Of a DNA stretch of 64,000 nucleotides, positions 1 to 64,000 are shown in pieces. Location of the stretch: assembly GCA_900768845.1 (NCBI GenBank), contig CAAGEK010000020.1, positions 14,011-78,010 on the forward strand, in the 5' to 3' direction. This DNA is from Alphaproteobacteria bacterium. Its GTDB lineage: Bacteria; Pseudomonadota; Alphaproteobacteria; CAAGCB01; CAG-977. The position numbers were made by a program, and so were the translations under genes. Numbering within the stretch: the first letter of the stretch is position 1; every line of letters starts with the position of its first letter. The notes below the pieces were generated by a model. That model ran no database searches, was not told the origin of the DNA, and saw nothing but the letters and a program-made list of their open reading frames with translations.

Positions 1-765
1 TTCAAACGTTGCAAAGCCAGTTTGTCGTTGCGCAGGTCTATACCCTGTTCCTTTTGGAACTCGTCGGCCAGATAGTTGATGATGCGTGCGTCGAAATCTT
101 CGCCGCCCAAGAACGTGTCGCCGTTCGTCGCCTTGACCTCGAACACGCCGTCGCCGATTTCCAAAATGGAAACGTCGAACGTGCCGCCGCCCAAGTCGTA
201 AACGACGATCGTGCCGGAATTCTTTTTATCCAAACCGTAAGCCAGCGCGGCGGCCGTCGGTTCGTTGATGATGCGCAGGACTTCCAATCCCGCGATTTTG
301 CCGGCGTCTTTCGTCGCCTGACGTTGGGAATCGTCGAAATAGGCGGGAACGGTGATGACCGCTTGCGTTACGGGTTCCCCCAAAAACGCTTCCGCGTCCT
401 CTTTCAATTTTTGAAGAATGAAAGCGGAAACCTGACTGGGCGCATACTTTTTGCCGTATGCGTCGACCCAAGCGTCGCCGTTTTCGCCGGCTATGATCTG
501 ATAAGGAACCAGCGTTTTGGCTTTTTCAACCTGCTTATCCGTAAAGCGGCGGCCGATCAGACGCTTGATCGCAAAAAACGTCCCTTCGGGGTTCGTCACC
601 GCCTGACGCTTTGCGGGCTGACCGACCAAACGTTCCCCGCTTTGCGAAAACGCAACCATCGAAGGCGTCGTGCGCGCCCCTTCGGCATTTTCAATGACGC
701 GGGCGTCCTTGCCGTCCATAATGGCAAAGCACGAATTCGTCGTACCCAAATCGATACCTATAACT
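1..765 (-). CDS. dnaK: Chaperone DnaK (Hsp70), N-terminal ~255 aa; the gene continues beyond the window start
   Basis: Minus-strand translation begins [21 protein letters not shown] and contains the [16 protein letters not shown] and [10 protein letters not shown] Hsp70 signatures. Start ATG is at 765-763 (minus). The listed + ORF 9..797 is its antisense shadow. Confidence 0.9.
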
Positions 766-960
766 TTTCCCATAGAAAACCTCGTTTCCGTTTGTAAGAA
801 CCATGATAAAATTCATTATGTCCCGTATATAAGGGCGGTTTTTTTGTTTTGCAATCTCTACTAAAGTTTTTTTTCAAAATTTTTATACGGACGGATGACT
901 TTTTGAAAAGGCGACGCTATGATACGGGCTTGAGGTTCTATCAAACACAAGGCCTGCCTT

Positions 961-2031
961 ATGAAAAACTTATTGCAAAAAGCCAAATCCCTTTTCCTGT
1001 CCGCCCTTTTAAAAATCAAAGGGATCCCGTCGCTCCCGTTTGTTGAAAAATCGGTGCAAACCGTGTCCGCCATGTGGAAGGAAGTCAAGGTCTTCCTGAA
1101 AACCTCACCCGATTTCATCCCTCCGTCAAAAGAAAAAGTCGTTTCCTTCGTTTTAAAATGGTGGCATTGGATGCTGGGCGGCGTTTTCGCCTTTCTGGTG
1201 TTGTACTACCCCGCCGGAGCCGTTTTGACGCACCAGATTGACGACAATCCGTCCTTTATGGAAAAAAGAATCAACGACAACGCCCCGAAAACGGTTCAAA
1301 CGCTGTATTCTTTAATCAACAGGGAAATCAACGTACACGTTTGGACGCCGAATCTGCCGTTCTTTTTCCCGTCGGCGGTTCTGGACAATATGCCGGCCTA
1401 TCAGACGGGCGAAATGAACGCCGTCCGTGAAACGGTGAAAACGTTGAGCGAAGTCAATCCCGACGTTGCGGAATTGAAATCGGCCGCCGAACGGTTGAGC
1501 GTTTCCCCGACGGCATGGTATCTGTCGGGATTGAAACCTTCCGTTTCCGCAAACAGCCAGTATCAAAAAGCCCGAACGGAGTTGATGACGTATGAAAAAG
1601 CCGTGGAAAACGCTTCCGCCGTTTTCAATACGGACGAAAGCGCGCTGAGGGCTTTGCTGACGGCGATGGCGGATGTGTTGGACGGCAACACGGACAAAAT
1701 CGCAAGACAGGTGGCAAAATATGAAAAACGCCCCTTTGATTCGCGTGCGGACAACGTGTTTTACCAAGCCAAGGGCAACACTTACGTCGTCTACCTGATG
1801 CTCAGGGACGCCAAAGACGACTTCAAGTCCGAATTTGAAAACGAGAAATTACGCCGTCTGCGTCAGGACGCTTTGGATTCTCTGACCAAAGTCCTGAACA
1901 TCCGCCCGTTTCTCATTACAAACGGCGGCACGGAAACGCAATTCGTACCGAATCATCTGTTAAACGCGGGATTTTACATTTCAAAAGCGGAAGCCGACAT
2001 TCGGGAAATGCTGATCCTGTTAAACAAATAA
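961..2031 (+). CDS. Hypothetical membrane-anchored protein (one TM segment near residues 60-95), conserved-looking but family not recognised
   Basis: Long ORF with coding-like composition and hydrophobic segment VVSFVLKWWHWMLGGVFAFLVLYYPAGAVL. No clear RBS at 961, so the start is uncertain (a later Met is possible). Confidence 0.5.
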   Translation: MKNLLQKAKSLFLSALLKIKGIPSLPFVEKSVQTVSAMWKEVKVFLKTSPDFIPPSKEKVVSFVLKWWHWMLGGVFAFLVLYYPAGAVLTHQIDDNPSFMEKRINDNAPKTVQTLYSLINREINVHVWTPNLPFFFPSAVLDNMPAYQTGEMNAVRETVKTLSEVNPDVAELKSAAERLSVSPTAWYLSGLKPSVSANSQYQKARTELMTYEKAVENASAVFNTDESALRALLTAMADVLDGNTDKIARQVAKYEKRPFDSRADNVFYQAKGNTYVVYLMLRDAKDDFKSEFENEKLRRLRQDALDSLTKVLNIRPFLITNGGTETQFVPNHLLNAGFYISKAEADIREMLILLNK

Positions 2032-2055
2032 TCTTGTATATCTCAAGGAGCGGAC

Positions 2056-2988
2056 ATGAATTTTATAAAACACCTGACGAAAATATCGGCCGCCCTGCTT
2101 TTGATCGCCGCCGGCGTCCTGCTGTTGCGTTCGGGAAAGAGCATCCCTTTGGAAACGGAGGGAAACGCCCTGTTGCTTCCGGAAATGAAAACGGCTCAGA
2201 TGAAGCGCGAATTTCACGATATGAAAGTCGATGTGCGTTCCGCGGCGCAAAACGGCACGCCCGTCCCGCGTATTTTCGCCCTTTCCGTTCCCGACGACTT
2301 CAACCGTTCAAAATACGATGCGGACAGGAAAGAATTGTTTCTGAACATGGTCTTGCCCGCCGTTTTACGCGCAAACGAAGAAGTCGAAGCCGAACGCGCC
2401 CGCCTGTTGTCTTTGGAACGGGAATACCGGCGCACGGGAAAACTGCCCCCCGCCTATGCCGAAGAAGCCCGTCGCATCGCCCGCAAATATGATTCCGACG
2501 CCGAGGAACCGGCCACCCTGTTCGCGAAAACGAAACTGCGCGTCGATTTCGTCCCCGCGTCGCTGTTGCTGGCTTTGTCAATCGAAGCGACGGGTTGGGG
2601 AACAAACGAATTTGCCAGAAAGCACAACGCCTTATTCATGGAAAAAAGCTGGGACGGAACGGGGATTGATTCCGGAGAGGCTCAAAAAGAAGGCCCGCAA
2701 TATAAAATCAAAAGCTTTCCGACGATTTATGATGCGGTTCGCAGCTTTATCTTTTACCTGAACACCGGCAACTCCTTTCATCCCTTCCGCGTCGCCCGCG
2801 ACGTCTTTCGCAGGGAGGGGGATAAAATCAGGGGCTACACCGCCGCGTCGCAGATGATGAATTTCCCGTACAAGCCCTTCGAGTACCCCGACATCTTGAA
2901 ACACCTGATGGAAGAAAACAAAATGATGAAGCTGGATTTAACGGAACTGGACGCCGACCTGCCCGCCGTCGCCGGCCGTTCGCCTTAG
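2056..2988 (+). CDS. Bax/FlgJ-type glucosaminidase-domain protein (putative peptidoglycan hydrolase), N-terminal membrane anchor
   Basis: RBS AAGGAG at 2044-2049. N-terminal hydrophobic anchor. Central block SLLLALSIEATGWGTNEFARKHNALF resembles the glucosaminidase (FlgJ/Bax, AQAALESGWG) motif. Confidence 0.55.
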   Translation: MNFIKHLTKISAALLLIAAGVLLLRSGKSIPLETEGNALLLPEMKTAQMKREFHDMKVDVRSAAQNGTPVPRIFALSVPDDFNRSKYDADRKELFLNMVLPAVLRANEEVEAERARLLSLEREYRRTGKLPPAYAEEARRIARKYDSDAEEPATLFAKTKLRVDFVPASLLLALSIEATGWGTNEFARKHNALFMEKSWDGTGIDSGEAQKEGPQYKIKSFPTIYDAVRSFIFYLNTGNSFHPFRVARDVFRREGDKIRGYTAASQMMNFPYKPFEYPDILKHLMEENKMMKLDLTELDADLPAVAGRSP

Positions 2989-3008
2989 GCCGGCCACACT
3001 TTTCGCTA

Positions 3009-3036
3009 TTGATTTTTCCCGCACGTCTTATATAAT
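3009..3036 (+). promoter_or_regulatory. Sigma-70-like promoter TTGATT-N16-TATAAT upstream of the MBOAT operon
   Basis: TTGATT at 3009-3014, 16-nt spacer, perfect TATAAT at 3031-3036, about 40 nt upstream of the 3078 start. Confidence 0.5.
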
Positions 3037-3077
3037 CCGTCGTATTTTGAAAGACCGACAAAAGTACAGAGGTTCTT

Positions 3078-4493
3078 ATGATTTTCAGCTCTTTTACGTT
3101 TTTATGGTGTTTCCTGCCGCCCTTGCTGGCTTTGTATTTTTTAATTAAAAGCCCCGTTTTGAAAAACGTCCTGCTTTTGGCGGCCAGCATTTTGTTTTAT
3201 GCTTGGGGCGAACCGCTGTATGTTTTTTTAATGATGGCTTCGGTTATCCTGAACTTCTTTTTCGGGCTGGCCATCGGCAGGGCGGAAACGCAGAAAAGCC
3301 GTAAAATCCTGACCCTGTTCGGCACGATCGTCAATATCGCGATTTTAATGCATTTCAAATATACGGACTTCATTATCGAAAATATGAACCTGTTATTGCA
3401 AATGCAGATTGACGCGAAGGAAATTCCCCTGCCGATCGGCATTTCTTTCTATACGTTCCAAGCCATTTCCTACCTGATCGACATTTACCGCGGAGAGGTC
3501 AAAGCCCAGAAAAGCATCCTGAAAATGGGGTTGTATATCGCGTTTTTCCCCCAAATGGTCGCAGGCCCCATCATCAAATACCACGACATCGAGCCCGAAT
3601 TGGAAAAACGCACGGTTACGCCGGAAATGTTCAATTACGGCGTATCGCGTTTCATTTTCGGTTTTGCAAAAAAAATCCTGCTGGCGAACATCACGGGCAA
3701 AGCCGCCGATACGTTGTTTGCTTTGGAAGCCGGCGATTTGTCGACACCCGCGGCTTGGGTCGGAGCGATAGCCTATTCCATGCAAATTTATTTCGATTTT
3801 TCCGGATATTCCGATATGGCCATCGGTTTGGGCAGAATGTTCGGTTTCACGTTTCAGGAAAACTTCAATTACCCTTACATTTCCTCTTCCATTCGCGAAT
3901 TTTGGCAACGTTGGCACATTTCTTTGGCCACATGGTTCAAACAATACGTTTATATCCCGCTGGGCGGCAGCCGGAAAGGCGATTTCCGCACATATCTGAA
4001 CACGATGATTGTTTTCTTTTTAACGGGTTTATGGCACGGCGCGGCATGGAACTTCGTCCTGTGGGGTGTTTGGAACGGGTTGTTCATCTTGTTTGAAAGG
4101 GCGATTCAATTCGACAAGTATGTCAAAATCCGCCTTATCCGCCATATTTACACATTATGGGTCGTCGTCGTCGGAATGGTCATTTTCCGCACGAATTCAA
4201 TCAAAGAGGCGATCACTTATCTGACGCATATGTTCAACTTTAAAAACATGGACGTTTCCTATTTGAACATTCTGGTGACGAACGAGCCGCGTTTGGCGAT
4301 CGTCGCGTCGTTGCTGTGTTGCGGGCCTCTGGTCGTGTTCTGGCGCAAGTACGGGGAAAGGATTTTGTCTTTCGTTCCCGCCGCCGTAAAAGGCACATGG
4401 CCTGTCGAACTGACGAAAATCGCGCTGTTCATCCTGTCGATTCTGGCTTTGGCCGGCAATTCGTACAATCCGTTCATTTATTTCAGGTTCTGA
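3078..4493 (+). CDS. MBOAT-family membrane-bound O-acyltransferase (AlgI/DltB/PatA-like)
   Basis: Polytopic 471-aa protein with FYAWGEP, FFPQMVAGPI, YTFQAISYLID and WQRWHISLATWFKQYVYIPLGGSR motifs typical of MBOAT acyltransferases. RBS AGAGG is present. Confidence 0.85.
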   Translation: MIFSSFTFLWCFLPPLLALYFLIKSPVLKNVLLLAASILFYAWGEPLYVFLMMASVILNFFFGLAIGRAETQKSRKILTLFGTIVNIAILMHFKYTDFIIENMNLLLQMQIDAKEIPLPIGISFYTFQAISYLIDIYRGEVKAQKSILKMGLYIAFFPQMVAGPIIKYHDIEPELEKRTVTPEMFNYGVSRFIFGFAKKILLANITGKAADTLFALEAGDLSTPAAWVGAIAYSMQIYFDFSGYSDMAIGLGRMFGFTFQENFNYPYISSSIREFWQRWHISLATWFKQYVYIPLGGSRKGDFRTYLNTMIVFFLTGLWHGAAWNFVLWGVWNGLFILFERAIQFDKYVKIRLIRHIYTLWVVVVGMVIFRTNSIKEAITYLTHMFNFKNMDVSYLNILVTNEPRLAIVASLLCCGPLVVFWRKYGERILSFVPAAVKGTWPVELTKIALFILSILALAGNSYNPFIYFRF

Positions 4494-4498
4494 GCCTT

Positions 4499-5611
4499 AT
4501 GAAAAAACTGAGCGCATCCGTTTATGTATTTCTGGCCGTGATTGCGGTTTGCTTCGCGTTTAACTTCGTCCCGCTTGAGGACGACGATCAATCGGAAAAC
4601 AGGCGCAAAGCCCCTTTCCCGACGGAAATTTCAACAAAATTCCCCTCTTTGTTCGACAGGTTTTACGAAGACCATTTCCCGTTCCGCTCCTTTTTGATTA
4701 AAAAGTTCTACACCGTCAGGAAAAGTATCAAAGACAACCCGAAAGTCATCATCGGAGTTGATGATTGGATTTTTTTGAATTCCTCCCCGTTCAATACATA
4801 CGCGAAATCGGATAACACGCTGGGCGATTTCACGGGTAAAACCCTGTTGAACGACGAAGACGCCAAAGCTTTTGAATCAAAAATCGAAGCGCAAAAGAAA
4901 TATTTCGATGAACGCGGCATCCGTTTTCTGATTATGATTCCGCCCAATAAAATGACGGTTTATCCGGAATTCACCCCCAAAGGATACCGCAAGTTGCGCA
5001 CAATGCGATCCCGTTACGAGCAAACGGAGGAGGCCATCCGCAAAGCCGACGTTCCGTTCATCAACCTGAAAAAGCTGTTTGAAAAGGAAAAAGGCGAATA
5101 TCCGCTGTATTACAGAACGGACACCCACTGGAACGATTTGGGGGCATACATCGCTTTTCGCAATTTGTTGAACGTGTTGCACGCCGAAACGCCGGAAATC
5201 GAACGCATAGAAATCGCCGACAGCGAATGCGGCGACAATTACCGTATGTCCGGATTGTCCGATGCGTGTTCCGATTTGCATCACAGGCCGGTTTTAAGCT
5301 TTAAAAACGACGAAGGACAATGCGTTTTGCAAGAAAACGCCGGACATCTGATTTGCACGAACGCTTCCGCGCCGTACCGCGAACATATCGTCATCGGCAG
5401 GGATTCCTTTACGGAAAAGCTGATCCCCTATTTCAGCCGTTTATTCAAAAGGACGGTTTTCATCTGGTCGGGCAAGGTGTCCGACAAGGAAATGTTCGAT
5501 ATCATCGAAACGGAAAAGCCCGATATCGTCCTGTACAACTACGCCGAGCGCAACGTGTCCCAAACGGCCAAGGACGTTCCGGTTCAAAAAAACGGGAAAA
5601 ATGAAAAATGA
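4499..5611 (+). CDS. AlgJ/AlgX-like (DHHW/SGNH-like) periplasmic O-acetyltransferase paralog A, N-terminal TM anchor
   Basis: ATG at 4499 immediately follows the MBOAT stop (4491-4493); the listed ORF 4316.. is an upstream extension overlapping the MBOAT gene. Motifs FPFRSFLIKKF, LGDFTGKTLLNDED, PPNK..YPE, LYYRTDTHW, CGDNYRMS, GRDSF. Confidence 0.75.
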   Translation: MKKLSASVYVFLAVIAVCFAFNFVPLEDDDQSENRRKAPFPTEISTKFPSLFDRFYEDHFPFRSFLIKKFYTVRKSIKDNPKVIIGVDDWIFLNSSPFNTYAKSDNTLGDFTGKTLLNDEDAKAFESKIEAQKKYFDERGIRFLIMIPPNKMTVYPEFTPKGYRKLRTMRSRYEQTEEAIRKADVPFINLKKLFEKEKGEYPLYYRTDTHWNDLGAYIAFRNLLNVLHAETPEIERIEIADSECGDNYRMSGLSDACSDLHHRPVLSFKNDEGQCVLQENAGHLICTNASAPYREHIVIGRDSFTEKLIPYFSRLFKRTVFIWSGKVSDKEMFDIIETEKPDIVLYNYAERNVSQTAKDVPVQKNGKNEK

Positions 5612-6837
5612 AGAACCTGTCCCTTTCAAGCCGGATTTTCCTGATAACCGTCCTGTTGTTCGGGGCGTTGACTTACCTGTTGTTCGGAGAAATTTTTTAC
5701 TACCGCCTGACGGGACACAGCGAAGAAAGGCTGTTTTTCTCCTTTCCGACGAAGGTTGATTCCGAAAACCGCGCAAAGGCGAAGTTCCCTTCAAAGCTTG
5801 ACGCACGTTTTCCCAAAGACTTCGATATCTTTTTCAACGACGCTTTCCCGTTCCGTTCAAAACTGATCAAACGTTTCTTCAAACTCCGCGTTTTGCTCAG
5901 CGACAACCCGAACGTCATCCCCGGAAAGGAAAACTGGTTCTTTTTCAATTCGTCCTCTTTAGACATTTACAAAAAAACGAACAACACGCTGGGCGATTTT
6001 ACGGGTAAAACTTTGCTCAACGACGAAGACAAAGAAACGTTCACCCGTCACATGGCCTGTCAGAAAAAATTCTTTGACGGTCTCGGTATGCAATTCGTCA
6101 TCATGACTCCGCCCAACAGGAAACCCGTTTACCCCGAACACCTGCCGGAACGTTACCGCAATCAGGGCGTCGCTTACGGCCGTTACGAACAGGTTGCGGA
6201 CATTTTAAAATCCTTGGGCATCGATTTCGTGGATGAAAAAGCCGCGCTGATAAACAACAAGGACAAAGGCGAGCTGTACTATAAAACGGATACGCACTGG
6301 ACGTTTTTAGGGGCTCATTACGGTTTTGCGGCTTTGGCCAAGCATTTCGGATACGATTTTCCGCCCGTCGTTTCCGTCAACCGGACGACCATTGAATGCG
6401 GCGATATGTACCGTATGTCGGCTTCGCTGGTCAAAACGTGCGCGGACGTCAGCGACACGCCCGTTTTGCCGCCGGTAAAAGCCGAAGGGAAATGCGATCT
6501 GGCGGACACGAAGCGCGTCGTTTGCGAAAACGCCGAAGCCCCCGTTCAAAAAAGCGTTGTCATCGTGCGCGATTCCATGTTCGACTTTTTATATCCCCAA
6601 GTCGCCCGCACCTTTAAAAAAACGTTGCTGTTATGGCGTTCCAAACACACCGAACGCGAACTGGCCGAAGAAATCAAAGCGTCCGGAGCCGACGCCGTCA
6701 TTTATGAACAAGGCGAACGCTTTATGCTGGAAATGCAAAACGAAGCGATTTGTCCCGACGACATTATCAAAGTCCCCCGTTTGGATCAACGCCCGCCCGC
6801 CGATGCGCAAAAAGGACGGGAAGGGGTTGAAAAATGA
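5608..6837 (+). CDS. AlgJ/AlgX-like O-acetyltransferase paralog B
   Basis: ATGA overlap with paralog A. Same motif set (FPFRSKLIKRF, LGDFTGKTLLNDED, LYYKTDTHWT, CGDMYRMS, VRDSMFDFLY). Confidence 0.75.
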   Translation: MKNLSLSSRIFLITVLLFGALTYLLFGEIFYYRLTGHSEERLFFSFPTKVDSENRAKAKFPSKLDARFPKDFDIFFNDAFPFRSKLIKRFFKLRVLLSDNPNVIPGKENWFFFNSSSLDIYKKTNNTLGDFTGKTLLNDEDKETFTRHMACQKKFFDGLGMQFVIMTPPNRKPVYPEHLPERYRNQGVAYGRYEQVADILKSLGIDFVDEKAALINNKDKGELYYKTDTHWTFLGAHYGFAALAKHFGYDFPPVVSVNRTTIECGDMYRMSASLVKTCADVSDTPVLPPVKAEGKCDLADTKRVVCENAEAPVQKSVVIVRDSMFDFLYPQVARTFKKTLLLWRSKHTERELAEEIKASGADAVIYEQGERFMLEMQNEAICPDDIIKVPRLDQRPPADAQKGREGVEK

Positions 6838-8051
6838 AGAAACTGTCGGCGTCTTCGTTGCTTTTCCTTGCGATCGTTCTGGTTTTCGGGGCGTTCAGCT
6901 ATCTGACGTTTGCGGAACTGTTGTACGACAGAAGCGCGGGATTGCCCGAAAAAACGCCTTTCTTTGCGTTTGAAACGGGAACGGATACGGAAAACCGTGC
7001 GAAAGCGGCCTTGCCCCGCAAAATCGGTTTTGATTTTTCACGCAATTTCGACGCTTTTTATAACGACGCTTTCCCTTTGCGCTCTTTTTTCATTAAACGC
7101 TTTCATTCTTTAAAGAAAAAAATCAAAGACAATCCGAAAGTCATCGCCGGATTGGACAATTGGATGTTTTACAATTCGTCGCCCGAATCCGTTTATGCGA
7201 AAACAGGCAACATTTTGGGCGATTTCACGGGTAAAACCCTGTTGAACGGCACGGACGAACAAAGCTTCACCCGTCACATGGCCTGTCAGGGCGAATATTT
7301 CAAAAAACGCGGCGTCCGCTTCATCGTGATGGTTCCGCCGAACAGAATGCCCCTGTATTCCGAATTTCTGCCCGACGCCTATCGCAAACAGGAAGCCCCC
7401 TTCGGCCGTTACGAGCAAATCAGGGAAATATTAAAAGGGCTGAATATCGAATTTCTCGACCTGAAAACGTTTTTCAAGCAAAAAAAATCGGAAGATTCCG
7501 CTCATCAGCTGTTTTACAAAACGGATACGCACTGGACTCCGTTGGGAGCGTATTACGGCTTTGGAGAATTGACCCGAACGACGGGATACGAACAGCCCGC
7601 CCCCGTCGCCGTCAAACGGGAAATACTGAGTTGCGGGGACGTTTACAAGGTTTCCAGCGCGGTGATGAAAACCTGTTTCGACATTCGCGACATTCCCGAA
7701 CTGCCGGAAACGGAATTTAAGGGACGTTGCGACTTTTCAAAAGCCCCCAAACACATCGTTTGCAAAAACGACAAAGCCCCCGTACAAAAAAACGTGTTGA
7801 TCGTACGCGATTCCATGTTTGATTTTTTGTACGACGAAGTGGCGCGTTCTTTTAAAAACACGGTGTTATTATGGCGTTCGATGCACACCGAACAGGAATT
7901 GTTTGATGAAATCGAAGCGTTTGACGCCGATATCGTTGTTTATGAACAGGGGGAACGTTTCATGCTGGAAATGCAAAACGAAGCGATTTGCCCCGACGAC
8001 ATCGTAAAAATCGACCGGCTTAATCAACGTCCGAAAGATCCCGAAAAATAA
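6834..8051 (+). CDS. AlgJ/AlgX-like O-acetyltransferase paralog C
   Basis: ATGA overlap with paralog B. Same motif set. Its C-terminal 30 aa are nearly identical to paralog B (YEQGERFMLEMQNEAICPDDI). Confidence 0.75.
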   Translation: MKKLSASSLLFLAIVLVFGAFSYLTFAELLYDRSAGLPEKTPFFAFETGTDTENRAKAALPRKIGFDFSRNFDAFYNDAFPLRSFFIKRFHSLKKKIKDNPKVIAGLDNWMFYNSSPESVYAKTGNILGDFTGKTLLNGTDEQSFTRHMACQGEYFKKRGVRFIVMVPPNRMPLYSEFLPDAYRKQEAPFGRYEQIREILKGLNIEFLDLKTFFKQKKSEDSAHQLFYKTDTHWTPLGAYYGFGELTRTTGYEQPAPVAVKREILSCGDVYKVSSAVMKTCFDIRDIPELPETEFKGRCDFSKAPKHIVCKNDKAPVQKNVLIVRDSMFDFLYDEVARSFKNTVLLWRSMHTEQELFDEIEAFDADIVVYEQGERFMLEMQNEAICPDDIVKIDRLNQRPKDPEK

Positions 8052-8075
8052 CCCGTTTTGTCCCTAAAGGCGTTT

Positions 8076-9551
8076 TTAAAGATTCAGGTCTTTAAAGACG
8101 ACGCCTTTTGCAGGAACGGTTATTTTTTGCGAATGAAGCGCATCCCCGTTCACCGACACCCGCATTTCATAATCGCCGGCGGGCAAACGGAAAGATTGCA
8201 TCCAAATGCTTTCGGGCAAAGTACTCCAATATCGCAAATCCGCCTGTTCCGACGCCTCTATCAACAACAGGGAAGTCGCGAAAGTCAGCTGAGCCCATCC
8301 TGCGCCGTGTTTTTCATAAATCGCCCTTGCGGCGGCCAGAGCCGCAATGTATTTCACGGTCAGGCGCGCCGCTTTCGCCGCATATACGGCCGGACGCGCC
8401 GTGTTTAAATCCCGAACGGCGATTTGGGAAACAGGATCAAGCAACGCCGGCGTTTTTTCCGCGACGGTTTTTCCTCCGTCCGGTTTTACAAAAGCAATCT
8501 TTACGTCGGCATTTTGTTCTTTATCGTCGAAAGCCGGCAATTCAAAGCTCAGCAAACCGGAAGAAATCATATTTGCAAAAGATTTGTCCGACACGGCGAG
8601 AGGAACCGGAAAAGAAACTCTTTCCGCTTTTTTGCGGGCGATCCGTCCCGTTTTCAACACAATAAAAACATTCGGCTTTTTATTTGAATTCATATTTTTC
8701 AAAGCCGTTTTCGCGTATGTTTTCAACGCTTTGGATTTCGGAGTCGCAGAAATCAGTTCGCTTTCGATTTCCTTTTCGTTTTTTTCGTGCAAAGACGGGA
8801 ATTGACCGGCGAAATCCCGATATTTCAGGTTATACGCGGGATAAAGATTGTAGTTTCTGAACAAAACCGTACCGGCGTCTTTGTACAGCTGGCGGGAAAT
8901 CTGCCTGTCTTCGGACGACCCGTTTTCTTCATGAATGAAACCGCCCCACAGCTTTGCCGCCAAATCCTGTTTGAATAAAACTTCGCCCGCTTTTTGCGAT
9001 TGAAATTCCTTCAGCAAAGCATCCCAATCGACGACGACGGCTCTTGCCGCCATCAAATGCATCCTTTTTTCCTTTTCCGTCAGGATTTTTTCAGGAACGG
9101 CATTTCCCGTTTCCCGATCGGTAAAGGCCTCATACCGGCCGTTCAGGTACAGATGATAATGGCACAAAGACTGGTAAAATCGCAAAAGCGACAATTCATA
9201 AGCTTCGCCGGCGTAGTCGTCCCAAGAACCGGCGACGGCGGACGCCGCCGTGTTTGACAAACTGCGGGTATAAAGTTCTTTCGATTTGAGCCGGGCCGCG
9301 TCGAAATGTTTCAAAGCCTGATAATACGATCCGTTCAGGTAATGCAGGTTTCCCAATTCCAAATGACGCAAAAGAATCGATTCATCGTCCGTGTAAAAAT
9401 CATCAGACTCGGCTATTTTCAACGCTTCCGCCGTTTCGGAACGATACAGGGCTTCGCGGATTTCATCCTGCATGGCGTATCGGGAAACGGAGCAGCCCCC
9501 CGAAAACAGCAAAACGGCCAAAAGTGCGAAACGTTTCATTTGGCGGCTCAA
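8076..9551 (-). CDS. Lipoprotein with TPR-like helical repeats (COG3014-like)
   Basis: Signal peptide plus lipobox (LLFSGGCSVS). Helical repeat-rich 491-aa protein. Last gene of a convergent three-lipoprotein operon. Confidence 0.5.
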   Translation of the reverse strand: MSRQMKRFALLAVLLFSGGCSVSRYAMQDEIREALYRSETAEALKIAESDDFYTDDESILLRHLELGNLHYLNGSYYQALKHFDAARLKSKELYTRSLSNTAASAVAGSWDDYAGEAYELSLLRFYQSLCHYHLYLNGRYEAFTDRETGNAVPEKILTEKEKRMHLMAARAVVVDWDALLKEFQSQKAGEVLFKQDLAAKLWGGFIHEENGSSEDRQISRQLYKDAGTVLFRNYNLYPAYNLKYRDFAGQFPSLHEKNEKEIESELISATPKSKALKTYAKTALKNMNSNKKPNVFIVLKTGRIARKKAERVSFPVPLAVSDKSFANMISSGLLSFELPAFDDKEQNADVKIAFVKPDGGKTVAEKTPALLDPVSQIAVRDLNTARPAVYAAKAARLTVKYIAALAAARAIYEKHGAGWAQLTFATSLLLIEASEQADLRYWSTLPESIWMQSFRLPAGDYEMRVSVNGDALHSQKITVPAKGVVFKDLNL

Positions 9552-9554
9552 ACC

Positions 9555-10166
9555 TTACCAACCGAAAGAAGACTGTTTGGAATATTTGTTGATTTTACTG
9601 CGCGTCCTTAAAACTTCCACGCCTTTTTCAATGTCGGTCATTCGCATATTCACGGAATATTCCTTGATCGTTTTTCCGTCGCGTGTTCCGGGAACCATGC
9701 GCACCGCACCGAAAACGATTAAATCGGCTCCGGTCATCCTGCCGATTTTCTTAACATCCTTCGGATCGACGGAACCGTCGTTCTGATAGCTGATTTCCCG
9801 CAACAAACGGTCGCGTGCCTGTTCGTCGATCAAAACATAGTCGCCCGAAGCCGAAAATTCGGTCAGCAATTCGTCATTGATATCGCCGACGGGAAAATAA
9901 GCTTCGGAAGTCAGGTTCTGAACCTCTCCGATGAACAGTTTCGGTTCGCGCCCCAACTTCGCCAGATAATTTTGAAACCCGCGGTGTTTTTGAATCTGTT
10001 TCAAAATGTCCTGAACGGTCAATTCGGTATCTTTGGCAACCCATTGGTCGGTGATTTCCATCGCCAGTTCGTCCGAACGTTCCGCCGACACGCGTTCGGC
10101 TTTGAACGACGCACATGAAGCCGTCAAAATGCACGAAAGAATTAAAAACAAACCTTTTTTCATCAT
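9555..10166 (-). CDS. LpoB-like / COG3417-like small lipoprotein
   Basis: Lipobox ILTASCASF. ~200 aa. C-terminal GADLIVFGAV...MRMTDIEKG pattern resembles the LpoB fold family. 4-nt gap to the downstream gene. Confidence 0.4.
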   Translation of the reverse strand: MMKKGLFLILSCILTASCASFKAERVSAERSDELAMEITDQWVAKDTELTVQDILKQIQKHRGFQNYLAKLGREPKLFIGEVQNLTSEAYFPVGDINDELLTEFSASGDYVLIDEQARDRLLREISYQNDGSVDPKDVKKIGRMTGADLIVFGAVRMVPGTRDGKTIKEYSVNMRMTDIEKGVEVLRTRSKINKYSKQSSFGW

Positions 10167-10175
10167 TGTTTCCTT

Positions 10176-11096
10176 TTAAAAAGAGGGGATGTTTTCCGCC
10201 AAATACGACCGATAGGATTCCGCGGCGTATTCAAAAGCCTGACCGTACGTCCGCCCCGTTTCCGAAAACGACGCGACCGCGGTTTCCTTCCTTACACCTT
10301 TTGCGTCGGTGAAAACCAGCCTGAAATTAAAAAGATAACGCACGAATCCTTTGACATTCAAATGCTGTTTTCCCGAAGAGAAAAGGACGTCAAGCGTTAC
10401 GGCCGGCCGCCCTCCGGTTCCGGCCAAAGCATAGCCGGCCTGTTCCAAAACGCTTCGGACGCTTTGCGTTAAAAGGGGGGATTCGGAACGGACGAACAAA
10501 ACTTTCCCCTCCGTCGCTTTTCTTTTACAGTCCAAAACATCGGCATACGGCACCTTTTCAGGCAAAAAATCCCCCGTCAGAACCGCATATTTCGCATTCA
10601 AAGACTTTCTTTGCACGGCCGCACGTTCGGCTTTCACGGCGTCGGGCAACGAACCGCGGGATACGGCGTCTTTGATATTTTCATCAAGCTTTTCAATGTC
10701 CTTTTTCAAAATCGCGGCGGACAAGGGCTTGTTCAAAACCGCCAAAGCGTAAACGGACTTTCCGCCTTCAAACGTTTCCCTGATTTCCGCGGTGTTGAGC
10801 AGAAAATCCGTCCGCTCCGTCACGTTTTGGCTCAAGCCGGCTTCCGTTTCCGTTTCCGAAACCGCGCTCACCGCATCGATTTTCGTTTCCAAAATCTTGG
10901 CCAGTTCAAGCCTTGCGTTTATTCCGGCGGCATTGCGTCCCGTTCCCTCCCCGACGGCGCACAATTCGTCGGCGGAACAGCCCGCATCGGGTTTTTCCAA
11001 CCAAGCCGGAGGCAAAGACCCGACATCGGCGATGCGCAAAGGCGGAACCGGTGTGCAGGCACTTAAAAAAACAAATGTTAAAACAATACGCTTCAA
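10176..11096 (-). CDS. LPP20-domain lipoprotein
   Basis: Lipobox FLSACTPV. Segment ELCAVGEGTGRNAAGINARLELAKILETKIDAVSAVSE resembles the LPP20 lipoprotein family. First gene of the minus-strand trio. Confidence 0.45.
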   Translation of the reverse strand: MKRIVLTFVFLSACTPVPPLRIADVGSLPPAWLEKPDAGCSADELCAVGEGTGRNAAGINARLELAKILETKIDAVSAVSETETEAGLSQNVTERTDFLLNTAEIRETFEGGKSVYALAVLNKPLSAAILKKDIEKLDENIKDAVSRGSLPDAVKAERAAVQRKSLNAKYAVLTGDFLPEKVPYADVLDCKRKATEGKVLFVRSESPLLTQSVRSVLEQAGYALAGTGGRPAVTLDVLFSSGKQHLNVKGFVRYLFNFRLVFTDAKGVRKETAVASFSETGRTYGQAFEYAAESYRSYLAENIPSF

Positions 11097-11230
11097 TGAA
11101 AACGCCTTTTACGGAACGGAACTGAAAAGATGATAGCGTAAAACTCCTTTTAGAGCAAACGGACAGATACAGTTTTCGTCCTTCCTCGCCTATAATGACG
11201 TCAAACATCCGCACAACGGGGGGAAAAGCA

Positions 11231-11416
11231 ATGAAACATTTAAAAACGGTCTTTGCGATTTTGGCAATTTGTGCTTTTGTATGGTGGCTGTTCACCGGCG
11301 CGGAAAGCGAACCGTGCGGCGGGGGCGGTTTTTACGACGCCGACGCCGGCGTTTGCATTTATCCGCAAGACGCCTCCTCCGCTTCTCAAAGCCCCGCGCC
11401 GTTACAGGGCAAATGA
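11231..11416 (+). CDS. Small hypothetical membrane/secreted protein (61 aa)
   Basis: MKHLKTVFAILAICAFVWWLFTG hydrophobic N-terminus and a GGGG/Cys-containing tail. A TATAAT box at 11185-11190 lies upstream. Weak support. Confidence 0.3.
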   Translation: MKHLKTVFAILAICAFVWWLFTGAESEPCGGGGFYDADAGVCIYPQDASSASQSPAPLQGK

Positions 11417-11434
11417 TGTTCAAGGATGAAAACA

Positions 11435-12358
11435 ATGGCTAAAAAAATATGGAAAGCGGGAACGATGCTGTATCCCGCGCCGCCCGTCATGGTGACGTGC
11501 GGAACGGCGGAAAAGGCGAATGTCTTTACGGCGGCGTGGACGGGGATTGTCAATTCGGAACCCCCGATGACGTATGTGTCCGTCCGTCCGTCGCGGTATT
11601 CCCACGAATTGATCAGCGAAACGGGAGAGTTCGTCATCAACCTGACAACGGCGGATTTGATAAAAACGGCCGATTTTTGCGGAGTCAAATCGGGTCGCGA
11701 TATGGACAAGTTCGCCGAAACGGGATTGAAAACCGTTCCCGCTTCCGATGTTTCGTGCCCGTTGCTGGAAGCTTCCCCCGTTTGTTTGGAATGTCGGGTG
11801 ACGGAAGTGAAGTCTTTGGGATCGCACGATATGTTTTTGGCGCGAATCACGGCCGTGGACATTGACGAATCGCTGTTGGACGAGACGGGAGCCTTGCAAT
11901 TGGAAAAAGCGCATCTGGCGGCGTTTTGCCACGGAAAATACCATGCCGTCGGCGCAGAATTGGGGACGTTCGGTTTTTCCGTCATGAAAAAGAAAACCAG
12001 AAAACGCCGCATCGCCGAAATCAAAGAGGAACGCAGGGAAAAACGTCTGCATCAGAAAAAGGAAACGGTTGAAGAATCTTTTGAACCGGAAAGGCCGAAA
12101 CATTTTTCAAAGCCCGCCTTTAAAAAGGGCGGTTCTTTCCCTTTGCGCGGCAGACGGACGGAAAAGGAGGAAGGCGCGGCGAAACGTCCGTCCGGCGAAA
12201 GGCAGGAACGCCCGTTCGGGAAAGAAGGCAAACGCCCTTTCAACGGTGAAAGGAAACGTCCGTTTAAAAACAACGGCAAATTTACGGAACGGGAAACGGA
12301 AAGGACGTTCAAGAAAAAGCCCTTTTTGAAAAAGAAGCCTTTTAAAAGGGGCGAATGA
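11435..12358 (+). CDS. Flavin reductase-like (FMN-binding split-barrel) domain protein with ~130-aa K/R/E-rich C-terminal tail containing RPF repeats
   Basis: N-terminal ~170 aa match the flavin reductase domain pattern (MTYVSVRPSRYSHELI, GEFVINL, DKFAETGL). The tail carries ERPFGKEGKRPFNGERKRPFKNNGKF repeats. AAGGA RBS 9 nt upstream. Confidence 0.6.
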   Translation: MAKKIWKAGTMLYPAPPVMVTCGTAEKANVFTAAWTGIVNSEPPMTYVSVRPSRYSHELISETGEFVINLTTADLIKTADFCGVKSGRDMDKFAETGLKTVPASDVSCPLLEASPVCLECRVTEVKSLGSHDMFLARITAVDIDESLLDETGALQLEKAHLAAFCHGKYHAVGAELGTFGFSVMKKKTRKRRIAEIKEERREKRLHQKKETVEESFEPERPKHFSKPAFKKGGSFPLRGRRTEKEEGAAKRPSGERQERPFGKEGKRPFNGERKRPFKNNGKFTERETERTFKKKPFLKKKPFKRGE

Positions 12359-12469
12359 AATCAAAAGCGCGGGAATCCCTTTGTTTCCGCGCTTTTAAAC
12401 ACTCCCCGCCATCGGTTGACGGTTTTGCCCGATTGACGTATACTTTCCGGCGAAAGGAACGATAAAGCC

Positions 12470-13600
12470 ATGTCTTTGAAAGCCGCCTTCAACCGGATTT
12501 TTAAATCGAAACCCTCCGTCGGCCGGTACGACCTGCACGGCATAACGGTAAACGTTGCACCGGATGAAAAGGCGAATGTCGAAGCCCTGTTCGATGCATT
12601 GGCTTCCGTTCCCTCCGGACGGCAGGCTTTGGACGATATGGCGCAATACAAGACCGCTTTCTTTTTGGAATCGGGGCTGAAGACGGCAAACGCCTTTTTC
12701 AATCCGGAAAGCAACGCCATCGTTATGGACAGGTCTTTGGATCCCGCGGCCATGCAATTCATTTTGGTGCATGAAGCGCGTCATTTGCGGCAATGGCATC
12801 AGGGACGCAAAGAGGCGGAAGCCCTGAATCCGGATTTCGCATCGAAAATGATGCTTGTCAAAGCGACGGAAGCCGACGCTCAGGTTCAGGCCTTCCAAGC
12901 CTGTTTGGAATGGCGGGAACGGGGGAACGCCGCTCCGATGGAGCAATTTGAAAAGCGAGACCGTTCGATTGTTGACGGTTTCAACCGCTCCCGTTCCCTT
13001 TCGGGTGCTTTCAAAGGCTGGTATGACAACGATTTGACCGTTGCCGTTTACGAATTCAATCACGGAATTTTCCCCGCTCTGATGTATTTGGATGAAAATC
13101 CTGAGGAAAAGCGGCCTTTCACATCTTTAAAGCCGGCGGATATCGCCCGATTTTGCGGCGGGAATCGCATTGAAGGGTTTGAACGTTTTTTGGATTCCCC
13201 CAAAGCCCGCCGGATGCATTTAATGACCAAAACCGCCGCCGAAATTTATGATTCCGTTTCGACGGCGAAAGGTGCCGCTCATGATCCGTCGTTGAAGGGC
13301 GTCCCCCTTGTTCCTTTGAACGAAAGCCCCTGCACCCGAATGGCGGCGGATCTTCTTGTTGCACGAACGCACAACACTTTTCCCCCGTCTTTGACAAAAA
13401 ATCCGGTCAAGCGCAATATTTTAAAAACCCTGAATGCGGTTGCGGTTTGCGTTGAAAAGATGAATCGTGCGGAAATCAAAGGCGTAACGGATATTGAGGC
13501 CTCCGCCGGTTTGGAAGAAAGCAAAAAACGGGTTTTGAATGCCGTAAACAAAAACCCTTTGCAAGCCTTGCTTCCCGCTTATTGTTCATCCCGCAACTGA
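12470..13600 (+). CDS. Hypothetical cytoplasmic protein with HExxH zincin-like motif (putative metallopeptidase), no signal peptide
   Basis: AAGGAA RBS. Motif ILVHEARHLRQWHQGRKEAEAL, with HEARH plus downstream Glu residues. Gene lies directly upstream of tRNA-Arg. Confidence 0.6.
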   Translation: MSLKAAFNRIFKSKPSVGRYDLHGITVNVAPDEKANVEALFDALASVPSGRQALDDMAQYKTAFFLESGLKTANAFFNPESNAIVMDRSLDPAAMQFILVHEARHLRQWHQGRKEAEALNPDFASKMMLVKATEADAQVQAFQACLEWRERGNAAPMEQFEKRDRSIVDGFNRSRSLSGAFKGWYDNDLTVAVYEFNHGIFPALMYLDENPEEKRPFTSLKPADIARFCGGNRIEGFERFLDSPKARRMHLMTKTAAEIYDSVSTAKGAAHDPSLKGVPLVPLNESPCTRMAADLLVARTHNTFPPSLTKNPVKRNILKTLNAVAVCVEKMNRAEIKGVTDIEASAGLEESKKRVLNAVNKNPLQALLPAYCSSRN

Positions 13601-13708
13601 CACCCCGAGGGGGTGGGTAAGTTTTCAGGGAAGTAAATATTTCCGCCGACGTTTCTTCCAAAAACTTAAAGAGCCTTTCAGGCTCAAATCTTGGGGCTTA
13701 CAACATAA

Positions 13709-13743
13709 AAACACCCCCCGCCTTGCGGCAGGGGGTGTTTTTA
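13709..13743. terminator. Bidirectional rho-independent terminator (CACCCCC-GCCTTGCGGC-AGGGGGTG flanked by A/T runs)
   Basis: GC-rich hairpin with a T-run on both strands. Sits immediately 3' of tRNA-Arg (minus) and ~110 nt 3' of the 12470-13600 gene (plus). Confidence 0.7.
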
Positions 13744-13821
13744 TGGCGCGCCCAAGAAGATTCGAACTCCTAGCCTTCTGATCCGTAGTCAGATGCTCTA
13801 TCCAGTTGAGCTATGGGCGCC
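13744..13821 (-). tRNA. tRNA-Arg (anticodon ACG), CCA encoded
   Basis: Minus-strand sequence GGCGCCCATAGCTCAACTGGATAGAGCATCTGACTACGGATCAGAAGGCTAGGAGTTCGAATCTTCTTGGGCGCGCCA. Cloverleaf with anticodon loop CUACGGA and T-arm GGTTCGAATCC-like. Confidence 0.9.
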
Positions 13822-14027
13822 TGAACAAGGGTGTATATACCGCTTTTAAAAATCTTGTGCAAGCTTTTTTTTAAAAATTTTACAAGAAAAATGACATCCC
13901 GCGCTTTTTTGATAAAAATTCTTGCAAAACCGCGTTTTCTCGCTACATTCTAAATCAACGCCGCCGGAATTTCCGTTCAGGTAGCGAAACGTTGCGCAAA
14001 AACTTTACTTTTTCAAGGTGTCAAATC

Positions 14028-15182
14028 ATGTCCGTTTCAAAGCGACTTCTTTCCGTTGCTGCTTTTTTAACGCTCTTCGGATGTTCTTCGACTCAGGAAC
14101 CTTATTCCGCCGACGATTATTATGCCGACGAGTTTTCAACCGTTCAGCCCGCGGAAGAACAGGCCGTCCCCGAAAAAGGGACGGACAAGCCGAAAGCCGC
14201 CGCCGAAAACGAACCCGCCCGTCCCCAAGCCGCGGCCACGCCTGCGGATATTTCCGGAAAGTATGCGGGAAAGCCGACCTTTATCGGTCAGAAAGTCGCA
14301 ACAATCGACCGCGAAGTGAAATCCCTTAAGGAAAAAGTGTCCAAAAACACCCAGACTTTCAGAACCTTGAAGGAAAAGAACGCCTCCGAGTCGAAGGCGT
14401 ATTACGAATTCATCGCCCATATCAACGCCCGTTTGCAAATCGGAACGACTCCGGGAAATCCCGAATTGACGGAAATGTGGAAGCAGGCCGGCGTCAAAGT
14501 CAACCAGTTGGAACAAAACATCACGGCCATGTCCCGTCTGGCGACTCAGGCCGATTCGGATTCCGCAATGGTGACATATCTGTTGGATGCCATCCGCGCA
14601 ACGTTTTCAATATCGGGCGCACAGGAATCCGAACATGAGCATTTGCGTCTGATGGAAGACGAAACAAACCAGACCTCCGTCCTGTTGGAACGTCTGGTCA
14701 GCGACATCAATATGCAGGTCGCCCGTCAACAGCAGTACATCGCCAACGAACGCCGCAACCTTTCCACGTTGGGAATGGGCATCCGTTCGGGACAGTTGTT
14801 CGGCGTCAATCTGGCCGATCCGACAATGATTCCGACCCCCGCCGCGGCTCCCGCTTCGGGTGCGGCGTCGACCCTGCCGGCCGCGAATGTCGCAGGTCGC
14901 CGCCCCTTGATGGTCATCCGTTTCGACCGCCGGAACGTCGCTTATGAACAACCGTTGTACCAAGCCGTCAAGACGGCTTTGGAAAAACGGCCGGCCACGT
15001 CGTTTGAAGTCGTCGCCGTCAGTCCCGCGAACGTCCCTTCGGGCGGATACGAAGCGGCGAAAAACGCTCAGGCCGTTTACAACTCCCTGATCGCCATGGG
15101 CTTGCCCGCCGGACGCGTCAGTGTGACCAAAATGCAAAGCACGGGGCTTCGCGCAACGGAAGTGCGCATTTATTTGAAATAA
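14028..15182 (+). CDS. Lipoprotein with central coiled-coil region and degenerate OmpA/MotB-like C-terminal domain
   Basis: Lipobox LTLFGCSS (start taken at the second Met of the listed ORF). C-terminal NAQAVYNSLIAMGLPAGRVSV...RATEVRIYLK resembles the OmpA-like peptidoglycan-binding fold. Confidence 0.45.
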   Translation: MSVSKRLLSVAAFLTLFGCSSTQEPYSADDYYADEFSTVQPAEEQAVPEKGTDKPKAAAENEPARPQAAATPADISGKYAGKPTFIGQKVATIDREVKSLKEKVSKNTQTFRTLKEKNASESKAYYEFIAHINARLQIGTTPGNPELTEMWKQAGVKVNQLEQNITAMSRLATQADSDSAMVTYLLDAIRATFSISGAQESEHEHLRLMEDETNQTSVLLERLVSDINMQVARQQQYIANERRNLSTLGMGIRSGQLFGVNLADPTMIPTPAAAPASGAASTLPAANVAGRRPLMVIRFDRRNVAYEQPLYQAVKTALEKRPATSFEVVAVSPANVPSGGYEAAKNAQAVYNSLIAMGLPAGRVSVTKMQSTGLRATEVRIYLK

Positions 15183-15315
15183 TGCAGATGAAATCAAAGA
15201 TCCGGACTGTCGGTTCGTCCGGATCTTTTTCATATCCGCAAAGCATCTGTGCTGGACAGGGAATCGGATAGATTTTATCATAAGCGCATAAATCTGATTT
15301 TGACGGGAAACGATT

Positions 15316-16605
15316 TTGGTTACGGCAAGACAAAACGGCGAACAACAATTCTTGGATATGCTTTACCGCATTGAAGGGATGAGGCGTGACATCCAGATCG
15401 TTCATCTGAAACTGTCCGCCCTGTCCGCGACCGACCGGCAGGATGAAAGACAGAACCATGTCATGACGTCTTTGTTGGACGCTTTCCTGAGCCGGTCGAA
15501 AGCCCGCCTGTTTTCCATGTCGGACGGAGATTTCTTCATCGTCGTCCATTCGCTTTCCCGCCCTTTGTTGCAAAACCTGACGGACGCTTTAAGAAGGCTG
15601 TACCGCTCCGATCCGCTGACAAAAGCTCCGCCCATCCGTTTTTGCGAAGTCATCGAGCTGGAATACGAATATGACGCCGTTTTGAAACTTGCGCGTCAAA
15701 AAGCCGACAACGCGGGCAAGGCAACCCTCAAAAAAGAACAGCCGCGGGATTTGGTTCCCTTGGCTCCCGAACATCTGGACGCCATCTTGCGCAACATTCG
15801 GGGGTTCAACATCCTGAAAGTCATCCGCAGACAGGAAGCCATCCGGATTTCCCGAAACGGCAAATACACGTCCCTGTTCAAGGAATATTTCACTTCGATG
15901 GCCGATTTAAAGGCCGCAATCGCTCCGGACGTCGACGTTTTGTCGAACAGATGGCTGTTCCAACACCTGAGCGAAACGCTGGACGAACGGATGTTGTCGG
16001 TGCATGACAGCCTGTTTGCCCGAACACCGGGGAATATCAGCCTGAACCTCAACATTTCAACGATTTTTACGAACGCTTTCGAACATTTTCTGGAACAAAT
16101 GCCCGAATCAAAGTTTATCGTTGTCGAAGTCCAGCTGATGGACATTATTCAAAACACCAAAAACTTTATCACGGCCAAAGAATTGTTGCGCGAAGCGGGA
16201 CACAAAATCCTGATTGACGGCTTGCATCCGATTTCTTTGCAATTTCTGGATTTGAACCTGTTGGATCCCGATTTGATCAAGCTCAACTGGTCGGCGGCGA
16301 TTCTGGAAAATGCGGGAACGTCGGGATTGAAGGACGCTTTAAAGGAAATCGACCCCGAAAAGATCGTTTTAATGCGTTGCGAAGACGAAAACGCCGTCAA
16401 ATGGGGGCTGACCAACGGCATTACGCGTTTTCAGGGCTACTTTATCGACGCGTTGTCGGGTGCGGGCGTCAAGCGTAAATGTCAAAACGGCGACGGTTGC
16501 TCTTTGCAACAGTGTATAGCCAGAAAATCGTGTATCGCCGGTTCCGTGCGTTCCCAATGCCTGAATCAGGATGCGCTGGACTCCCTGATTGAAGAAAACC
16601 TGTAG
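15316..16605 (+). CDS. Degenerate GGDEF-EAL protein, paralog 1 (catalytic motifs lost; candidate c-di-GMP receptor)
   Basis: GGDEF region reads ARLFSMSDGDFFIVVHSL (RxGGDEF replaced). EAL region reads ILIDGLHPISLQFLDLNLLDPDLIKLNWS ... VLMRCEDENAVKWGLTNGITRFQGYFIDAL (DDFGTG...KIDRSF...AEGVE...QGY pattern with catalytic residues substituted). TTG start inferred from alignment with paralog 2; an ATG at 15359 is the alternative. Confidence 0.6.
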   Translation: MVTARQNGEQQFLDMLYRIEGMRRDIQIVHLKLSALSATDRQDERQNHVMTSLLDAFLSRSKARLFSMSDGDFFIVVHSLSRPLLQNLTDALRRLYRSDPLTKAPPIRFCEVIELEYEYDAVLKLARQKADNAGKATLKKEQPRDLVPLAPEHLDAILRNIRGFNILKVIRRQEAIRISRNGKYTSLFKEYFTSMADLKAAIAPDVDVLSNRWLFQHLSETLDERMLSVHDSLFARTPGNISLNLNISTIFTNAFEHFLEQMPESKFIVVEVQLMDIIQNTKNFITAKELLREAGHKILIDGLHPISLQFLDLNLLDPDLIKLNWSAAILENAGTSGLKDALKEIDPEKIVLMRCEDENAVKWGLTNGITRFQGYFIDALSGAGVKRKCQNGDGCSLQQCIARKSCIAGSVRSQCLNQDALDSLIEENL

Positions 16606-16613
16606 GAGGGACA

Positions 16614-17846
16614 ATGATACAAAACCAAGAGGAATCCCTCCGCGCCTATTTGCACGAAGCCATCAAAAACAAAGCCCCGACGACCGTGTTGCAGCTGAAA
16701 ATATCCCTGCTCGATCCGGTTTTGCGGACGGAAAACACTCTGGGAACGATTGTCGAGAATTTCAGGGACGCCCTGTATCCTTACGGCCGCGCTTTCTACA
16801 TGGCGAACGACGACATTTTCATCGCCTATTCTTTAAAAACCAAAGAAAACGAAATCAAAGCCCTGTTGATAAAAACATGGATTTGGTTTTCCGCCGACCC
16901 TCTGGCGTCCACGCCGGAAAAGCTGGAACGCCGCTTTTTCCTGCCTCAGGATAAAACGTCGCTGATGGAGGAGTTGCGCCGCATAACGGCGACGGCTCAA
17001 GAAGAAAAAGACGCATTGCCCGTCACGGCCGGCATCAAAAAGAAATTCATCCTGCCGCCGTCAAACGACAAGAACCACAAACTGTTGACGCCGGAAATGC
17101 TGTCAAGAATGGAAAAAGCGTTGACGGGGACGGATTTCGCCAACATGATCCGCCGCCAATCCGTTTGCGCCGTGTTGGACGACATCGACCCCCAGCCGAT
17201 GTTTGAAGAGGTCTTTGTCTCCATCGCCGATTTGGGAGATGCGATTCTGCCCGACGTGTCCCTGACGGCGACTCCGTGGCTGTTTCAGGATCTGACGGAA
17301 ACATTGGACAAGCGGATTTTGTTGAGCATCTCGCGTCACGACGACAAAACCCTGACCCATGATTTCAGCTTGAACCTGAACGTTTCCTCGATTCTTTCGG
17401 ATAATTTCAAAAAGTTTGACGACAACCTGCTTTCGGGAGTGAAGTCTTCCATCGTTTTGGAATTGCAACCCGTCGATATTTTCAGCGATTTGTCTTCATA
17501 CCTGTTGGCGCGGGATTATGCGCAAAATCAAGGGTATAAAATATGTATCGACGGCGTTACGGAAAAAAGCCTGCGTTTCATCGACCGCGAACGGCTGGGA
17601 GCCGATTTTTTAAAGCTGATCTGGACGCCCGAGCTTCCCGAAATCTTCGGGAATGATCCGCTGTTGCAGGACAGGTTGCAAACAATCGGGGCGAATCGAG
17701 CCGTTTTATGCCGCGTTGACGATGAACAGGCTTTGAAATTCGGCAAGTTTTACAACATTTCCCTGTTTCAGGGACGCTATATCCAGAACCTTCTGGCGAA
17801 CAACATCCGCCGCCGGCGCGTCGGAACAACTTTGTTAAGGAGATAA
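16614..17846 (+). CDS. Degenerate GGDEF-EAL protein, paralog 2
   Basis: 8-nt gap with GAGGGA RBS after paralog 1. RAFYMANDDIFIAYSL (degenerate GGDEF). ICIDGVTEKSLRFIDRERLGADFLKLIWT ... VLCRVDDEQALKFGKFYNISLFQGRYIQNL (degenerate EAL). Confidence 0.6.
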   Translation: MIQNQEESLRAYLHEAIKNKAPTTVLQLKISLLDPVLRTENTLGTIVENFRDALYPYGRAFYMANDDIFIAYSLKTKENEIKALLIKTWIWFSADPLASTPEKLERRFFLPQDKTSLMEELRRITATAQEEKDALPVTAGIKKKFILPPSNDKNHKLLTPEMLSRMEKALTGTDFANMIRRQSVCAVLDDIDPQPMFEEVFVSIADLGDAILPDVSLTATPWLFQDLTETLDKRILLSISRHDDKTLTHDFSLNLNVSSILSDNFKKFDDNLLSGVKSSIVLELQPVDIFSDLSSYLLARDYAQNQGYKICIDGVTEKSLRFIDRERLGADFLKLIWTPELPEIFGNDPLLQDRLQTIGANRAVLCRVDDEQALKFGKFYNISLFQGRYIQNLLANNIRRRRVGTTLLRR

Positions 17847-17850
17847 ATTT

Positions 17851-18762
17851 ATGTGGTATTGTTTTTTTAACGGCGAAAAAACCGGCCCCCTTTCCCGCGA
17901 ATCCGCACGCATATTCATCAATGAACATCCGGGGTGTCTTGTGTGGCGGGAAGGCATGGCGGAATGGATGACGCCCGAAAACGCCGGATTTGACGAAACC
18001 GCCCTTTCCGATACGCCTCCCAAAGGGGTTTTACATCCGAAATTGAGTTTTGAAATCAACGGCGACGATATGCAATACATCGAATTCGACCTGAAACCGC
18101 GGGAAACCGTTCTGGCCGAACCGGGGTCGATGATTTACAAACAATACGGAATCGACGTTGACGCCTCTTTCGGCGCGAAACAACACAAAAGCCTGTTATC
18201 CAATCTCTGGAGCGCGGGAAAACGGGTGTTGAGCGGGGAAAACCTGTTTTTCACATCCTTTACGAACGTCCGCAATCAAAACCAGAAAGTGGCCTTTTCC
18301 GCACCGTACCCCGGAAAAATCATTCCTATTTCCCTGAGCGATTTCGGCGGACAAATCATTTGTCAAAAGGACAGTTTCCTGTGTGCCGAACCTGATACGG
18401 AAATCAGCATTTTCTTTCAAAAACGCATTATGACGGCCATCTTCGGCGGCGCGGGCTTTATCATGCAAAGTCTGCACGGCAACGGCACGGCTTTCATCCA
18501 CGCGGGCGGAGCGATTCACGAATATAACCTGAGCCAAGGCGAATCGATGCAGGTCGACGCGGGTTGCCTTGTCGCCTTTGAACCGTCGGTTATGTTCGAC
18601 ATAACGAATGCGGGGTCTTTAAAATCGCAGATTTTCGGCGGCGCGGGATTGTTTTTCGCCAACCTTTCCGGCCCCGGACGCGTTTGGGTTCAATCGCTTC
18701 CGTTCGCACGATTCGCCAGCCGTCTGACTTCGGTGCGGGAAAAAGGAGGACGGGTCAGATAA
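17851..18762 (+). CDS. DUF4339 (GYF-like) + AIM24/TIGR00266-family domain protein
   Basis: N-terminal MWYCFFNGEKTGPLSRESARIFINEHPGCLVWREGMAEWMTPENAG matches the DUF4339/GYF-like pattern. The remainder is glycine-rich beta-strand repeats like the AIM24 family. AAGGAG RBS. Operonic with the two GGDEF-EAL paralogs. Confidence 0.5.
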   Translation: MWYCFFNGEKTGPLSRESARIFINEHPGCLVWREGMAEWMTPENAGFDETALSDTPPKGVLHPKLSFEINGDDMQYIEFDLKPRETVLAEPGSMIYKQYGIDVDASFGAKQHKSLLSNLWSAGKRVLSGENLFFTSFTNVRNQNQKVAFSAPYPGKIIPISLSDFGGQIICQKDSFLCAEPDTEISIFFQKRIMTAIFGGAGFIMQSLHGNGTAFIHAGGAIHEYNLSQGESMQVDAGCLVAFEPSVMFDITNAGSLKSQIFGGAGLFFANLSGPGRVWVQSLPFARFASRLTSVREKGGRVR

Positions 18763-18789
18763 AATTTCTCTGAAAAGCCGATAATCCTG

Positions 18790-18819
18790 TTGACAAACGG
18801 AAAGATATGAGGCTATAAG
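18790..18819 (+). promoter_or_regulatory. Sigma-70-like promoter TTGACA-N18-TATAAG for rplU-rpmA
   Basis: TTGACA at 18790-18795 and TATAAG at 18814-18819, about 60 nt upstream of the rplU start. Confidence 0.45.
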
Positions 18820-18879
18820 AAACTTCCTTGCAAGTGGAGAATGGCTCTGCTTGATTTATTGAATTTCGGATGGTGAAAA

Positions 18880-19179
18880 ATGTTCGCAGTCATCAAGACA
18901 GGCGGCAAGCAGTACAAAGTCGCGAAAGACGATGTCATTATCGTTGAAAAGCTCAACGCAGAAGTCGGTTCCGCTGTAACATTTGACGAAGTGCTTGCTG
19001 TCGGTGAAAAAATCGGTGCGCCCGTTGTTGCCGGCGCGAAAGTTTCCGGTACGGTCGTAAAACAGACCCGTGACGACACGGTTTTGGTTTTCAAGAAAAA
19101 ACGCCGTCAGGGATACCGTCGTAAAAACGGTCATCGTCAGCATATCTCGATCGTCAAGATCACGGATATTGCCGGTTAA
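18880..19179 (+). CDS. rplU: 50S ribosomal protein L21
   Basis: [14 protein letters not shown]... typical L21, 99 aa. Confidence 0.9.
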
Positions 19180-19210
19180 TCAAATACGGTTTTTGTCAGG
19201 AGTTTGAATC

Positions 19211-19462
19211 ATGGCACATAAAAAAGCAGGCGGCAGCACCAGAAACGGACGCGATTCCGAAGGTCGTCGTTTAGGCGTCAAGAAATCCGGCGGTCAGGCT
19301 GTCATCCCCGGCAATATCATTATCCGTCAGCGCGGAACGAAATACCGTGCGGGAGCGAATGTCGGCGTCGGTCGTGATCATACGATTTTTGCAAAGGTCG
19401 AAGGTCGCGTCGAATTTACGCGCAAGGCTGACGATCGCGTTTACGTTTCCGTTGTTGCCTGA
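19211..19462 (+). CDS. rpmA: 50S ribosomal protein L27
   Basis: [16 protein letters not shown]...IIRQRGTK typical L27, 83 aa. Confidence 0.9.
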
Positions 19463-19597
19463 TTTCCGGAACAGGGTTTTTAAATCTCAAACGGATGTAT
19501 TGACAGGTTTTTAACGGAACTGCCGTCAAATTAAAAACTGATGCGTTTTTTTCTCCTTTCTTTAACGCGGATGTTTGCAATAACGGTTTTATTTCAA

Positions 19598-19815
19598 GGG
19601 GGAACGGGATACCGTTTCCCCTTTTGTTTGCTTTAATTCCCCCAACCGGCGGAAAATCAAGGGATTGCGGGGATGCTGTTTTCCCTTTTGTTCGCCTTAA
19701 TTCCCCCGAACCGGCGAAAATCAAGGGATTGCAGGGATACCGTTTCCCCTCTTTTGTTTGCCTTAATTCCCCCGAACCGGCGGAAAATCAAGGGATTGCG
19801 AGGATGCCTTTTCCC
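19598..19815. repeat. Tandem direct repeat, ~65-bp unit x ~3.4 copies, in the rpmA-obgE intergenic region
   Basis: Units at 19622-19685, 19686-19751 and 19752-19815 (TTTTGTTTGCCTTAATTCCCCCGAACCGGCGGAAAATCAAGGGATTGCGGGGATGC...TTTCCC) plus a partial copy at 19598-19621. Each unit contains the inverted element GGGAACGG/CCGTTTCCC. Confidence 0.8.
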
Positions 19816-20135
19816 TTTTATTTGTTCTAAACGATACGATAAGCCTGAGGACGGTACGACGAACCTCACGCCGTCGCCCTTCCCTTTGCCGTCGGGAGCG
19901 GACAAGGTGCGCGCCGTCAAAGCATCTCCTTCCCTTTGCGCCGCCAAAGTCGCATTCCCGAACGAAAAGCCGCCATCCTTTCCTATAAAGCCTTGAACGC
20001 CTTCATCCGTAACAAAGCGGCCGAATCGCCACCGGCCGTTTTTTATCCGGCCGCCTTCCTTTCGCCCGAAAACCGCTTCTTAGAACATCGACACGACAAG
20101 AAATGTTTTCCTGAGAATTTTTCCCTATCTGATAA

Positions 20136-22533
<2,398 letters not shown>

Positions 22534-22534
22534 A

Positions 22535-23782
22535 ATGAAAGAAATGATGCGTTCTTTGGGCGAAAACGCCCGCAAAGCCGCACGGTTTTTGGCAACGGCT
22601 CCGGCACAGGCGAAAAACAAGGCTTTGAGAGAGGCGGCCGCTTTGATGCGCGAATCGCAAAACGGTTTGTTGGCCGCCAATAAAAAAGACATGGAGGCTT
22701 TGCCGCCGGAAACGTCGAAAGCCATGCGCGACCGCCTGCTTTTAACGCCCGAACGCATTGAAGCCATGGCCAAAGGGTTGGAGGAAGTCGCCGCATTGCC
22801 CGATCCCGTCGGACGCGTGCTGGCGTCGTGGGAACGCCCGAACGGGTTGGAAATCGTGCGCGTTGCAACGCCCTTGGGCGTCATCGGCGTGATTTACGAA
22901 AGCCGCCCGAACGTTACCGCCGATGCGGGGGCTTTGTGCTTCAAATCGGGAAACGCCGTCATTTTGCGCGGCGGATCGGACAGTTTTCATTCTTCGGCGA
23001 AAATCGTTGAAATCATGCACGCCGGATTGCGGGCGGCCGGATTGCCCGAAACGTGCATCCAATCCGTCCCGACCGCCGACCGCGCCGCCGTCGGCGAAAT
23101 GTTGAAAATGGACGATTGCATCGACGTCATCGTGCCACGCGGAGGAAAATCGTTAATTCAACGCATCACCGACGAAAGCCGCATTCCGTTGTTCAAGCAT
23201 TTGAACGGCATCTGCCACACTTACATCCATTCGGCGGCGGATGCGCAAAAAGCCCGAAAAATCGTCATGAACGCCAAAATGCGCCGCACGGGAACGTGCA
23301 ATTCGACGGAAACGCTTTTGGTTGACGAAACCGTATGTCATACGATTTTGCCTGACGTTTTGAACGATTTGATAGCGGCGGGATGTGAAATCAGGGGCGA
23401 TGAAAAAGTGCGCGCTTCGGATTCACGCGTCAAGCCCGCTTCGGATGAAGACTGGGATACCGAATATCTGGATTCGATTTTGTCGGTAAAGACCGTTTCG
23501 GACATCAACGAAGCGATCGCACATATCGCGGCGCACAGTTCGCATCATACGGAATCGATCATCACCGAAGACAAAGCCGCGGCGGAAAAGTTTTTGAACG
23601 AAGTCGACAGCGCGGTTGTCATGCATAATGCGTCGACTCAATTTTGCGACGGCGGGGAATTCGGCATGGGCGCGGAAATAGGCATTGCGACGGGACGCTT
23701 GCACGCCAGAGGCCCGATCGGTTTGGAACAGTTGACAACCTTCAAGTATCAGGTGCGCGGTGACGGTCAGATACGCCCGTAA
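22535..23782 (+). CDS. proA: Gamma-glutamyl phosphate reductase
   Basis: Aldehyde dehydrogenase-like 415-aa protein immediately after proB (classic proBA pair). Confidence 0.9.
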   Translation: MKEMMRSLGENARKAARFLATAPAQAKNKALREAAALMRESQNGLLAANKKDMEALPPETSKAMRDRLLLTPERIEAMAKGLEEVAALPDPVGRVLASWERPNGLEIVRVATPLGVIGVIYESRPNVTADAGALCFKSGNAVILRGGSDSFHSSAKIVEIMHAGLRAAGLPETCIQSVPTADRAAVGEMLKMDDCIDVIVPRGGKSLIQRITDESRIPLFKHLNGICHTYIHSAADAQKARKIVMNAKMRRTGTCNSTETLLVDETVCHTILPDVLNDLIAAGCEIRGDEKVRASDSRVKPASDEDWDTEYLDSILSVKTVSDINEAIAHIAAHSSHHTESIITEDKAAAEKFLNEVDSAVVMHNASTQFCDGGEFGMGAEIGIATGRLHARGPIGLEQLTTFKYQVRGDGQIRP

Positions 23783-24350
23783 AAAAGTCGGATTGCTGGG
23801 GGGATCGTTCAACCCCGCCCACGACGGCCACCGCTACATCAGCTTGCAAGCTTTGAAATTGCTGGGGCTGGACGAAGTGTGGTGGCTGGTGTCGCCGCTG
23901 AACCCGTTCAAAGAATCCGCACCTGACATGGCTTCGTTTGAAAGGCGGTTGGAATCGGCGCGAAAAGCGGCGAACCATCCGAAAATCAAACCCGAAGATT
24001 TTGAAACGCGGATGAACACGCGCTATACGGCGGACACATTGAAAAAGCTGAAAGAAACCTATCCCGATACGGCGTTCGTGTGGCTGATGGGCGCGGACAA
24101 TATGCTTGAATTTCACCGCTGGAAGAACTGGCGAGAAATAATGCACACCGTCCCCGTTGCGGTTTTCGCCAGAAACCATTATGCTTTAAAAGCGTTGTAT
24201 TCAAAAGCGGGACGAACGTTCCGCCCGTTCAGGATTGACGGGCGTTTTTCCCGCCGGTTGGCAAAAATGCGCCCGCCCGCGTGGGTTTTTCTGGCGATTC
24301 GCGAACATCGCGCCTCGTCAACGGAAATCCGTCGCAAAGGTTTGTTTTAA
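23760..24350 (+). CDS. nadD: Nicotinate-nucleotide adenylyltransferase
   Basis: VGLLGGSFNPAHDGH nucleotidyltransferase motif. Overlaps proA by 23 nt. Confidence 0.85.
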   Translation: MTVRYARKKVGLLGGSFNPAHDGHRYISLQALKLLGLDEVWWLVSPLNPFKESAPDMASFERRLESARKAANHPKIKPEDFETRMNTRYTADTLKKLKETYPDTAFVWLMGADNMLEFHRWKNWREIMHTVPVAVFARNHYALKALYSKAGRTFRPFRIDGRFSRRLAKMRPPAWVFLAIREHRASSTEIRRKGLF

Positions 24351-24362
24351 CAGGAGAGAGAT

Positions 24363-24884
24363 ATGCCCGCAGAAAAAAAGGCCGCCGTAAAAAAAACGGC
24401 CGAAAAGACAGAAAAAAAAGCAGAAAAGGTTGCAAAAAAGGAAATAAGAAAAACGGTGAAAAAAACCGTTAAAAAAATTTTGAAAGCTCAGGAAAAGAAC
24501 GAAAAGCTTTTGAAAAAAGCGGTCAAACACAAAGAAAAGGAAAACGCCGCCGCCAAGAAAATGGTCGAACTGATTGAAAAAACGCTGTCCGCCGGCAAAG
24601 CCGAAGACATCGTCATTATCGATTTGTCGGGCAAAACCGCGATTGCGGATTATCTGGTCGTTGCGACGGGGCGCGCTCCGCGTCATGTGACGGCTTTGGG
24701 CGAACAGGTGCAGTTGCGTTTGAAAAAAACGGGCGTTCCCGCCGCGATTGAAGGCAACGACACGGGCGATTGGGTCATTGTCGATGCGGGCGACGTCATC
24801 GTCCATGTTTTCCATCCCGAAACCCGCGAGCTGTATTGCATCGAAGAACTGTGGGGCGAAGAAACGCCGCGCAAGGCGCGCTGA
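24363..24884 (+). CDS. rsfS: Ribosomal silencing factor RsfS (Iojap) with ~70-aa lysine-rich N-terminal extension
   Basis: C-terminal AEDIVIIDLSGKTAIADYLVVATGRAPRHV RsfS core, preceded by KKAAVKKTAEKTEKKAEKVAKKE low-complexity extension. Confidence 0.85.
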   Translation: MPAEKKAAVKKTAEKTEKKAEKVAKKEIRKTVKKTVKKILKAQEKNEKLLKKAVKHKEKENAAAKKMVELIEKTLSAGKAEDIVIIDLSGKTAIADYLVVATGRAPRHVTALGEQVQLRLKKTGVPAAIEGNDTGDWVIVDAGDVIVHVFHPETRELYCIEELWGEETPRKAR

Positions 24885-25342
24885 TGGACGTGATCATAGC
24901 GGCGATCGGTCGCCAAAAGCCAAGTCCCGAGCTGGATTTGCTGACAAAGTATGTCCGGCAGACGCGTTGGAACGTCATTGTTCGGGAATTTGAGGACAAA
25001 AAGGCCGCTTCGACGGCGGAACGGATGAAAAAAGAAGGCGAATTGTTGCTTTCCGCCGTTCCCGCCGGCGCGGTGGTCGTGGTTTTGGACGAACGCGGAA
25101 AGATGCTTTCCTCACCCGAATTCGCACGGAAAATGGGACGGTGGCAGGACGACGGCGCACCGGCGGTCGCTTTTTTAATCGGAGGGGCGGACGGCCATTC
25201 GCCCGAAGTGCGCGAAAAAGCCGATTTGTTGCTGGCGTTCGGAACGATGACGTGGCCTCATATGTTGGCACGCGCCATGTTGGCCGAACAAATCTATCGC
25301 GCAAAAACCATTTTGGACGGACATCCGTATCACAGGGTTTGA
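24884..25342 (+). CDS. rlmH: 23S rRNA (pseudouridine1915-N3)-methyltransferase RlmH
   Basis: MDVIIAAIGRQK...SPOUT-fold 152-aa protein. ATG overlaps the rsfS stop (TGATG). Confidence 0.85.
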   Translation: MDVIIAAIGRQKPSPELDLLTKYVRQTRWNVIVREFEDKKAASTAERMKKEGELLLSAVPAGAVVVVLDERGKMLSSPEFARKMGRWQDDGAPAVAFLIGGADGHSPEVREKADLLLAFGTMTWPHMLARAMLAEQIYRAKTILDGHPYHRV

Positions 25343-25515
25343 CCGGTTCTTGCCGACCGCCGGAGGTTTGTCCGCCCTTTTGACACACAGGCGGGCGTTC
25401 GCGGCGTTTTTTCATCCGCTCAAAATGCGCCATACGCATAAGTATAGGATGCATCCCGATTTTTTTTGTATTATATTCGCTTCATATCCGTTGATTTAAT
25501 TTGGGAGAACGAATC

Positions 25516-27063
25516 GTGACTGAAGAAACCAAAAGACCCCGCCCCGTAATGTTGTGCATTCTGGACGGATGGGGGCATCGCGACAATAAGGAAAACAATG
25601 CCATCGAAACAGGAAACACCCCGAATTGGCACGAATTGGTCGAAACGTGCCCGAATACGCTGATCGCCACGTCGGGATTGGACGTCGGACTGCCTGCGGG
25701 ACAGATGGGCAATTCCGAAGTCGGCCACATGAACATCGGCGCGGGACGCGTTGTCATGCAGGATCTGCCCAAAATCGACAAAGCCGCCGAAGACGGTTCT
25801 TTGGCCGAACGCCCCACCGTCGTTTCCCTGATTGAATCCCTGAAAAAGACGGGCGGCGTCTGTCATTTGATGGGGTTGATGTCGCCCGGAGGGGTTCATT
25901 CCCACATGGGACACATCATCGCTTTGGCAAAAATCCTGAGCGGCGCGGGCATTCCCGTTGACGTACACGCTTTTCTGGACGGTCGCGACGTGCCGCCCGA
26001 TTCCGCTTTGGGGTATGTCAAGGAATTTGAAGCCGCCGTCAAAGATTTGAAAAACGTCAAAATCGCAACCGTCGCCGGACGTTATTACGCCATGGATCGT
26101 GACAACCGTTGGGAACGCATCACGCTGGCTTATAACGCCCTGATGCTGGGCGAAGGCAACAAGGCCGACACCGCCGCAGCGGCGATTGAAGCATCCTATG
26201 CCGAAAAAGTGTTCGACGAATTCGTCATTCCCGCCGTTATCGGCGATTACAAAGGCATGAAAGACGGCGACGCGATTTTGTTTGCGAACTTCCGTTCCGA
26301 CCGCGCCCGCGAAATCATGTACGCACTGGCGGACGATGCGTTCGACAAATTCAGCCGTCCGAAGACCGTCAAATTCGCGGCCGTCGTCGGCATGACGGAA
26401 TATTCGGTCGACCACAACCGCTTTGTCACGCCCGTTTTCCCGCCCGAACAATTGGTCAACATCTTCGGTGAAATCGTTTCCAAAGCCGGCATGACCCAGT
26501 TGCGCATCGCCGAAACGGAAAAATACGCGCACGTCACGTTTTTCTTTAACGGCGGTGAGGAACGTCTGTTCAAAGGCGAAGAACGCATTCTGGTTCCCAG
26601 CCCAAAAGTCGCGACATACGACTTAAAGCCCGAGATGTCGGCTTTTGAAGTTTGCGACAAATTGGTCGAAGCCATCGATTCGGGAAAATTCGACACAATC
26701 ATCGTGAACTTTGCAAACGGCGACATGGTCGGCCACACGGGTATCATGGAAGCCGCCGTCAAAGCCGCCGAAGCTGTCGACAAGTGTCTGGGGCGTTTGA
26801 AAGACGCGATCAAACGTGCGGGCGGCGTGATGCTGATTACGGCGGATCACGGCAACTGCGAGCTGATGGTTGACGAAAAAACGCATGGGCCTTATACGGC
26901 GCACACGACGTTTCCCGTGCCCGTCGTCCTGTTCAACGGCCCCGCAGGCGTAAAGTTGCGCGAAGGCGGACGTCTGGCCGATTTGGCTCCGACGCTTTTG
27001 GAATTGTTGCAACTGAAGCAACCGGCGGACATGACGGGCAAATCCCTGTTAATCCGCGGTTGA
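25516..27063 (+). CDS. gpmI: 2,3-bisphosphoglycerate-independent phosphoglycerate mutase
   Basis: PVMLCILDGWGHR...HMNIGAGRVV...ADHGNCE iPGM motifs. GTG start with GGAGAA RBS chosen over the listed TTG at 25501. Confidence 0.9.
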   Translation: MTEETKRPRPVMLCILDGWGHRDNKENNAIETGNTPNWHELVETCPNTLIATSGLDVGLPAGQMGNSEVGHMNIGAGRVVMQDLPKIDKAAEDGSLAERPTVVSLIESLKKTGGVCHLMGLMSPGGVHSHMGHIIALAKILSGAGIPVDVHAFLDGRDVPPDSALGYVKEFEAAVKDLKNVKIATVAGRYYAMDRDNRWERITLAYNALMLGEGNKADTAAAAIEASYAEKVFDEFVIPAVIGDYKGMKDGDAILFANFRSDRAREIMYALADDAFDKFSRPKTVKFAAVVGMTEYSVDHNRFVTPVFPPEQLVNIFGEIVSKAGMTQLRIAETEKYAHVTFFFNGGEERLFKGEERILVPSPKVATYDLKPEMSAFEVCDKLVEAIDSGKFDTIIVNFANGDMVGHTGIMEAAVKAAEAVDKCLGRLKDAIKRAGGVMLITADHGNCELMVDEKTHGPYTAHTTFPVPVVLFNGPAGVKLREGGRLADLAPTLLELLQLKQPADMTGKSLLIRG

Positions 27064-27070
27064 GTTGTTG

Positions 27071-28243
27071 ATGTTTTGCAAAAAGACGGTCGTTTCGGCC
27101 TGCCTTGTTTTCATAACGGGGCAGGTGACGCCGTCTTTTTGCCTTGCCGCCATTAACAGCTCGCAACAGGCGAAAACCGAACTGTCACGCGTCACCGATC
27201 AAATCAAAGCCGCCGAATCGGAACACAAAAAATTGCGTGAAAAAGCCCGCGCCGTGCAAAAGGAGATTTTGGACGTGCGCCGGAAAATGGTTTCCGCCGC
27301 CGGATCCATTCAAGAGCAGGAGGAAAGTCTGGGACGGCTGGAGGAAAAGCTCCACGAACTGGAAGACCGCCAAAACGCCATGAAAGAACGGCTGGAAGTC
27401 CGGAAAATGCAACGCATGAAAGTTTTGGCGGCTTTACAAAATCTGGCGTGGAAACCGACGGAGGCTTTGCTGGCTCAACCGTTGCCGCCTCAGGATACGT
27501 TACGCAGCGCGTTGCTTTTGCGCGAAGCCGTGCCGCGGTTGGAATATTCGACGGAAGGGTTGCGCAAGGATTTGACCAAGCTGGCAAGTCTGACCTCCGC
27601 CATCCGTGCGCAATACGCCCAAATCAAAACGATGGCCAGACATTTGGAGGCCAAACGCCGCAATATGAACGTTTTGATTGAAAAAAAGACAAAACTGCAA
27701 AGCTCTTTCGCCAGCGAAAGTTCAAGAGCCAAGGAAAGGGCGACGGCTTTGGCGAAACAGGCCGGCGATTTAAAAGACCTGTTGGCGCGGTTGGAAGCCG
27801 AAAGCGTGCGCAGGCAGAAATTGCATCAAACGGCGGCTTTGCCCAAAGGCGCGTTTAAAGCGGCCAAAGGCAACATCCCCTATCCCGTCAAAGGCACGGT
27901 CATCAAAAAATTCGGCGACCCGACGGACAGCGGTTTGAGCGCACGCGGAATAACCATCCGGACACGTTCAAACGCCCAAGTCATCTCCCCGTACGACGGA
28001 ACGGTTCTGTTCGCCGGCCCTTTCAGAGGATACGGAGAGCTGGTCATCATCGAACACGGCGACGGATACCATACTTTGCTGGCCGGAATAGGACGGCTGG
28101 ACACTTCGGTCGGGCAATCCCTGCTGGCCGGCGAACCCGTCGGAATAATGGTGGCGAATTCCGATCCGTCGTTATATATTGAAATACGCAAAAACGGACA
28201 ACCCGTTAATCCGGCCATATGGCTAACAAATAAAAAAGGATGA
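27071..28243 (+). CDS. EnvC-like murein hydrolase activator (coiled-coil + C-terminal M23/LytM domain)
   Basis: Signal peptide, long coiled-coil, C-terminal GYGELVIIEHGDGYHTLLAG...LYIEIRKNGQPVNP M23 fold. Follows gpmI as in the conserved gpmI-envC-yibQ arrangement. Confidence 0.75.
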   Translation: MFCKKTVVSACLVFITGQVTPSFCLAAINSSQQAKTELSRVTDQIKAAESEHKKLREKARAVQKEILDVRRKMVSAAGSIQEQEESLGRLEEKLHELEDRQNAMKERLEVRKMQRMKVLAALQNLAWKPTEALLAQPLPPQDTLRSALLLREAVPRLEYSTEGLRKDLTKLASLTSAIRAQYAQIKTMARHLEAKRRNMNVLIEKKTKLQSSFASESSRAKERATALAKQAGDLKDLLARLEAESVRRQKLHQTAALPKGAFKAAKGNIPYPVKGTVIKKFGDPTDSGLSARGITIRTRSNAQVISPYDGTVLFAGPFRGYGELVIIEHGDGYHTLLAGIGRLDTSVGQSLLAGEPVGIMVANSDPSLYIEIRKNGQPVNPAIWLTNKKG

Positions 28244-28249
28244 CGAAGA

Positions 28250-29626
28250 ATGAAACGCTTCGGTTTTCATATTTTACTGGCTTTCGCCCTGATTTGCCCC
28301 GCCGTCCCCGCCGCAGCCAAAAATGCGAAAAAGGAAGAGGCTCCCCAAATCTCCGTTTATCATTACCTGAACATCTTCAGCGAAACGTTCAAACGGGCGA
28401 AAACGGATTATGTCGAAGAAGTCCCCGAACAAAAGCTGATCGAATACGCGATCAATGGCATGCTGTCTTCGCTGGATCCGCATTCGTCCTATCTGAACGC
28501 GGAAATGTTCAAGGAAATGCAGGAACAGACCAAAGGCGAATTCGGCGGTTTGGGAATCGAAGTCACCATGGACAACGGGTGGATTAAAGTCATTTCCCCG
28601 ATTGACGACACGCCCGCGTTCAAAGCGGGAATCAAAGCCGGCGATTACATCACCCATATCGACGGAACCGCCGTTTTGGGACAGACGCTGACCGAAGCCG
28701 TCGATAAAATGCGCGGCCCCGTCAATACAAAAGTCAAATTGACCGTCCGCCGCAAGGGACAGGACGCATTCGACGTCACGTTGGAACGCGCCGTCATCAA
28801 AATCCGTTCCGTGCGCACCGAAAACAAGGGTAACGTCGGTTACATCCGCATTTCCTCTTTCAGCGACACGACAACGGCCGACGTGAAAAAAGCCGTCGAA
28901 AAAACGATGAAAGAACATCAGGAGGGTTTATCCGGATTTGTTTTGGATTTGCGCAACAACCCCGGCGGATTGCTGGATCAGGCGGTTTCCGTGACGGATC
29001 TGTTCCTGAACGAAGGGGAAATCGTTTCCACGCGCCCGCGCCGTCCCGAAGAAACCCTGCGTTACAGCGCGACGAAAGGCGATATTACGAACAACATCCC
29101 CATCGTCGTTTTAATCAATGAAGGATCCGCTTCGGCCGCGGAAATCGTCGCCGGTGCGTTGCAGGATCACAAACGCGCCGTCATCGTCGGTACGCGTTCG
29201 TTCGGAAAAGGATCCGTGCAAACCGTCATTCCCGTCAGTTCGGGAATCGGAGCCATCCGGATAACGACCGCACGTTATTACACGCCTTCAGGCCGTTCGA
29301 TTCAGGCCAAAGGCATCGAACCCGACATTGTCATTCCTCCCGCCCATGTCGAATATTTCGCCCAGCGTTCCGACGATTTCGCCGAAGCGGCCTTACCCAA
29401 TGCACTGGCGAAGCAGGATGAGGCGAAAGACAAAGCGGACGCCAAAACGCAAAAAAACGTAAAAGGGAAAAAATCCCAAAAAGGGCAAAAAGACAAACAA
29501 AAAGATAAAAAGGAAAAAGAACCCGATCCTTTCGCTGAAAAGAAAGAGGAAAAGAAAATCGAGGATTATCAGCTGGATCGCGCAATCGACATCGTTCGGG
29601 CGATGGGAATTTACAATTCCAAATAA
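28250..29626 (+). CDS. ctpA: Carboxy-terminal processing protease (S41 family) with lysine-rich C-terminal tail
   Basis: PDZ plus S41 catalytic region (VVLINEGSASAAEIVAGALQDHKRAVIVGTRSFGKGSVQ). C-terminal KDKADAKTQKNVKGKKSQKGQKDKQKDKKEKE tail. Confidence 0.85.
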   Translation: MKRFGFHILLAFALICPAVPAAAKNAKKEEAPQISVYHYLNIFSETFKRAKTDYVEEVPEQKLIEYAINGMLSSLDPHSSYLNAEMFKEMQEQTKGEFGGLGIEVTMDNGWIKVISPIDDTPAFKAGIKAGDYITHIDGTAVLGQTLTEAVDKMRGPVNTKVKLTVRRKGQDAFDVTLERAVIKIRSVRTENKGNVGYIRISSFSDTTTADVKKAVEKTMKEHQEGLSGFVLDLRNNPGGLLDQAVSVTDLFLNEGEIVSTRPRRPEETLRYSATKGDITNNIPIVVLINEGSASAAEIVAGALQDHKRAVIVGTRSFGKGSVQTVIPVSSGIGAIRITTARYYTPSGRSIQAKGIEPDIVIPPAHVEYFAQRSDDFAEAALPNALAKQDEAKDKADAKTQKNVKGKKSQKGQKDKQKDKKEKEPDPFAEKKEEKKIEDYQLDRAIDIVRAMGIYNSK

Positions 29627-29647
29627 AGCGCAAGGAACGGTTCTCAG

Positions 29648-31066
29648 ATGGTTTTTTCCAAGGACGCGAACACGGATTCCCCTTTCGCCGTAAAACCGAA
29701 AGAAAAAGGAAAGCGGCTGTTTTTCCTCGCCCTTTCGGTTTTCGTCGTTTCCCTTGCGGCGGCGGGAGCGGCGGGATGGGACGTTTATCAAAAAAATAAA
29801 AAGCCTTTTTCGGCTTTTACGATAACGTCCCCGTTTTTGCGTTCCGAAAAAGCCCTGATCAATCCGCAACCCATGTTCCGGCAGGATGACGGCCCCGCAT
29901 CTCCGACACTGGCGGATTCGTTCAAAGGACAATCCAAAACGGCCGAAGAAAAACTTGCCGGACCGAAAAACATCGATGAAGCGTTGAAATCGGCCATGTT
30001 GAATTTTCCTCCGCAACAGGAAATCGACGACAAGGCTTCCATAAAGGAAAATCCGGATCTGCCGATGGCCGACGCTCCCGAATCCGGCGATCCCGCCCCC
30101 GAAAAGGAACGCGTCATCGACATCGGGGACGAATTCGGCCTGCGCCGTCCGCCTTTGCCGCGCCCCGATCTCGTTTCAAGCGAAGGATTTACCGCGTCTT
30201 TGCCGAAATTCAATAAAATCAAGGACGCCCACCATTCCGGCGTAATCGCTTTGGACATCATAAACCCCGTGGAAGAATTGCAGGAGGAATCGCGCTACGG
30301 AAAAATCCCCGTCAAATCGGAAAACGGGGAAACGCCTTATCAAACTTATGCGCGCCCGTATGAAGAAACGCCTCCTTCGCCTTTCATCGCCGTTTTGATT
30401 TCCGGATTGGGAATGCGCAAAAACACGACGACGGCGGCTTTGTATGCTTTAAAACCGGAAGTTTCCCTCTCATTCAGCCCCTATTCCGAACAATTGGGAA
30501 ATTATGTGTCCGAAGCCCGCAAATCCGGTCATGAAACGCTTTTGGATCTGCCGATGCAACAAGGCGTGTTTCCCGAAACCGATCCGGGGCCGTTGGGATT
30601 GGTATCGGGGTTGCCCGAAAAGGAAAACAGGAAACGTTTGCACAGGACGTTGGGCAAGGATGTCGCCTACATCGGCGTCAGCGCATCGCCCGAGGAAACT
30701 TTTTCTTTCAAAACGAATCAAATGGGGGCGTTCGCCAAAGAAATCCGCGATCGGGGATTGATTTACATCGACGGGACGGACGACGCCGACCTGCCGCTGT
30801 ATTCGGGGGCTTTGCGGCCGGACGTGCATATTACCGACCATTTCTACCGCTCCGCCATCCGGACTCAATTGGAATATGCGGAAAAAACGGCCAAAAAAAA
30901 GGGATACGCCTTCGTCCGTGCGGAAACGGCTCCGATTGTTTTGCTGTGCATACAGGAATGGATGGATTCCTTCGTTCCCAAAGACAAAGACGGCGAACGC
31001 GTTCCTGAAATCACATTCGTTCCTCTTTCCTATTACGCCACGGAGGTTTTAAAAACGCGAAAATGA
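29648..31066 (+). CDS. Divergent polysaccharide deacetylase (YibQ-like) with ~230-aa N-terminal extension and TM anchor
   Basis: C-terminal half FIAVLISGLGMRKNTTTAALYALKPEVSLSFSPYSEQLGNYVSEARKSGHETLLDLPMQ matches the YibQ family. N-terminal TM plus a proline/acidic linker. Confidence 0.7.
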   Translation: MVFSKDANTDSPFAVKPKEKGKRLFFLALSVFVVSLAAAGAAGWDVYQKNKKPFSAFTITSPFLRSEKALINPQPMFRQDDGPASPTLADSFKGQSKTAEEKLAGPKNIDEALKSAMLNFPPQQEIDDKASIKENPDLPMADAPESGDPAPEKERVIDIGDEFGLRRPPLPRPDLVSSEGFTASLPKFNKIKDAHHSGVIALDIINPVEELQEESRYGKIPVKSENGETPYQTYARPYEETPPSPFIAVLISGLGMRKNTTTAALYALKPEVSLSFSPYSEQLGNYVSEARKSGHETLLDLPMQQGVFPETDPGPLGLVSGLPEKENRKRLHRTLGKDVAYIGVSASPEETFSFKTNQMGAFAKEIRDRGLIYIDGTDDADLPLYSGALRPDVHITDHFYRSAIRTQLEYAEKTAKKKGYAFVRAETAPIVLLCIQEWMDSFVPKDKDGERVPEITFVPLSYYATEVLKTRK

Positions 31067-31542
31067 CGGAAAAACTCTATCGTCCCAACGCCGGCATCAT
31101 GCTGATGAATAAAAACGGCAAGATTTTTGCGGCTCATCGTTGTGATTCGCGAAGAAAAGCATGGCAAATGCCTCAGGGCGGCATCAACAAGGGCGAAGAT
31201 CCTTTGGACGCGGCGAAACGCGAACTGTTTGAAGAAACCGGCGTCCGTTCCGTTTCCCTGATTGCGGAAAGCACACGGTGGTATGCTTATGATTTTCCCG
31301 CCGACGTAACGTTTGTCAGTGAAAAGAAAAAATCTTTCGCCGGACAGACTCAAAAATGGTTTTTGTTCCTGTTTGAAGGCGACGAACAGGAAATCAACCT
31401 GAACCGCCCTCATCCGGAATTCGACCGGTGGCGATGGGAAGACGCGGAAAATATGCCCGAGCTGATCGTCGAATTTAAAAAGGACGTGTACCGTCAGGTC
31501 GTCGAGGAATTCATGCCTTTCATCGATGCGTACCGTTCTTGA
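31063..31542 (+). CDS. rppH: RNA pyrophosphohydrolase (NUDIX)
   Basis: NUDIX box GGINKGEDPLDAAKRELFEETGV. ATGA overlap with the upstream gene. Confidence 0.8.
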   Translation: MTEKLYRPNAGIMLMNKNGKIFAAHRCDSRRKAWQMPQGGINKGEDPLDAAKRELFEETGVRSVSLIAESTRWYAYDFPADVTFVSEKKKSFAGQTQKWFLFLFEGDEQEINLNRPHPEFDRWRWEDAENMPELIVEFKKDVYRQVVEEFMPFIDAYRS

Positions 31543-31638
31543 AATCCGGTATTTTCCGTAAAAGGTTTCAAAAGCGGATTGACGCCCGCAAAAATTTATA
31601 CGAACTTATAAAAAATAAACGGTAAGGAGAAAATCATC

Positions 31639-32296
31639 ATGACAAAATCAGGAAAAGCAGTCGTCATATTTCTGACGTGGGCTTTAACGGGATGCGCCGC
31701 CGTACGAAATTATCAAACAGCGACATTCGCCTCTTTGAACATTATCCCCGATACGGTAACCGCGGACGTCAATTTTTTTTGAAAAGGGCGAAGATTTTCA
31801 AAAGAAACGCAGAAGGGAGCTGAACGGACGTTATTTTTATGACAAATTTCTGGCCGATGAACTCATCAAGCGTATGGAAAAAAGAGGATGGAAACGGGCT
31901 TCGGACAAGAATGCCGAATATGCTTTGAATATCAGCCTTACCGATGAAGAGTCGGATTCCGCCGGCATTGTTACCTATTTCAAAGGCATTGTTTACGCTT
32001 TGTACAAAACAAAAGACCGCCCTCCCGTCATCATGGGGGGAATCGCCAATGATTCTTCCGATCTTCATGATTTGGACTTTATCAACGAAGCCCTGCCCAT
32101 CATTGACAAAGAAATACAATCGAAAAACGCCTATCAAAGACACTTATGGACTTGTTCCGACAACCGGAACGGAGCTTCCCGCACCGAATGTTACATGGAA
32201 GAAATCAACCCCGATTTTCCGTCCGAGTATATTGAAATAAAAAATATGAACTATTTAAAAACGCGCTTGGTTTCCGAACCGAACCGGTTTTTTTGA
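31639..32296 (+). pseudogene. Lipoprotein gene interrupted by a frameshift at a poly-T(8) tract (47-aa lipoprotein ORF 31639-31782 continues in the +1 frame to 32296); candidate phase-variable gene
   Basis: AAGGAGA RBS and lipobox LTGCAAV. Reading through with 7 instead of 8 T's joins ...DVNFF to EKGEDFQKKRRRELNGRYFYDKFLADELIKRMEKRGWKRASDKNAEY... (listed ORF 31874..32296) without any stop. Confidence 0.65.
31773..31780 (+). repeat. Homopolymeric T(8) tract at the frameshift point of the lipoprotein gene
   Basis: TTTTTTTT inside the coding sequence; a length change of -1 (or +2) restores the long reading frame. Confidence 0.8.
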
Positions 32297-32438
32297 AAAA
32301 CGCACCGCAAACCTTTTTTGACGGGAGCGGAAGTTTTGTTTCAAACCGAAGCTGTTTTCCGCCGCGGACGCTTATGTATTCCGTTTTTGCCCGTTTTGTC
32401 TTATACTAAGGAAAACAGTGCCGGAATCGAAGTTTTAA

Positions 32439-33164
32439 ATGACAAAACAAGAACGGAAAAATATCGATTTCATATTTGAACAATGCCCCGAATTGTTGTC
32501 AACGGGCAGCAAAGAGCAGTATGCCCGATATGTAAAAACCATATTTCCATCAAGCTCTACACATTCGATATTTTTTCACGGCGGCAGGAAAGGTATCGAA
32601 AAATTCATCGCCCCCTCGGATAAGGACGCTTTTAAAAAGAACAAAGGCGTTCACAGCGGAACAAAAGATTACGGCATTTATTTCACTGCGGATAAATCTT
32701 TGGCGAAAAATTACGCGAAGGGACATCCGAAAAACAACCGCCGGATTTATGCGGTCGTGCTGAATATGCAAAATCCGCTTAAAACGGATGCGTGGTTCGC
32801 TTTGAACATCCGGCGGGCTTTAGGGGATAAAAGCGTGTTCAATCCGCAAAGCATCACACAGGACGATTACGACAGATTCATCGCCCCGCAAAATCACGAC
32901 AGCGTTTTATGGCACGGAGAAAAAGGCGAGGCCGTCGTTTTCGATCCTGAACAGATTCATATTCTGGGATCCGGAAAAGACGTAAGAATGTTCGGAAAAT
33001 GGGTTGAAATTCAAGAACGGCTTGCCGGAAAAAAACGCGAGGCGTTTTCCTTAAAACCGTTTTCTCCGAAAGAAACCGTGCAAGAAACGGCGCGTCCGGC
33101 GTGTCGGGACATCCCTTCTTCAAGCGTATTGAATCTGCTTCGCCGAAAAAGGCAAAACGGCTGA
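32439..33164 (+). CDS. Stand-alone PARP-like (H-Y-E type) ADP-ribosyltransferase catalytic domain protein
   Basis: FFHGG (His47), DYGIYFTADKSLAKNYA (Tyr81, Tyr92; compare PARP GKGIYFADMVSKSANY) and GEAVVFDP (Glu164; compare PARP NEYIVYD). His-to-Tyr and Tyr-to-Tyr spacings (34 and 11) match PARP1. No signal peptide. Confidence 0.6.
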   Translation: MTKQERKNIDFIFEQCPELLSTGSKEQYARYVKTIFPSSSTHSIFFHGGRKGIEKFIAPSDKDAFKKNKGVHSGTKDYGIYFTADKSLAKNYAKGHPKNNRRIYAVVLNMQNPLKTDAWFALNIRRALGDKSVFNPQSITQDDYDRFIAPQNHDSVLWHGEKGEAVVFDPEQIHILGSGKDVRMFGKWVEIQERLAGKKREAFSLKPFSPKETVQETARPACRDIPSSSVLNLLRRKRQNG

Positions 33165-33283
33165 TTTTCGCGCCGCCATCCTTTTCAAAATCCGTTGTAT
33201 CCTCAACGGCCAGTCGTCTAAAGCCGTTCCAATGGAACGCACCGGCATACCCCGTTTTTTCCCTTTATGCGCCTGTTTTTTTC

Positions 33284-33874
33284 TCAAATGCGGGCGCGCA
33301 ATGCCGCTTGAATCGTGCCGTCGTCCAGATAATCCAATTCCCCTCCGACGGGAATCCCGCGGGCAAGGGATGAAATCTTCACGTTTTTCCCCTGCATCCG
33401 TTCGGAAATGTAATGTCCCGTCGTCTGACCGTCGACGGTGGCGGGCAAAGCCAAAATCAATTCGACGGATTCCATGGTGCGAATCCTGTTTTCCAAGACC
33501 TGCAAGTGCAAATCGTCCGGCCCCGTCCCTTCAATCGGCGACAACAGCCCGCCCAAAACGTGATACCTGCCGCGAAACGCCCCCGAACGTTCCATCGCCC
33601 ACAAATCGGACACGTCGCGAACAATGCAAATGACGTTTTCATCACGGCGGACGTCCGAACATATCGAACACGGATCGTATGTGTCCAAATTACCGCAAAC
33701 GGAACACGTTTTTACGTTCGCCAACACGTCTTCCATTGCGGCGACCAGCGGAACCAAATGCGTTTCACGCTTTTTGATCAGATACAAAGCCGCACGGCGC
33801 GCCGAACGGGAACCGAGCCCCGGCAGTCGGGACAACAGCTTTATCAGCGTTTCAATTTCCGTGCCGCTCAACAC
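33284..33874 (-). CDS. recR: Recombination protein RecR
   Basis: C4 zinc finger CSVCGNLDTYDPCSIC, Toprim region, 196 aa. Confidence 0.9.
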   Translation of the reverse strand: MLSGTEIETLIKLLSRLPGLGSRSARRAALYLIKKRETHLVPLVAAMEDVLANVKTCSVCGNLDTYDPCSICSDVRRDENVICIVRDVSDLWAMERSGAFRGRYHVLGGLLSPIEGTGPDDLHLQVLENRIRTMESVELILALPATVDGQTTGHYISERMQGKNVKISSLARGIPVGGELDYLDDGTIQAALRARI

Positions 33875-33886
33875 TCGCCCCCTTTG

Positions 33887-34186
33887 TTAAAAAGGCAGAC
33901 CGAAACCGCCCGTCACGGACTTCATTTCCTCGCCCAGACGCTCTTCGGATTTTCCGCGTGCGTCGTTAAACGCGGCGACCAGCAAATCTTCCAGAACGCC
34001 GACGTCGTCCGTCAAAGAAGGATCGATCGAAACTTTTTTCACAACGCCGCGACACGTCATGACAACCTGAACAAGTCCGCCGCCCGAATTTCCCGTCACC
34101 TCGATTTTTGCGGCTTCGTCCTGTTTGGACATTAAAACCTGTTGCATTTCCTTTGCTTTTTTCAACAGCTCGTTAAAATCGGGCAT
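33887..34186 (-). CDS. ybaB: Nucleoid-associated protein YbaB/EbfC
   Basis: MPDFNELLKKAKEMQQ... ~100 aa, start at the internal Met of the listed ORF. Lies between dnaX and recR. Confidence 0.85.
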   Translation of the reverse strand: MPDFNELLKKAKEMQQVLMSKQDEAAKIEVTGNSGGGLVQVVMTCRGVVKKVSIDPSLTDDVGVLEDLLVAAFNDARGKSEERLGEEMKSVTGGFGLPF

Positions 34187-34187
34187 T

Positions 34188-35909
34188 TCATTCCTCCTCA
34201 TCGTGTAAAACCGGCATATCACCGTCATCCGCTTCGGGCAAATCGACTTCGATACCCTTTTGCAAGCGGATCGTGTCAATGCGCGCCGCCGGAAAAGTTT
34301 TGATCACCGCCGTAACCAAAGGATGCACCGACAGGGCTTTCCTTAAATTCTCTTCATTTTTTTTGGCTTCCTGCACCAAAGTCATTCCGCCGGCACGGTT
34401 GACGACGGAAACCACCCAGCGTCTTCCCGTCCATTCCGAAAGCTTTTCCGTCAGTTCGCCCGCCAAATTCGCAGGAGCCTTTTCCAGCGGATAAAAATCG
34501 ATGCGGCCGAATTCGAAATGAACGATACTGACATAGTTTTCCAAATTGAACGCCAGCATCATCTCGTTTTGCTTATACGCATACGCGACGACATCCGCCA
34601 AAGAATTCAAACGGGGCTGGCTTTTGGAAACGGCCGGCGACGGGACGGACAACCCGCCCGCGGCGGCGCGGATCCCGCTCCAATCGGATTGCGCCGGCGC
34701 GCCGGAAGACGATGCGGGGGAAGAAGACGGAAGCGACGCCGGCATTTTTCCCGAACGCAACGATCCGACAACCTCCGCCGGCGAAGGCAGATCCGCCGCA
34801 TACGCCAGACGGATCAGCAACATTTCCGCGGCCTGCTTTGCGGAAGGGGCGGTCTGCGTTTCGGAAACGCCCTTTAACAGCATTTGCCATGTACGGGTCA
34901 AAACCGGCATTGACAGCTTTTTTGAAAGCTCCGCCCCGCGCTCCCTTTCGGAAGCGGCCATTGACGGGTCGTCCGCCAGTTCGGGGGCGATTTTCGTCCG
35001 CGTCAGCCAATGCGTCAAATCCAGCAAATCCTGCAAAACGACCAAAGGATCGGCTCCCGACGCATACTGTGCGCCGAATTGTTCCAACGCCGCCTTGATG
35101 TCGCCCTGCATCACCCGTTCAAACAAATCGAATATGGCGGCGCGGTCGGCCAGACCGATCATCGCACGCACGAATTCCGCCGTCACGTTGCCGCCGCCGT
35201 GCGCAATCGCCTGATCCAACAAAGACAAACCGTCGCGCACGGAACCGTCCGCGGCTCGCGCAATCAAACGCAAAGCCTCCTCTTCGGCCTGCAACCCCTC
35301 TTTTTCAATGATGCCGGCGAAATGGGCTGCCAGCTCGTCAACTTCGACGCGGCGCAGGTCGAAACGCTGGCAACGCGACAGAACCGTCGTCGGCACTTTA
35401 CGGATTTCCGTCGTCGCAAAAATGAATTTGACGCGTTCGGGCGGTTCTTCCAACGTTTTCAAAAGCGCGTTGAACGCCTGCTTCGTCAACATATGGACTT
35501 CGTCGATGATGTAGATTTTAAAACGGGCGGACGTCGGGTTGTAACGCGTCGTTTCAATGATTTCGCGCACATTGTCAACACCCGTGTTGGACGCCGCGTC
35601 GATTTCAATGACGTCGACATGGCGGTCTTCCGCAATCGCCCTGCAATGTTCGCAAACGCCGCACGGCTCGGTCGTCATGCCGCCTTTTCCGTCCGGACCG
35701 ACACAGTTCAACGCACGGGCGATGATACGCGCCGAAGTCGTTTTGCCCACGCCGCGAATGCCGGTCAGGATGTATGCTTGAGCCAAACGTCCGGTGTCAA
35801 TCGCATTTTTCAACGTCCTGACAAGGGCTTCCTGACCGATCAGGTCGGCAAAGGTCGTCGGACGGTATTTCCGCGCCAACACGCGGTATTTCTTATCGGT
35901 ATCGGTCAT
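34188..35909 (-). CDS. dnaX: DNA polymerase III subunits gamma/tau
   Basis: AAA+ clamp-loader motifs GIRGVGKTTSARIIARALNC, zinc module CGVCEHC, SRC/IIDEVHML, 573 aa. Confidence 0.9.
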   Translation of the reverse strand: MTDTDKKYRVLARKYRPTTFADLIGQEALVRTLKNAIDTGRLAQAYILTGIRGVGKTTSARIIARALNCVGPDGKGGMTTEPCGVCEHCRAIAEDRHVDVIEIDAASNTGVDNVREIIETTRYNPTSARFKIYIIDEVHMLTKQAFNALLKTLEEPPERVKFIFATTEIRKVPTTVLSRCQRFDLRRVEVDELAAHFAGIIEKEGLQAEEEALRLIARAADGSVRDGLSLLDQAIAHGGGNVTAEFVRAMIGLADRAAIFDLFERVMQGDIKAALEQFGAQYASGADPLVVLQDLLDLTHWLTRTKIAPELADDPSMAASERERGAELSKKLSMPVLTRTWQMLLKGVSETQTAPSAKQAAEMLLIRLAYAADLPSPAEVVGSLRSGKMPASLPSSSPASSSGAPAQSDWSGIRAAAGGLSVPSPAVSKSQPRLNSLADVVAYAYKQNEMMLAFNLENYVSIVHFEFGRIDFYPLEKAPANLAGELTEKLSEWTGRRWVVSVVNRAGGMTLVQEAKKNEENLRKALSVHPLVTAVIKTFPAARIDTIRLQKGIEVDLPEADDGDMPVLHDEEE

Positions 35910-35951
35910 TTTTTTTCAAACGCGGGGCTTTATGCGGAAATAAAATAAAAA

Positions 35952-36043
35952 GGAAACCGGATGACGACCCGTTCCGAACCGTTACGGCTGCTTTCTTCCG
36001 AACCTGACCGGATTGGCGGCGGGAACGCCCGCTCCGATTTCCC
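35952..36043 (-). ncRNA. ffs: Signal recognition particle RNA (4.5S RNA, ffs), small type
   Basis: Minus strand contains the domain IV consensus GGUCAGGUUCGGAAGAAAGCAGCC within an extended hairpin (5' GGAAAUCGGAGCGGG ... 3' CGGGUCGUCAUCCGGUUUCC). Immediately upstream of dnaX as in many bacteria. Ends are approximate. Confidence 0.65.
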
Positions 36044-36212
36044 GTCTTTTATTTATATTTATTTTGTACGGTTTGGCAAGAAGAACTTTGCAGACTTAAA
36101 AAAAAGACTCCGAAACGCACGGCATTCCGCCGTTTTTTCATCAACGCTTGACATTTGCGCCAAGTTCTGTTTTTCCTGTTTCACAATTCAATTTCTTGGA
36201 GATGCAAACAGT

Positions 36213-37154
36213 ATGGCTCAAGCTATCGTTTTCCCCGGACAGGGGTCTCAGGCCGTCGGAATGGGCAAGGAACTGGCAGACGCGTTCACAATCGCCCGCG
36301 AAGTCTTTTTGGAAGTCGACGACGCCCTTTCTCAGAATTTAAGCAAACTGATGTTCGACGGCCCCGCCGAAGAATTGCAGCTGACCGAAAACGCCCAGCC
36401 CGCTTTGATGGCCGTCAGCATGGCGGTCGTCCGCATTCTTCAGCACGAAGGAAAAATCGTTCTGGCCGACAGGTTCGCTTTCGGCGCGGGACATTCCTTG
36501 GGCGAATATTCCGCTTTGTGCGCGGCCGGAGCGTTTGACGTAACGACGGCCGCCCGTTTGCTCAGAACCCGCGGACAGGCCATGCAAAAAGCCGTTCCCG
36601 TCGGACAGGGCGGCATGGCGGCTTTAATCGGCGTCGACCTGCCTTTGGCTCAGGAAATCGCGGAACAAGCCGCTCGGGGCGACGTTTGCGTCGCGGCGAA
36701 CGACAACGCCCCCGGACAGGTCGTCATCAGCGGCACGGCGGCGGCGATCGACCGCGCCGTTGAAATCGCCGCGGCAAAAGGCGTTAAACGCGCCGTCAAA
36801 CTGGCCGTCAGCGCGCCGTTCCACAGCCCGTTGATGCAACCCGCCGCCGATGCGATGGCCGAAGCGTTGGCCGGCGTCGAAATTCACGCCCCCCGCTTCC
36901 CGATTATCGCAAACGTAACGGCGGCTCCCGTTTCCGATCCGGAGGAAATCCGCCGTTTGCTGGTGGCTCAGGTCACGGGATCCGTCCGTTGGCGCGAAAG
37001 CATGCTGTATTTGCAATCGCAGGGCGTCGATACGCTGGTTGAAGCCGGTTCGGGCAAAGTCCTGACGGGCATGGCGAAGCGCATCCACCCAGAATTGAAG
37101 GGAATCGCCTTAAATTCCGTCGCGGATATTGAAGAATATCTGAAAACGAACTAA
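36213..37154 (+). CDS. fabD: Malonyl CoA-acyl carrier protein transacylase
   Basis: MAQAIVFPGQGSQAVGMG...GHSLGEYSAL. Start at the internal ATG 36213 (the listed ORF extends upstream over the SRP RNA). Confidence 0.9.
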   Translation: MAQAIVFPGQGSQAVGMGKELADAFTIAREVFLEVDDALSQNLSKLMFDGPAEELQLTENAQPALMAVSMAVVRILQHEGKIVLADRFAFGAGHSLGEYSALCAAGAFDVTTAARLLRTRGQAMQKAVPVGQGGMAALIGVDLPLAQEIAEQAARGDVCVAANDNAPGQVVISGTAAAIDRAVEIAAAKGVKRAVKLAVSAPFHSPLMQPAADAMAEALAGVEIHAPRFPIIANVTAAPVSDPEEIRRLLVAQVTGSVRWRESMLYLQSQGVDTLVEAGSGKVLTGMAKRIHPELKGIALNSVADIEEYLKTN

Positions 37155-37196
37155 AATCCGTTCCCGCAACTTCAAACTTATTAAGGAAACACGTTA

Positions 37197-37934
37197 ATGT
37201 TGGATTTCACAGGTAAATGCGCTCTGGTCACCGGAGCGACGGGCGGTATCGGCCGCGTGGTCGTCAAAACGTTGCATGACAACGGCGCGACGGTCATTCT
37301 GACCGATATGAATCAGGAAGCGTTGGACGCTTTCGCCGCCGAATTGAAAGAAAGGGTTTTCGCTTTTTCCTGCAATTTGAGCGATCCTTCCGATATAGAC
37401 GCTCTGATCGCCAAGTCGGAAAAAGCCGCCGGAGCCATTGACATTCTGATCAACAACGCCGGATTGACCAAAGACAATCTGTTCATGCGCATGAAGGACG
37501 AAGATTGGGATTTGGTTTTGAAAGTCAACTTGACCGCGGGATTCCGTCTGGCTCGCGCCGCCATCAAAGGCATGATGAAACGCCGTTACGGCCGTATCGT
37601 CAGCATGGCTTCGATCGTCGGCGTCACGGGCAACCCCGGACAGGCGAACTATTCGGCTTCCAAAGCGGGCTTGATCGCCATGACGAAATGTCTGGCCGCC
37701 GAAGTCGCATCACGCGGCATTACGGCGAACTGCGTCGCCCCGGGCTTTATCAAAACGGCCATGACGGACGCTTTGCCCGAAGAAGCGAAGGAAAAATTAA
37801 CCCGCAACATTCCGATGGCTCGCCTCGGCCTGCCTCAGGACGTTGCAAACGCCGTCGCTTTTCTGGCCAGCGACGAAGCATCGTACATCACCGGTCAAAC
37901 CATTCATGTGAACGGCGGTATGGCGATGATTTAA
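37197..37934 (+). CDS. fabG: 3-oxoacyl-ACP reductase
   Basis: SDR with TGATGGIGR, NAG, YSASKAG. Sits between fabD and acpP. Confidence 0.9.
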   Translation: MLDFTGKCALVTGATGGIGRVVVKTLHDNGATVILTDMNQEALDAFAAELKERVFAFSCNLSDPSDIDALIAKSEKAAGAIDILINNAGLTKDNLFMRMKDEDWDLVLKVNLTAGFRLARAAIKGMMKRRYGRIVSMASIVGVTGNPGQANYSASKAGLIAMTKCLAAEVASRGITANCVAPGFIKTAMTDALPEEAKEKLTRNIPMARLGLPQDVANAVAFLASDEASYITGQTIHVNGGMAMI

Positions 37935-38104
37935 CGGCGTTCTTTCCCCGAAAGGGAAAAATACCGTCAAAAACAATCCCTTTTTTTGCAAAATCCGACT
38001 TCTAAGACTGGAAAAAGCAAAAAAAGCGTGATATAGAATAAACTTTCTTGAGGTGGGAAAACCCTGCGGGGTCGGAACACTTTAGTTTAACAGAGGAACA
38101 CAAA

Positions 38105-38338
38105 ATGAGTGATATTGCCGAACGCGTAAAGAAAATTGTCATCGAACACTTGGGCGTCGAACCCGCCAAGGTTACGGACAGCTCCAGCTTCATCGACGAT
38201 CTGGGTGCCGACAGCCTTGACACCGTCGAACTGGTCATGGCGTTTGAAGAAGAATTCTCCGTCGAAATCCCCGACGATGCCGCGGAAAAGATTCTGACGG
38301 TTCAGGATGCAATCGACTACATCAGCAAGCATTCTTAA
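38105..38338 (+). CDS. acpP: Acyl carrier protein
   Basis: [12 protein letters not shown]...[14 protein letters not shown] phosphopantetheine site, 78 aa. Confidence 0.9.
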
Positions 38339-38436
38339 TATTTCCGTTTCCGTGCCGGTTTCCCGAATTCGGGGAATCGGCACTTCTTCAATCTAAAAGC
38401 GATAAAACCGCTTTTATACACATCTGAGGTCGAGTT

Positions 38437-39699
38437 ATGAGAAGAGTCGTCGTTACAGGTATCGGAATGCTTTCGCCAATGGGGCGCGGCGTGGACGTAA
38501 CATGGCAGGGGATTATCAACGGGAAATCCGCCATTCGTCCCGTTGACCGTTATGACGTTTCACAGTCGACGGCAAAAATCGCCGGACAGGTTCCCTTTGG
38601 CAAAGGCATTGCCGGACTTTTCGATCCCGACGAAGTTTTGCCGCCCAAGGAACAACGCCGCGTTGATCCGTTCATTTTGTACGGCTTGTGCGCCGGAACG
38701 GACGCCGTTGAAGATTCGGGATGGAAACCGGAAACCGACGAAGACCGTTTCCGCACCGGCGTCATGATCGGCGCGGGCATCGGCGGTCTGACCTCCATTT
38801 CCGACAGCGCGGTTACGTTGAAAGAAGGCGGGCCGCGCAAAATCAGCCCCTTCTTCATTCCGTCCTGTCTGATCAACCTGATTTCCGGACAATTGTCGAT
38901 CAAGTACGGTTTTTACGGTCCGAACCATTCCGTCGTCACGGCTTGCGCGACGGGGACGCACGCCATCGGCGACGCCGCCCGCCTGATCATGTGGGGTGAC
39001 GCCGACGTTATGGTCGCCGGCGGCGCGGAAGCCGCGGTGCATCCGCTGGCCATGGCGGGATTCGCCCAAGCCAAGGCCTTGTCGACGCATTACAACGACA
39101 CTCCGGAAAAAGCGTCCCGCCCGTGGGACAAAGGTCATGACGGCTTTGTCATGGGCGAAGGTGCGGGCGTCGTCGTTTTGGAAGAATACGAACACGCCAA
39201 GGCACGCGGTGCGAAAATTTACGGCGAAGTCATCGGATACGGGTTATCCGGCGACGGATATCACGTCACGGCTCCGGCCGCAGACAGCCGCGGTTCCAAA
39301 CACGCGATGAAAATGGCGTTGAAAAACGCGCAAATCAATCCCGAAGAAATCGATTACATCAACGCGCACGGAACGTCCACGCCCGTCGGCGACGGACTGG
39401 AAGCCAACGCCGTCAAAGCGATTTTCGGCGATCACGCGTCGAAACTGGCCATGTCTTCAACGAAATCCAGCATCGGCCACCTGTTGGGTGCGGCCGGCGC
39501 GGTCGAAGCCATCTTTTGCATCAAAGCGTTGCAAGACGGTATCCTGCCTCCGACATTGAACTTGGAAGATCCCGTCGAAGAAGCCGCGGGTCTGGATTTG
39601 GTTCCCTTGAAGGCCAAAGAACGCAAGCTGAAAACCGTTATGTCCAATTCGTTCGGTTTCGGCGGAACGAACGCTTCTTTGATCCTCAGAGCCGTTTGA
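38437..39699 (+). CDS. fabF: 3-oxoacyl-ACP synthase II
   Basis: KAS II active-site context VVTACATG, HGTSTPVGD, 420 aa. Confidence 0.9.
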   Translation: MRRVVVTGIGMLSPMGRGVDVTWQGIINGKSAIRPVDRYDVSQSTAKIAGQVPFGKGIAGLFDPDEVLPPKEQRRVDPFILYGLCAGTDAVEDSGWKPETDEDRFRTGVMIGAGIGGLTSISDSAVTLKEGGPRKISPFFIPSCLINLISGQLSIKYGFYGPNHSVVTACATGTHAIGDAARLIMWGDADVMVAGGAEAAVHPLAMAGFAQAKALSTHYNDTPEKASRPWDKGHDGFVMGEGAGVVVLEEYEHAKARGAKIYGEVIGYGLSGDGYHVTAPAADSRGSKHAMKMALKNAQINPEEIDYINAHGTSTPVGDGLEANAVKAIFGDHASKLAMSSTKSSIGHLLGAAGAVEAIFCIKALQDGILPPTLNLEDPVEEAAGLDLVPLKAKERKLKTVMSNSFGFGGTNASLILRAV

Positions 39700-39709
39700 G
39701 GCTTCGGCA

Positions 39710-41242
39710 ATGGCCGGACGCCGCCCTGTTTTAACGCTTCTTCTGCTGTTGGCGATTTGCCTCAGCGGTGGAAGCGTTTTCAGTTTTTACGGTTTGTTGT
39801 ACGAGCAAAACAAAAAGCTGGAACCGACGGTTATTTTGGTCGAAAAAGGCGTTTCAATGGGTGAAATCGCCGGCCAGTTGAAAAAAGACGAGCTGATTAA
39901 AAGCGTTTCCGTTTTCAAGGTCGCCGCACGGCTGTCGGGGAAATCGACACGTCTGCGCGCCGGAGAATACCGGATTCCTCCGCGTGCCAGCACAAAAATG
40001 ATTTTGGACATTCTGGTCAACGGTCAAAACGTCGTCCGGCGCATAACCGTGCCCGAAGGAAAAACCAGCGCGCAAATATTCGATTTGCTGTTGCAAACGG
40101 CGGGACTGACGGGCGATTTGCCTCCCGTTCCGCCGAACGGTACGCTGTTACCCGAAACATACACTTTTTCTTACGGTGTTCCGCGCACGGTCATTTTGCA
40201 AAGAATGCGCGAAAGCATGACAAAAACCGTTGACGACCTGTGGCCGTACCGCGACCCCGACTTGCCTTATACGACAAAAAACGAAGCGTTGACGCTGGCT
40301 TCCATCGTCGAAAAGGAAACATCCGTTCCCGAAGAACGTCCCCGTATCGCCGGCGTTTTCATCAACAGGTTGAAACAGGGAATGCGTTTGCAAACGGATC
40401 CGACCGTCATTTACGCAATCACGGACGGCACGATGGATCTCAGCCGCCGCCTGACACACGCCGATTTGCGTGTCGACCACCCGTTCAACACCTATACGCG
40501 CAAAGGGTTGCCTCCCGCGCCGATCTGCAATCCGGGGAGGGATTCGATTCTAGCGGTTTTAAAGCCGGCGAAGACGGATGAAATCTATTTTGTCGCCGAC
40601 GGAACGGGCGGGCATACCTTTTCCAAAACCTTTGCCCAGCATAAACGCAACATCGCGGCATGGAAACGGGCGCGAAGGAAAAAACGTCTGGCTTTCAAAC
40701 AACAGGCAAACAAAAAAAACATATCCAAACCGTCTTTGAAAAAAGCTTCCGCTTCGCACCCCGCGCCGGCAAAAGGGCAAACGTCGCCGCAAAACGACAC
40801 GGTCGCCATAAACTCGATTGACGAAGCGACGGCCATCGCCCTTGATCCTTCGGAAGTTTCGGCGAATCTGATGGAAGACCTGATCAAAGACGATCCGGCG
40901 GAAAAGGCCGTTCCGGAAAAAGCGAAAAAAGAACGGAAAGCGAAACCTGAAAAAGCGACGGCAAAATCCAAACAGGAAACCAAACGGAAAGACGCCGTTT
41001 CCAAACCGGACGGAACCGCATCGAAACCGAAATCAAAAACCGAAGCGGCCGTGAAATCGAAGTCTGCGGCAAAAGCGGCGAAACCCGCAACAAAAGCCAA
41101 ACCCGTACCGGCGGAAAAGAAAGCGCAAAGTCCCGCCGCCGTGCCCCAAACGCCTGAAAATGCCGCGAAAAACAAACCGGCCGCCGCGAAAAAGCCTGCT
41201 TCCGCCCTGACAAAAGCCCCTCAAAAAGAAAAGCCTAATTGA
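39710..41242 (+). CDS. mltG: Endolytic murein transglycosylase MltG (YceG-like) with ~180-aa K/A/P-rich C-terminal tail
   Basis: TM anchor; YceG core (RAGEYRIPPRASTKMILDIL, TVPEGKTSAQIFDLL); C-terminal low-complexity KKASASHPAPAKGQ...AAKKPASALTKAPQKEKPN. Confidence 0.8.
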   Translation: MAGRRPVLTLLLLLAICLSGGSVFSFYGLLYEQNKKLEPTVILVEKGVSMGEIAGQLKKDELIKSVSVFKVAARLSGKSTRLRAGEYRIPPRASTKMILDILVNGQNVVRRITVPEGKTSAQIFDLLLQTAGLTGDLPPVPPNGTLLPETYTFSYGVPRTVILQRMRESMTKTVDDLWPYRDPDLPYTTKNEALTLASIVEKETSVPEERPRIAGVFINRLKQGMRLQTDPTVIYAITDGTMDLSRRLTHADLRVDHPFNTYTRKGLPPAPICNPGRDSILAVLKPAKTDEIYFVADGTGGHTFSKTFAQHKRNIAAWKRARRKKRLAFKQQANKKNISKPSLKKASASHPAPAKGQTSPQNDTVAINSIDEATAIALDPSEVSANLMEDLIKDDPAEKAVPEKAKKERKAKPEKATAKSKQETKRKDAVSKPDGTASKPKSKTEAAVKSKSAAKAAKPATKAKPVPAEKKAQSPAAVPQTPENAAKNKPAAAKKPASALTKAPQKEKPN

Positions 41243-41264
41243 TTTTTCGGGAGGTATTCCGGAT

Positions 41265-42002
41265 ATGCGCCTGTTTTCACTTTTTTTCAGCCTGCTGTTT
41301 GCCTCTCCCGTTTTCGCGGATTTTGACGCGGGATTAAAAGCCTATAAAAACGGCGATTACGAACAAGCGTTTAAAGAATGGCAGGTTTCCGCCGATTCGG
41401 GGGACTTGGCCTCTCAACGCAATCTGGGGCATTTATACCGTTTGGGCAAAGGCGTCCAACAGGATTTGACTCAGGCGGCTTTCTGGTATTACACCGCGGC
41501 GAAAGGCGGTTCCGATTCGGCTCAGTATAATTTGGGGGTTATGTACCTGCGCGGAGAAGGCATTCCCCGCAATGAAGAGGAAGGCGTTTTATGGTTGGAG
41601 CGCGCCGCCGAACAAAACAACACGAAGGCCGTGCAAAAACTGAAACATATGAAAACGGACGCCGGATACGAACCGCCCGATGAAGAAGAGTTGTTCCGAC
41701 CCGTCAAATCGCCGAAAAAACAGCCTTTGCCCGTTAAAATGACGACCGTTTCCAAAAAGGAACCGCCCCTTTATGCGCATTTGGCTTCTTATTTCGACCA
41801 ATCCGCTTTGGAAAAGGGATGGAACGAATTGAAAACGCTTCATCCGGATCTGGCACGCTTCAAAACGGTTGAAACGCGTGTCCGATTGCCGGAAAAGGGG
41901 CTTTACATCCGTTTGTACGTCAAAGGCAAACCGGACGAAATCCGCAAAATATGCGAAGAATTGAACGCCGCAAAGCAATATTGTCTGGTCAGTTATCCCT
42001 GA
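41265..42002 (+). CDS. Sel1-repeat protein with C-terminal SPOR-like domain
   Basis: Signal peptide; three Sel1-like repeats (AQYNLGVMYLRGEGIPRNEEEGVLWLERAAEQ); C-terminal YAHLASYFDQSALEKGWNELK...YIRLYVKG SPOR-like fold. Confidence 0.65.
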   Translation: MRLFSLFFSLLFASPVFADFDAGLKAYKNGDYEQAFKEWQVSADSGDLASQRNLGHLYRLGKGVQQDLTQAAFWYYTAAKGGSDSAQYNLGVMYLRGEGIPRNEEEGVLWLERAAEQNNTKAVQKLKHMKTDAGYEPPDEEELFRPVKSPKKQPLPVKMTTVSKKEPPLYAHLASYFDQSALEKGWNELKTLHPDLARFKTVETRVRLPEKGLYIRLYVKGKPDEIRKICEELNAAKQYCLVSYP

Positions 42003-42122
42003 AACCGCCGGAAGTGCTTTTTTCTGTTAAAACCCATTTGATTTTGGACATCTTGAAGAAGCAAAACATCAAGGAAAGGGCGGTCTCTGTAAGTGATGGA
42101 GATACGTCCTGAAAGCGTCTCT

Positions 42123-43008
42123 TTAACGGTGCATTTTTGGACGGCGGGGGGCGCGTTCGGACATGGGGGTGATTTGATAGTTTTTTCCTTTGTAGCAAAC
42201 CGTCCGGTCATTGTTGATTTTGCGTTGAACTTCCACGAAGCAGACATCGTCGATATCGTTGACCCATTCCGGCAAAGACGTATGATCGTCGCCGTTTTTA
42301 GCGGGTCTTGAGAACTTTTTGTTATGAGCGACCCCATACTGTTCAAGGTATTTGTTTGCGCTTTCCATATCCTGCACACCGTCAAGTTTCATGAGCGGAA
42401 CAAGGCGTCTTTGATGAACGCCGTTGTATCGTTCGACACGTCCCTTGGCTTGAGGGGAACGAGCCGGAATGACACGTATTCCCAAGATTTCACACATCAT
42501 CGTAAAAAAGTTCCGCTCTTTATCGGGATCAAGATGATACATATTGCGCCCGTCCGCATAAAAAGCTCTTGGAACGCCGTACTCTTGAAACCAACTCCAT
42601 TGCGGATACGATGGTTTCTTCGCGTTCAAAATGAAGTCGGGGAATGCTTGCGGCATCGTCAACGATGTTCATCAAACACGTTCTTTCCTGTCCGAACCAA
42701 ATATCGAAAGAGCCGCCGATTTGGAGCGGATCTCCAAAGCAAGACGAACATTCGCGGCGCATCCGTTTCTTTTTGGGATGATATTTATGAGGACGTTTCA
42801 GTCAACGCCGCAACGTTTCTTTGGGAACGGATATGCCCTCCCGTTCTTTCAACAACTCACACAAATGAGAGATGCCGAAAGCCGGATGTTTTTCTTGCGC
42901 CATACGGAGGATCTCCTGCTTGTCGGGACGGAACGGACGATTGCTTTTGCCTGTGTTCCCGTGCATCAGCGTTCCTTGCGTCGCAAGCTTTTTTAATCGA
43001 TACGCCAT
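42123..43008 (-). mobile_element. Degraded IS transposase (DDE/rve integrase-core type, IS481/ISNCY-like); HTH fragment and C-terminal core lie in different frames, no intact gene
   Basis: 42802-43008 (minus) encodes an HTH-like N-terminus (HLCELLKEREGISVPKETLRR). 42123-42662 (minus) encodes the rve C-terminal part (ARSPQAKGRVERYNGVHQRRLV). The pieces are not in one frame and the upstream catalytic part is missing. Confidence 0.55.
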
Positions 43009-43232
43009 GGTGCTTGACGCAATTTTGAGTATTCGGACTGCAAACGGTTTTTTCCTGTCCGAAATTTAATGAGGCAACACAAAGTGCTTTTTTGCCTTGC
43101 AAAATACTTCACGCCGCTGTATATTTCAGCTTCCGTTCACTCCTTGCCGGCCGACGGACCGGCTATACCCAGGCAATCCCCATGGGGGGGATTTGCGGAT
43201 GGGGGTTGAGATAATCCGTAAGGAGATTATTT

Positions 43233-43631
43233 ATGGCTTTGTATGAAAGCGTGTTCATTGCACGCCAAGATATTGCCGCTTCTCAGGTTGACGCTTTGAT
43301 CGAACGCTTTGAAGGCGTTATCAGCGCAAAAGGCGGCAAAGTAACAAAAAAGGAAAACTGGGGTCTGCGCACCTTGGCTTACCGTATGAACAAAAACCGC
43401 AAAGGTCACTATGTTCTGTTCAACATCGACGCTCCCGCGGAAGCGTTGATCGAAATGGAACGCCAAATGCGTTTGGACGAAGACGTCATCCGTTACCTGT
43501 CCGTTCGCGTTGAAGAATTGGAAGAAGGCCCTTCCGCCGTTCTGGTCAACAAAGGCAAAGAAACGAAAGGCCGCGCTCCGAAGAAATTTGACGGTAAATT
43601 TGATTCTGAAGAAGAAAGCGAGGAATTCTAA
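43233..43631 (+). CDS. rpsF: 30S ribosomal protein S6
   Basis: [13 protein letters not shown]... with acidic C-terminal tail. Confidence 0.9.
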
Positions 43632-43867
43632 TGGTTGCTGTAACCCGTCGTCCTTTTTTCCGTCGCCGCAAGGCTTGCCCGTTTGCGTCGAAGGATGCTC
43701 CGAAAATCGATTATAAAGACATCAAGCTGTTGCAGCGTTTCATTTCCGAACGCGGCAAAATCGTTCCCAGCCGCATCACCGCCGTTTCCGCAAAGAAACA
43801 GCGCGAGCTGGCAAAGGCTATCAAGCGCGCCCGTTTTCTGGGCTTGTTGCCTTATGTTATGGACTGA
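43631..43867 (+). CDS. rpsR: 30S ribosomal protein S18
   Basis: [34 protein letters not shown] typical S18. Start overlaps the rpsF stop. Confidence 0.9.
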
Positions 43868-43907
43868 TCCTTTTTGATCGTCGAAAAAAAGACTTAGGAG
43901 AAATAAT

Positions 43908-44450
43908 ATGGAAGTCATTTTACTGGAGCGCATCGAAAAGCTCGGTCAAATGGGCGACATCGTCAAAGTGAAGCCCGGTTTTGCCCGCAACTATTTGCTG
44001 CCTCAGGCGAAAGCCCTGCGTTCCAACAAACAGAATCTGGCTATTTTTGAAGCTCAGAAAGTTCAGTTGGAAGCCGCCAACCTGAAGCGTAAACAGGAAG
44101 CAGAACAGGTTGCCGAAAAAATGGCCGATTTGAAATTGGTCATCGTGCGTCAAGCCGCCGAAACCGGACAGTTGTACGGTTCCGTTACCGGCCGCGACAT
44201 TCGCGACGCCGTCCGTGAAGCCGGATTCAACGTTGAACGCCGCCAGATCGTTTTGGATCAGCCGCTCAAAGAAATCGGCGTTTACAGCGTCCGCGTCATT
44301 TTGCACCCCGACGTCAGCCAGATGATCGGCGTGACGGTTGCGCGTTCGCAGGAAGAAGCCGAACGCAACGCGAAGATGGCTGAAAAAGCGGCCGCCAAAG
44401 CCGCCGCCGAAGTCGTCGTCGAAGAAACTGTTGAAATCGCCGCCGTTTAA
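43908..44450 (+). CDS. rplI: 50S ribosomal protein L9
   Basis: [33 protein letters not shown] typical L9 with A/E-rich C-terminal extension. Confidence 0.9.
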
Positions 44451-44471
44451 ATCGAACGGTGAAAAAAATCA

Positions 44472-44502
44472 GGCGGGAACGTTTGTCGTTTCCGCCTTTT
44501 TT
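44472..44502 (+). terminator. Rho-independent terminator after rplI
   Basis: GGCGGGAACGTTTGTCGTTTCCGCC hairpin followed by TTTTTT. Confidence 0.7.
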
Positions 44503-44800
44503 GTGACAAGGTTCGCGGGAAAGGCGGTATCCCCTTTTTTGCGGCAACGTTTGCGGGGAAATGCGGAGTCCCCTTTTTTTGCGGCAACGTTTGCGGGAAA
44601 ATACGGAGTGCCGTTCCTTTTTGTGGCAAAGTTCACGGGAGGATGTTTTTCCGGAGAGAACCGAAAGGCGGATTTCTTGCGGCGGAGAAACTGCGGCTTA
44701 ACAAAACGGGGATTTTTTTGCGGAAAAGTAACGGCGAATGATGCATTTCCTTCGTCGCGGCACGGATAAAGATTTTCTGCGGCGGAGGTATCGGCGAATT
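44497..44800. repeat. Array of degenerate ~39-bp direct repeats (TTTTTTGCGGCAACGTTTGCGGGAAA-GCGGAGTCCCC) in the 638-bp rplI-dnaB intergenic region
   Basis: Three good copies at 44497-44534, 44535-44573 and 44574-44617. Further TTTT(C)TGCGG-containing degenerate copies continue to about 44800. Confidence 0.7.
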
Positions 44801-45088
44801 GTTACGACAGGGGGTTCCTTGAGAGTCTTTTCTGACCGGAACGAAAACGCGACTCTTTTTATGGAGAAAAACTCAGCGGTTTTCTTTGCGGAAAAACACC
44901 TGAACCGGCAACATCGTTTCCGCTTTTCAAACATCTTTCCAAAGCCGTTTGCCGGCCGCTCCGCAAATCCCTTTCACGCCCCCTTCATCCGCCGGCCGCC
45001 GCGCCGCCTTCCCCCAAAGAGTTTGACTCACTTCCGCCTTTTTTCTATGATGTCCGCCTGAACCGATGAATTTTAAGGACAAAATCTG

Positions 45089-46570
45089 ATGGAAAACGCC
45101 GAAGGAACTATCGTACGCATCCCTCCTCAAAGCATTGAGGCGGAACAAGCTTTGCTGGGCGCGATTCTGTCAAACAACCACGCTTTGGAAAAAGTGTCTG
45201 AATTTTTGCGTCCTTTCCATTTCGCCAGCCCCGTACACGCGAAAATATACGAAGCAATCATGATTTTGCATTCACGGGGTCATTCCGCAGACCCCGTCAC
45301 ACTACGCGGTTATCTGTCGACCGACGGCGTTTTGGATGAAGTCGGCGGTATTAAATACCTGATGGATCTGGTCGGTGCTTCAGTAACGATCATTAACGCC
45401 GAAGATTACGCCCGTCTGATTTTCGACCGGTATTTGCGTCGCCAGCTCATCGCTTTGGGCAACGATATTGTAAACGACGCTTTCGCCGTTTCCCTGAACG
45501 AAGACGCGGGGAAACAAATGGAAATCGCGGAAAAAAAGCTTTACGAGCTGGGAACGGAAGGACAGCTGGAAGGAGGCCCGAAACCGTTTTCCGAACCGCT
45601 GACGGAAGTCATCAATCAAGTCGCCGAAGCCAAAAAAAATCCCGACGGCATTGCCGGTGCGACAACGGGATTCCGTGATTTGGACACGGTTATGGGCGGG
45701 TTGCACCGTTCCGACCTGATTATTTTGGCCGGCCGTCCCGCAATGGGCAAAACGGCGTTTGCAACCTGTCTGGCTTTTAACACCGCCCGCCATTTTCTGG
45801 AAGAAGCCGAAGCGGGAAAAGAACGCAAAGGCGTCGCCTTTTTCTCGTTGGAAATGTCGGCTTCGCAACTGGCCGCCCGCATCCTGTCAACGGAAACGCA
45901 GACGTCTTCGCACAACTTGCGAAACGGCAAAATCACGACCGATGAATTCCGGCGCATCGTCGGATTTGCTTCAGAGTTGGAAAAAGTCCCCTTGTACGTC
46001 GACGATTCTCCGGGGTTGACCATCGGAGCCATTCATAACCGCGCCCGCCGTTTAAAACGCGACAGGACGAAGGGGTTGGGGCTGATCGTCATCGACTATT
46101 TGCAACTGATTGACGATTCCGACAGCCGGCGGCAGGAAAACCGCGTTCAAGCCCTGTCGGAAATCACGCGCCGTTTGAAAATCATGGCCAAAGAGCTTGA
46201 CGTTCCCGTCCTTGTCTTATCTCAATTGAGCCGTCAGGTTGAACAACGCGAAGACAAACGACCGCTTTTGTCGGATTTGCGCGAATCCGGTTCTATCGAA
46301 CAAGACGCGGATATTGTCATGTTCATTTTCCGCGAGATTTATTATTTGGAAAAAGAACAACCCATCCCGAGGCAAGGCGAAACCGATGAAAAATTCAACG
46401 CCCGCGTTTTAAAATGGGAAGACCACAAGCTGGCCGTTCAGAAAAAAGCCGAACTGATTATCGCAAAACAGCGTCACGGACCGACGGCCACCGTGCCCTT
46501 GTTCTTTGAAAGCGAATTTACGCGCTTCGGAAACTGGGCGGAAACAGGGGATTTCACTCCTTCCGAATAA
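45089..46570 (+). CDS. dnaB: Replicative DNA helicase DnaB
   Basis: N-terminal IPPQSIEAEQALLGAIL, Walker A GRPAMGKTAF, 493 aa. Confidence 0.9.
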   Translation: MENAEGTIVRIPPQSIEAEQALLGAILSNNHALEKVSEFLRPFHFASPVHAKIYEAIMILHSRGHSADPVTLRGYLSTDGVLDEVGGIKYLMDLVGASVTIINAEDYARLIFDRYLRRQLIALGNDIVNDAFAVSLNEDAGKQMEIAEKKLYELGTEGQLEGGPKPFSEPLTEVINQVAEAKKNPDGIAGATTGFRDLDTVMGGLHRSDLIILAGRPAMGKTAFATCLAFNTARHFLEEAEAGKERKGVAFFSLEMSASQLAARILSTETQTSSHNLRNGKITTDEFRRIVGFASELEKVPLYVDDSPGLTIGAIHNRARRLKRDRTKGLGLIVIDYLQLIDDSDSRRQENRVQALSEITRRLKIMAKELDVPVLVLSQLSRQVEQREDKRPLLSDLRESGSIEQDADIVMFIFREIYYLEKEQPIPRQGETDEKFNARVLKWEDHKLAVQKKAELIIAKQRHGPTATVPLFFESEFTRFGNWAETGDFTPSE

Positions 46571-47771
46571 TCATGGATTCGGCCAGCTCCCTCAATTCCC
46601 GACGGGTCGTCCGGCCGTTTTTCAAAAGCCAGTATTCTTTGAGAGCCCTGAGAATTTCCCCCGTCCGTTTTCCGTCAACACCTTTCGCCGTCAGAAAACC
46701 GCCCGAAAAATCGAAGGGTTTTACCGATATGGCGGCGGCGCGTTCTCCCAAACGTTGCCAAGCGGGATTGCGTTCTTTGGCGGCGAACAGGCTTCCCGCC
46801 GTTTTTGCATCATCGCCGTAACAATCCCTGAACCGGAACGCATCGTTTTCGGAAAAACCGGCGCGGCAAAAAGCAATCGGTTTTTGCATCAGCGACAAAA
46901 GCCTGTTTTCATCCTGTTTTGAAAGCTTCCAACGCCGGCAAAAATCCGATAAAACCCGTTTATCGGCAGGCAACAGCGAGAACAAGCGGAAAATCAGCGG
47001 CGCACAAGGTGCAAGACGCGTAAACTCTTCAAAAGTCCGCACGTCCGGCGCAACGGGAAAAAGAAAATCGAACAAACCCGCTTTTTGCGCCGGATACAAA
47101 GCTTTTGCCGCGTCTTTGAGTTCCAAAATTCCGAAAAACTCCTTTTTCAGCCTTTCGGTCGACAGCTTTGCCAACCCTTCCATCCCTTTTCGACACGCGT
47201 CAAGGGCTTCTTCATCGGGCGGGCACTTTCCAAAGCGGGCATAAAACCTGAAATACCTTAAAATGCGCAGGTAATCTTCGCGAATCCGGTCTTCGGCATT
47301 GCCGATAAAGCGGACAACCCCGTTTTTTAAATCTTCAATACCGTTGAAATAGTCGAAAACCGTCCCGTCAAAATCTGCATAAAGCGCGTTTATCGTTAAA
47401 TCGCGGCGGGCGGCGTCTTCTTTCCAATCGTCCGTAAAAGCAACGATAGCGTGACGGCCGTCGGTTTCAAGGTCTTTGCGCAAAGTCGTGACTTCAACCT
47501 TTTCAAAACCGCAACAATCCAGCAAAACCGTTTGAGTCCCGTACTTCACCCCCGTCGGAATCACGGGAAAATAAGGCTTCAGCCGCTCTTTAACCTCTTC
47601 GGGGGAAAACGGGACGGCCATATCGATATCGTGAACGGGCAGACCGGCCAAAACATCCCTGACGCAACCGCCGACAAAGCGAACCCGACCGTCCAAAGCG
47701 TCGCAAAGGCGTTTCAATTGATCCGACCCGATCCAAAACGGATGATCAATCCGCATTGCGCCCGCTTTCAA
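46554..47771 (-). CDS. cca: CCA tRNA nucleotidyltransferase / poly(A) polymerase-family protein
   Basis: Pol-beta-like head GGCVRDVLAGLPVHDIDMAV... 405 aa. 3' end overlaps the dnaB 3' end by 17 nt (convergent). Confidence 0.75.
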   Translation of the reverse strand: MKAGAMRIDHPFWIGSDQLKRLCDALDGRVRFVGGCVRDVLAGLPVHDIDMAVPFSPEEVKERLKPYFPVIPTGVKYGTQTVLLDCCGFEKVEVTTLRKDLETDGRHAIVAFTDDWKEDAARRDLTINALYADFDGTVFDYFNGIEDLKNGVVRFIGNAEDRIREDYLRILRYFRFYARFGKCPPDEEALDACRKGMEGLAKLSTERLKKEFFGILELKDAAKALYPAQKAGLFDFLFPVAPDVRTFEEFTRLAPCAPLIFRLFSLLPADKRVLSDFCRRWKLSKQDENRLLSLMQKPIAFCRAGFSENDAFRFRDCYGDDAKTAGSLFAAKERNPAWQRLGERAAAISVKPFDFSGGFLTAKGVDGKRTGEILRALKEYWLLKNGRTTRRELRELAESMIIRKE

Positions 47772-48009
47772 AATGAGCGGGAATCAGTCGCCCGTCCCGA
47801 TAACGCGCCGGCGTATAAACGCTGTCGGCCGGAGCGCGGTCGTAAACCGCCAAAACAGCCCAAACCGCGCCCGCCAAAACAATTCCGGTCAGCAACAACT
47901 TTTCCCGCGGCGGATTTTGCGCCGAAACTCCTGAAATGCGGCATTTCAAACGGTACGCGGCAAACGGCGCAAACAACAAAGCGAAAAAACAAACAAAATA
48001 TCTCAGCAT
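47746..48009 (-). CDS. Small hypothetical membrane protein (two TM segments)
   Basis: MLRYFVCFFALLFAPFAAY and LLTGIVLAGAVWAVLAV hydrophobic segments. Positioned upstream of cca. Confidence 0.35.
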   Translation of the reverse strand: MLRYFVCFFALLFAPFAAYRLKCRISGVSAQNPPREKLLLTGIVLAGAVWAVLAVYDRAPADSVYTPARYRDGRLIPAHFESGRNAD

Positions 48010-48070
48010 AAAACACCGCCCGTCGATTTTTTATCAGGATACCCGCCGCCGCCGTTCAAACGCAAGGGTT

Positions 48071-48595
48071 TTACCCTTGAGAAGCCCTCTTTTTCAATGC
48101 ATCGGGTTTCCAAATCCCGAAAACCGTCACGGCGAAAATCACAACGTCGGAAATGAAAGCCGGAAACGCCTGAATCGTAAAGTCGTAAACCGCCCAAATC
48201 AAAACGTTCGCGGCCATCGATATTTTTATGCCGCGGGGATTCGTCCCGCCGTACCAAAGCCACAATGTGTATTCCGCGTTCGCCATAACCGGAAGAACGC
48301 CGATCCAACCGTGACGGTTGACCGAAATTCCGCACACCGTCATAACCGTCATTATGACACACACGGCGACGTTGCTCATTTTGTTTTTATAAACCAAAAT
48401 GTTGCGTGCCAGCGACGCGGCGACGACCACGGCTCCCGAATATCCCCCCAGAACGAAATTCGCCATAATGTCAAAAAAATAGCAGAAAATCTGAAACAGG
48501 ACGATTTCCTCCTTTTTGTTCTTCAACGCGCTGAGAGCAAGAAAAACCATCCCGAAAAAAGATAAAACGTTTCCGGCAACCAATGTATCCGACAT
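48071..48595 (-). CDS. Small inner-membrane protein (YgjV-like, tentative)
   Basis: 174 aa with ~5 hydrophobic helices; no catalytic motifs recognised. Confidence 0.35.
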   Translation of the reverse strand: MSDTLVAGNVLSFFGMVFLALSALKNKKEEIVLFQIFCYFFDIMANFVLGGYSGAVVVAASLARNILVYKNKMSNVAVCVIMTVMTVCGISVNRHGWIGVLPVMANAEYTLWLWYGGTNPRGIKISMAANVLIWAVYDFTIQAFPAFISDVVIFAVTVFGIWKPDALKKRASQG

Positions 48596-48735
48596 TTTTA
48601 AAATCCTTTGTTTTACGCCAGTATCCCGCTTTAACTGATTCGGGCAAGAAAAAAGCCGTTCGGGGCATCAAAATCTTGAGCGGGAACCGTTTTGATTTTA
48701 TTCTTGTTCGCAAATTCGGGAAAAGGTTTTTTGAA

Positions 48736-49239
48736 ATGATTACGCTTTATCCGTGCAACCGGACGGTTCAAGATGCAAAGCTGGTTTTTTCATGGCGCAA
48801 CGATCCGGCCACCGTCGCCGCGGCGTACCTTCCGTTGCCCAAAACTTGGGACGCGTTTTTGATGGAATACGAAGAATGCTATTTCGGTCTGCCCGATTTT
48901 CCGCCTTTTTTCATTTTGAAAAACGGACTGCCGGCAGGTTTCATGCGTTTCGATTCGGTACGACAGGACGACCTTGACGGACGGACGGTTTTGGAAATCA
49001 TGATAAACGTCGCTCCCGAACACAGGCGGAAAGGAACGGGATTCGCCGCGGTTCAAGCGGCAAAAACCCTGACGGAATCCAAAGGAGTCGCCGCATTGAT
49101 CGCCGACATAAGAAAGGAAAACACCGCATCCCGCCGGCTGTTTGAAAAGAGCGGATTTACAATTTTGCACGAAAGAACGGAATTCATCGAAAAAATTAAC
49201 GAAAAATCCCGAATTCTCTGCTATCGTTATATGTTATAG
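48736..49239 (+). CDS. GNAT-family N-acetyltransferase
   Basis: Start at the internal ATG of the listed ORF. RRKGTGFAAVQAAKT ... RRLFEKSGF acetyl-CoA-binding pattern. Confidence 0.65.
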   Translation: MITLYPCNRTVQDAKLVFSWRNDPATVAAAYLPLPKTWDAFLMEYEECYFGLPDFPPFFILKNGLPAGFMRFDSVRQDDLDGRTVLEIMINVAPEHRRKGTGFAAVQAAKTLTESKGVAALIADIRKENTASRRLFEKSGFTILHERTEFIEKINEKSRILCYRYML

Positions 49240-49291
49240 AGCTTTTTTAACTTTTTCCGGAAAAAACGGAAAGAAACGGAAACAGGAACCC

Positions 49292-50422
49292 ATGAACACA
49301 ACGGCTTACTTCACTTTCATTTTCGCAGTGTTCGCCATCAACATGGTTGCGATGACCGGATACTATATTTTTGCGCAACGGCGCGATTTCATGACGGTTG
49401 TCGACCGCCCCGTTTCGTGCAACATGAAACACGCCGGCGTCATCCAAAGCCTGTTTCTGATTGCGGCGGCGACGGCGTTTTGCTTTCTCGACCCCGACAA
49501 GGAATGGATCGGCGAAAACCGTTTGACGATGCTCGTCGGATGTTCGGGCGGATTCGCTTTAATCGGACTGTTTCCCGTAAAGAACAAAATTTCAGCCGTT
49601 CTGAACACCCTTTTGCAAATGGCGGGAATCGCCTTTGCGGTATCCCTGTTACCCGAAAATTCGGCCTTTTTCCCCCCTGAAGCGGGATTGCCCGAATATG
49701 CGGACAAGGTTTGCGCCGGAATTTTATGGTTCGCCGTTTTCCGTCTGATGATCAGAATGGACGATTTGAAGTCCTTCACCGCACAGCAAGGGGCGGTCAT
49801 CGGATTGTTGTGCGTCATCGCGTTATTTATGAACCATCCCCTGTCCGGAACGTTTTTCCGTTTCTCGGGCATTCTTCTGCCCGTTTCGTTCATTTTGAGC
49901 ATCTTTTTCATGTTCGGTGCGCAAATTCCCTCCTCTCGCGTATTCCAAAACGTTTTCTGTTTTGCCGTCACATGGGTTCCTTTTTATATGGCTTCGCAAG
50001 GGCGGTGGGGCAGTGCGGCGTTGTTGCTGACGTATCCTTTGTTGGAAATCACGGCGTATTGTTGCCGGTTCTTTTACGGTTTTTTGATGAAAATCAAACC
50101 CGAGTTTCTGTTTGAATCGCTTGAAAACAAAGGCGTTCCCGCCGTTTTTATCGTCCGTTTCATTTTCCGGCGCAATCTGTTAATGGGCGGATTGTGGTTG
50201 CTGTCCCTGCAGGCGTCATTGCAATATCAACCCGTCGTTTTGGCCGCGCTGTTCATGTTGGACAGCTATATCCGCATCGTTTCCCCTTCCAAAAAAGACA
50301 CGTCCCTGAAAACGCTGTTCACGGATATGGCTTCCGATGCGAAAAAAGGGTTTAAAGAAACCAACAAGGCTTTTTCCGATCTGAAGGAAAAATACAAATC
50401 GAAACGGGATAAAAGCGAATGA
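49292..50422 (+). CDS. Polytopic membrane protein (about 9-10 TM) with lysine-rich C-terminal tail, function unknown
   Basis: Start at Met MNTTAYFTF (the listed ORF extends upstream). Multiple hydrophobic helices. C-terminal KKGFKETNKAFSDLKEKYKSKRDKSE. Confidence 0.5.
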   Translation: MNTTAYFTFIFAVFAINMVAMTGYYIFAQRRDFMTVVDRPVSCNMKHAGVIQSLFLIAAATAFCFLDPDKEWIGENRLTMLVGCSGGFALIGLFPVKNKISAVLNTLLQMAGIAFAVSLLPENSAFFPPEAGLPEYADKVCAGILWFAVFRLMIRMDDLKSFTAQQGAVIGLLCVIALFMNHPLSGTFFRFSGILLPVSFILSIFFMFGAQIPSSRVFQNVFCFAVTWVPFYMASQGRWGSAALLLTYPLLEITAYCCRFFYGFLMKIKPEFLFESLENKGVPAVFIVRFIFRRNLLMGGLWLLSLQASLQYQPVVLAALFMLDSYIRIVSPSKKDTSLKTLFTDMASDAKKGFKETNKAFSDLKEKYKSKRDKSE

Positions 50423-51732
50423 GCGGTGCGGAAACGTTGACCCGACGCATGGCCGTCGAAATCTTTTCCGCCGTCCTCAGGCAGGGAAAAGGGCTGGAAG
50501 AGGAATTCGCCCTCCGGATGGCGGATCAGGATAAGAAACAGCCTTTGGAAATCAGGGACAGGATGTTCGTCCGCCTGCTGGTTACGACGATGTTGCGCCG
50601 TTTGGGGCAGATTGACAACATTTTAGCCCGTTTTTTGAAAAAGCCCCTGCCTGACAGAGCCGCCTATGTCACGGATGTTTTGCGTTTGTCGACGGCTCAG
50701 CTGGTTTTTTTAAACACTCCGCCGCACGCCGCCGTATCGACGGGCGTTTCAATGGTAAAATCATGGGGAATCGGCGGATTCGCAGGACTGGCCAATGCCG
50801 TTCTACGCCGTGTCGCAAACGAAGGGGGACAAATCGCGGCGAAACAAAACGCCGCGGAAATGAATATTCCGTCATGGTTGTTGCGTTGTTGGGAAAAAGC
50901 GTTCGACAAGCAAACCGCCCTGAAAATAGCGCGGGCGGGGGAAAACGAGGCTCCGTTGGATTTTTCCGTAAAGGCGAATCCCGAAGAATGGGCGGAAAAG
51001 CTGGACGCAATCATTATGCCGACAGGAACGTTGCGCCGTGAAAAATCGGCTTCCGTACCGTCTTTGGAAGGTTTTGAAGACGGGCAATGGTGGGTTCAAG
51101 ATCTGGCCGCCGCCCTGCCTGCAAAGTTGCTGACGGACATCGAAGATAAAAGGGTGATCGACATTTGCGCCGCCCCCGGCGGAAAGACGGCTCAACTGGT
51201 TTGCGCGGGTGCGGAAGTGACGGCTTTGGACATTTCGGCGAACCGTCTGAAACGCCTGAGCGACAATATGAACCGTTTAAATATGTCCGTCGAAACAATC
51301 GCCGCCGACGCACGCAAGTGGTGGGCGGAAGAAGGCGGCGTTTCCGAACGGTTCGACGCCGTTTTGCTGGACGCGCCCTGTTCCGCGACGGGAACGTTGC
51401 GCCGCCATCCCGACGTTGTTTGGCACAGAACGCCCGAAGATGTGTTGCGTTTGAACAAAACACAGGCGGAACTGTTGGAAACGGCGTTGGATATGCTGGA
51501 CGAAGACGGCAGACTGGTTTATTGTGTCTGTTCCCTTTTGCCGTCCGAAGGAATTCGGATCATCGACGCCGCCGTCGAAAAAGGTTTGGCCGAACGCGAC
51601 CCCGTAACTGCGGACGAAGTGCCTGATTTTATGATAACGGCCAAAGGCGATTTATGCGTTTTGCCGTTTTTTTATCAGGAATCGGGCGGATGCGACGGTT
51701 TTTACGCCGCCCGTCTGAAAAAGAAAGGATGA
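50419..51732 (+). CDS. rsmB: 16S rRNA (cytosine-C5)-methyltransferase RsmB/Sun
   Basis: NusB-like N-terminus, SAM motif IDICAAPGGKTAQL, catalytic DAPCSATGTLRRHPD and CSL motifs. Confidence 0.85.
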   Translation: MSGAETLTRRMAVEIFSAVLRQGKGLEEEFALRMADQDKKQPLEIRDRMFVRLLVTTMLRRLGQIDNILARFLKKPLPDRAAYVTDVLRLSTAQLVFLNTPPHAAVSTGVSMVKSWGIGGFAGLANAVLRRVANEGGQIAAKQNAAEMNIPSWLLRCWEKAFDKQTALKIARAGENEAPLDFSVKANPEEWAEKLDAIIMPTGTLRREKSASVPSLEGFEDGQWWVQDLAAALPAKLLTDIEDKRVIDICAAPGGKTAQLVCAGAEVTALDISANRLKRLSDNMNRLNMSVETIAADARKWWAEEGGVSERFDAVLLDAPCSATGTLRRHPDVVWHRTPEDVLRLNKTQAELLETALDMLDEDGRLVYCVCSLLPSEGIRIIDAAVEKGLAERDPVTADEVPDFMITAKGDLCVLPFFYQESGGCDGFYAARLKKKG

Positions 51733-51738
51733 TTCTTT

Positions 51739-52839
51739 ATGACAGCTTTGCCCGTTCTCTATCCTTTTATCGAAGACGCCTTTTGCGAAACGACCGCCGG
51801 AGCCGTCGCCGAAATCAAGCGTCTGGCGGCGGCGCGCACGGCGGATCCGCTGATTGTCGTCGATAAACGGGGAAGAATATCGGATCTGTTGAAAAAAGAA
51901 GGGTTGCCGTTCACGGAATTGCCCATGAAACGTCCCGTCCATCCCCGAACGTTTTTCATCAGCGTGTTCTTTCGCCTGTTTTCCTCAAGCCTGCCTTTGT
52001 TCGTCTTTTTAAAACAGAATCCTGCGGCTTTGGTGCATTTTCACGATCTGACCTCGGCGTTGACGTGGGCAAGCGCGATAAAAATGTACCGGATTCCGTA
52101 CATCGTTTCTTTGCCGGCGTATGAAAAAACCTCCCGATACGGCGTTATAACGCTCAAAGATGCAGGGGCGGTGACTTGTCCGTCGCAAACGATCAAGGAT
52201 TTTATGCGCCCGTGGCTGCGCGAACGCGTAAAAATCGTCCCCACGGCGGTATGCGTCCCTTTCATCAACGAAAAACAGGCCGTCAAGATGCGCAGGGATT
52301 TTCTAAAAAACGAAAAACTGTCCGAAACGGATCTGATTTTCGCCGCGGAAACAGGCGATAATAAACAGCCTTTGGCTGAAACGGCGCGAAAAATATCCGA
52401 AACAACCGGCAAAAAAACCGTTGTCTTTGCCGCAAAAAGCAAAGAACCGTTCCAAGACAGCCGTCTGCGCTTTGTCGAAGAGGACGAACTTGAAGACATT
52501 CTGCCGTTTTGCCACGCTTTTTTGGCCATGAAGCCTCTCTGTCAAAATTCGCCCCTGTCGTATCGAGCCATGTTGTCGGGGTTGTCTGTTTTCGCACCGG
52601 CCGAAGGCGTTTATCCGGAGTTTATTTTGGAAAACGAAACGGGATTTTTAATGCGCACCTTCGATCCCGAAGAACAGGCCGCATTCATCGCGCAAAAGGC
52701 CGGCGATCCTTCCCTGCTTTCCGAAACGGGGGCGCGTGCGAAGGAAAGCATGGAACTGATGTTCAAAAATACAGAATCGTTATGGAAAAACCTGTATGCG
52801 GGATTGATCGCCCGCCGCCGCGGTTTTTTCAAAAAGTGA
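51739..52839 (+). CDS. Glycosyltransferase family 1 (GT4)-like protein
   Basis: C-terminal YRAMLSGLSVFAPAEGVYPEFILENETGFLM resembles the GT1 E-x7-E region. Overall family assignment is tentative. Confidence 0.4.
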   Translation: MTALPVLYPFIEDAFCETTAGAVAEIKRLAAARTADPLIVVDKRGRISDLLKKEGLPFTELPMKRPVHPRTFFISVFFRLFSSSLPLFVFLKQNPAALVHFHDLTSALTWASAIKMYRIPYIVSLPAYEKTSRYGVITLKDAGAVTCPSQTIKDFMRPWLRERVKIVPTAVCVPFINEKQAVKMRRDFLKNEKLSETDLIFAAETGDNKQPLAETARKISETTGKKTVVFAAKSKEPFQDSRLRFVEEDELEDILPFCHAFLAMKPLCQNSPLSYRAMLSGLSVFAPAEGVYPEFILENETGFLMRTFDPEEQAAFIAQKAGDPSLLSETGARAKESMELMFKNTESLWKNLYAGLIARRRGFFKK

Positions 52840-52853
52840 AAAAAGGAGTTTCC

Positions 52854-53417
52854 GTGAAATACGTTCTTTCTTTGTTGTTGCCGGTTTTATTCGGCTTTTC
52901 GGCACAGGCTCAGACCAATCCCCCCCAACCTGCCATGTTCAACCCCAAACAGGTCGAACAGATCGGCGTTTTCGACGACTGGACAGCCTATATTTATGAA
53001 AACAAAAAGGAAAAAGTCTGCTATGCGGCCTCCGCCCCGTTCAAATCTTCGGGCGAATATGTGCGGCGCGGCGACGTTTTCCTGATTGTATCCCACCGCC
53101 CCAAAGAAGAGTTGTTCGACGTCTTGACGGTCGTTGCCGGCTATACATACATGCCGCGATCCGAACCCGTGTTCCGCGTTGGAAAAACAAAATTCAGCCT
53201 GTTTACGCACCGCGACACCGCATGGACGAAAAACCTCAGAACGGACAAGGAAATCGCCGAAGCCATGAACAGGGGCGTTCGGGCGACTTTGCGCGGAACA
53301 AGCATAGAAAACGTCGAAACTTACGACACTTTTTCGTTAAAAGGCTTTAACAATGCCATGGAAGCCCTGAACCGCCTGTGCCATAACAAGCCCGTCTCCG
53401 AGAAAAAAGCCGACTGA
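52854..53417 (+). CDS. Invasion-associated locus B (IalB)-family periplasmic protein
   Basis: GTG start with AAGGAG RBS and a signal peptide. Conserved W...Y and two-Cys pattern of the IalB family; 187 aa. Confidence 0.6.
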   Translation: MKYVLSLLLPVLFGFSAQAQTNPPQPAMFNPKQVEQIGVFDDWTAYIYENKKEKVCYAASAPFKSSGEYVRRGDVFLIVSHRPKEELFDVLTVVAGYTYMPRSEPVFRVGKTKFSLFTHRDTAWTKNLRTDKEIAEAMNRGVRATLRGTSIENVETYDTFSLKGFNNAMEALNRLCHNKPVSEKKAD

Positions 53418-53495
53418 TTTTGTATTTTCGGTTTTGTATCGTTTAAACGAAAGTGATATGCTGTCGGTTAAAACAGATGAATAAAGGTTGACAAT

Positions 53496-53957
53496 ATGAC
53501 AGAAACTCCCCCTCTTGATCCGGTGCGTCAGGAATTCGCCGATATGTATGAAGAAACGCTTGTCGACGCTTTGGAAGCCAGAAACGGCGAGGTTTCCGAA
53601 GACGAAGAGCGGAATTTGCGTGTTGACGCAATGGTCGATGCGGCCATGCGCGTACGAAAGGATCTGGATCCTTTGCTGGCGAACAAGCTGAAATCTCTGG
53701 AAAACCTGAAGGATTACAAACAATACCTGTTTTCCGAATTCAAATTGCTGGGGTACGTTTCGCGCCACAGTTCCGCCCGCGTTTTCGCAGAATACCTGTT
53801 AATGTCGATCATGGACGAATTTGAAGCGGAAGACGTCATCGATTTTTCCTATCTGGGTGACGAACTGAACAAGGCTTATGCCCGCATTCCCGAAGATTAT
53901 AAGGAAACTTTGCGCGACTTGCGCCGCATTTTCCCGTGGGGAAACCTGATCGATTGA
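53496..53957 (+). CDS. Hypothetical acidic cytoplasmic protein
   Basis: 153-aa ORF with coding-like composition and no recognised motifs. Confidence 0.5.
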   Translation: MTETPPLDPVRQEFADMYEETLVDALEARNGEVSEDEERNLRVDAMVDAAMRVRKDLDPLLANKLKSLENLKDYKQYLFSEFKLLGYVSRHSSARVFAEYLLMSIMDEFEAEDVIDFSYLGDELNKAYARIPEDYKETLRDLRRIFPWGNLID

Positions 53958-54026
53958 GCATTGTGACGCTTGACGGGCTTTTATCCGCTTGCCGCGAAGG
54001 TTTTTCAAAAATCTTCGCGGTTTTTC

Positions 54027-54794
54027 TTATTCCCCTTTTTCCGGAAGGTGCGAAAGGATACGGTCGGCGATCGCGGCCGGCAAAATGCTCATGACCCACG
54101 CTGAAAAAGCCATCGGCCACGGAAAAGTGATACGGCTTTTGTTTTTTGAAAGCCCTTTTGCAATGATTTTCGCCGCTTTGTCCGCCGGCATGAAAAACGG
54201 CATCGGGAATTTGTTTTTCGCCGTGATGCGTGACGCGACAAATCCCGGACAGATGACGTTGACTTCGATGTTTTCACGCACGAGCCGGCCGCGCAAAGCC
54301 TCCCCCCATGCGCGTACCGCCGTTTTGCTTCCCGAATACGCCGGCGCGGACGGAAGCCCCCTGTACCCCGCCAGAGAACTCAGAACGGCGATCTGACCTT
54401 TTTTCCTTTTCCTCATCCGTTCCATCACCGGAAAAACCGTATTCAAAACCCCGCCCAGATTAACGGCGAAAATCCGGCGCGTCTGTTCTTCGGTTTCTCC
54501 CTCAGCCCCTGCGGGACCTGCGGAAATGCCCGCATTCGCTATCGCCAAATCCAAACAAGCCGCATCGTCGCATTTGAAAATCCATTCTTTGAGTGCGTCC
54601 GAATCCGTCACATTGACACATTCGGCACAAACTTCCGCCCCCTTCAAGCGGCACTTTCGCGCCGCTTCCTCAAGCCGTTCCCGATTGCGTCCGCATAAAA
54701 ACAGCGTCCTGCCCTTTGCCGCATAAAACAAAGCCAACGCTTCCCCGATACCGCTGGAAGCCCCCGTAATTAAAATATTTTCCGGATTTTTCAT
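54027..54794 (-). CDS. Short-chain dehydrogenase/reductase (SDR) family oxidoreductase
   Basis: ITGASSGIGEAL Rossmann motif, NAG, YSGSK catalytic Tyr-Lys. Confidence 0.8.
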   Translation of the reverse strand: MKNPENILITGASSGIGEALALFYAAKGRTLFLCGRNRERLEEAARKCRLKGAEVCAECVNVTDSDALKEWIFKCDDAACLDLAIANAGISAGPAGAEGETEEQTRRIFAVNLGGVLNTVFPVMERMRKRKKGQIAVLSSLAGYRGLPSAPAYSGSKTAVRAWGEALRGRLVRENIEVNVICPGFVASRITAKNKFPMPFFMPADKAAKIIAKGLSKNKSRITFPWPMAFSAWVMSILPAAIADRILSHLPEKGE

Positions 54795-54865
54795 TTTTTA
54801 TTTTCCTGTTTGAATCGGTTTTATGTAAGGTATGTCAAAATGGCGTTTCAATAAAGGGGCTTTTC

Positions 54866-55735
54866 ATGGAAAGTATGACGGGATTCGGATCTGCGGCGGA
54901 AAGCGGCTTGGTTTGGTCGGTGCGCAGCGTCAACGGAAAAAGCCTTGATGCAAGGATGCGCCTGCCCGCGGGATATGATTTTCTGGAACAGGACGTGCGC
55001 GAAATTTTGCACCGGAACTTTACACGCGGCTCTTTTAACGTAACGTTGGAAATCGCCGGAAACGCTCCGGAAAACGACGCTTTCACCGTTAATGAAAACC
55101 TGCTGGAGACGTTGTGCCGGTTGGCCGTCGCTTATCAAAAGGATTTCCCCGATTTAAGACCGGCTTCGATCGACGGGTTGATGAATGTGCGCGGCGTGGT
55201 CGAAACCGCGCCGGCGTCGCAACAAACGATTAAAGAGCGAAAGGACGCCTTACTCGCCTCTTTTTCCGCCGCCGTCAAAGAATTAAAAGCTTCCCGACTG
55301 GCGGAAGGCGCGAAAATGGCCGTTCCCCTGAAGGCTCAAATCGACGAAATCGAAAAGCTGGTCGAACGGGCGAAAAATCTGGCCGCCGCCCAGCCCGAAC
55401 GCATCCGCAACAATTTAAAAGCGCAACTCGAAACATTGAAGGAAAGTATGCCCGCCGTTTCCGAAGACCGCTTCATGCAGGAAGTATCCGTTTTAATGTT
55501 GCGCGCCGACGTTCGCGAAGAACTCGACCGTTTGGCGGCTCATGTCAATACGGCACGCGAGCTGACGGCCGAAACGGGAGCCGTCGGGAAAAAAATCGAT
55601 TTTCTGTGTCAGGAACTCAACCGCGAAGCCAACACGATGTGTTCCAAATCTTCGGACGTTGAACTGACCCGCATCGGCATGGCGTTAAAAACCGTCATCG
55701 ACCGTTTCAGAGAACAAATCCAAAATATAGAATAA
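54866..55735 (+). CDS. yicC: YicC/YloC-family stress-induced protein
   Basis: MESMTGFGSAAE... start and C-terminal DVREELDRLAAHV...KKIDFLCQELNREANTMCSKS family signature. Directly upstream of gmk, as is conserved. Confidence 0.8.
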   Translation: MESMTGFGSAAESGLVWSVRSVNGKSLDARMRLPAGYDFLEQDVREILHRNFTRGSFNVTLEIAGNAPENDAFTVNENLLETLCRLAVAYQKDFPDLRPASIDGLMNVRGVVETAPASQQTIKERKDALLASFSAAVKELKASRLAEGAKMAVPLKAQIDEIEKLVERAKNLAAAQPERIRNNLKAQLETLKESMPAVSEDRFMQEVSVLMLRADVREELDRLAAHVNTARELTAETGAVGKKIDFLCQELNREANTMCSKSSDVELTRIGMALKTVIDRFREQIQNIE

Positions 55736-55745
55736 GGAAATTGCC

Positions 55746-56396
55746 ATGACTTCATCCCTGCATATCAAACGCCGCGGTTTTATGCTTGTTCTCTCTTCGC
55801 CGTCGGGAGCCGGAAAAACGGCCATTTCACGGCGTATTCTGGCAAACGAGCCCGATATGTCCCTGTCCATTTCCGTAACGACGCGCCCGCCGCGTCCCGG
55901 CGAAGTCAACGGAAAGGACTATTTCTTTGTCGACGTCCCGACGTTTGAAGGCATGGTTCAGCGCAACGAATTTCTGGAACACGCCAAATTCTGCGACAAT
56001 TACTACGGAACGCCGCGTGAACCCGTCCGCAAGGCTTTGGAAGAAGGCAAGGACATCCTGTTCGACATAGATTGGCAGGGAACCCAGCAAATCGCCGAAA
56101 ACGCCCGCGAAGACCTTGTCAGCGTTTTCATCCTTCCCCCGTCGATTGACGAGCTGGAACGCCGTTTGTTTTCCCGCGCACAGGATTCCGAAGAAGTCGT
56201 CCGTCGCCGTATGTCCATCGCCGCGGCGGAAATGAGCCATTGGAACGAATACGACTATGTCATTGTCAACGTCGATTTTGAAGAAAGCGTCCAGAACGTC
56301 ACTTCCATCATCCGTGCCGAACGTTTGAAACGCGGACGGCAGGTCGGATTGGCCGGTTTTGTCAATTCCATGCGCGCCGCCGAAGACGCCAAATGA
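55746..56396 (+). CDS. gmk: Guanylate kinase
   Basis: P-loop SSPSGAGKT, 216 aa. Confidence 0.9.
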   Translation: MTSSLHIKRRGFMLVLSSPSGAGKTAISRRILANEPDMSLSISVTTRPPRPGEVNGKDYFFVDVPTFEGMVQRNEFLEHAKFCDNYYGTPREPVRKALEEGKDILFDIDWQGTQQIAENAREDLVSVFILPPSIDELERRLFSRAQDSEEVVRRRMSIAAAEMSHWNEYDYVIVNVDFEESVQNVTSIIRAERLKRGRQVGLAGFVNSMRAAEDAK

Positions 56397-56517
56397 ACAC
56401 AAAAGAAATCCCCGAGCCTTCGGGGATTTTATTTGTCTTTCTCTTTCAAAATCTATTGACAAAAGACGAGTTTTGGACAAAAATAACGCGTATTTTTTAT
56501 AATACTGGAGATCGATA

Positions 56518-58407
56518 ATGTCTGAACAAATGCCTAAATGGGACTTAAACGACTTATACCCCGGCATGGATTCGCCGGAATTGAAAAAAGACATCGCCGC
56601 CGTCAGCGCAGGGGCTTTGAAGTTTGAAACCCGCTACAAGGGAAAACTGGAAGGCGCAACCCCCGACGAGTTCGGAAATTCCATTGAAGAATATGAAAAA
56701 TTAAACGAAACGCTCGGCCGTTTGGATGCGTATTCCTATATGTTGCATTCAACGAACATGAACGATGCGAAAATTTCGACCTTTTACCAAAACATTCAGG
56801 AAAAATCCAACGACGTTGCGAACAAAATGCTGTTCTTTGAATTGGAACTGAACGGTTTGTCGGATGAACAAATCGCCGAAAAAATGGTTTCCCCCAAAGC
56901 CAAAAATTACGAGCCGTGGGTCAAAAACGTCCGCGCCGCCCGCGATCACAAGCTGTCCGAAGATCTGGAAAAAATGTTGCACGAAAAATCCGTCGTCGGC
57001 GCGGCGGCTTGGAACCGTCTGTTTGATGAGACGATGGCTTCCTTGCGCTTTAACATCGACGGCCGGATGGTCACCGAACCCGAAGCCATGAATATCATCT
57101 CGTCTTCGCCCGACGCCGAAAAACGTCATGCCGCCGGTGCGGAAGTCGACCGCGTCATGAAGCAAAATATGCCCGTTTTCGCGTTGATTACGAACACTTT
57201 GGCAAAAGACAAGCAGATCGAAGACGAATGGCGCGGCTATAAACGTCCCATTTCCGCCAGAAACGTTGAAAACCAAGTCGAAGACGAAGTCGTTGACGCG
57301 CTGGTTGATACGGTCGTTGCAAACCACGAAGACGTTTCCCACCGCTTTTACAAAATGAAAGCCGATTGGCTGGGCGTTGACAAACTGGAATACTGGGACA
57401 GGAACGCTCCGTTGCCCGATATGCCCGAAAAGAAATACAGCTGGGAGGAAGCCAAAAACATCGTTTTGGCGGCTTATAACGAATTTTCGCCCGAAATGGC
57501 GGCAATCGGCAAAAAGTTCTTTGACAACAAGTGGATCGACGTCGCTCCCAAAGAAGGCAAGGAAGGCGGCGCGTATGCCCATCCGACCGTTCCGTCGGCG
57601 CATCCTTATCTGATGTTGAACTTTATGGGCAAAACGAACGACGTTATGACTTTGGCGCACGAACTGGGGCACGGCGTGCATCAGTATCTGGCCAATTCCC
57701 AAGGGATGTTGAAAGCCAATACGCCGATTACTCTGGCGGAAACGGCTTCGATTTTCGGCGAGATGGTGACCTTCCAATATATGTTGAAGCACGAAAAGGA
57801 TCCGAAGCAGAAATTCGCGATGTTGGCAGAAAAGACCGGAAGTATGCTCAACTCCACGGTTCGCCAGATTGCTTTCCACCGTTTTGAAACACAAGTTCAC
57901 ACGGAACGCCGCGAAAAGGGCGAAGTCGCCCCCGAACGGCTGGACAAGATTTGGACGCAGGTTCAAACGGATGCTTTGGGCCCCGCCGTTAAAAACGATG
58001 AACGTTCCAGTTCTTCATGGGCGACGATTCCCCATTTGATCCATACGCCGTTCTATGTTTACGGTTATGCGTTCGGCGATTGTCTGGTCAATTCGCTTTA
58101 CAGCGTCCATCAGGAAGGCAAAGTCGAAGACTTCCCCAAAAAGTATATGGAAATGCTGTCCAAAGGCGGATCCGAACGTCATCAGCAGATGCTCAAACCC
58201 TTCGGGCTTGACGCGTCCAAACCCGATTTCTGGCAGAAAGGTTTGAACGTTGTCAAAGGCTTTGTCGATCAGTTGGAAGTCCTGACGGACGAGTTGGGAA
58301 TGAACCGTAACAAAGCCAAACAGACCGGCAAACAAGCCGAAACGAAACAAACGCCCGCCGCACAAAAAGGCGTCGCCAAAAAAGTTTCGGACTTAAAATC
58401 CAGATAA
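56518..58407 (+). CDS. pepF: M3-family oligoendopeptidase (PepF-like)
   Basis: HELGHGVH zinc-binding motif with downstream Glu; 629 aa. Confidence 0.8.
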   Translation: MSEQMPKWDLNDLYPGMDSPELKKDIAAVSAGALKFETRYKGKLEGATPDEFGNSIEEYEKLNETLGRLDAYSYMLHSTNMNDAKISTFYQNIQEKSNDVANKMLFFELELNGLSDEQIAEKMVSPKAKNYEPWVKNVRAARDHKLSEDLEKMLHEKSVVGAAAWNRLFDETMASLRFNIDGRMVTEPEAMNIISSSPDAEKRHAAGAEVDRVMKQNMPVFALITNTLAKDKQIEDEWRGYKRPISARNVENQVEDEVVDALVDTVVANHEDVSHRFYKMKADWLGVDKLEYWDRNAPLPDMPEKKYSWEEAKNIVLAAYNEFSPEMAAIGKKFFDNKWIDVAPKEGKEGGAYAHPTVPSAHPYLMLNFMGKTNDVMTLAHELGHGVHQYLANSQGMLKANTPITLAETASIFGEMVTFQYMLKHEKDPKQKFAMLAEKTGSMLNSTVRQIAFHRFETQVHTERREKGEVAPERLDKIWTQVQTDALGPAVKNDERSSSSWATIPHLIHTPFYVYGYAFGDCLVNSLYSVHQEGKVEDFPKKYMEMLSKGGSERHQQMLKPFGLDASKPDFWQKGLNVVKGFVDQLEVLTDELGMNRNKAKQTGKQAETKQTPAAQKGVAKKVSDLKSR

Positions 58408-58426
58408 GGCGTTAATTTCTAAAAAA

Positions 58427-58459
58427 GAGCGGCGGTTTCCATAAACTGCCGCTTTTTTG
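58427..58459 (+). terminator. Rho-independent terminator after pepF
   Basis: GAGCGGCGG ... CTGCCGCT hairpin followed by TTTTTT. Confidence 0.65.
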
Positions 58460-58544
58460 TCGTCCGTAAACACCCCATCGGATGTTACGAAAATGATTGT
58501 TTTAGATTTTTCAATCTCTTAAATTATTAAAAAAGGAGTTTATC

Positions 58545-59009
58545 ATGAATAAAATTTTATTTTTGTTTTTTGTTTCCTTAATTTCGTCTTGCACGGCACG
58601 GCAAGAGGAAAACATAACTTCCGACACTCGGCAAATAACAGAGCATTCCGAGCAACATACAGAACAAAATAAAAAAGATATTCCGGAAAAGCAAAAAAAT
58701 AAAAAATGTATGGATATGGAGCATTTTAAAATTATTCAAGTATTTCAGGATAATTCCGCTCTGGCAAAAAAATGCGACTCCATATCAGATAAGTATTGTT
58801 CTTTCCCTGTTGTTTTACTAACGCCTCAGCAAGGGGTTGATTACTACGACGATATGTATGTCGGACTGCCTGATAACAAGTGCGCCGTACAAGACGGCGT
58901 ATACCGTTATGAAACAAGGCAAGAAATTATAAAAACAGTTCCCCGAATTAAATGGGATTATAAATATCCCGTTAAAAAAAAGAACAAACGAAGCAAAAAC
59001 GGAATTTAA
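58545..59009 (+). CDS. Hypothetical lipoprotein (AT-rich islet)
   Basis: Strong RBS AAAAGGAG, lipobox LISSCTA. Lys/Asn-rich 154-aa protein. Markedly lower GC than the flanks. Confidence 0.55.
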   Translation: MNKILFLFFVSLISSCTARQEENITSDTRQITEHSEQHTEQNKKDIPEKQKNKKCMDMEHFKIIQVFQDNSALAKKCDSISDKYCSFPVVLLTPQQGVDYYDDMYVGLPDNKCAVQDGVYRYETRQEIIKTVPRIKWDYKYPVKKKNKRSKNGI

Positions 59010-59067
59010 ATTATCGTATTCATTAAATGCGAAAACGCTTATCGTTCGGAGAAAAAAACGAAAATCC

Positions 59068-59355
59068 ATGAAAACAGGACTTCAAAAAATCCTTGACGCT
59101 TGGAAAACCGAACAGGAAAGCGGACGGGAAATCGAATGTTTCCTGTTCAAATACGGTAACGTAACGTTCGATTTCGCAGGAAGATTTTTTGCGTTCGTTT
59201 ATGACGATGCAAAAACATTTTCCGTGAATTACGACTATGTTTCTTTTGAGGAAATGCTTGACTCCGTCATCATCGAAACGGGGAAATCTCCTCGCCGGAT
59301 GTTGGAAGAATTGAGTGAAATTGACGTTTCTCTAAGCATTTCCCCCTTCTTTTGA
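59068..59355 (+). CDS. Hypothetical small cytoplasmic protein (95 aa), AT-rich islet
   Basis: ORF between the lipoprotein and the papain-like gene; weak RBS; no motifs. Confidence 0.4.
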   Translation: MKTGLQKILDAWKTEQESGREIECFLFKYGNVTFDFAGRFFAFVYDDAKTFSVNYDYVSFEEMLDSVIIETGKSPRRMLEELSEIDVSLSISPFF

Positions 59356-59490
59356 GCGTAATGCTCAAATTTGGCTTCATTAAAAAGGCGGATACGGTTT
59401 TCCGCCTTTCCATTTTAAAAAATTTTTTCCATTTTTCTTTTTTTGACAAAAATTTCTGATAAAATATGGAGAGTCAGGAGAATTTCCATT

Positions 59491-60231
59491 ATGCCGAACG
59501 AAACCGAAAAGAATAAAAATTGCCGGATCACGCTGTATTTAGATACTCCGAAGCCTTTGTTGAGGCCGTTCAAGGATTTTACCAAGCACAACCAACTGGA
59601 AAGCCTGATCGTAAGCGGCGCGCCGGATATTACGGCTTTGACGGGACACGTCTTCGTCGGATTGACAGACGAAAAAGGGCGGGAAGAACGTTGGGGCTTT
59701 TGGGGGGAACGGACTTCCCCTTATCACGCAATCGCAGGAACGAAAGGCATTTTCGATAAAGAGGAAACCTCTTCCCCGTATAACGAAGCCATCGTGTGGA
59801 ACGTCACGCCGAAGCAGTTGGAAGCCGCCAAAAACGCCGTAAAAGAAAACAGAGAAGCCCCCGGAACTTACAGATTGTTTGAAAGAAACTGCACAACGGT
59901 GGCTCTTGGCGTGGTCAAAGCCGCCGGAATCACCGGTTTGCCGTCGTCAAAATGGGGCATGACCCCGCACGCTTTGGTATTGAAAAAACGGTGGATGTTG
60001 GCGAAACGGCGGTTGGAAGTCGCCCGTTTCAAGGTAAAGAATCTTTTCTCTCCTTTGTTCGGAAAAGAGAAAATCCCAAACGAGGAATTACTGAAATCCC
60101 TTCGCTCTAAACCGTTGCCGGTTCCCATCAACAACGGAATGAAAGCTTTCCGTCAAAACAGGGACAACGACGAAACAAAGCCTCTCGACGTTTCAAAAAT
60201 CATTGCTTCCATTTCAAAAATCCGTTCTTGA
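59491..60231 (+). CDS. Permuted papain-like (NlpC/P60 superfamily, LRAT/YiiX-like) putative amidase/acyltransferase with His-His-Cys arrangement
   Basis: AGGAG RBS. TGHVFVGL (His), SPYHAIAG (His), then ~60 aa later YRLFERNCTTVALGVVKAAGI (compare the LRAT-family NCEHF catalytic Cys motif). The listed ORF starts earlier at 59443; 59491 is preferred because of the RBS. Confidence 0.5.
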   Translation: MPNETEKNKNCRITLYLDTPKPLLRPFKDFTKHNQLESLIVSGAPDITALTGHVFVGLTDEKGREERWGFWGERTSPYHAIAGTKGIFDKEETSSPYNEAIVWNVTPKQLEAAKNAVKENREAPGTYRLFERNCTTVALGVVKAAGITGLPSSKWGMTPHALVLKKRWMLAKRRLEVARFKVKNLFSPLFGKEKIPNEELLKSLRSKPLPVPINNGMKAFRQNRDNDETKPLDVSKIIASISKIRS

Positions 60232-60764
60232 AAACCGCCCGTAAGCTTTTCAATGCCCTTCCTTGCGTTTTTTCGTTACGGAACAGTTATAAAAAAGTGT
60301 CCCACGCGCAAAACATACGGCTCTTTCTCAACGGGCATAGCTCTCATATTACCGGTTATACCTGAATGATGTTTTGTTTGCGTCGGTGCGAACAATTCGT
60401 TACGGATTCCCCTGTCCGGTGTCACTTGATTTGATGCGGCATCTTTTTTATGCCGGATATACCGACCGTATCCACAATTCTTTGCTTCGATATTTGTTTT
60501 TAATATTACTCCATTATTCATAAATCGGAAGACTGCTTTTCCTTTTCAGCCGTCCCGCCCATCTTCGGCGGTATTCCGCTGCAAGACACGCTTCCGCTTT
60601 CGGAAGATTCAGTCCTTTCCATTTGTATAATTTCCTTAACGTTTGGTCTATTTTGCATTTGACTTCAATATTCGCAGGTTCATCAACCTACTGCATTATA
60701 ACAAAGGAGTTTTTTCCGCACATCGCCGAAAGAGTTCCGGAACCACGCACCTTGCGGCGCAATA

Positions 60765-60801
60765 CAAAAAAACAGCTTCGACTGCCGGCCGAAGCTGTTT
60801 T
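60765..60801 (-). terminator. Rho-independent terminator downstream of the GGDEF gene (bidirectional hairpin)
   Basis: CAGCTTCG-ACTGCCGGC-CGAAGCTG hairpin flanked by an A-run (plus) and T-run (minus), 13 nt beyond the GGDEF stop at 60814. Confidence 0.65.
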
Positions 60802-60813
60802 CCATCATTTCCG

Positions 60814-63057
60814 TCACGATACGGGCGGTTTCGGAGGAACAACGCCGCCCGCAGGCATCTTGGGAACTTTCACCCGTCCGGCGACGGGGACTTTGCGAAT
60901 GCCCCCCGCGGGTATTTTCTTTATCATTTTCTTGACCGGCGGCGGCGGAGGGGGAGGAGAAACCGGCTCGGAAACCGCAGGCAAATCCTCATCCGGCAAC
61001 TCATCGTCAAGAGTGCCGCTTACCGGCGCAACGACGTCGTCATCGTCGGGAAGCTCGTCTTTCTCTTCCACGATATGCGGCTTATCGGCGGCTCCCGCAT
61101 ACCCGAAAGGATTATCGTCATCATCGTCGGGAAGATCCGGCTCCGTTTCACCGGAAACATCCGGCATTCCGAGCGGAGCCGGTTCGTTTGCGTGACCAAA
61201 CGGATCGGATACGGGACTTTGCGACGCGGGACGGGAAGGTGTTTCGTCGGGCAAATCGTCGTCATATAAATCATCCAAAGAAACGCCCGCCGACATTTTT
61301 CCTTTCTTGGGAGCGGGTTCGTCATCGTCGTCATCCAAAGGAGCGTCATCGTCAAGATAAGTCCCGCCGCTTTGTCCCGCATAAGCCGTCGGCAAAGCGT
61401 CGTCGGGAATCGGAGAAACCGGCGCGGACGAAGCGGCCGGCGCAGGCGCAGGAACGGAAGACGGCGTAAAGTAATACAGCGGGGCTTCCAATGCTTTTTT
61501 AATTTCATCGTCCACCGGAGCGACCGTATCTTTGTCCGCGCCGTCCTCTCTGCGGATAATGACTCTGTTACGGCCGTTCTCCTTGGCGACATACAGGGCT
61601 TCGTCAGCCATTTTCAACATTTCTTCAACATTATCGGTGACTTCCGAAGAAACAAGGCCGATACTGACGGTGAAACGGACGTCTTCGTTTTGTTCGTTTT
61701 TCACAACAATCTTGGAAATGTTGATTCTCAAACGTTCCGCAACGCGGTGCGCATTTTCCAAAGAAACTTCCGGCAGTAAAATGACGAATTCCTCACCGCC
61801 GAAACGGGCGACAATGTCCGATTCGCGCAACGTCATGCGGCAACAATTCGCCAACGCCTGCAAAACCAAATCGCCGACAGCGTGCCCGTGTGTGTCGTTG
61901 ACGTTTTTAAAGTGATCCGCATCAATCATAAACAAACAGAACGGATGTTGATAACGTCTGGAACGCTGAACCTCTTTCATGGCCAGTTCCTCGAACTGGC
62001 GACGGTTGTAACAATTCGTCAGCGGATCACGCGTCGCCTGATCGAACAGCTTCATTTCCTTTTTCTTGCGACCCGTAATGTCTTGGAACGCCATATAAAG
62101 GGCGATTTCATATTCGAAATCGATGACGCGCACGGATAACAACAGCCAGAACGGTTCGCCTTTGCGCGGCTTAACCAAAATTTCAAAATCGTCAACGACC
62201 GGTTTCTTTTCAAGCCTTGCCAGCAATTCCCGCCGGCTGGACGGATCGGCAAGGTAATCGACCGTTTTGAAATTCCCCGGATGTTTGACGTCCAAACCGA
62301 ACAAAGCTCCCGCCTTGTCATTAATCAACATTAAACGGTCGTCTTTCAATCGGGAAATGATAATGGGGGAAGGCGATTTTTGAATCATCAAACGCAAACG
62401 GTTTTTGCTTTCCTCCGCTTCCTGAACCAGTTCTCCGAAACGGTGAGCCAGCAGGTTGTTTGAAATCAAAATCAAACCGCACGTCACGCCGATATACAAA
62501 AACGTTTCAAGCATCGGCGAAATCAGGTTGCGCCCCCATGCGAACAAATCCAACAGGTTGAACAGCGCGATGAAAATCAGCATCCATCCCGTCAGCACAA
62601 AGCCCAGAGAGGTCTTTAAGGATTTCTTGTTCCACAGGGATGCGGCCAAAGCACCGTATCCCGCCGTCGAAACGGCAAAAGAAAGCGTCAGCATATTCAT
62701 ATCGCGCAAAACGCCGACGACGTACCAGCTCCACCCGACGGTACAAAGAGCCGCGGCGATTAAAACCGTGCCGTTGAGTTTTTTCATCCCTTTGATCATC
62801 AGCGCGCCGGCAATCAGGCACACGGCGGAAACCAGACGCAAAGACAAGGTCACGAAGTAATATGATCCTTCGTCAAAAACGGGAATGGCGAAAATAAGCA
62901 GTTTTGCCGCAAAAACGCACAAAAAACCGTAAAATACGGCAGAAATCCCTTGGGAAAAATCCGACTGATCTTTTAAATACCGCAGTGCCAGCAAAATGCC
63001 TGCCAGCCCGAACAAGACCGGCGTCAAGCCCGCAGACGAATTTAAAGCCATGTTCAT
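60814..63057 (-). CDS. Membrane-anchored diguanylate cyclase (multi-TM sensor + PAS-like + GGDEF with intact GGEEF) carrying a ~250-aa acidic/proline-rich disordered C-terminal tail
   Basis: N-terminal ~8 hydrophobic helices, RFGGEEFVILLPE active-site motif, RxxD-like I-site context. The tail is rich in DDDD/LPDE/PAPAP and ends PPPPPPPVKKMIKKIPAGG. Confidence 0.8.
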   Translation of the reverse strand: MNMALNSSAGLTPVLFGLAGILLALRYLKDQSDFSQGISAVFYGFLCVFAAKLLIFAIPVFDEGSYYFVTLSLRLVSAVCLIAGALMIKGMKKLNGTVLIAAALCTVGWSWYVVGVLRDMNMLTLSFAVSTAGYGALAASLWNKKSLKTSLGFVLTGWMLIFIALFNLLDLFAWGRNLISPMLETFLYIGVTCGLILISNNLLAHRFGELVQEAEESKNRLRLMIQKSPSPIIISRLKDDRLMLINDKAGALFGLDVKHPGNFKTVDYLADPSSRRELLARLEKKPVVDDFEILVKPRKGEPFWLLLSVRVIDFEYEIALYMAFQDITGRKKKEMKLFDQATRDPLTNCYNRRQFEELAMKEVQRSRRYQHPFCLFMIDADHFKNVNDTHGHAVGDLVLQALANCCRMTLRESDIVARFGGEEFVILLPEVSLENAHRVAERLRINISKIVVKNEQNEDVRFTVSIGLVSSEVTDNVEEMLKMADEALYVAKENGRNRVIIRREDGADKDTVAPVDDEIKKALEAPLYYFTPSSVPAPAPAASSAPVSPIPDDALPTAYAGQSGGTYLDDDAPLDDDDDEPAPKKGKMSAGVSLDDLYDDDLPDETPSRPASQSPVSDPFGHANEPAPLGMPDVSGETEPDLPDDDDDNPFGYAGAADKPHIVEEKDELPDDDDVVAPVSGTLDDELPDEDLPAVSEPVSPPPPPPPVKKMIKKIPAGGIRKVPVAGRVKVPKMPAGGVVPPKPPVS

Positions 63058-63158
63058 CGTAAAAAAACTCCTTTTAAATTTTATTCTATAGTATAATGCT
63101 GTTGCAGAGCAAAGATGATTTTGTCATAACTGAAAAAAAACATTGTTTGAGGGCTGTT

Positions 63159-64000
63159 ATGGTACAGGACGCATTAATGGAAGACGCCGGCGTATCCGGA
63201 ACGTTGGATGAAATGGAACAAATTTCGCTCAACGAAAAAACTTTTGAAAAACGCCGGTTGCGCCCGTTGACTCATTTTTTGGATTTTGACATTTCAAAAC
63301 GGCCGACACAGGCTCAGGACAGGGTGTCAAAAGTACGCGTCTATACGGGAATCGCCGCGGGCGTGTTTTTAATCGTGTTGGGATTGGCGTCAAATATATC
63401 GTTTACCGATACAACCCCTTTGATTTCAGCCGAAACTCAAGCCGCCGCATCTCAAGAAGGCGGATTCAGCGCATCATGGTTGTTCGTCGCGCTGGGGTTG
63501 TTCCTGATTGTTACGCGGCTGCTTTTGCTGTTTTACGGGCGCGATTTTTTCATCGGCCAGAAATTCGCCGCCGTTGTTATTCAAAAGCCTTTTGAGCGTA
63601 GCAACCGGATGGCGGATTCCCTTACCGGATACATCGGCGTCCGTTACCGTTCCCGTATCGTCAATGTTTTGGGACTGACTTCATACACTCAGCATATCAT
63701 CGATTTACAGCATCCCAACGAAGCGAAAACCATCCCTTTGTACATTACAAACAACGGAAACGGCATTTCGGAAAAATGGAGGGTCTTGGCCGAACAGCTG
63801 GATATGCCCGCCGTTTTCAATACTGCCGACGGAATTGTGGAAATCCCGCTTGAAGATATTGAAAAGCCTTTGCCCGTATTGATCGCCGAAAACAAAGTTT
63901 CCATCGATTCTTCAAATCTGTATAAACTGCCGTCTTCGTTTAAAATCATCGAAACGGACAAATCGTGTGAGATCGAACCGCAAATCCGTGACAGTGCGTT
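63159..64000 (+). CDS. Hypothetical membrane protein (two TM segments), 5' part; ORF continues past the window end
   Basis: Open frame from ATG 63159 to the window end with no stop (not in the supplied ORF list because it is open-ended). Hydrophobic segments VYTGIAAGVFLIVLGLA and WLFVALGLFLIVTRLLLLFY. Confidence 0.55.
   Translation, partial: MVQDALMEDAGVSGTLDEMEQISLNEKTFEKRRLRPLTHFLDFDISKRPTQAQDRVSKVRVYTGIAAGVFLIVLGLASNISFTDTTPLISAETQAAASQEGGFSASWLFVALGLFLIVTRLLLLFYGRDFFIGQKFAAVVIQKPFERSNRMADSLTGYIGVRYRSRIVNVLGLTSYTQHIIDLQHPNEAKTIPLYITNNGNGISEKWRVLAEQLDMPAVFNTADGIVEIPLEDIEKPLPVLIAENKVSIDSSNLYKLPSSFKIIETDKSCEIEPQIRDSA

Follow-up and report, generated by a model that had tools for sequence, protein, structure and literature searches.

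An alphaproteobacterial operon pairing one MBOAT with three tandem AlgJ/AlgX-like paralogs, a candidate hub for envelope glycan O-acetylation

In alginate (AlgJ and AlgX) and cellulose (WssI and WssF) O-acetylation, the MBOAT is accompanied by two SGNH-like proteins, and such an arrangement has also been suggested for the bcsII operon of K. xylinus (PMC4148444, PMC10302187). The alginate pair, the most thoroughly studied precedent with two AlgJ/X-type proteins, has been read as a serial relay in which each protein is essential: AlgJ is anchored and does not bind polymer, while AlgX, which is not membrane-tethered, is the terminal transferase (PMC4148444). The idea of two terminal O-acetyltransferases was raised in the paper on WssI (PMC10302187). 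Here we compare with these systems a locus in a 64,000-nucleotide stretch of DNA, called the window below. Its source is an uncultured human-gut alphaproteobacterium, whose housekeeping proteins fall into clusters of at least 90% identity with those of 'Acetobacter sp. CAG:977', and the locus is a small operon predicted to encode a single donor enzyme in the membrane together with three transferases related to one another. Its features are as follows.

2056-2988, Bax-like gene, from the list of open reading frames
3009-3036, + strand, sigma-70-type promoter: -35 TTGATT at 3009-3014, 16-nt spacer, -10 TATAAT at 3031-3036
3068-3072, + strand, ribosome-binding site AGAGG, 5 nt 5' of the MBOAT ATG, read from the sequence
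3078-4493, + strand, MBOAT gene, 471 aa
4499-5611, + strand, J1, 370 aa counted from the ATG, short class: PPNK 148-151, TDTHW 207-211 (D208, H210), RDS 301-303 (S303), WSGK, N-terminal hydrophobic helix
5608-6837, + strand, J2, 409 aa, long class: PPNR 168-171, TDTHW 227-231 (D228, H230), RDS 321-323 (S323), WRSKH
6834-8051, + strand, J3, 405 aa, long class: PPNR 168-171, TDTHW 230-234, RDS 325-327, WRSMH

The original prediction of an MBOAT translationally coupled to three paralogs was borne out by the open reading frames and by direct reading of the junctions: the MBOAT stop (TGA, 4491-4493) lies 5 nt from the J1 start (ATG, 4499), and J1/J2 and J2/J3 meet in ATGA overlaps (5608-5611 and 6834-6837, respectively). 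The site at 3009-3036 has the top promoter-like score in 700-8400 (10/12 matches). Promoter-like sites in the region are no more frequent than chance (6 found vs. 6.5 expected), and we therefore take the promoter as real because it is conserved in relatives and not because of the site count; when the Bax-MBOAT spacers of six lineages are aligned, TTGnnT and TATATAAT show no variation, against a flanking spacer that has diverged. The ribosome-binding block AAAAGTACAGAGG is conserved in the same alignment. The invariant -35 and -10 elements, together with the 5-nt gap and the two ATGA overlaps, argue that the module is its own transcription unit. Comparison of the window with its relative L085, a pair for which dS is saturated, gave dN/dS values of 0.07-0.13 across the module genes, a mark of purifying selection, from which we conclude that all of them are functional.

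The MBOAT matches Pfam MBOAT (PF03062, E 3.8e-33) and would be an AlgI/PatA-type acyl donor, with acetyl-CoA as the probable source of the acetyl group. Its conserved His lies within WHISL (aa 279-283, nt 3912-3926), and the protein ends in FIYFRF (aa 466-471, nt 4473-4490). A C-terminal FxYxxF is present in 77 of the 81 MBOATs at the surveyed loci, 49 of them with FIYFRF. In PatA, the Tyr of the same C-terminal motif is auto-acetylated and then donates to PatB (PMC12148441), and a similar Tyr shuttle may operate through FIYFRF here. Assignment as a DltB equivalog was ruled out (155 bits vs. a cut-off of 375).

All three paralogs match Pfam ALGX (PF16822; E 3.7e-20, 1.2e-18 and 1.1e-17 for J1, J2 and J3, 65-73 bits vs. 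a cut-off of 26.5), whereas matches to DHHW are weaker and only that of J2 passes (PF14286, cut-off 25; 29.3 bits, with J1 at 21.9 and J3 at 21.3). They are 40-56% identical to one another and share, as originally listed, FPFRS/FPLRS, an invariant LGDFTGKTLLN, PPN(K/R), (Y/F)Y(K/R)TDTHW, CGDxY(R/K)(M/V)S and RDS(F/MF). In keeping with the N-terminal membrane anchor ascribed to each, all three begin with 18-24 uncharged residues, a putative anchor that forms a helix in the models of J1 and J2 (aa 6-35 in J2). In a 31-sequence alignment with 16% mean identity, no column besides the initial Met is invariant except T, D, H and G around TDTHW and the RDS Ser. All three paralogs keep the (R/K)TDTHW block and the RDS Ser downstream of it, and with them the residues of the Asp-His-Ser triad. 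Together with the ALGX matches, this supports the proposed AlgI/AlgJ-type module of an MBOAT and SGNH-like O-acetylation proteins. Both AlgJ signature motifs as defined in PMC4148444 are present, with Arg at the signature Lys of PxK in the long-class (J2/J3) clade; in AlgJ, a K137A variant abolished function, and we count the Arg against the reading favoured below.

A profile search of solved structures returned B. cereus PatB1 (5v8d, E 9e-21, nearly full length) as the top match, with AlgJ at 3e-14. AF2 models of J1 and J2 (pLDDT 84.4 and 84.6) had only AlgJ, PatB1, the DHHW protein 4nzk and AlgX as significant structural neighbours in Foldseek: these were found for J1 at E 2e-12 to 8e-9, the next match being above E 0.1, and AlgJ (4o8v) was found for J2 at E 2.4e-13. 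The modelled J1 and J2 are thus predicted to fold like AlgJ, PatB1 and AlgX, which answers the suggested structural check as to fold, the triad residues being supported by sequence conservation. A DHHW-type identity was rejected despite PatB1 being the top solved-structure match, as Block V reads TDTHW, which is AlgJ-type.

The paralogs fall into a short class (J1) and a long class (J2 and J3), which differ strictly in the motif after Block I (WSGK vs. WRS(K/M)H), in Cys number (4 vs. 6) and in a conserved C-terminal extension that only the long class carries (GERFMLEMQNEAICPD...RLDQRP in J2, shared by J3). J1 orthologs are found in 6/6 module-carrying lineages, and both classes co-occur in each of them. 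A survey of related lineages did not uphold MBOAT plus three as a conserved arrangement: four (L081, L088, L090 and L092) lack J2 and have only MBOAT, one short and one long gene. In neighbour-joining trees, built without bootstrap support, J2 and L085_g2 form a group that is sister to the J3 clade, whose members are the final module gene in L085, L088 and L092; L081 and L090 each have a long-class gene that branches outside the J2/J3 split. These patterns indicate that the conserved core is the MBOAT with two old paralog classes, and that J2 is a younger, lineage-specific long-class duplicate, variably retained among close relatives.

The most probable role of the operon is the O-acetylation of at least one envelope glycan, and on balance we favour a reading in which these four genes with their own promoter (3009-8051) form a hub of one donor and several terminal transferases. 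The MBOAT would accept acetyl from cytoplasmic acetyl-CoA via the His of WHISL and load it on the FIYFRF Tyr at the periplasmic face; the three membrane-anchored, AlgJ/PatB1-type periplasmic proteins would each dock on it via the N-terminal helix; each would take the acetyl onto its Block I Ser (RDS), with the TDTHW Asp and His activating that Ser; and each paralog would hand it to a sugar hydroxyl. The terminal transferases would differ in acceptor site or glycan and probably act in parallel rather than in series, the short and long classes being an old, non-redundant division of labour to which J2 may add, or in which it may split, a specificity. An N-terminal hydrophobic helix in all three would place them all next to the MBOAT at the inner membrane, and the helix region, among the best-conserved parts between the classes (59% identity vs. 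41% overall), fits a shared docking partner. The strict class differences point to divergent function, and the gain and loss of J2 among close relatives is easier to reconcile with an added specificity than with a compulsory step in a relay. We also count in favour of parallel action that a single copy suffices in ~70 of 80 distant loci from many phyla, where the MBOAT is followed immediately by one AlgX-like gene. Net charge and pI of the periplasmic domains are near-identical across the window's three paralogs (pI 8.1-8.4) and give no hint of differing acceptors. Neither in the window nor in relatives is the module flanked by genes for glycan synthesis or export, and the original reluctance to single out a target glycan is retained.

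The upstream Bax-like gene suggests another reading, in which a peptidoglycan O-acetylation unit works with this glucosaminidase, for example through MurNAc and GlcNAc acetylation controlling the hydrolase. In Lactobacillus plantarum, GlcNAc O-acetylation reportedly inhibits a GH73 autolysin; the GH73-type domain of the Bax-like protein includes an IEATGWG motif, and DUF2333, Bax and MBOAT are adjacent in 6/6 module-carrying lineages. We nevertheless consider this reading rather improbable. The dnaK-dnaJ neighbours are equally conserved, which indicates backbone synteny, and L097 has dnaKJ, a DUF2333-like gene and Bax followed directly by mlaEFD, with no MBOAT module; since Bax is kept there without the module, the adjacency seems to reflect an insertion site and not functional coupling. 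No Bax or DUF2333 neighbour was detectable at 80 distant modules. The glucosaminidase domain itself is borderline (Pfam Glucosaminidase, 30.4 bits vs. a cut-off of 30.2), and the NCBIfam model 'protein bax' stays below its cut-off (68 vs. 193 bits). The original prediction had the Bax-like gene and a promoter heading the unit; the promoter does so in six lineages, but it lies between Bax and the MBOAT and, with L097, leaves Bax outside. The Bax-like and DUF2333 genes are neighbours of the module, not components of it.

An alginate-like serial relay, in which for instance the short class takes the MBOAT acetyl and the long class is the only terminal transferase, J2 and J3 then being alternatives for this last role, would explain why short and long genes occur together in every module lineage, and has precedents in the need for AlgJ and AlgX in alginate (PMC4148444) and in WssI with WssF in cellulose (PMC10302187). 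We regard it as unlikely: unlike the untethered AlgX, each of the three paralogs has a predicted membrane anchor, with the N-terminal helix conserved in both classes, which leaves a relay no distance to span; an AlgF or WssG-like mediator is absent; and work on PatA/PatB describes direct Tyr-to-Ser transfer with no intermediary (PMC12148441). That at least one paralog instead removes O-acetyl groups, tuning or recycling the modification, recalls the Gram-negative peptidoglycan cluster PatA-PatB-Ape1, where one MBOAT stands with two SGNH proteins of opposite activity (PMC12148441), and AlgJ, AlgX and WssI do show esterase activity in vitro. However, no dedicated esterase is found among characterised AlgX/DHHW clade members, and the catalytic blocks and anchor are common to all three paralogs with no sequence sign of a hydrolase, making this very unlikely. 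We give equally little credence to a merely redundant third copy, a dosage effect or transient duplicate with no new function. J2 is indeed missing from L092 and from L088, whose J3 ortholog is yet 95% identical to that of the J2-bearing L085; but J2 is only 56% identical to J3, has its own conserved residues (e.g. WRSKH vs. WRSMH), and is 69% identical to its L085 ortholog at a dN/dS of ~0.13, close to other module genes.

Set beside known systems, the favoured hub of one MBOAT and several transferases shares with alginate AlgI/AlgJ/AlgF/AlgX the presence of at least two AlgJ/X-type SGNH-like proteins beside the MBOAT, the PxK (Arg variant in J2/J3) and (R/K)TDTHW motifs and N-terminal anchor of AlgJ, and a circularly permuted catalytic order with D-x-H ahead of Ser. 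It differs in having three paralogs instead of two, all predicted to be anchored and in tandem behind the MBOAT, and in lacking AlgF, an AlgX-like carbohydrate-binding module and alginate synthase or export genes. The PatA1-PatB1 pairs of Bacillus cereus/anthracis (DHHW family, acting on secondary cell wall polysaccharide) likewise combine an MBOAT with an anchored SGNH-like protein and no intermediary protein, and Block I reads KDS in PatB1 and, similarly, RDS in the paralogs; however, they are one-to-one pairs in Firmicutes, Block V is TDHHW in PatB1 and TDTHW in the paralogs, and no counterpart of the DxRY motif in PatB1 Block II was found in the paralogs. In P. fluorescens WssF/G/H/I, too, a single MBOAT (WssH) goes with two SGNH-like proteins, WssI and WssF, but the module has neither WssG nor the cellulose synthase genes of WssF/G/H/I and bcsII, and the window paralogs are mutual closest relatives, from within-lineage duplication. 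Like PatA/PatB/Ape1, the module pairs an MBOAT ending in FxYxxF with SGNH-type periplasmic partners bearing an N-terminal helix (PMC12148441); PatB (DUF459) and Ape1 are canonical SGNH proteins, whereas the window paralogs match ALGX/DHHW, and no Ape1-like esterase is recognisable. As originally noted, the annotated parts of the window show no partner genes of alginate, cellulose or PatB/Ape1 systems.

Orphan two-gene cassettes of an MBOAT, nearly always ending in FxYxxF, and one AlgJ-like gene are widespread, within a family of ~20,000 representatives at 50% clustering; the window clade differs in carrying two or three tandem copies. Only Phycisphaerae loci in our sample are comparable (L054, L068, L074, L075 and L076), and these arrays arose independently of the window clade. 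We regard the module as a modest variation on well-studied MBOAT-SGNH acetylation: as the MBOATs of alginate and cellulose systems already have two SGNH-like partners each, its novelty is narrower than originally claimed, and it has three related transferases where one or two are usual.

The locus consists of one MBOAT gene and three AlgJ-like paralogs (J1, J2 and J3), and the ORF map and the sequence agree with the layout of the original prediction, including its stop/start coupling: the MBOAT TGA stop (4491-4493) is separated by a 5-nt gap from the J1 ATG at 4499, and ATGA overlaps join J1 to J2 at 5608 and J2 to J3 at 6834.

Genes of the locus and its upstream neighbours (ORF map)
961-2031, DUF2333 gene
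2056-2988, Bax-like gene, followed by an 89-nt spacer
3078-4493, MBOAT gene
4499-5611, J1, 370 aa
5608-6837, J2, 409 aa
6834-8051, J3, 405 aa

The three paralogs share 40-56% pairwise identity and contain all of the motifs originally listed for them. Beyond J3, a convergent lipoprotein gene terminates at 8076; it belongs to a row of three lipoprotein genes converging on the J3 end (8076-11096, minus strand; the products measure 491, 203 and 306 aa, the first without a Pfam match, the second LpoB-like and the third LPP20-like). The same trio lies on the opposite strand in three related loci (L085, L088 and L092), with a flavin reductase gene between it and the MBOAT module, and this difference in strand and position indicates an inversion there in the window lineage.

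Profile searches placed all three paralogs in the AlgJ/AlgX-type family, as predicted: each passed the Pfam ALGX threshold (PF16822; 73.2, 68.2 and 65.0 bits for J1, J2 and J3, respectively; cut-off 26.5; E 4e-20 to 1e-17), with the match ending about halfway through the model (positions 1 to ~130 of 268). Membership of the DHHW family (PF14286; cut-off 25) was rejected, as its threshold was reached by J2 only (29.3 bits vs. 21.9 for J1 and 21.3 for J3) and Block V reads TDTHW, not the PatB1 form TDHHW (blocks as defined in PMC9487903, where Block II is DxRY and its Arg forms the oxyanion hole). The Pfam search also returned one weak, sub-threshold match to an AT3-associated SGNH domain. AlgJ signature motif 2, (R/K)TDTHW, which holds the catalytic Asp and His (PMC4148444), is RTDTHW in J1 and KTDTHW in J2 and J3. 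AlgJ motif 1 (three hydrophobic residues and PxK, with a structural Lys) appears as MIPPNK in J1, with the Lys kept, and as PPNR in J2 and J3, where Arg replaces it; the Lys is kept in all of the 31 compared sequences except the four that belong to the J2/J3 clade. An RDS motif lies ~95 residues downstream of TDTHW in each paralog, and its Ser aligns with the PatB1 KDS block in a profile search of solved structures. In the alignment of these 31 sequences (mean identity 16%), the only invariant residues are four in the TDTHW region (T, D, H and G), the RDS Ser and the initial Met. The conserved Asp, His and Ser that had been anticipated are thus present by alignment, and we assign these columns as the putative Asp-His-Ser triad, whose permuted order, with His before Ser, is typical for AlgJ, AlgX and PatB1 (PMC4148444, PMC9487903).

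The fold predictions point the same way. A profile built from the paralogs together with related sequences matched, among solved structures, PatB1 of B. cereus over nearly its full length (5v8d, E 9e-21), then AlgJ (4o8v, 3e-14), the DHHW protein 4nzk and, weakly, AlgX. With AF2 models of J1 and J2 (pLDDT 84.4 and 84.6, respectively), the top 11 Foldseek matches in the PDB were 4o8v, 5v8d/e, 4nzk, 4knc and 7ula (E 2e-13 to 1e-8), all others falling at E > 0.1; significant neighbours of both models were therefore confined to AlgJ, PatB1, 4nzk and AlgX. J1 and J2 are accordingly modelled as sharing an SGNH-like fold with AlgJ, AlgX and PatB1, and from their sequences the paralogs of the locus are AlgJ/AlgX-type putative O-acetyltransferases.

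The MBOAT protein (Pfam E 3.8e-33) has its conserved His within WHISL (aa 279-283) and ends in ...NPFIYFRF, with FIYFRF at aa 466-471. Among the matches listed, 77 of the 81 surveyed MBOATs that adjoin AlgX-like genes carry an FxYxxF ending, and in 49 of the 81 this ending is FIYFRF. In PatA, the Tyr of the C-terminal FxYxxF is auto-acetylated from acetyl-CoA and then donates to the PatB Ser, and the same Tyr mechanism has been proposed for every MBOAT-SGNH pair (Anderson et al., PMC12148441). By these motifs the window MBOAT is a predicted AlgI/PatA-type enzyme that uses acyl-CoA and has a fused acyl shuttle. A DltB identity was rejected (TIGR04091, 155 bits vs. a cut-off of 375; no DltA, DltC, DltX or DltD partner gene in the cluster); in DltB, unlike the window MBOAT, the shuttle motif is not fused.

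To place the paralogs among their relatives we used exact-protein contig look-ups, which supplied the close relatives; a genome-contig profile search with the paralog alignment listed only distant matches (≤32% identity), and a metagenome-contig scan with J2 returned two loci only, both L085-type. The relatives share a conserved backbone of DUF2333, Bax and MBOAT, then a short paralog of ~370 aa and a long one of ~403 aa; dnaK-dnaJ are divergent from this series. The predicted arrangement of one MBOAT with three paralogs was found in the window lineage and in one other (L085/L095), whereas four lineages (L081, L088, L090 and L092) carry exactly two. A neighbour-joining tree separates the paralogs by a deep split (~40% identity) into a short class, which includes J1, and a long class, which includes J2 and J3. 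The segment after Block I that aligns with PatB1 Block II DxRY is conserved within each class and differs between them, the short class reading WSGK and the long class WRS(K/M)H; in the sequence alignment, the long-class Arg lies one position off register from PatB1 R359. The long class alone has a C-terminal extension, GERFxLEMQNEAxCPD...RLDQRP, and it has six Cys residues, against four in the short class.

Within the long class, the J2 genes of the window and L085 form the sister group of a J3 clade from the window, L085, L088 and L092, and the long paralogs of L081 and L090 fall outside both; the position of J2 marks it as a duplicate of the long paralog. Read from this tree, J2 arose after the L081/L090 split; L088 at least has since lost it, and L092 probably has too. 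The J3 orthologs of L088 and L085 are 95% identical. We rejected the idea that the L088 long paralog is an unequal-crossover recombinant of J2 and J3, its N-terminus being only 45-51% identical to L085 J2. All operon genes are under purifying selection (dN/dS 0.07-0.13, with dS saturated for the window-L085 pair). Synonymous divergence between L085 and L088 is uneven along the locus (0.22 for J3, 0.52 for MBOAT and 0.82 for J1), which suggests recombination or gene exchange near the site of J2 presence or absence.

The original prediction had made the Bax-like gene, taken for a glucosaminidase, the head of the operon, and this we reject. Aligned across six lineages, the spacer between Bax and MBOAT keeps TTGnnT and TATATAAT invariant, as well as the ribosome-binding block AAAAGTACAGAGG, while the remaining spacer diverges. 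A promoter and terminator scan of the region gave no enrichment over shuffled sequences, promoter-like sites being no commoner than chance, so the promoter claim rests on the six-lineage alignment; the conservation of -35 and -10 across these lineages supports a real promoter at 3009-3036, where one had been proposed. Since it sits between Bax and MBOAT, Bax falls outside the unit. In L097, a relative whose Bax is 46% identical, mlaEFD come immediately after dnaKJ, a DUF2333-like gene and Bax, and the MBOAT module is missing; in L081 and L090 the module has Bax on one side and these mla genes on the other. A Bax or DUF2333 neighbour was detected in none of the 80 distant modules among the matches listed. 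Given the promoter, the L097 layout, the mla context and the lack of such neighbours in the distant modules, we conclude that Bax and MBOAT are probably adjacent because the module was inserted at this point of a syntenic backbone, and that their adjacency is no evidence for a peptidoglycan target. The glucosaminidase score of the Bax-like protein is itself borderline (30.4 bits vs. a cut-off of 30.2), a PDB sequence search with it gave spurious lectin matches only, and nothing informative was found in published work on DUF2333. The DUF2333-like and Bax-like genes (961-2988 in the window, 5973-7933 in L097) form a conserved pair beside the divergent dnaK-dnaJ in all relatives, including the one that lacks the module, and each encoded protein begins with a hydrophobic segment.

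At 90% clustering, housekeeping proteins of the window group with 'Acetobacter sp. CAG:977' as well as MAGs that bear the label Alphaproteobacteria bacterium, and at least one related contig is labelled human gut metagenome. In its annotated parts, the window carries genes of core functions (ribosomal proteins, obg, proBA, fabDG, acpP, fabF, mltG, dnaB and others), and no exopolysaccharide synthase, alginate, cellulose or PatB/Ape1 gene was seen in them, in keeping with the earlier remark that alginate, cellulose and Pat partners are absent. Several other features stood out. A gene with an ART-PolyVal (ADP-ribosyltransferase) domain (32439-33164, plus strand) lies between a NUDIX gene and recR, preceded by two small unannotated ORFs, and looks like a toxin-type insertion in a housekeeping stretch. 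Two adjoining paralogs of 429 and 410 aa (15316-17846, plus strand), whose orthologs have weak EAL-domain matches only, may be degenerate c-di-GMP phosphodiesterases. The lowest GC of the window (58001-60000 and 60814-63057, minus strand; 0.42 vs. ~0.50 elsewhere) coincides with several small genes without a Pfam match and adjoins a 747-aa PAS-GGDEF protein. At gathering score, Rfam recognised two RNA genes in the window and nothing else:

13747-13820, minus strand, tRNA gene
35948-36043, minus strand, small bacterial SRP RNA

Among the distant matches listed, ~70 of the 80 loci, spread over many phyla, have an MBOAT followed directly by a single AlgX-like gene, and arrays occur in Phycisphaerae only:

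L054, L075 and L076 (Tepidisphaeraceae), MBOAT + 2
L068 (Phycisphaerales), MBOAT + 2 intact and one truncated copy
L074 (Phycisphaerae), fragmented array

The third AlgX-like gene of L068 (12229-13101, 290 aa) lacks the Block I serine region and may be a decaying gene or an assembly frameshift. Planctomycete and alphaproteobacterial copies fall in separate clades of the tree, which argues that the two sets of arrays arose independently. At 50% clustering the family numbers ~20,000 representatives; just two of them make up the clade of gut Alphaproteobacteria, an isolated twig. When the neighbours of the 80 distant modules were clustered, the only common partners were GT2 glycosyltransferases (11 of 80), with no link to peptidoglycan and no substrate clue for the window clade. 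In some homologs (P0030-P0037 and P0017, ~695 aa) the AlgX-like domain is joined in one protein with an AT3 acyltransferase domain (PF01757), so an AlgJ-type module can be fed by AT3 in place of MBOAT.

We propose that the locus would work as an acetyl relay of the PatA/PatB-type MBOAT-SGNH kind, in which the acetyl group would pass from acetyl-CoA by way of the MBOAT His to Tyr468 of FIYFRF, from there to the RDS Ser of a docked paralog, to end on a glycan hydroxyl. How three paralogs would share this donor can be read in several ways. The acetyl group may possibly be relayed from one paralog to another, the roles may possibly be divided between transferase and esterase, as in PatB/Ape1, or J2 may simply be redundant. 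We favour J1, J2 and J3 as parallel terminal transferases with one common donor, because all three are predicted to be anchored beside MBOAT, AlgF or any similar mediator is missing, J2 has been gained and lost among close relatives, and the N-terminal helix region is 59% identical between the classes vs. 41% overall, a conservation that suggests a common docking surface. For the acceptor, the neighbourhood offers no clue, and the periplasmic domains of J1, J2 and J3, nearly equal in charge and pI, give no electrostatic hint of the kind seen in the contrast of AlgJ with AlgX.

It is conceivable, if rather unlikely in our estimate, that one MBOAT acts as an acyl-tyrosine hub, serving a set of AlgJ-type transferases that dock at the membrane, can replace one another and each act on an acceptor of their own. 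If so, the acceptors could be different hydroxyls or envelope glycans, possibly both peptidoglycan sugars; tandem duplication behind MBOAT, which has occurred independently in gut Alphaproteobacteria and Phycisphaerae, would be a general route to diverse surface acetylation patterns. Acetylation by MBOAT-SGNH pairs, of peptidoglycan, alginate, cellulose and wall polysaccharides, affects lysozyme resistance, immune evasion and biofilm properties. It is an old puzzle why some of these systems need one SGNH-like partner and others two, and whether the second is a relay or a further terminal enzyme. An operon without AlgF or a synthase, with two anciently diverged paralogs and one recent duplicate, could help to answer it. 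The locus is chiefly of value as a compact natural experiment on why some MBOATs have several SGNH-like partners, the presence or absence of J2 in close relatives offering a clean genetic and biochemical system for the question of partner number; it would also identify a surface modification in a common uncultured human-gut alphaproteobacterial lineage.

Against known systems, the cluster is not an alginate AlgIJFX locus: it holds an MBOAT and three proteins of 370-409 aa without any extra domain, whereas AlgX has a carbohydrate-binding module, and it has no AlgF. Nor is it a PatA/PatB/Ape1 cluster, in which PatB is a canonical SGNH protein (DUF459) and the Ape1 esterase lies next to MBOAT; the paralogs match ALGX/DHHW with no PatB-family match, and no Ape1-like esterase was recognised. 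Two SGNH-like proteins per MBOAT are known for alginate (AlgJ as intermediary, AlgX terminal) and cellulose (WssI and WssF) and have been proposed for K. xylinus bcsII, while peptidoglycan and wall-polysaccharide systems have one (PMC4148444, PMC10302187). In the part of the published literature that we searched, no tandem array of three was found, and none without AlgF and synthase genes; reports on DHHW and algI/algJ in gut Alphaproteobacteria likewise yielded no description of tandem multi-paralog arrays. The novelty first claimed for three per MBOAT is narrower than stated, more than one partner per MBOAT being already familiar from alginate and cellulose. The locus is a tandemly expanded, synthase-independent form of a known system, a variation on its theme and not a new mechanism.

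Follow-up and report, generated by a model that had tools for sequence, protein, structure and literature searches.

Paired EAL-like proteins with half-degenerate pockets in Alphaproteobacteria: a candidate two-subunit c-di-GMP receptor

Introduction

Among the receptors for c-di-GMP, degenerate EAL proteins form a recognised class; to our knowledge, the known ones are all single-gene products, and every EAL-domain ligand characterised so far is either c-di-GMP or its product. LapD is a homodimeric membrane protein with a periplasmic domain, a HAMP domain and an S-helix, and its EAL site is devoid of metal ligands. FimX, encoded by a single gene, combines REC-like and PAS domains with a recognisable GGDEF domain, has no four-cysteine (Cys4) tail and does not conserve the metal ligands, while TipF is membrane-anchored with a coiled coil and has neither an N-terminal palm-like domain nor a paired paralog. 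YkuI, another homodimer, possesses the full catalytic residue set and a C-terminal PAS-like domain, and it binds c-di-GMP with one metal and no turnover. CsrD and YdiV have lost the metal ligands and work without c-di-GMP. LapD has been described as an EAL-domain receptor, FimX and Filp (Pseudomonas, Xanthomonas) bind c-di-GMP in a non-catalytic EAL domain and signal via protein partners, and TipF of Caulobacter crescentus is an alphaproteobacterial c-di-GMP receptor with an inactive EAL domain (PMC10519070). The intact catalytic site of an EAL domain consists of RocR residues E175, N233, E265, E268, D295, K316 and E352, and c-di-GMP is recognised by RocR Q161, R179, D296 and D318 (PMC2952852).

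In this study, we analyse two adjacent genes, A and B, in a 64,000-nucleotide stretch of alphaproteobacterial DNA (the window), which an original prediction had described as tandemly duplicated, catalytically dead GGDEF-EAL paralogs resembling FimX and LapD. Members of the A/B family are annotated merely as "hypothetical" or "EAL domain-containing", and our literature search found no paper on them. We tentatively favour, at a little under an even chance, a soluble heteromer of A and B that would bind c-di-GMP without hydrolysing it, perhaps with a metal or redox input.

Results

Gene A, the first of the two predicted paralogs, lies at positions 15316..16605 of the forward strand, and its 429-aa product begins with an alpha/beta domain, continues with an EAL-like barrel and ends in a Cys4 tail. 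Gene B, the second (16614..17846, forward strand), starts with ATG, and its product of 410 aa shares these two domains but lacks a Cys tail. Both open reading frames proved real, and all of the peptide strings previously quoted from them are present in the translations. The TTG start of gene A is needed because the family-invariant E9 would otherwise be excluded; the spacer between the genes is exactly 8 nt, and GGAGGG stands ahead of the ATG of gene B. The proposed paralogy of A and B is borne out by BLASTP (30% identity across 406 columns, E 1e-43), and neither protein has a predicted transmembrane segment, the highest KD(19) value being 1.3.

Direct reading of the sequence revealed a terminator-like hairpin at 15199..15230 of the forward strand (GATCCGGAC, a 9-nt loop and GTCCGGATC, then TTTTT), located 17 nt past the stop of a lipoprotein-like gene upstream, which marks the 5' boundary of the putative A/B transcription unit. 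The hairpin did not appear in the consensus scan because its loop of 9 nt exceeds the scan maximum of 8. A sigma-70-like promoter candidate follows at 15253..15281 (forward strand; TGGACA, 17-nt spacer, TATCAT), 35 nt before the start of gene A; as a consensus match only, it has 10 of 12 positions and is the joint best within 13600-19300. An Rfam search upstream of the operon found no riboswitch or other Rfam RNA.

The 85 related loci fall into four clades, which include gut and rumen Alphaproteobacteria, Magnetospirillum and Telmatospirillum. Gene A precedes gene B in 81 of them, the remaining four being truncated, and in 74 of 77 loci gene B starts between -8 and +20 nt from the stop of gene A, with overlap of the two genes in 26 of these. 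In all six clade pairs the A-A and B-B identities are at least as high as A-B, although one pair is nearly tied (A-A 0.352 vs A-B 0.350). By these comparisons, A and B are separate orthologous groups. Their adjacency on one strand and their 30% identity would also suit a tandem duplication of one degenerate gene that arose locally and recently and in which one copy may be decaying, but this explanation is refuted and retains practically no probability: comparison of B from the window and B from its close relative L001 with the B orthologs of other clades gives 265-298 bits, as opposed to about 135-165 bits for A-B pairs, the ordered pair recurs across the four clades, and B is the more conserved partner. 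The earlier description of A and B as duplicated in tandem was therefore right as to adjacent paralogs and understated as to the rest, since the sequence relationships indicate that A/B is an ancient ordered pair of distant Alphaproteobacteria. The family as a whole comprises about 870 clusters at 50% identity (E below 1e-30), with 429 loci among species-representative genomes.

The EAL-like domain spans residues 151-385 in A (15766..16470, forward strand) and the corresponding region of B (17091-17807, forward strand). Pfam EAL (PF00563) gave 29.4 bits for A (E 6e-7) and 19.6 bits for B (E 6e-4), so that both miss the gathering score of 31.3 bits although their E-values are significant; a precomputed PF00563 match exists for about half of the homologs. 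The AlphaFold model (pLDDT 89.9) has an EAL-type TIM-like barrel. In Foldseek the full-length model matched MorA, RbdA, LapD, PA0575 and DosP (E 7.5e-12 to 1e-8), aligning with solved tandem GGDEF-EAL proteins, both LapD structures included, over 413-438 columns, and solved isolated EAL domains matched with target-normalised TM of 0.55-0.61 (E 1e-7 to 1e-5). Structure prediction thus agrees with the proposed EAL fold. The family profile aligned with the RbdA EAL domain at residue level (E 2.8e-5) and matched V. cholerae LapD with E 1e-3, while for the first third of the EAL-like domain the HMMER profile search against the PDB aligned no solved EAL chain. Among the loci examined, no canonical EAL protein was found from which to build a comparison profile.

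The N-terminal domain covers residues 1-141 of A (15316..15738, forward strand) and 16614-17063 in B (forward strand). In the model it has the order beta-alpha-alpha-beta-beta-alpha-beta followed by a long helix, with pLDDT 82-90 in A, and we regard these ~140 aa as a predicted ferredoxin/palm-like fold that weakly resembles GGDEF. The beta2-beta3 hairpin, where a GG(D/E)EF motif would be expected, reads S-D-G-D in A (S69 to D72) and N-D-D in B and contains a single invariant acidic residue, D72 in A and D67 in B; E9, S34 and D99 of A are invariant as well. At E-values of up to 10, Pfam GGDEF (PF00990) matched neither A nor B nor any of 46 N-domains of the family, and the N-domain profile returned no GGDEF chain from the PDB, the returns being coiled-coil noise from the long helix. 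With hhalign, the probability of 31% (P 5e-4) obtained against a 3-sequence GGDEF profile dropped to 4.3% (P 0.0095) against a 118-sequence profile, and the best Foldseek match of the isolated domain was not significant (E 0.02, assorted ferredoxin-like folds). It is only by topology that this domain can be likened to GGDEF, and we do not assign it that identity, as HMM, profile-profile and isolated-domain Foldseek comparisons were all non-significant. Accordingly, the predicted GGDEF-EAL order stands for an EAL barrel that follows an alpha/beta domain and not for GGDEF by sequence, and the HMM comparison recovers EAL weakly and GGDEF not at all.

Residue conservation was counted over 81 A and 77 B sequences. 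Q173, E190, N244, E271, D301 and K322 are invariant in all 81 A sequences and in 76-77 of the 77 B sequences, and Q373 is kept in 80 A sequences, with its equivalent in 75 of B. In the model all seven lie at the ends of barrel strands, and it is from strand position that Q173 was mapped to the QP motif and E190 to the EAL motif. A and B share the one-metal ligand set E190/N244/E271/D301, together with K322 and Q173. Also invariant in the EAL-like domain of A are W213, N246, D276, D319 and G374, and R354, adjacent to a lost Glu, is nearly so. The equivalents in B are Q182, E199, N254, N256, E283, D288, D313, G314, D331, K334, C366, R367, Q386 and G387, of which R367 corresponds to R354. Family-specific invariant residues (W213, D276, D319, W325) line the domain. 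As Q173, E190, N244, E271, D301 and K322 are invariant in both proteins, their conservation indicates that the pocket of A and B is under selection.

The equivalents of RocR R179, E268, D296, D318 and E352 are lost in the family, the positions in A being S194, L274, G302, N324 and M353. R179 is replaced by Ser, E268 by L/V in A and K/P in B, D296 by Gly, D318 by variable residues, and E352 by A/M/S in A and by Cys in B, where this Cys is conserved in 61 of 77 sequences. Loop 6 (DFGTGYSS) has become DG-x-x-P in A and DGxxxxxL in B. Five of the seven catalytic residues are therefore kept (E190, N244, E271, D301, K322), and the Q161 equivalent (Q173/Q182) is the one recognition residue out of four that remains. 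The site is not intact, in accordance with the original prediction, which was half right in considering DDFGTG and KIDRSF substituted: the first Asp (D301/D313) and the Lys (K322/K334) are invariant in the family. Because nearly all members have other residues in place of E268, D296, D318 and E352, catalysis by A/B is unlikely, and their affinity or specificity for c-di-GMP may differ.

Some activity could nevertheless be imagined if A/B were a one-metal EAL-derived hydrolase, acting on c-di-GMP or another phosphodiester, in which Arg354/367 replaced the second metal or the general base. We consider such an enzyme quite improbable. The five invariant catalytic-set residues, the catalytic Lys among them, the new nearly invariant Arg that adjoins the lost Glu, and the conserved Cys that takes the place of this Glu in B are set against the loss of E268, E352 and D296, the first two of which belong to the seven residues required (PMC2952852). 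Loop 6 is also replaced in both proteins. Moreover, RocR activity is reportedly abolished by the loss of D296 or E352, a finding attributed to Rao et al. in 2008.

The same pocket might have changed its specificity and hold another ligand, such as a different cyclic dinucleotide, a cyclic oligonucleotide, pGpG or a phosphoester that is not a nucleotide. A metal site and Gln that are kept beside recognition positions that are consistently Ser, Gly or variable would fit this, as would the invariant residues lining the domain; yet nothing observed speaks positively for such a ligand, and a c-di-GMP cyclase is encoded in the genome, so we rate this explanation as rather improbable too.

Somewhat less improbable, though still unlikely, is that A/B is a ligand-independent scaffold like E. 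coli YdiV/CsrD, whose barrels would be pure protein-protein (or protein-RNA) modules. Three of the four recognition residues are lost (PMC2952852), no solved EAL aligns with the strongly diverged first third of the EAL-like domain, and the Arg-rich tail of B could touch nucleic acid or membrane. However, a ligand-free pocket would be unlikely to hold E190, N244, E271, D301, K322 and Q173 invariant across four clades, or Q373 nearly invariant in both subunits. In YdiV and CsrD, most of these residues are gone.

The C-terminal tail of A (residues 386-429; 16471..16602, forward strand) carries the motif C389-x5-C395-x4-C400-x14-C415, together with an invariant G409 and L421-D422, and is modelled with pLDDT 93-94. 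Of 85 A orthologs, 79 space the cysteines 5/4/14 and three space them 5/5/14, and the tail had neither a Pfam family nor a PDB sequence relative. It is missing from one clade and is therefore not essential to the core function. B ends instead in the basic, Arg-rich tail IRRRRVGTTLLRR (17808-17843, forward strand).

The third gene (17851..18762, forward strand) encodes a protein of 303 aa, begins 4 nt past gene B with AAGGAG ahead of its ATG, and is probably co-transcribed with the pair. Its AIM24 domain (PF01987) scored 226.3 bits against a cut-off of 25.7 and its GYF_2 domain (formerly DUF4339) 30.9 bits against 25.8, which agrees with the DUF4339-AIM24 protein that had been predicted. The association itself holds for the gut clade, where this gene follows the pair in 22 loci, and not for the other clades, where it is absent beside the pair. 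No gene partner common to all clades was found beside A/B: cobS/cobT occur there only in Magnetospirillum-type genomes, and mreCD/rodA with a hydrogenase-like gene flank the pair in one other clade. The cyclase announced for this window was recovered as a PAS-GGDEF protein (60817-63057, reverse strand; 157 bits) with an intact RFGGEEF motif and, since it lies in the window, the host is by its gene content a producer of c-di-GMP. The 249-aa C-terminal region of this protein was tested as a further degenerate EAL domain and is not one.

Discussion

A and B occur together in every related genome that we examined, and part of their catalytic machinery is lost; their probable role is thus that of a signal sensor with two subunits and not of an enzyme. 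In the cytoplasm they would assemble into a soluble complex, most probably a heterodimer of 1:1 stoichiometry; the conserved A-then-B order, the close or overlapping cistrons and the separate orthology of A and B speak for such a heteromer. Each subunit combines a small N-domain that is palm/ferredoxin-like with a long helix and a degenerate EAL barrel. Both barrels keep a one-metal nucleotide pocket (Glu-Asn-Glu-Asp, Lys and Gln), whereas the ligand of the second metal, the general base and the Glu that stabilises the loop are lost; with the pocket kept and these catalytic parts lost, the complex would bind c-di-GMP or a close relative without hydrolysis, although we infer both the binding and the lack of catalysis. 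As a receptor, it would pass its conformation on to clade-specific partners, the presumed output here being the AIM24/GYF protein and perhaps also the basic tail of B. In A, the four cysteines of the tail probably coordinate a metal centre, either Fe-S or Zn, which may serve as a redox or metal input or stabilise the complex.

An extended version, to which we give a low probability, comparable to that of the scaffold, is an obligate heterodimeric second-messenger sensor with half-degenerate EAL pockets and an Fe-S Cys4 tail or, alternatively, an EAL-derived enzyme that uses one metal and acts on a new substrate. With Fe-S, oxygen, redox state or iron would gate ligand sensing in the microaerophilic or anaerobic Alphaproteobacteria that carry the pair (Magnetospirillum, Telmatospirillum, and the gut and rumen lineages), and A/B would be a second-messenger sensor of an undescribed kind.

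Returning to the favoured c-di-GMP-binding heteromer, LapD of Pseudomonas fluorescens and Vibrio cholerae also has an alpha/beta domain ahead of its EAL barrel and is non-catalytic, as predicted for A/B; it is both the best PDB sequence-profile match of the full-length family (6pwj, E 5e-5) and among the best fold matches (6pwk, E 1.3e-10; 3pjw). In contrast to LapD, A/B is a paralog pair, predicted to be soluble and without a sensor module, which keeps the E/N/E/D metal set and whose N-domain is not recognisable as GGDEF by sequence. FimX/Filp resemble A/B as cytoplasmic, degenerate dual-domain proteins, and the FimX EAL structures 4fok, 4foj and 4f48 are among the fold matches. The input modules of LapD (TM-periplasmic-HAMP) and FimX (REC-PAS) are missing from A and B, which begin with the alpha/beta domain and in which no other Pfam domain was found. 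The likeness to FimX/LapD that had been proposed therefore extends to the fold, whereas the invariant one-metal E/N/E/D set with Lys and Gln is unlike either protein. TipF, like A/B, is an alphaproteobacterial EAL protein, and the two can be compared at the level of the EAL fold. The EAL barrel of Bacillus subtilis YkuI holds its ligand via a Glu-Asn-Glu-Asp metal site, as the A/B pocket might; YkuI (2bas) was a weak profile match (E 0.15-0.44) and also a fold match. CsrD and YdiV of E. coli are, like A/B, degenerate (GGDEF-)EAL proteins that appear as regulators rather than enzymes, but the metal ligands are invariant in the A/B family; the sole NCBIfam match of protein B was to CsrD and was insignificant (E 0.057).

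The A/B family differs from the known degenerate EAL receptors in its two diverged subunits, the one-metal pocket in both of them and, usually, an unclassified four-cysteine motif. If our reading is true, c-di-GMP signalling would gain a heteromeric receptor with a possible link to redox state, and there would be a first functional handle on this conserved gene pair of uncultured gut Alphaproteobacteria, as well as on the bacterial AIM24/GYF protein encoded behind it in that clade. These predictions are directly testable, as A/B is present in the genetically tractable Magnetospirillum. Two further arrangements seen within the family also favour a heteromer: one MAG contains two complete A/B pairs and, in a single case, A is fused to B(EAL) in one protein.

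The A/B pair and its transcription unit

Gene A (15316–16605, plus strand, 429 aa, TTG start) is followed after a spacer of 8 nt by gene B (16614–17846, plus strand, 410 aa, ATG start), with GGAGGG ahead of the B start, and 4 nt further on by a third ORF of the same strand (17851–18762, 303 aa), which Pfam identifies as a GYF_2 plus AIM24 protein and which has AAGGAG ahead of its ATG. Upstream of A lie a hairpin with a T-run, read from the sequence 3' of the preceding gene (15199–15230), and a promoter-like sequence that scored best in a consensus scan of the region (TGGACA-17-TATCAT, 15253–15281). Given this tight spacing, the upstream hairpin and the promoter-like match, the three genes look like a single transcription unit. 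An Rfam search upstream of A returned zero elements, riboswitches included. With 30% identity over 406 columns (E 1e-43), the A and B proteins are paralogs. The original prediction described them as tandem, catalytically dead GGDEF-EAL paralogs and candidate c-di-GMP receptors, and all the peptide strings cited for it were found in the ORF translations.

The EAL-like half and its active site

The EAL assignment of the C-terminal halves is sound because profile matches and the modeled structure both support it. In Pfam, EAL was the sole match of A and B, just under threshold (29.4 and 19.6 bits, respectively; cut-off 31.3 bits), and an NCBIfam search of the two gave no significant match. The family profile matched V. 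cholerae LapD (6pwj, E 5e-5), and one restricted to the EAL-like region matched the EAL domain of RbdA (8pps, E 2.8e-5). From an alignment of 36 sequences, AlphaFold2 gave a confident model of A (mean pLDDT 89.9); when this model was compared with the PDB by Foldseek, tandem GGDEF-EAL proteins ranked top with 413–438 aligned columns (MorA 4rnf, E 7.5e-12; RbdA 5xgb; LapD 6pwk, 6pwj, and 3pjw; PA0575; DosP), followed by the isolated EAL domains of YahA, PA3825, PdeA, FimX, and YkuI (target-normalised TM 0.55–0.61).

Residue equivalences of A were taken from the HMMER alignment to RbdA, in which N244 corresponds to the Asn of NLS, E271 and L274 to the first and second Glu of ExxE, D301-G302 to the DD of DDFG, K322 to the Lys of KxD, M353 to the Glu of E(G/F)VE, and Q373-G374 to QG. 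For the first third of the domain no sequence alignment to any solved EAL was obtained; in the model, Q173 and E190 fall on strands E170-178 and E184-193, which open the domain. Canonical EAL domains have their QP and EAL motifs on these two strands, and we infer from the model that Q173 and E190 hold the motif positions.

Over 81 non-identical A orthologs and 77 B orthologs, Q173, E190, W213, N244, N246, E271, D276, D301, D319, and K322 are invariant or nearly so in A and B, and Q373 and G374 are kept, missing in just one to two sequences per set. In RocR numbering, the R179 position is Ser (A 64/81, B 76/77), E268 is Leu or Val in A and Lys or Pro in B, D296 is Gly (A 76/81, B 76/77), D318 is variable, and E352 is Ala, Met, or Ser in A. 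Directly after the E352 position, R354 of A is new and nearly invariant in the family. The B protein reads C366-R367 there (17709–17714); 61 of the 77 B orthologs have Cys in place of the EAL general-base Glu, and the nearly invariant Arg comes next.

An intact EAL site needs E175, N233, E265, E268, D295, K316, and E352, and its recognition residues are Q161, R179, D296, and D318 (Seshasayee et al., PMC2952852). By this criterion A and B keep five of seven catalytic and one of four recognition residues, and thus they are very probably not two-metal phosphodiesterases. Both retain a complete one-metal Glu-Asn-Glu-Asp site, plus the Lys and the Gln, under strong purifying selection. We propose that each barrel would use a single metal to bind c-di-GMP or a closely related molecule and would leave it unhydrolysed. 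Less likely rival readings are a one-metal enzyme, a changed ligand specificity, and a ligand-free scaffold; the lost recognition positions speak for the scaffold, and the purifying selection on the metal ligands, Lys and Gln speaks against it.

The N-terminal domain and the C-terminal tails

The GGDEF identity that had been claimed for the N-terminal domains was not borne out, as every statistical homology test failed. Pfam at E up to 10 gave no GGDEF match in A, B, or 46 family N-domains, and GGDEF chains were absent from a PDB profile search with the domain. With hhalign, P was 5e-4 (probability 31%) against three GGDEF sequences and 0.0095 (probability 4%) against a 118-sequence GGDEF profile, both alignments being co-linear across all secondary-structure elements. 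A separate model of A residues 1–153 (pLDDT 81.9) gave nothing better than E 0.02 in Foldseek, in a list that included the GGDEF members TM1788, PadC, PelD, LapD, WspR, and GcbC together with designed ferredoxin folds, adenylyl cyclases, GTP cyclohydrolase III, and reverse-transcriptase palm domains. The modeled A domain (residues 8–141) runs beta-alpha-alpha-beta-beta-alpha-beta and then a long helix, and the strings originally read as GGDEF map to its beta2-beta3 hairpin, where true GGDEF domains bear their motif. D72 (D67 in B), E9, S34, and D99 are invariant in family N-domains. As modeled, the domain is a palm/ferredoxin-like fold at the GGDEF position of GGDEF-EAL proteins; it may reasonably be guessed to be a GGDEF in strongly reduced form.

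The tail of A carries C389-x5-C395-x4-C400-x14-C415 (16480–16560), modeled at pLDDT 93–94. This 5/4/14 spacing recurs in 79 of 85 A orthologs, three more having 5/5/14, and one Gly and Leu-Asp, invariant or nearly so, follow the motif. It is absent from one clade (loci L005 and L085), which has a Lys-rich tail, and from B, which ends in a short Arg-rich tail. Pfam and PDB searches with the Cys4 tail found no relative. The tail would bind metal, possibly as an Fe-S cluster, which would suit microaerophilic and anaerobic hosts.

Distribution and pairing of the family

Homolog searches found proteins of ~400–435 aa in Rhodospirillales and in uncultured Alphaproteobacteria of gut and rumen. The closest named relative is 'Acetobacter sp. 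CAG:977' (72% identity), and the family is present in cultured bacteria such as Magnetospirillum, Paramagnetospirillum, Phaeospirillum, Telmatospirillum, and Terasakiella. An exhaustive profile search gave 1956 clusters (50% identity) at E <= 1e-3 and 873 at E <= 1e-30, and 429 family loci were counted when each species was represented by one genome.

A second family gene directly follows the first on the same strand in 81 of 85 fetched loci, and the remaining four end too early to show one; first genes are A orthologs and second genes B orthologs. Measured from the stop of the first gene, a start codon for the second falls between −8 and +20 nt in 74 of 77 non-redundant loci, and in 26 of these it overlaps the stop; the closest start was taken in each case, which makes the measure somewhat generous. 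When the B proteins of the window and of its close relative L001 were compared by BLAST with B orthologs of distant clades, scores were 265–298 bits; A-B pairs scored about 135–165 bits. Identities in six cross-clade comparisons were 0.30–0.35 for A-A, 0.35–0.52 for B-B, and 0.26–0.35 for A-B; A-A and B-B exceeded or equaled A-B in all six, and B was always more conserved than A. Judged from these sequences, the pairing is ancient and appears obligate, and A and B together make up the functional unit. A recent local duplication is refuted by the orthology of A and B across clades and by the ordered pair.

MAG SMAG_U13702 holds two complete A-B pairs on two contigs (L069, L070), so that A and B seem to be duplicated together. 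In one database protein, P0121 (712 aa), an A-type protein that is complete except for the Cys tail is fused to a B-type EAL-like half; the fusion may be natural or may be an artefact of assembly or of a frameshift. Four family loci (L025, L034, L041, L048) bear Limosilactobacillus, Solirubrobacterales, Bacteroidota, and Actinomycetota labels; in similarity to the query their family genes are roughly on a par with the alphaproteobacterial loci listed beside them, and they keep the A-then-B order. The labels are probably binning errors.

AIM24/GYF, rplU, rpmA, and obgE follow the pair in the gut clade only (22 loci). In 36 loci of the Magnetospirillum type cobS follows it, and elsewhere the flanking genes are different again; among the fetched loci no neighbor besides A and B is conserved across clades.

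Comparison with known receptors

LapD, FimX/Filp, and TipF are listed as degenerate EAL receptors (PMC10519070). Together with YkuI, they are the nearest known systems. LapD and FimX have lost the metal ligands, whereas A and B keep Glu-Asn-Glu-Asp, in a one-metal site resembling the single-metal c-di-GMP complex of YkuI. Compared with these known systems, the family is a paired one that retains metal ligands, is soluble and without a sensor module, has an N-domain unrecognizable as GGDEF, and bears a Cys4 tail on A. Membrane-segment prediction found none in A or B. As EAL domains commonly dimerise, A and B may form a soluble heteromer; this complex would be the receptor, with output through protein partners differing by clade, and the partner in the source organism would be the probably co-transcribed AIM24/GYF protein. 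Family proteins are named 'hypothetical protein' or 'EAL domain-containing protein' in databases, and literature searches found no paper on them; the family is testable in Magnetospirillum.

Cyclase and surrounding genes

The GGEEF cyclase of the window, which the original prediction called active, is a PAS-GGDEF protein (60817–63057, minus strand) with an intact RFGGEEF motif and, five residues upstream, a RESD inhibitory-site motif; c-di-GMP is therefore probably made in the source organism. Its 249-aa C-terminal region (60817–61563) had no Pfam match and no similarity to the EAL-like profile of the A/B family.

Upstream of the pair are a flavin-reductase-like protein (11426–12358; Pfam Flavin_Reduct at residues 16–171) with a Lys/Arg/Glu-rich C-terminal extension of ~140 aa, a DUF6782 putative metallopeptidase (12470–13600), a tRNA-Arg(ACG) (13744–13820, minus strand), and a 396-aa lipoprotein-like coiled-coil protein without a Pfam family (13992–15182), whose place ahead of the pair is conserved in 25 gut-clade loci and which is separated from it here by the terminator-like hairpin. 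Downstream, the gap between rpmA (19211–19462) and obgE contains a tandem repeat (19606–19824; 64-bp unit, 3.4 copies, 85% match), which yields repetitive spurious ORFs on both strands.

Follow-up and report, generated by a model that had tools for sequence, protein, structure and literature searches.

A one-base expansion of a T run splits a lipoprotein gene in one clone of an uncultured gut alphaproteobacterium and probably marks a young null allele

Positions 31639-32296 of the window, by which we mean the whole 64-kb stretch of DNA that was analysed, hold a single gene for a lipoprotein of ~218 aa, which a +1 insertion within a run of T's has split in two. An earlier note on this DNA had offered the resulting run of eight T's (T8) as a candidate for slipped-strand phase variation and had named a fixed pseudogene and a sequencing homopolymer error as alternatives. 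From a comparison of the tract among public metagenome contigs, we think it probable that T8 is a young null allele, fixed in one clone, which arose by replication slippage at an ordinary hot spot in a dispensable accessory gene, and that it is not a dedicated phase-variation switch. Phase variation found no support, since the length of the tract follows lineage exactly and the tract is neither enriched nor conserved. The fixed pseudogene fits best, and it is a young one, since it has acquired no further disabling mutations.

The letters around the tract are GTCAA-TTTTTTTT-GAAAA, read as the codons GAC GTC AAT TTT TTT TGA AAA GGG, and the first base of the premature TGA (31780-31782) is the eighth T. 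Removal of one T (T7) or addition of two (T10) gives one unbroken frame of 218 codons that stops at a TGA at 32294-32296; a T9 variant stops after 61 codons. When the repaired 218-aa frame was searched against 5.8 billion proteins, one cluster was found, whose representative, the intact 218-aa protein P0001, is 98% identical over a full-length alignment. That cluster contains five intact 218-aa variants (P0001 and P0004-P0007) together with exactly the 47-aa and 140-aa fragments of the window, and the identical 47-aa product (P0003) has been called on other T8 contigs. Because T7 or T10 restores the 218-codon frame and intact 218-aa homologues exist, we conclude that the two open reading frames are parts of one gene.

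All that the earlier note had read from the letters holds: the T8 run is present, the 47-aa ORF ends at the TGA that the run creates and has both a lipobox and a strong ribosome-binding site 9 nt before its ATG (Table 1), and translation confirms that a T7 frame continues into the downstream ORF (31874-32296) for 218 codons. The N terminus, MTKSGKAVVIFLTWA-LTGC, has the positive n-region, the hydrophobic h-region and the lipobox ([LVI][ASTVI][GAS]C) of a substrate of Lgt and LspA. No Shine-Dalgarno sequence of its own precedes ORF 31874-32296, and a scan for promoters and terminators around the lipoprotein gene gave nothing that exceeded shuffle expectation. The natural end of the gene, CGG TTT TTT TGA AAA (32286-32296, with a T7 run at 32288-32294), is nearly the same as the premature stop, AAT TTT TTT TGA AAA; this resemblance is probably a coincidence.

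Table 1. Features of the split lipoprotein gene and its surroundings, in window positions
Feature	Position	Strand	Basis or remark
NUDIX hydrolase, RppH type (upstream neighbour)	31063..31542	+	PF00293, E 2.6e-24
Shine-Dalgarno-like AAGGAG	31624..31629	+	9 nt 5' of ATG; read from sequence
Lipoprotein signal peptide MTKSGKAVVIFLTWALTGC, lipobox LTGC at codons 16-19 (31684-31695)	31639..31695	+	translation
5' gene fragment in window strain, 47 codons, then premature TGA	31639..31782	+	translation
T8 run (T7 plus one inserted T)	31773..31780	+	spans codons Asn45-Phe46-Phe47; makes TGA stop
3' gene part, stop-free in the +1 frame	31781..32296	+	contains listed ORF 31874-32296 (140 aa)
ADP-ribosyltransferase ART-PolyVal, 241 aa ('PARP-like' gene of the earlier note; downstream neighbour)	32439..33164	+	PF18760, E 1.7e-11; weak PARP match
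Intergenic T7 run, T6 in 5/5 other strains compared	33276..33282	+	multi-strain alignment
recR (neighbour beyond ART gene)	33284-33874	-	

The location that had been given for the gene, beside a PARP-like gene and between rppH and recR, is also correct, and all loci of the window species share this arrangement. The ART gene matches phrog_21376 as well (E 5.5e-7) and aligns to the middle of a 1,664-position PHROG polyvalent-protein profile. No homologue of it was found in the 80 rppH loci of other species, and in strain L099 a 2-bp insertion, at the site that corresponds to window 32742, disrupts it. The ART-PolyVal gene stands alone, with the lipoprotein gene on one side and recR on the other, and has the behavior of an accessory gene. 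The spacer between the ART gene and recR is itself a variable spot among strains: ~170 bp are added at window 33175 in strains L099 and L100, and a 10-bp stretch at window 33233 is missing from L001, L002 and L100. On the short metagenome contig L003 (698-1172), rppH is called as two 84-aa pieces, the sign of either one more lesion peculiar to a strain or an error of assembly at low coverage.

The earlier note had called for a comparison of tract length, and we carried this out on the consensus contigs of public metagenomes. Thirteen contigs (L001-L008 and L097-L101), divided among four haplotype groups, have the intact gene with T7; over ~6.6 kb these groups are 98.0-98.6% identical to the window. 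T8 was present on seven contigs from separate assemblies (L009/L016, which are one and the same contig, and L010-L015), whose names follow three styles (scaffold_, NODE_..._cov and k127_). Six of the T8 contigs form one haplotype, without a single difference over the ~860-bp gene region, and L015, which begins 3' of the ATG, was checked at the tract only. Longer comparisons with the window gave 100% identity for L009 (6,423 bp), L010 (3,784 bp) and L011 (3,341 bp). In no haplotype group did we observe a mixture of T7 and T8. Within the protein cluster, no intact variant carries the Pro128/Ile159 of the window strain, and there are no split variants other than those of the window. A scan of JGI metagenome contigs with a pattern that tolerated differences in tract length returned no match. 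The outcome is thus neither T8 everywhere with further lesions nor T7 everywhere, the two results that the earlier note had set against its proposal; tract state tracks clonal descent, with seven T8 contigs of one haplotype and 13 T7 contigs of four others.

Homopolymers are sometimes miscounted and the assembly behind the window is of the metagenome type, so that one might suppose the gene to be intact, with T7, in the real genome. However, T8 was recovered independently in the seven assemblies, always in the same haplotype, with T7 in the 13 others, and other 8-nt runs in the same contigs do not show such a difference. Because the separate assemblies also differ in naming style, a local assembly error is excluded. 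We reject sequencing error in general as an extremely improbable account of the tract.

At least two of the T8 samples carry PRJNA217052 (FijiCOMP), one is labelled BRIT16, and four are ERZ266xxxx assemblies. FijiCOMP is a closed cohort that has been studied for person-to-person strain transmission (bioRxiv 10.1101/540252). Judged by their shared haplotype, the T8 contigs represent one clone, which has been sampled in several gut metagenomes and some of whose samples, at the least, are from the Fiji cohort. A single circulating clone is enough to account for the repeated occurrence of T8. The T8 samples may all be of one cohort, so that clone and host population are confounded.

In the 64-kb window, A/T runs of exactly 8 nt are under-represented, with 16 present versus ~65 expected (64.9 +/- 11.7 in dinucleotide-preserving shuffles), and there are no A/T runs of 9 nt or more. 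In many genomes, selection against slippage-prone A/T runs becomes evident at a length of 9 nt (Baranov et al. 2005, PMC1088944), a limit that the lack of runs of 9 nt or more in the window fits. The sharp cut-off at 8 nt is consistent with selection of this kind. A crude screen of the whole window for homopolymer-split genes was swamped by ordinary gene junctions, and an alignment of six strains over window 28639-35125 was used instead as the control for hypermutability. It contains two single-base homopolymer indels, both in the window clone: the change from T7 to T8 in the lipoprotein gene and a change from T6 to T7 at 33276-33282. The latter is a second +1 homopolymer expansion in this clone, within 1.5 kb of the first. 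Six other runs of 7-8 nt (at 29451, 29790, 30893, 32288, 33029 and 34357) have the same length in all six strains; the run at 30893 is an A8 within a gene of the Polysacc_deac_2 family (472 aa) and that at 34357 is a T8 within dnaX, both conserved genes. Because these six nearby runs are invariant, runs of 7-8 nt are not generally unstable in the window species.

The T8 haplotype differs from all T7 haplotypes at eight codons, six of them with synonymous changes and two with non-synonymous changes (T128P and L159I), and no second stop or indel is present 3' of the tract in the T8 lineage. Because there is no second lesion and the changes in this lineage are mostly synonymous, the break is recent. 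The substitution pattern indicates that the gene evolved under purifying selection along the T8 lineage and then broke.

In the course of events that we propose, replication slippage would have added one T to the T7 run of AAT-TTT-TTT (Asn45-Phe46-Phe47), upon which the frame would meet a TGA at once. The product would be a prolipoprotein of 47 residues, 28 after cleavage of the signal peptide. The remaining 171 codons are out of frame and lack a ribosome-binding site of their own, and any product of the downstream 140-codon ORF would lack a signal peptide. The T8 allele is fixed in one clone, and all other strains keep T7 and the intact gene. Such an allele has the marks of a frameshift pseudogene, namely a premature stop relative to intact alleles that are 98% identical, a shift that is confined to one clone, and no conserved recoding signal. 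It resembles the strain-specific pseudogenes that are formed by homopolymer frameshifts, which likewise involve a one-base expansion of a run and an immediate stop in one clone, with the gene intact in sister strains. Beside these ordinary pseudogenes it shows nothing unusual; it is young (no secondary lesion, and a ratio of synonymous to non-synonymous changes of 6:2), and hence it is still revertible.

A different view of the same allele is that useful amounts of the full-length protein are still made in the T8 state, either because the ribosome slips by +1 at UUU-UGA or because transcription slips on the U8. In +1 frameshifting of the prfB type, the tRNA, which would be tRNA-Phe in the window, re-pairs one base further on during slow reading of the stop codon. 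The window shares with this type a slippery codon directly before an in-frame UGA, and AAU-UUU-UUU-UGA-A would permit perfect +1 re-pairing at the stop. Unlike prfB, however, the sequence upstream of the slip site, ACCGCGGACGUCAAU, holds no Shine-Dalgarno-like stimulator, and the shifted arrangement is not conserved, since all other strains have the unshifted T7. At the level of the ribosome, measurements on test genes of E. coli have put non-programmed frameshift suppression at 1-10% (PMC10861913), which would favor some read-through. At the level of mRNA, slippage in transcription can rescue genes that are broken at A/T runs (Baranov et al. 2005, PMC1088944), and in the window, too, an A/T run sits at the break point, but T8 is one base below the 9-nt length at which, in many genomes, slippage becomes evident. 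Furthermore, transcription errors at A/T runs are chiefly +1 insertions, with deletions seldom seen at homopolymers (PMC5574713), whereas a repair of T8 needs -1 or +2. Given the lack of a stimulator, a run of less than 9 nt and the predominance of +1 errors in transcription, a leak of full-length product from T8, ribosomal or transcriptional, is conceivable and probably minor; as the explanation of the locus, recoding is very unlikely.

The lipoprotein belongs to a very small uncharacterised family that is sometimes found on mobile elements. HMMER, run exhaustively against 1.84 billion cluster representatives, returned six proteins in all at E <= 0.001, each of 207-229 aa with a signal peptide and a lipobox. 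The invariant columns of the family are Cys19 (the lipidation site, kept across 10 family members), Cys172, Cys184 and G83-W84. Searches with the lipoprotein against Pfam, NCBIfam, PDB sequences, PHROGs and PADLOC gave no significant match. From an alignment of 10 sequences, AlphaFold gave a model (mean pLDDT 68, pTM 0.67) that Foldseek matched to chains of PelC with E-values of 2.4e-5 to 1e-3, TM-scores on the query of 0.29-0.38 and 7-18% identity. With the small alpha/beta outer-membrane lipoproteins of the PelC, DUF330 (XCC0632) and Neisseria 3bf2 types, the protein of the window would have in common that it is a lipoprotein of similar core size with a weak likeness in fold. It differs from PelC in that its locus has no pel-type operon context, the neighbors being rppH, the ART gene and recR. 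The resemblance of the model to PelC may be taken as a weak hint of fold class and is not a functional assignment.

The nearest named relative of the window organism, an uncultured gut alphaproteobacterium, is 'Acetobacter sp. CAG:977'. The closest species that we found is another uncultured alphaproteobacterium (L017), whose RppH is 84% identical and whose orthologue of the lipoprotein, ~40% identical, adjoins recR. The gene is absent from the next closest relative, 'Acetobacter sp. CAG:977' (L018). When the intact protein was searched against the GTDB species-representative genomes, among which the window species is not included, there were 98 pattern matches and none was confirmed. A third species has the lipoprotein gene within a region that resembles an integrative element, with genes for a Toprim primase/DUF7146, an HTH repressor, a phage-type integrase and SSB; one source names one variant a Caudoviricetes protein.

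Disruptions of the gene are not limited to the window species. In the sister species, an intact gene of 229 aa is present on most contigs; the loci compared included L103:2001-2690. In the single strain L017 (11328-12017), the start codon ATG is changed to ATA, a lesion that slippage cannot reverse. Another single strain, L102 (2001-2432, on a 497-kb contig with 82x coverage), has a frameshift from A6 to A5 that truncates the product to 143 aa. In the third species, L104 (1003-1452) has A6 right after the start codon where L106-L109 (3001-3639) have A7, again a frameshift; this case is less certain, as the Logan contig L104 has many gaps and diverges more. A candidate fourth truncation, P0043 (L105), proved to be a scaffold gap of N's rather than a mutation and was left out of the count, as was P0036 (166 aa, on a 1.9-kb contig). 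Disruption in the family is thus sporadic and mixed in type, with each case in a single strain and with homopolymers as the commonest site, as mutational bias would predict.

The total of six proteins at E <= 0.001, the lack of a confirmed match among the GTDB representatives and the absence of the gene from L018 mark the locus as accessory. The mobile-element setting in the third species, together with the frameshifted ART neighbor in L099, leads us to infer that the lipoprotein gene is dispensable, and it behaves like accessory cargo. The same observations could also be read as a selected loss of function, in which a null allele spread because losing an exposed lipoprotein paid off, for example in escape from phage or host antibodies, with the homopolymer as the easiest route to a knockout. 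This would suit the presence of the T8 clone in seven assemblies, the single-strain disruptions of orthologues in the window species and two related species, the accessory nature of a gene that is on a mobile element in one species, and the knockout of the adjoining ART gene in one strain. Yet each null allele is limited to one clone and to a minority, with most contigs intact, and strain sharing within a closed cohort explains the seven T8 samples without selection. We consider selected loss quite unlikely.

The proposal of phase variation has to be weighed against the same body of evidence. Homopolymer contingency loci are familiar from host-adapted bacteria, in the poly-G/C tracts of the opa-associated and pgl genes of Neisseria and of surface-structure genes of Campylobacter and Helicobacter. 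What the window shares with these loci is a homopolymer towards the 5' end of the coding sequence of a surface-type gene, where a change of 1 nt toggles the frame. If this were a true contingency locus, T7 and T8 would switch reversibly by slipped-strand mispairing to give ON and OFF subpopulations, and the window strain would have been sampled OFF. A T7/T8 polymorphism was in fact found within one species, and the tract lies in the 5' third of the lipoprotein gene with the structure needed to toggle its frame. The absence of a second lesion and the signature of purifying selection in the T8 lineage would look alike in a phase-variable OFF state, as a single slippage reverts it. In addition, two other members of the family are frameshifted at A6/A7 runs, and the fact that three of the four family disruptions are at A/T runs can be read as a habit of the family rather than as mutational bias.

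Nevertheless, the state of the tract is perfectly linked to haplotype, with the seven T8 contigs belonging to one clone, the 13 T7 contigs to four groups and no group mixed, which suggests that rapid switching is absent. In contrast to the poly-G/C tracts of Neisseria, Campylobacter and Helicobacter, the tract in the window is an A/T run of just T7 or T8, short for a switch, and it is invariant in each haplotype group; runs of this kind are under-represented in the window and stable in the neighboring genes. Nor has the tract been kept over longer times: the orthologue of the sister species has CATTTTTATG at this site (CAT TTT TAT GAA, L017) and thus no tract, and the ~15-residue insertion in which the tract sits is present in 2 and missing from 4 of the six aligned family clusters. 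Finally, one orthologue was disrupted by a point mutation of the start codon, beyond repair by slippage. A true contingency locus is therefore unlikely, and phase variation is possible as slow reversible switching alone. Since consensus contigs were compared, the T8 samples may contain a T7 minority.

A wider form of this idea is that T7/T8 together with the A6/A7 runs of the orthologues would constitute a low-rate reversible ON/OFF switch of a surface lipoprotein family associated with mobile elements, and that some host populations would favor OFF, for example because it allows escape from a phage or from host antibody. Though we regard this as doubtful, and a shade more so than a contingency locus at T8 itself, it would mean that an uncultured lineage of gut Alphaproteobacteria has slipped-strand phase variation and, with it, a phase-variable antigen. 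To our knowledge, there is no described example of slipped-strand phase variation in this lineage of gut commensals.

We return to the young null allele as the reading that we prefer. The T8 locus is another instance of a well-known kind of pseudogene, formed by a frameshift at a homopolymer, and it cautions against calling phase variation simply because a surface-protein gene is frameshifted at a homopolymer. Contigs of public metagenomes could serve here for the comparison of tract length, and they show that the state of the tract follows clonal descent. The family to which the lipoprotein belongs, which has no match at the sequence level in any library searched, may merit a separate look.

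Follow-up and report, generated by a model that had tools for sequence, protein, structure and literature searches.

The ART-PolyVal domain was first described in 2017, in the polyvalent proteins of phages and conjugative elements, with a vRNAP fusion protein of Roseovarius Plymouth podovirus 1 as its prototype (Iyer et al. 2017, PMC5512222). The same study grouped the family with the Tox-ART-HYD2 clade, "related to" PARPs, Gig2 and the cholix and diphtheria toxins, and gave its active site as H-Y-D, with a His in strand 1, a Tyr in strand 2 and an Asp in strand 5 (PMC5512222). Its members were predicted to modify host proteins, and the pairing of an ART with a metallopeptidase is a signature architecture of polyvalent proteins (PMC5512222). 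Phage T4 Alt, an ART that is packaged in the capsid, delivered with the DNA and active on host proteins, offers a functional model for such phage proteins, although it falls in the R-S-E clade, a different ART lineage (PMC5512222). We found no biochemical data on any ART-PolyVal member in the searchable literature.

The gene studied here is not in a phage. It encodes a 241-aa chromosomal solo protein, outside any polyvalent protein or recognisable mobile element, and was found in a 64,000-nucleotide stretch of DNA analysed as a whole (hereafter the window; coordinates in Table 1). The open reading frame, with its ATG start on the plus strand, is as originally predicted, and the motifs quoted in that prediction as an H-Y-E signature (FFH47GG, DYGIY81FTADKSLAKNY92A and GE164AVVFD) can all be read in the translation. 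The protein is basic (pI 9.7) and, since it has no hydrophobic segment (maximum 19-residue Kyte-Doolittle value 0.43), the cytoplasmic location proposed for it is plausible. It carries no N-terminal trafficking domain, no Rhs or MuF domain and no signal peptide. An identical sequence occurs, without a name, in NCBI/ENA records. No sigma-70 consensus precedes the gene in a promoter scan, and terminator-like sites occur at background frequency.

Table 1. Positions, in the window, of the ART gene, its coding subdivisions and the adjoining genes.
Feature	Position	Strand	Remarks
rppH (NUDIX hydrolase), left flank	31063..31542	+	PF00293, E 2.6e-24
Lower-GC islet, 1.74 kb (lipoprotein gene + ART gene)	31543..33283	.	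Between convergent rppH and recR; GC drop; absent in L022
ORFan lipoprotein gene, split in the window	31639..32296	+	+1 T in T8 run 31773-31780
ART gene	32439..33164	+	ORF, ATG start, stop codon included, 241 aa; Pfam PF18760
N-terminal three-helix extension, aa 1-43	32439..32567	+	Outside Pfam model; helices 3-15, 19-22, 25-32, pLDDT 91-96
ART catalytic core, aa 44-175	32568..32963	+	
H47 codon	32577-32579	+	
Y81 codon	32679-32681	+	
Y92 codon	32712-32714	+	
D154 codon	32898-32900	+	
E164 codon	32928-32930	+	
C-terminal helix packed on domain, aa 179-203	32973..33047	+	pLDDT 82-97; D181, F185 invariant
Basic, disordered, fast-evolving tail, aa 204-241	33048..33161	+	Ends LLRRKRQNG; pLDDT < 50
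recR, right flank	33284..33874	-	Toprim_4, RecR_C, RecR_HhH, RecR_ZnF

The search against Pfam placed the protein in ART-PolyVal (PF18760, "ADP-ribosyltransferase in polyvalent proteins"). The match, with an E value of 1.7e-11 and 45.5 bits against a gathering threshold of 31.2, covers residues 44-173 and profile positions 8-130 out of 140; 49 of 52 short relatives match the same family. The PARP family named in the original prediction (PF00644) yielded only a local match to residues 78-103, at 13.9 bits against a threshold of 26.7 (E 0.04), and weak matches in four of the 52 relatives (best E 5.7e-5). Thus, "PARP-like" does not hold in the family sense. PF18760 was the only domain above threshold; the helical regulatory, WGR, zinc-finger and BRCT modules were all missing, in agreement with the earlier reading of a bare catalytic domain. 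Nothing meaningful came from NCBIfam, and the PADLOC-DB v2 defence-system models gave no match at E ≤ 10. Neither single-sequence nor profile searches of PDB sequences returned an ART or a PARP; the top rows in that search, ribosomal protein L9 and PfEMP1, were dismissed as chance matches. In PHROGs the only match was to a family without assigned function, with a profile 1,664 positions in length. Among viral predicted structures, the best matches (E down to 4e-8) were phage proteins named "PolyVal ADP-ribosyltransferase" or "ART-PolyVal-like domain-containing protein", and matches of this kind predominated overwhelmingly. They came from crAss-like viruses, an N4-like vRNAP and a MuF fusion, plus a few solo phage proteins. 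Since these solo copies bear the ART-PolyVal name, embedding in a polyvalent protein is the typical context of the domain and not a strict criterion for membership.

These data support the presence of an ART-fold domain of the H-Y-E (diphtheria toxin/PARP) type, the four signature residues being invariant in an alignment of 14 family sequences. By sequence, it adds a member to a family that is already known, though defined computationally, and is only a distant look-alike of PARPs; the claim of novelty falls. The claim of rarity stands in part. The close homologues make up just 14 clusters among 5.8 billion proteins, all but two of them solos of 209-256 aa, and a scan of contigs from 185,579 species genomes found no relatives; the domain family as a whole is large, a search of 1.84 billion proteins with the 14-sequence profile retrieving 1,715 representative clusters at E ≤ 1e-3, with sizes ranging from solos of about 200 aa, some of them in phages, to 5,837 aa.

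The AlphaFold model of the protein has a mean pLDDT of 77, residues 1-200 mostly scoring 80-97 except for two low-confidence loops (about 61-80 and 121-130, pLDDT 57-67). Its strands run from 44 to 50, 80 to 83, 101 to 108, 113 to 116, 155 to 158, 164 to 167 and 173 to 175. H47 lies in the first and Y81 in the second, like the His and Tyr of the ART-PolyVal description, E164 opens the strand 164-167, and Y92 sits on a helix (86-93). Conservation was examined in a wider alignment of 126 sequences (the query and 125 near-full-length domain copies, some from giant polyvalent proteins). H47 is kept in 123 of the 126, followed by G48 (113) and by G, S or T at residue 49 (120); Y81 is Y in 94 and F in 23 (Y/F in 117), Y92 is kept in 96, N109 in 108, D154 in 93 and H174 in 117. 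At the E164 position, Glu occurs in 91 sequences, Gln in 15, Asn in seven and Asp in three (E/Q in 106). The clade thus carries Glu at what would be the third catalytic position, an acidic or amide residue taking the place of the Asp in the founding description; this would be a variant form of the signature. Conservation extends beyond the Pfam model: G23, Y28, Y31, F36 and P37 are invariant in the 14-sequence alignment and the N-terminal residues are present in 112-123 of the 126 sequences. The conserved module, which adds the N-terminal three-helix extension and the C-terminal helix, thus spans about 200 aa and exceeds the 140-position model. The tail cannot be aligned among homologues (residues 200-241, pI 10.8).

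With the PARP catalytic domain (PF00644; for example human PARP1, PARP15 and the tankyrases) the protein shares the ART fold, the HG[GST] and GIYF...Y motifs and the order DS-strand, Glu-strand, final strand, and its H-Y-E residues would correspond to the PARP triad. In PARP1 the residues concerned are H862, Y896, Y907 and E988. Alignment of the 52-sequence family profile with the PARP1 catalytic domain, using hhalign, reproduced the proposed pairs H47/H862, Y81/Y896 and Y92/Y907 (FFH47GG with LWH862GS and GIY81FTADKSLAKNY92 with GIY896FADMVSKSANY907) in a local match of E 0.0024 and probability 12%. The pair E164/E988 (GE164AVVFDPEQIHI with NE988YIVYDIAQVNL) was recovered in a second local match of E 0.09 and probability 0.6%; statistically, both matches are weak. 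The spacings noted earlier, 34 residues from H47 to Y81 and 11 from Y81 to Y92, are correct for this protein and equal those of PARP1; the 34-residue spacing is specific to the window protein, most homologues being one to three residues shorter in that loop, where the model is at its weakest (pLDDT 60-67). Among solved structures, Foldseek ranked PARP catalytic domains highest (PARP4 and tankyrases, E about 5e-4), and matches to PARPs and to diphtheria toxin both outranked Arr. The model superposes on the PARP catalytic domain, with TM-scores of only about 0.3, and differs from PARPs in carrying a two-helix insert (aa 119-148) before the DS-strand. The correspondence with PARP1 is thus reproducible but weak, and the kinship to PARPs lies at the level of the H-Y-[EDQ] superclade and not at that of the family, in agreement with the grouping made in PMC5512222.

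Genes on either side of the ART gene are housekeeping genes: proB, proA, nadD, rlmH, gpmI, an M23 peptidase gene, ctpA, a polysaccharide deacetylase gene and rppH upstream, and recR, ybaB, dnaX, fabD, fabG, fabF, mltG, rpsF, rplI and dnaB downstream. The ART gene starts 0.9 kb downstream of rppH and is convergent with recR. Its description as part of an AT-richer insertion between these two genes is borne out by composition (GC 45.7% for the ART gene, 43.5% for the adjacent lipoprotein gene and 51% for the window; 0.40-0.46 over 31.4-33.0 kb against 0.51-0.56 in the flanks) and by comparison with related contigs. A metagenome scan with RppH, in which the closest relatives lay on metagenome contigs, several of them from the human gut, identified contig L022 as closely related (CtpA 88%, RppH 77%, RecR 77% and FabD 93% identity). 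In this contig the order is the same, ctpA, deacetylase, rppH, recR, ybaB, dnaX, fabD, a spacer of about 50 bp separates rppH from recR, and neither the lipoprotein nor the ART protein has a homologue, which indicates that the islet is an insertion. In another contig, L023, other genes follow rppH and thus the junction is variable; ctpA and deacetylase synteny is kept in most of the rppH-bearing loci that reach far enough upstream. The scan of genome contigs with RecR retrieved only an Alphaproteobacteria MAG with a 69%-identical protein and a different synteny. The islet has no flanking direct or inverted repeats beyond chance 12-18-mers, and no integrase, mobility, macrodomain, antitoxin-like or secretion gene occurs within 13 kb on either side. 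As the original prediction had it, the domain stands alone within a small inserted islet and has neither a partner gene nor a macrodomain or antitoxin beside it.

The other gene of the islet appears in the window as two ORFs, of 47 and 140 aa, which are the parts of one broken lipoprotein gene. The frameshift suspected earlier is due to one extra T in a homopolymer: the run of eight in the window is a run of seven in two metagenome contigs (L018 and L019, 98-99% identical), where the lipoprotein is intact at 218 aa. This protein belongs to no Pfam family and its only database match is its own cluster. The gene was co-inserted with the ART gene, and there is no evidence of a functional link between the two.

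Three possible associates of the ART gene were considered and rejected. The lipoprotein is a poor candidate for a partner or immunity protein, being an ORFan without a Pfam family and absent from all other ART loci. The NUDIX gene rppH and, about 8 kb upstream, nadD might suggest a link to ADP-ribose or NAD metabolism; both belong to housekeeping synteny that is present without the ART gene. As for a small antitoxin ORF or RNA hidden in the intergenic flanks, no small ORF is conserved across loci, and Rfam returned a single sub-threshold sRNA match (E 0.57).

The relatives of the protein reveal a connection to phages that the original prediction had overlooked and that is the most informative fact on the origin of the gene. 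The two homologues that are not solos (P0012 and P0014) are on crAss-like phage contigs, and the window protein is 53-56% identical to its crAss-like relatives. In the crAss-like locus L020 the ART frame is broken by TAG; with TAG read as Gln (seven in-frame TAGs), it becomes a 714-aa protein (L020 positions 2620-4764) with ART-PolyVal at residues 180-311 followed by a zincin-type HEMGH motif, and its gene is flanked by a portal gene (phrog_6547) on one side and by the major capsid gene of crAss (PF23898, E 1.5e-148) on the other. The usual setting of the family, a polyvalent protein of several domains in a phage or conjugative element, is thus found in the crAss-like clade and not in the window protein. 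In a neighbor-joining tree, built without bootstrap, the crAss-like clade and the solo clade that includes the window protein are sister groups. Chromosomal copies were compared in seven independent contexts (the window, L001, L003, L021, L102, L106 and L107). These are unrelated housekeeping neighbourhoods, mostly of 37-39% GC (hosts of the solo clade as a whole, 37-51%), and no neighbouring gene is common to them. Two solo copies lie directly after tRNA genes.

Three observations, the reduced GC of the gene, the bias of the wider family towards phages and mobile elements, and the sister relationship, together suggest that a phage effector module was captured by bacterial chromosomes. The unbootstrapped tree and the bias of the wider family point to transfer in the direction from phage to bacterium. 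In such a scenario, the phage version would be part of a virion-packaged polyvalent protein that is injected with the DNA to modify host factors. The module of about 200 aa would have been captured as a single gene and, together with the unrelated ORFan lipoprotein gene, inserted between rppH and recR of an uncultured gut alphaproteobacterium.

Strain variation indicates that the catalytic module is maintained. The cluster of the protein has 11 members from several samples, nine full-length 241-aa variants and two fragments, and all nine full-length variants are intact with unchanged catalytic residues. Variation affects 2.6% of positions 1-190 as opposed to 15.7% of positions 191-241, so that variability is roughly sixfold lower in the core than in the tail. 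Relative to L018, the gene shows five synonymous and five non-synonymous codon differences, four of the latter falling outside the catalytic domain (aa 193-227). In the homologues from other genomes, with identities of 45-62%, 42 columns are invariant, and all catalytic and structural residues are retained. The intact variants and the skew of variation to the tail suggest purifying selection on the module, with a freely evolving basic tail. Altogether, the best explanation, and in our judgement the probable one, is that the gene encodes a solo, catalytically competent and phage-derived member of ART-PolyVal (PF18760; Tox-ART-HYD2 clade of the H-Y-[E/D/Q] group). In all likelihood it came from a phage and is active as an NAD+-dependent transferase. 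The data themselves establish family membership, fold, conservation of the catalytic residues, the insertion, the sister relationship to a phage protein and the constraint on the core, whereas NAD+ use, transfer as opposed to NADase activity, acceptor class and biological role are inferred.

By analogy with diphtheria toxin and the PARPs, NAD+ would be bound in the ART cleft, where H47-G48 and Y81 would hold the nicotinamide-ribose and adenosine-ribose moieties and the nicotinamide would be stacked upon by Y92. From its place where the catalytic strand begins, E164 would polarise the N-glycosidic bond or act as catalytic acid or base, and ADP-ribose would then pass to a macromolecular acceptor. 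Judging from the phage relatives and from the prediction made for the family, the acceptor is most likely a protein, while a nucleic acid or a small molecule may also serve. The lack of an antitoxin, immunity or reversal gene suggests that the target is presumably one whose modification does not kill the carrier: candidates are host factors that are dispensable or regulatory, and parts of invading elements.

That the protein is a genuine bacterial PARP (PF00644), homologous to the eukaryotic enzymes and possibly making poly(ADP-ribose), is suggested by the H-Y-E triad with its PARP1-like spacings, by the rank of PARP catalytic domains among solved structures and by the local PF00644 matches in the protein and in a few relatives. 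We regard it as extremely unlikely in view of the Pfam scores (below cutoff for PARP, well above for ART-PolyVal), the lack of a PDB PARP match by sequence or profile, the low TM-scores, the absence of helical regulatory, WGR or other accessory PARP domains, and the fact that the close relatives are all ART-PolyVal proteins. The gene might also be a functionless leftover of phage DNA drifting towards loss, as its foreign GC content, the frameshift of the co-inserted lipoprotein gene in the window assembly and the lack of a promoter consensus would allow. The nine intact variants, with their invariant catalytic residues and constrained core, and the retention of all catalytic and structural residues in distant homologues make this very unlikely.

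The Tox-ART-HYD2 clade includes polymorphic toxins, and the protein could be the toxin of a toxin-antitoxin or polymorphic-toxin system whose antidote is unrecognised or encoded elsewhere. Yet, unlike DarT, ParT, MbcT, RES toxins and the polymorphic toxins of that clade, in none of the seven contexts does it have an antitoxin or immunity gene beside it; in the window, the neighbours are rppH, the ORFan lipoprotein gene and recR, and no co-conserved macrodomain, ParS, MbcA or Xre antitoxin of the DarTG, ParST, MbcTA or Xre-RES type is found. The window leaves just 142 bp upstream and 119 bp downstream of the gene for such an antidote and no small ORF is conserved there; toxin-delivery domains, a signal peptide and a PADLOC match are likewise lacking. 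A toxin is thus unlikely. ART-fold enzymes that degrade NAD+ exist, and the location in a small accessory islet would suit a NADase or NAD+ phosphorylase serving as an abortive-infection or defence effector. The protein, however, lacks a sensor or regulatory domain as well as a partner gene, and a NADase in this bare form would be toxic at all times; moreover, PADLOC gave no match, and the retained arrangement of Y81, Y92 and E164 would be typical of transferases. We consider this reading distinctly improbable, and hold the same view of a small-molecule (antibiotic or xenobiotic) ADP-ribosyltransferase similar to the rifamycin enzyme Arr. Arr is also a small solo ART, of the H-Y-D type, which requires no antidote and is spread as one gene; such an activity would account for an antidote-free solo gene at varied chromosomal sites in bacteria from gut and similar metagenomes. 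Against it, the nearest relatives (53-56% identity) are domains of a structural-module protein of a phage, a setting in which the detoxification of drugs is implausible, PARP and diphtheria-toxin structures rank above Arr, which is not the closest fold match, and the Arr-ms Pfam family is absent among the matches listed at E ≤ 10. In sum, the absence of a neighbour common to the loci argues against toxin-antitoxin, polymorphic-toxin and bare NADase roles, while being compatible with a non-lethal regulatory modification, with a target in an invading element or with Arr-like detoxification.

For a phage-derived ART-PolyVal transferase, the preferred reading, a constitutive host-modifying enzyme without antidote is hard to reconcile with a role in host takeover. 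A bolder reading is that the solo clade (the window protein and about 13 metagenome clusters) represents a crAss-like, virion-delivered ART that was domesticated into a one-gene defence or exclusion factor absent from current defence catalogues. We put this forward as a speculation with a small chance of being right. If true, the domesticated enzyme would ADP-ribosylate a component of an incoming phage or mobile element, or pre-modify a host target.

The protein is an expected member of a described family and overturns nothing. Its interest lies in its form. Comparative genomics predicts ART-PolyVal domains to be the commonest protein-modifying enzymes in the polyvalent proteins injected by phages and plasmids; most copies are embedded in proteins of 1,000-5,800 aa or encoded by phages that recode stop codons, and are thus hard to express. 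A compact 241-aa solo ART under purifying selection would be a convenient entry point to this abundant class of phage effectors. It could be used to establish the activity of the family, whether mono- or poly-transfer and whether to protein or nucleic acid, and could lead to the target that is presumably hit by the crAss-like phage version. The gene also illustrates cleanly how one effector domain of a phage can pass into the chromosomes of bacteria.

Two kinds of block lie near the ART genes of the low-GC relatives. One, non-coding and conserved 5′ of the gene, consists of a terminator-like hairpin followed by paired GAGTTCGAAAG and TTTCGAAC motifs with a -10-like box, TGTGATACAAT. At the chromosomal locus L102, a second copy of this hairpin/GAGTTCGAAAG/TTTCGAAC/TGTGATACAAT arrangement precedes the gene that follows the ART. 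The block may constitute a shared operator or promoter; it is not present in the window. The other block, some 40-60 nt long (TTCA(T/C)C..TC(A/T)A(T/C)CTCTC..CCCTA...), recurs both 5′ and 3′ of the ART gene. At locus L106 it forms a direct repeat on the two sides of the gene, and these repeats may be the borders of a small mobile cassette. A segment of L102 matches sRNA-Xcc1, an integron-associated sRNA, below threshold (35.8 bits vs a gathering score of 53).

Features around ART genes and their coordinates
Feature	Locus	Coordinates	Remark
Upstream non-coding block	L001	7862-7990
Upstream non-coding block	L102	1078-1214; 1946-2100
Upstream non-coding block	L106	1640-1781
Upstream non-coding block	L003	7870-8000
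Recurring block	L106	1320-1400; 2418-2500
Recurring block	L102	1857-1975
Recurring block	L001	7560-7650
sRNA-Xcc1 match	L102	652-742
tRNA genes	L003	7709-7912
tRNA gene	L107	529-603
Phage protein, ART-PolyVal + HEMGH motif	L020	2620-4764	714 aa; 7 in-frame TAGs
ORF without assigned function	L021	1523-2062	179 aa; 4-nt overlap with ART stop codon
Lipoprotein gene	window	31639-32296
Homopolymeric T run	window	31773-31780
rppH	window	31063-31542
nadD	window	23760-24350
Region compared, downstream of rppH	L023	5475-10171
Region compared, downstream of rppH	L022	5478-6113

Two solo ART homologues lie immediately 3′ of tRNA genes, where acquired DNA commonly lands. One has tRNA-Arg and tRNA-Pro directly upstream (L003); the start codon of the other (L107) is 4 nt from the end of tRNA-Ile(TAT). 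On two crAss-like phage contigs, one from IMG/VR (L020) and one of 99 kb (L017), TAG is used as a sense codon, apparently for Gln. The phage ART-PolyVal/HEMGH gene, flanked by the portal gene on one side and the major capsid gene on the other, is recoded in this manner, and gene callers break its product into pieces such as P0014. The closest non-conspecific homologue of the window's ART, P0002 (62% identity), is encoded at L021; the overlapping ORF found there has no counterpart beside other ART genes.

The lipoprotein gene adjoining the ART in the window is broken by one surplus T in a homopolymer (T8), whereas the run is T7 in two near-identical metagenome contigs (L018 and L019), where the gene is intact and encodes 218 aa. 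Sequencing error, recent pseudogene formation and slipped-strand phase variation could each account for the extra base. The lipoprotein is an ORFan, its own cluster being the sole match among 5.8 billion proteins.

In the window, rppH is located 0.9 kb and nadD, which functions in NAD biosynthesis, some 8 kb away from the ART gene. In vitro, the Nudix hydrolase RppH of E. coli reportedly cleaves ADP-ribose that is linked to protein. This proximity looks coincidental, however, since the same housekeeping synteny is also found without the ART, in the related contig L022. Comparison of the regions downstream of rppH in L022 and L023 revealed the same rppH in both (77% identity to that of the window) and different genes 3′ of it. 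In L022, recR directly follows; in L023, its place is taken by a set of genes that includes a RidA-like one and split transketolase-like ones. The site downstream of rppH is thus a variable spot among genomes of this group.
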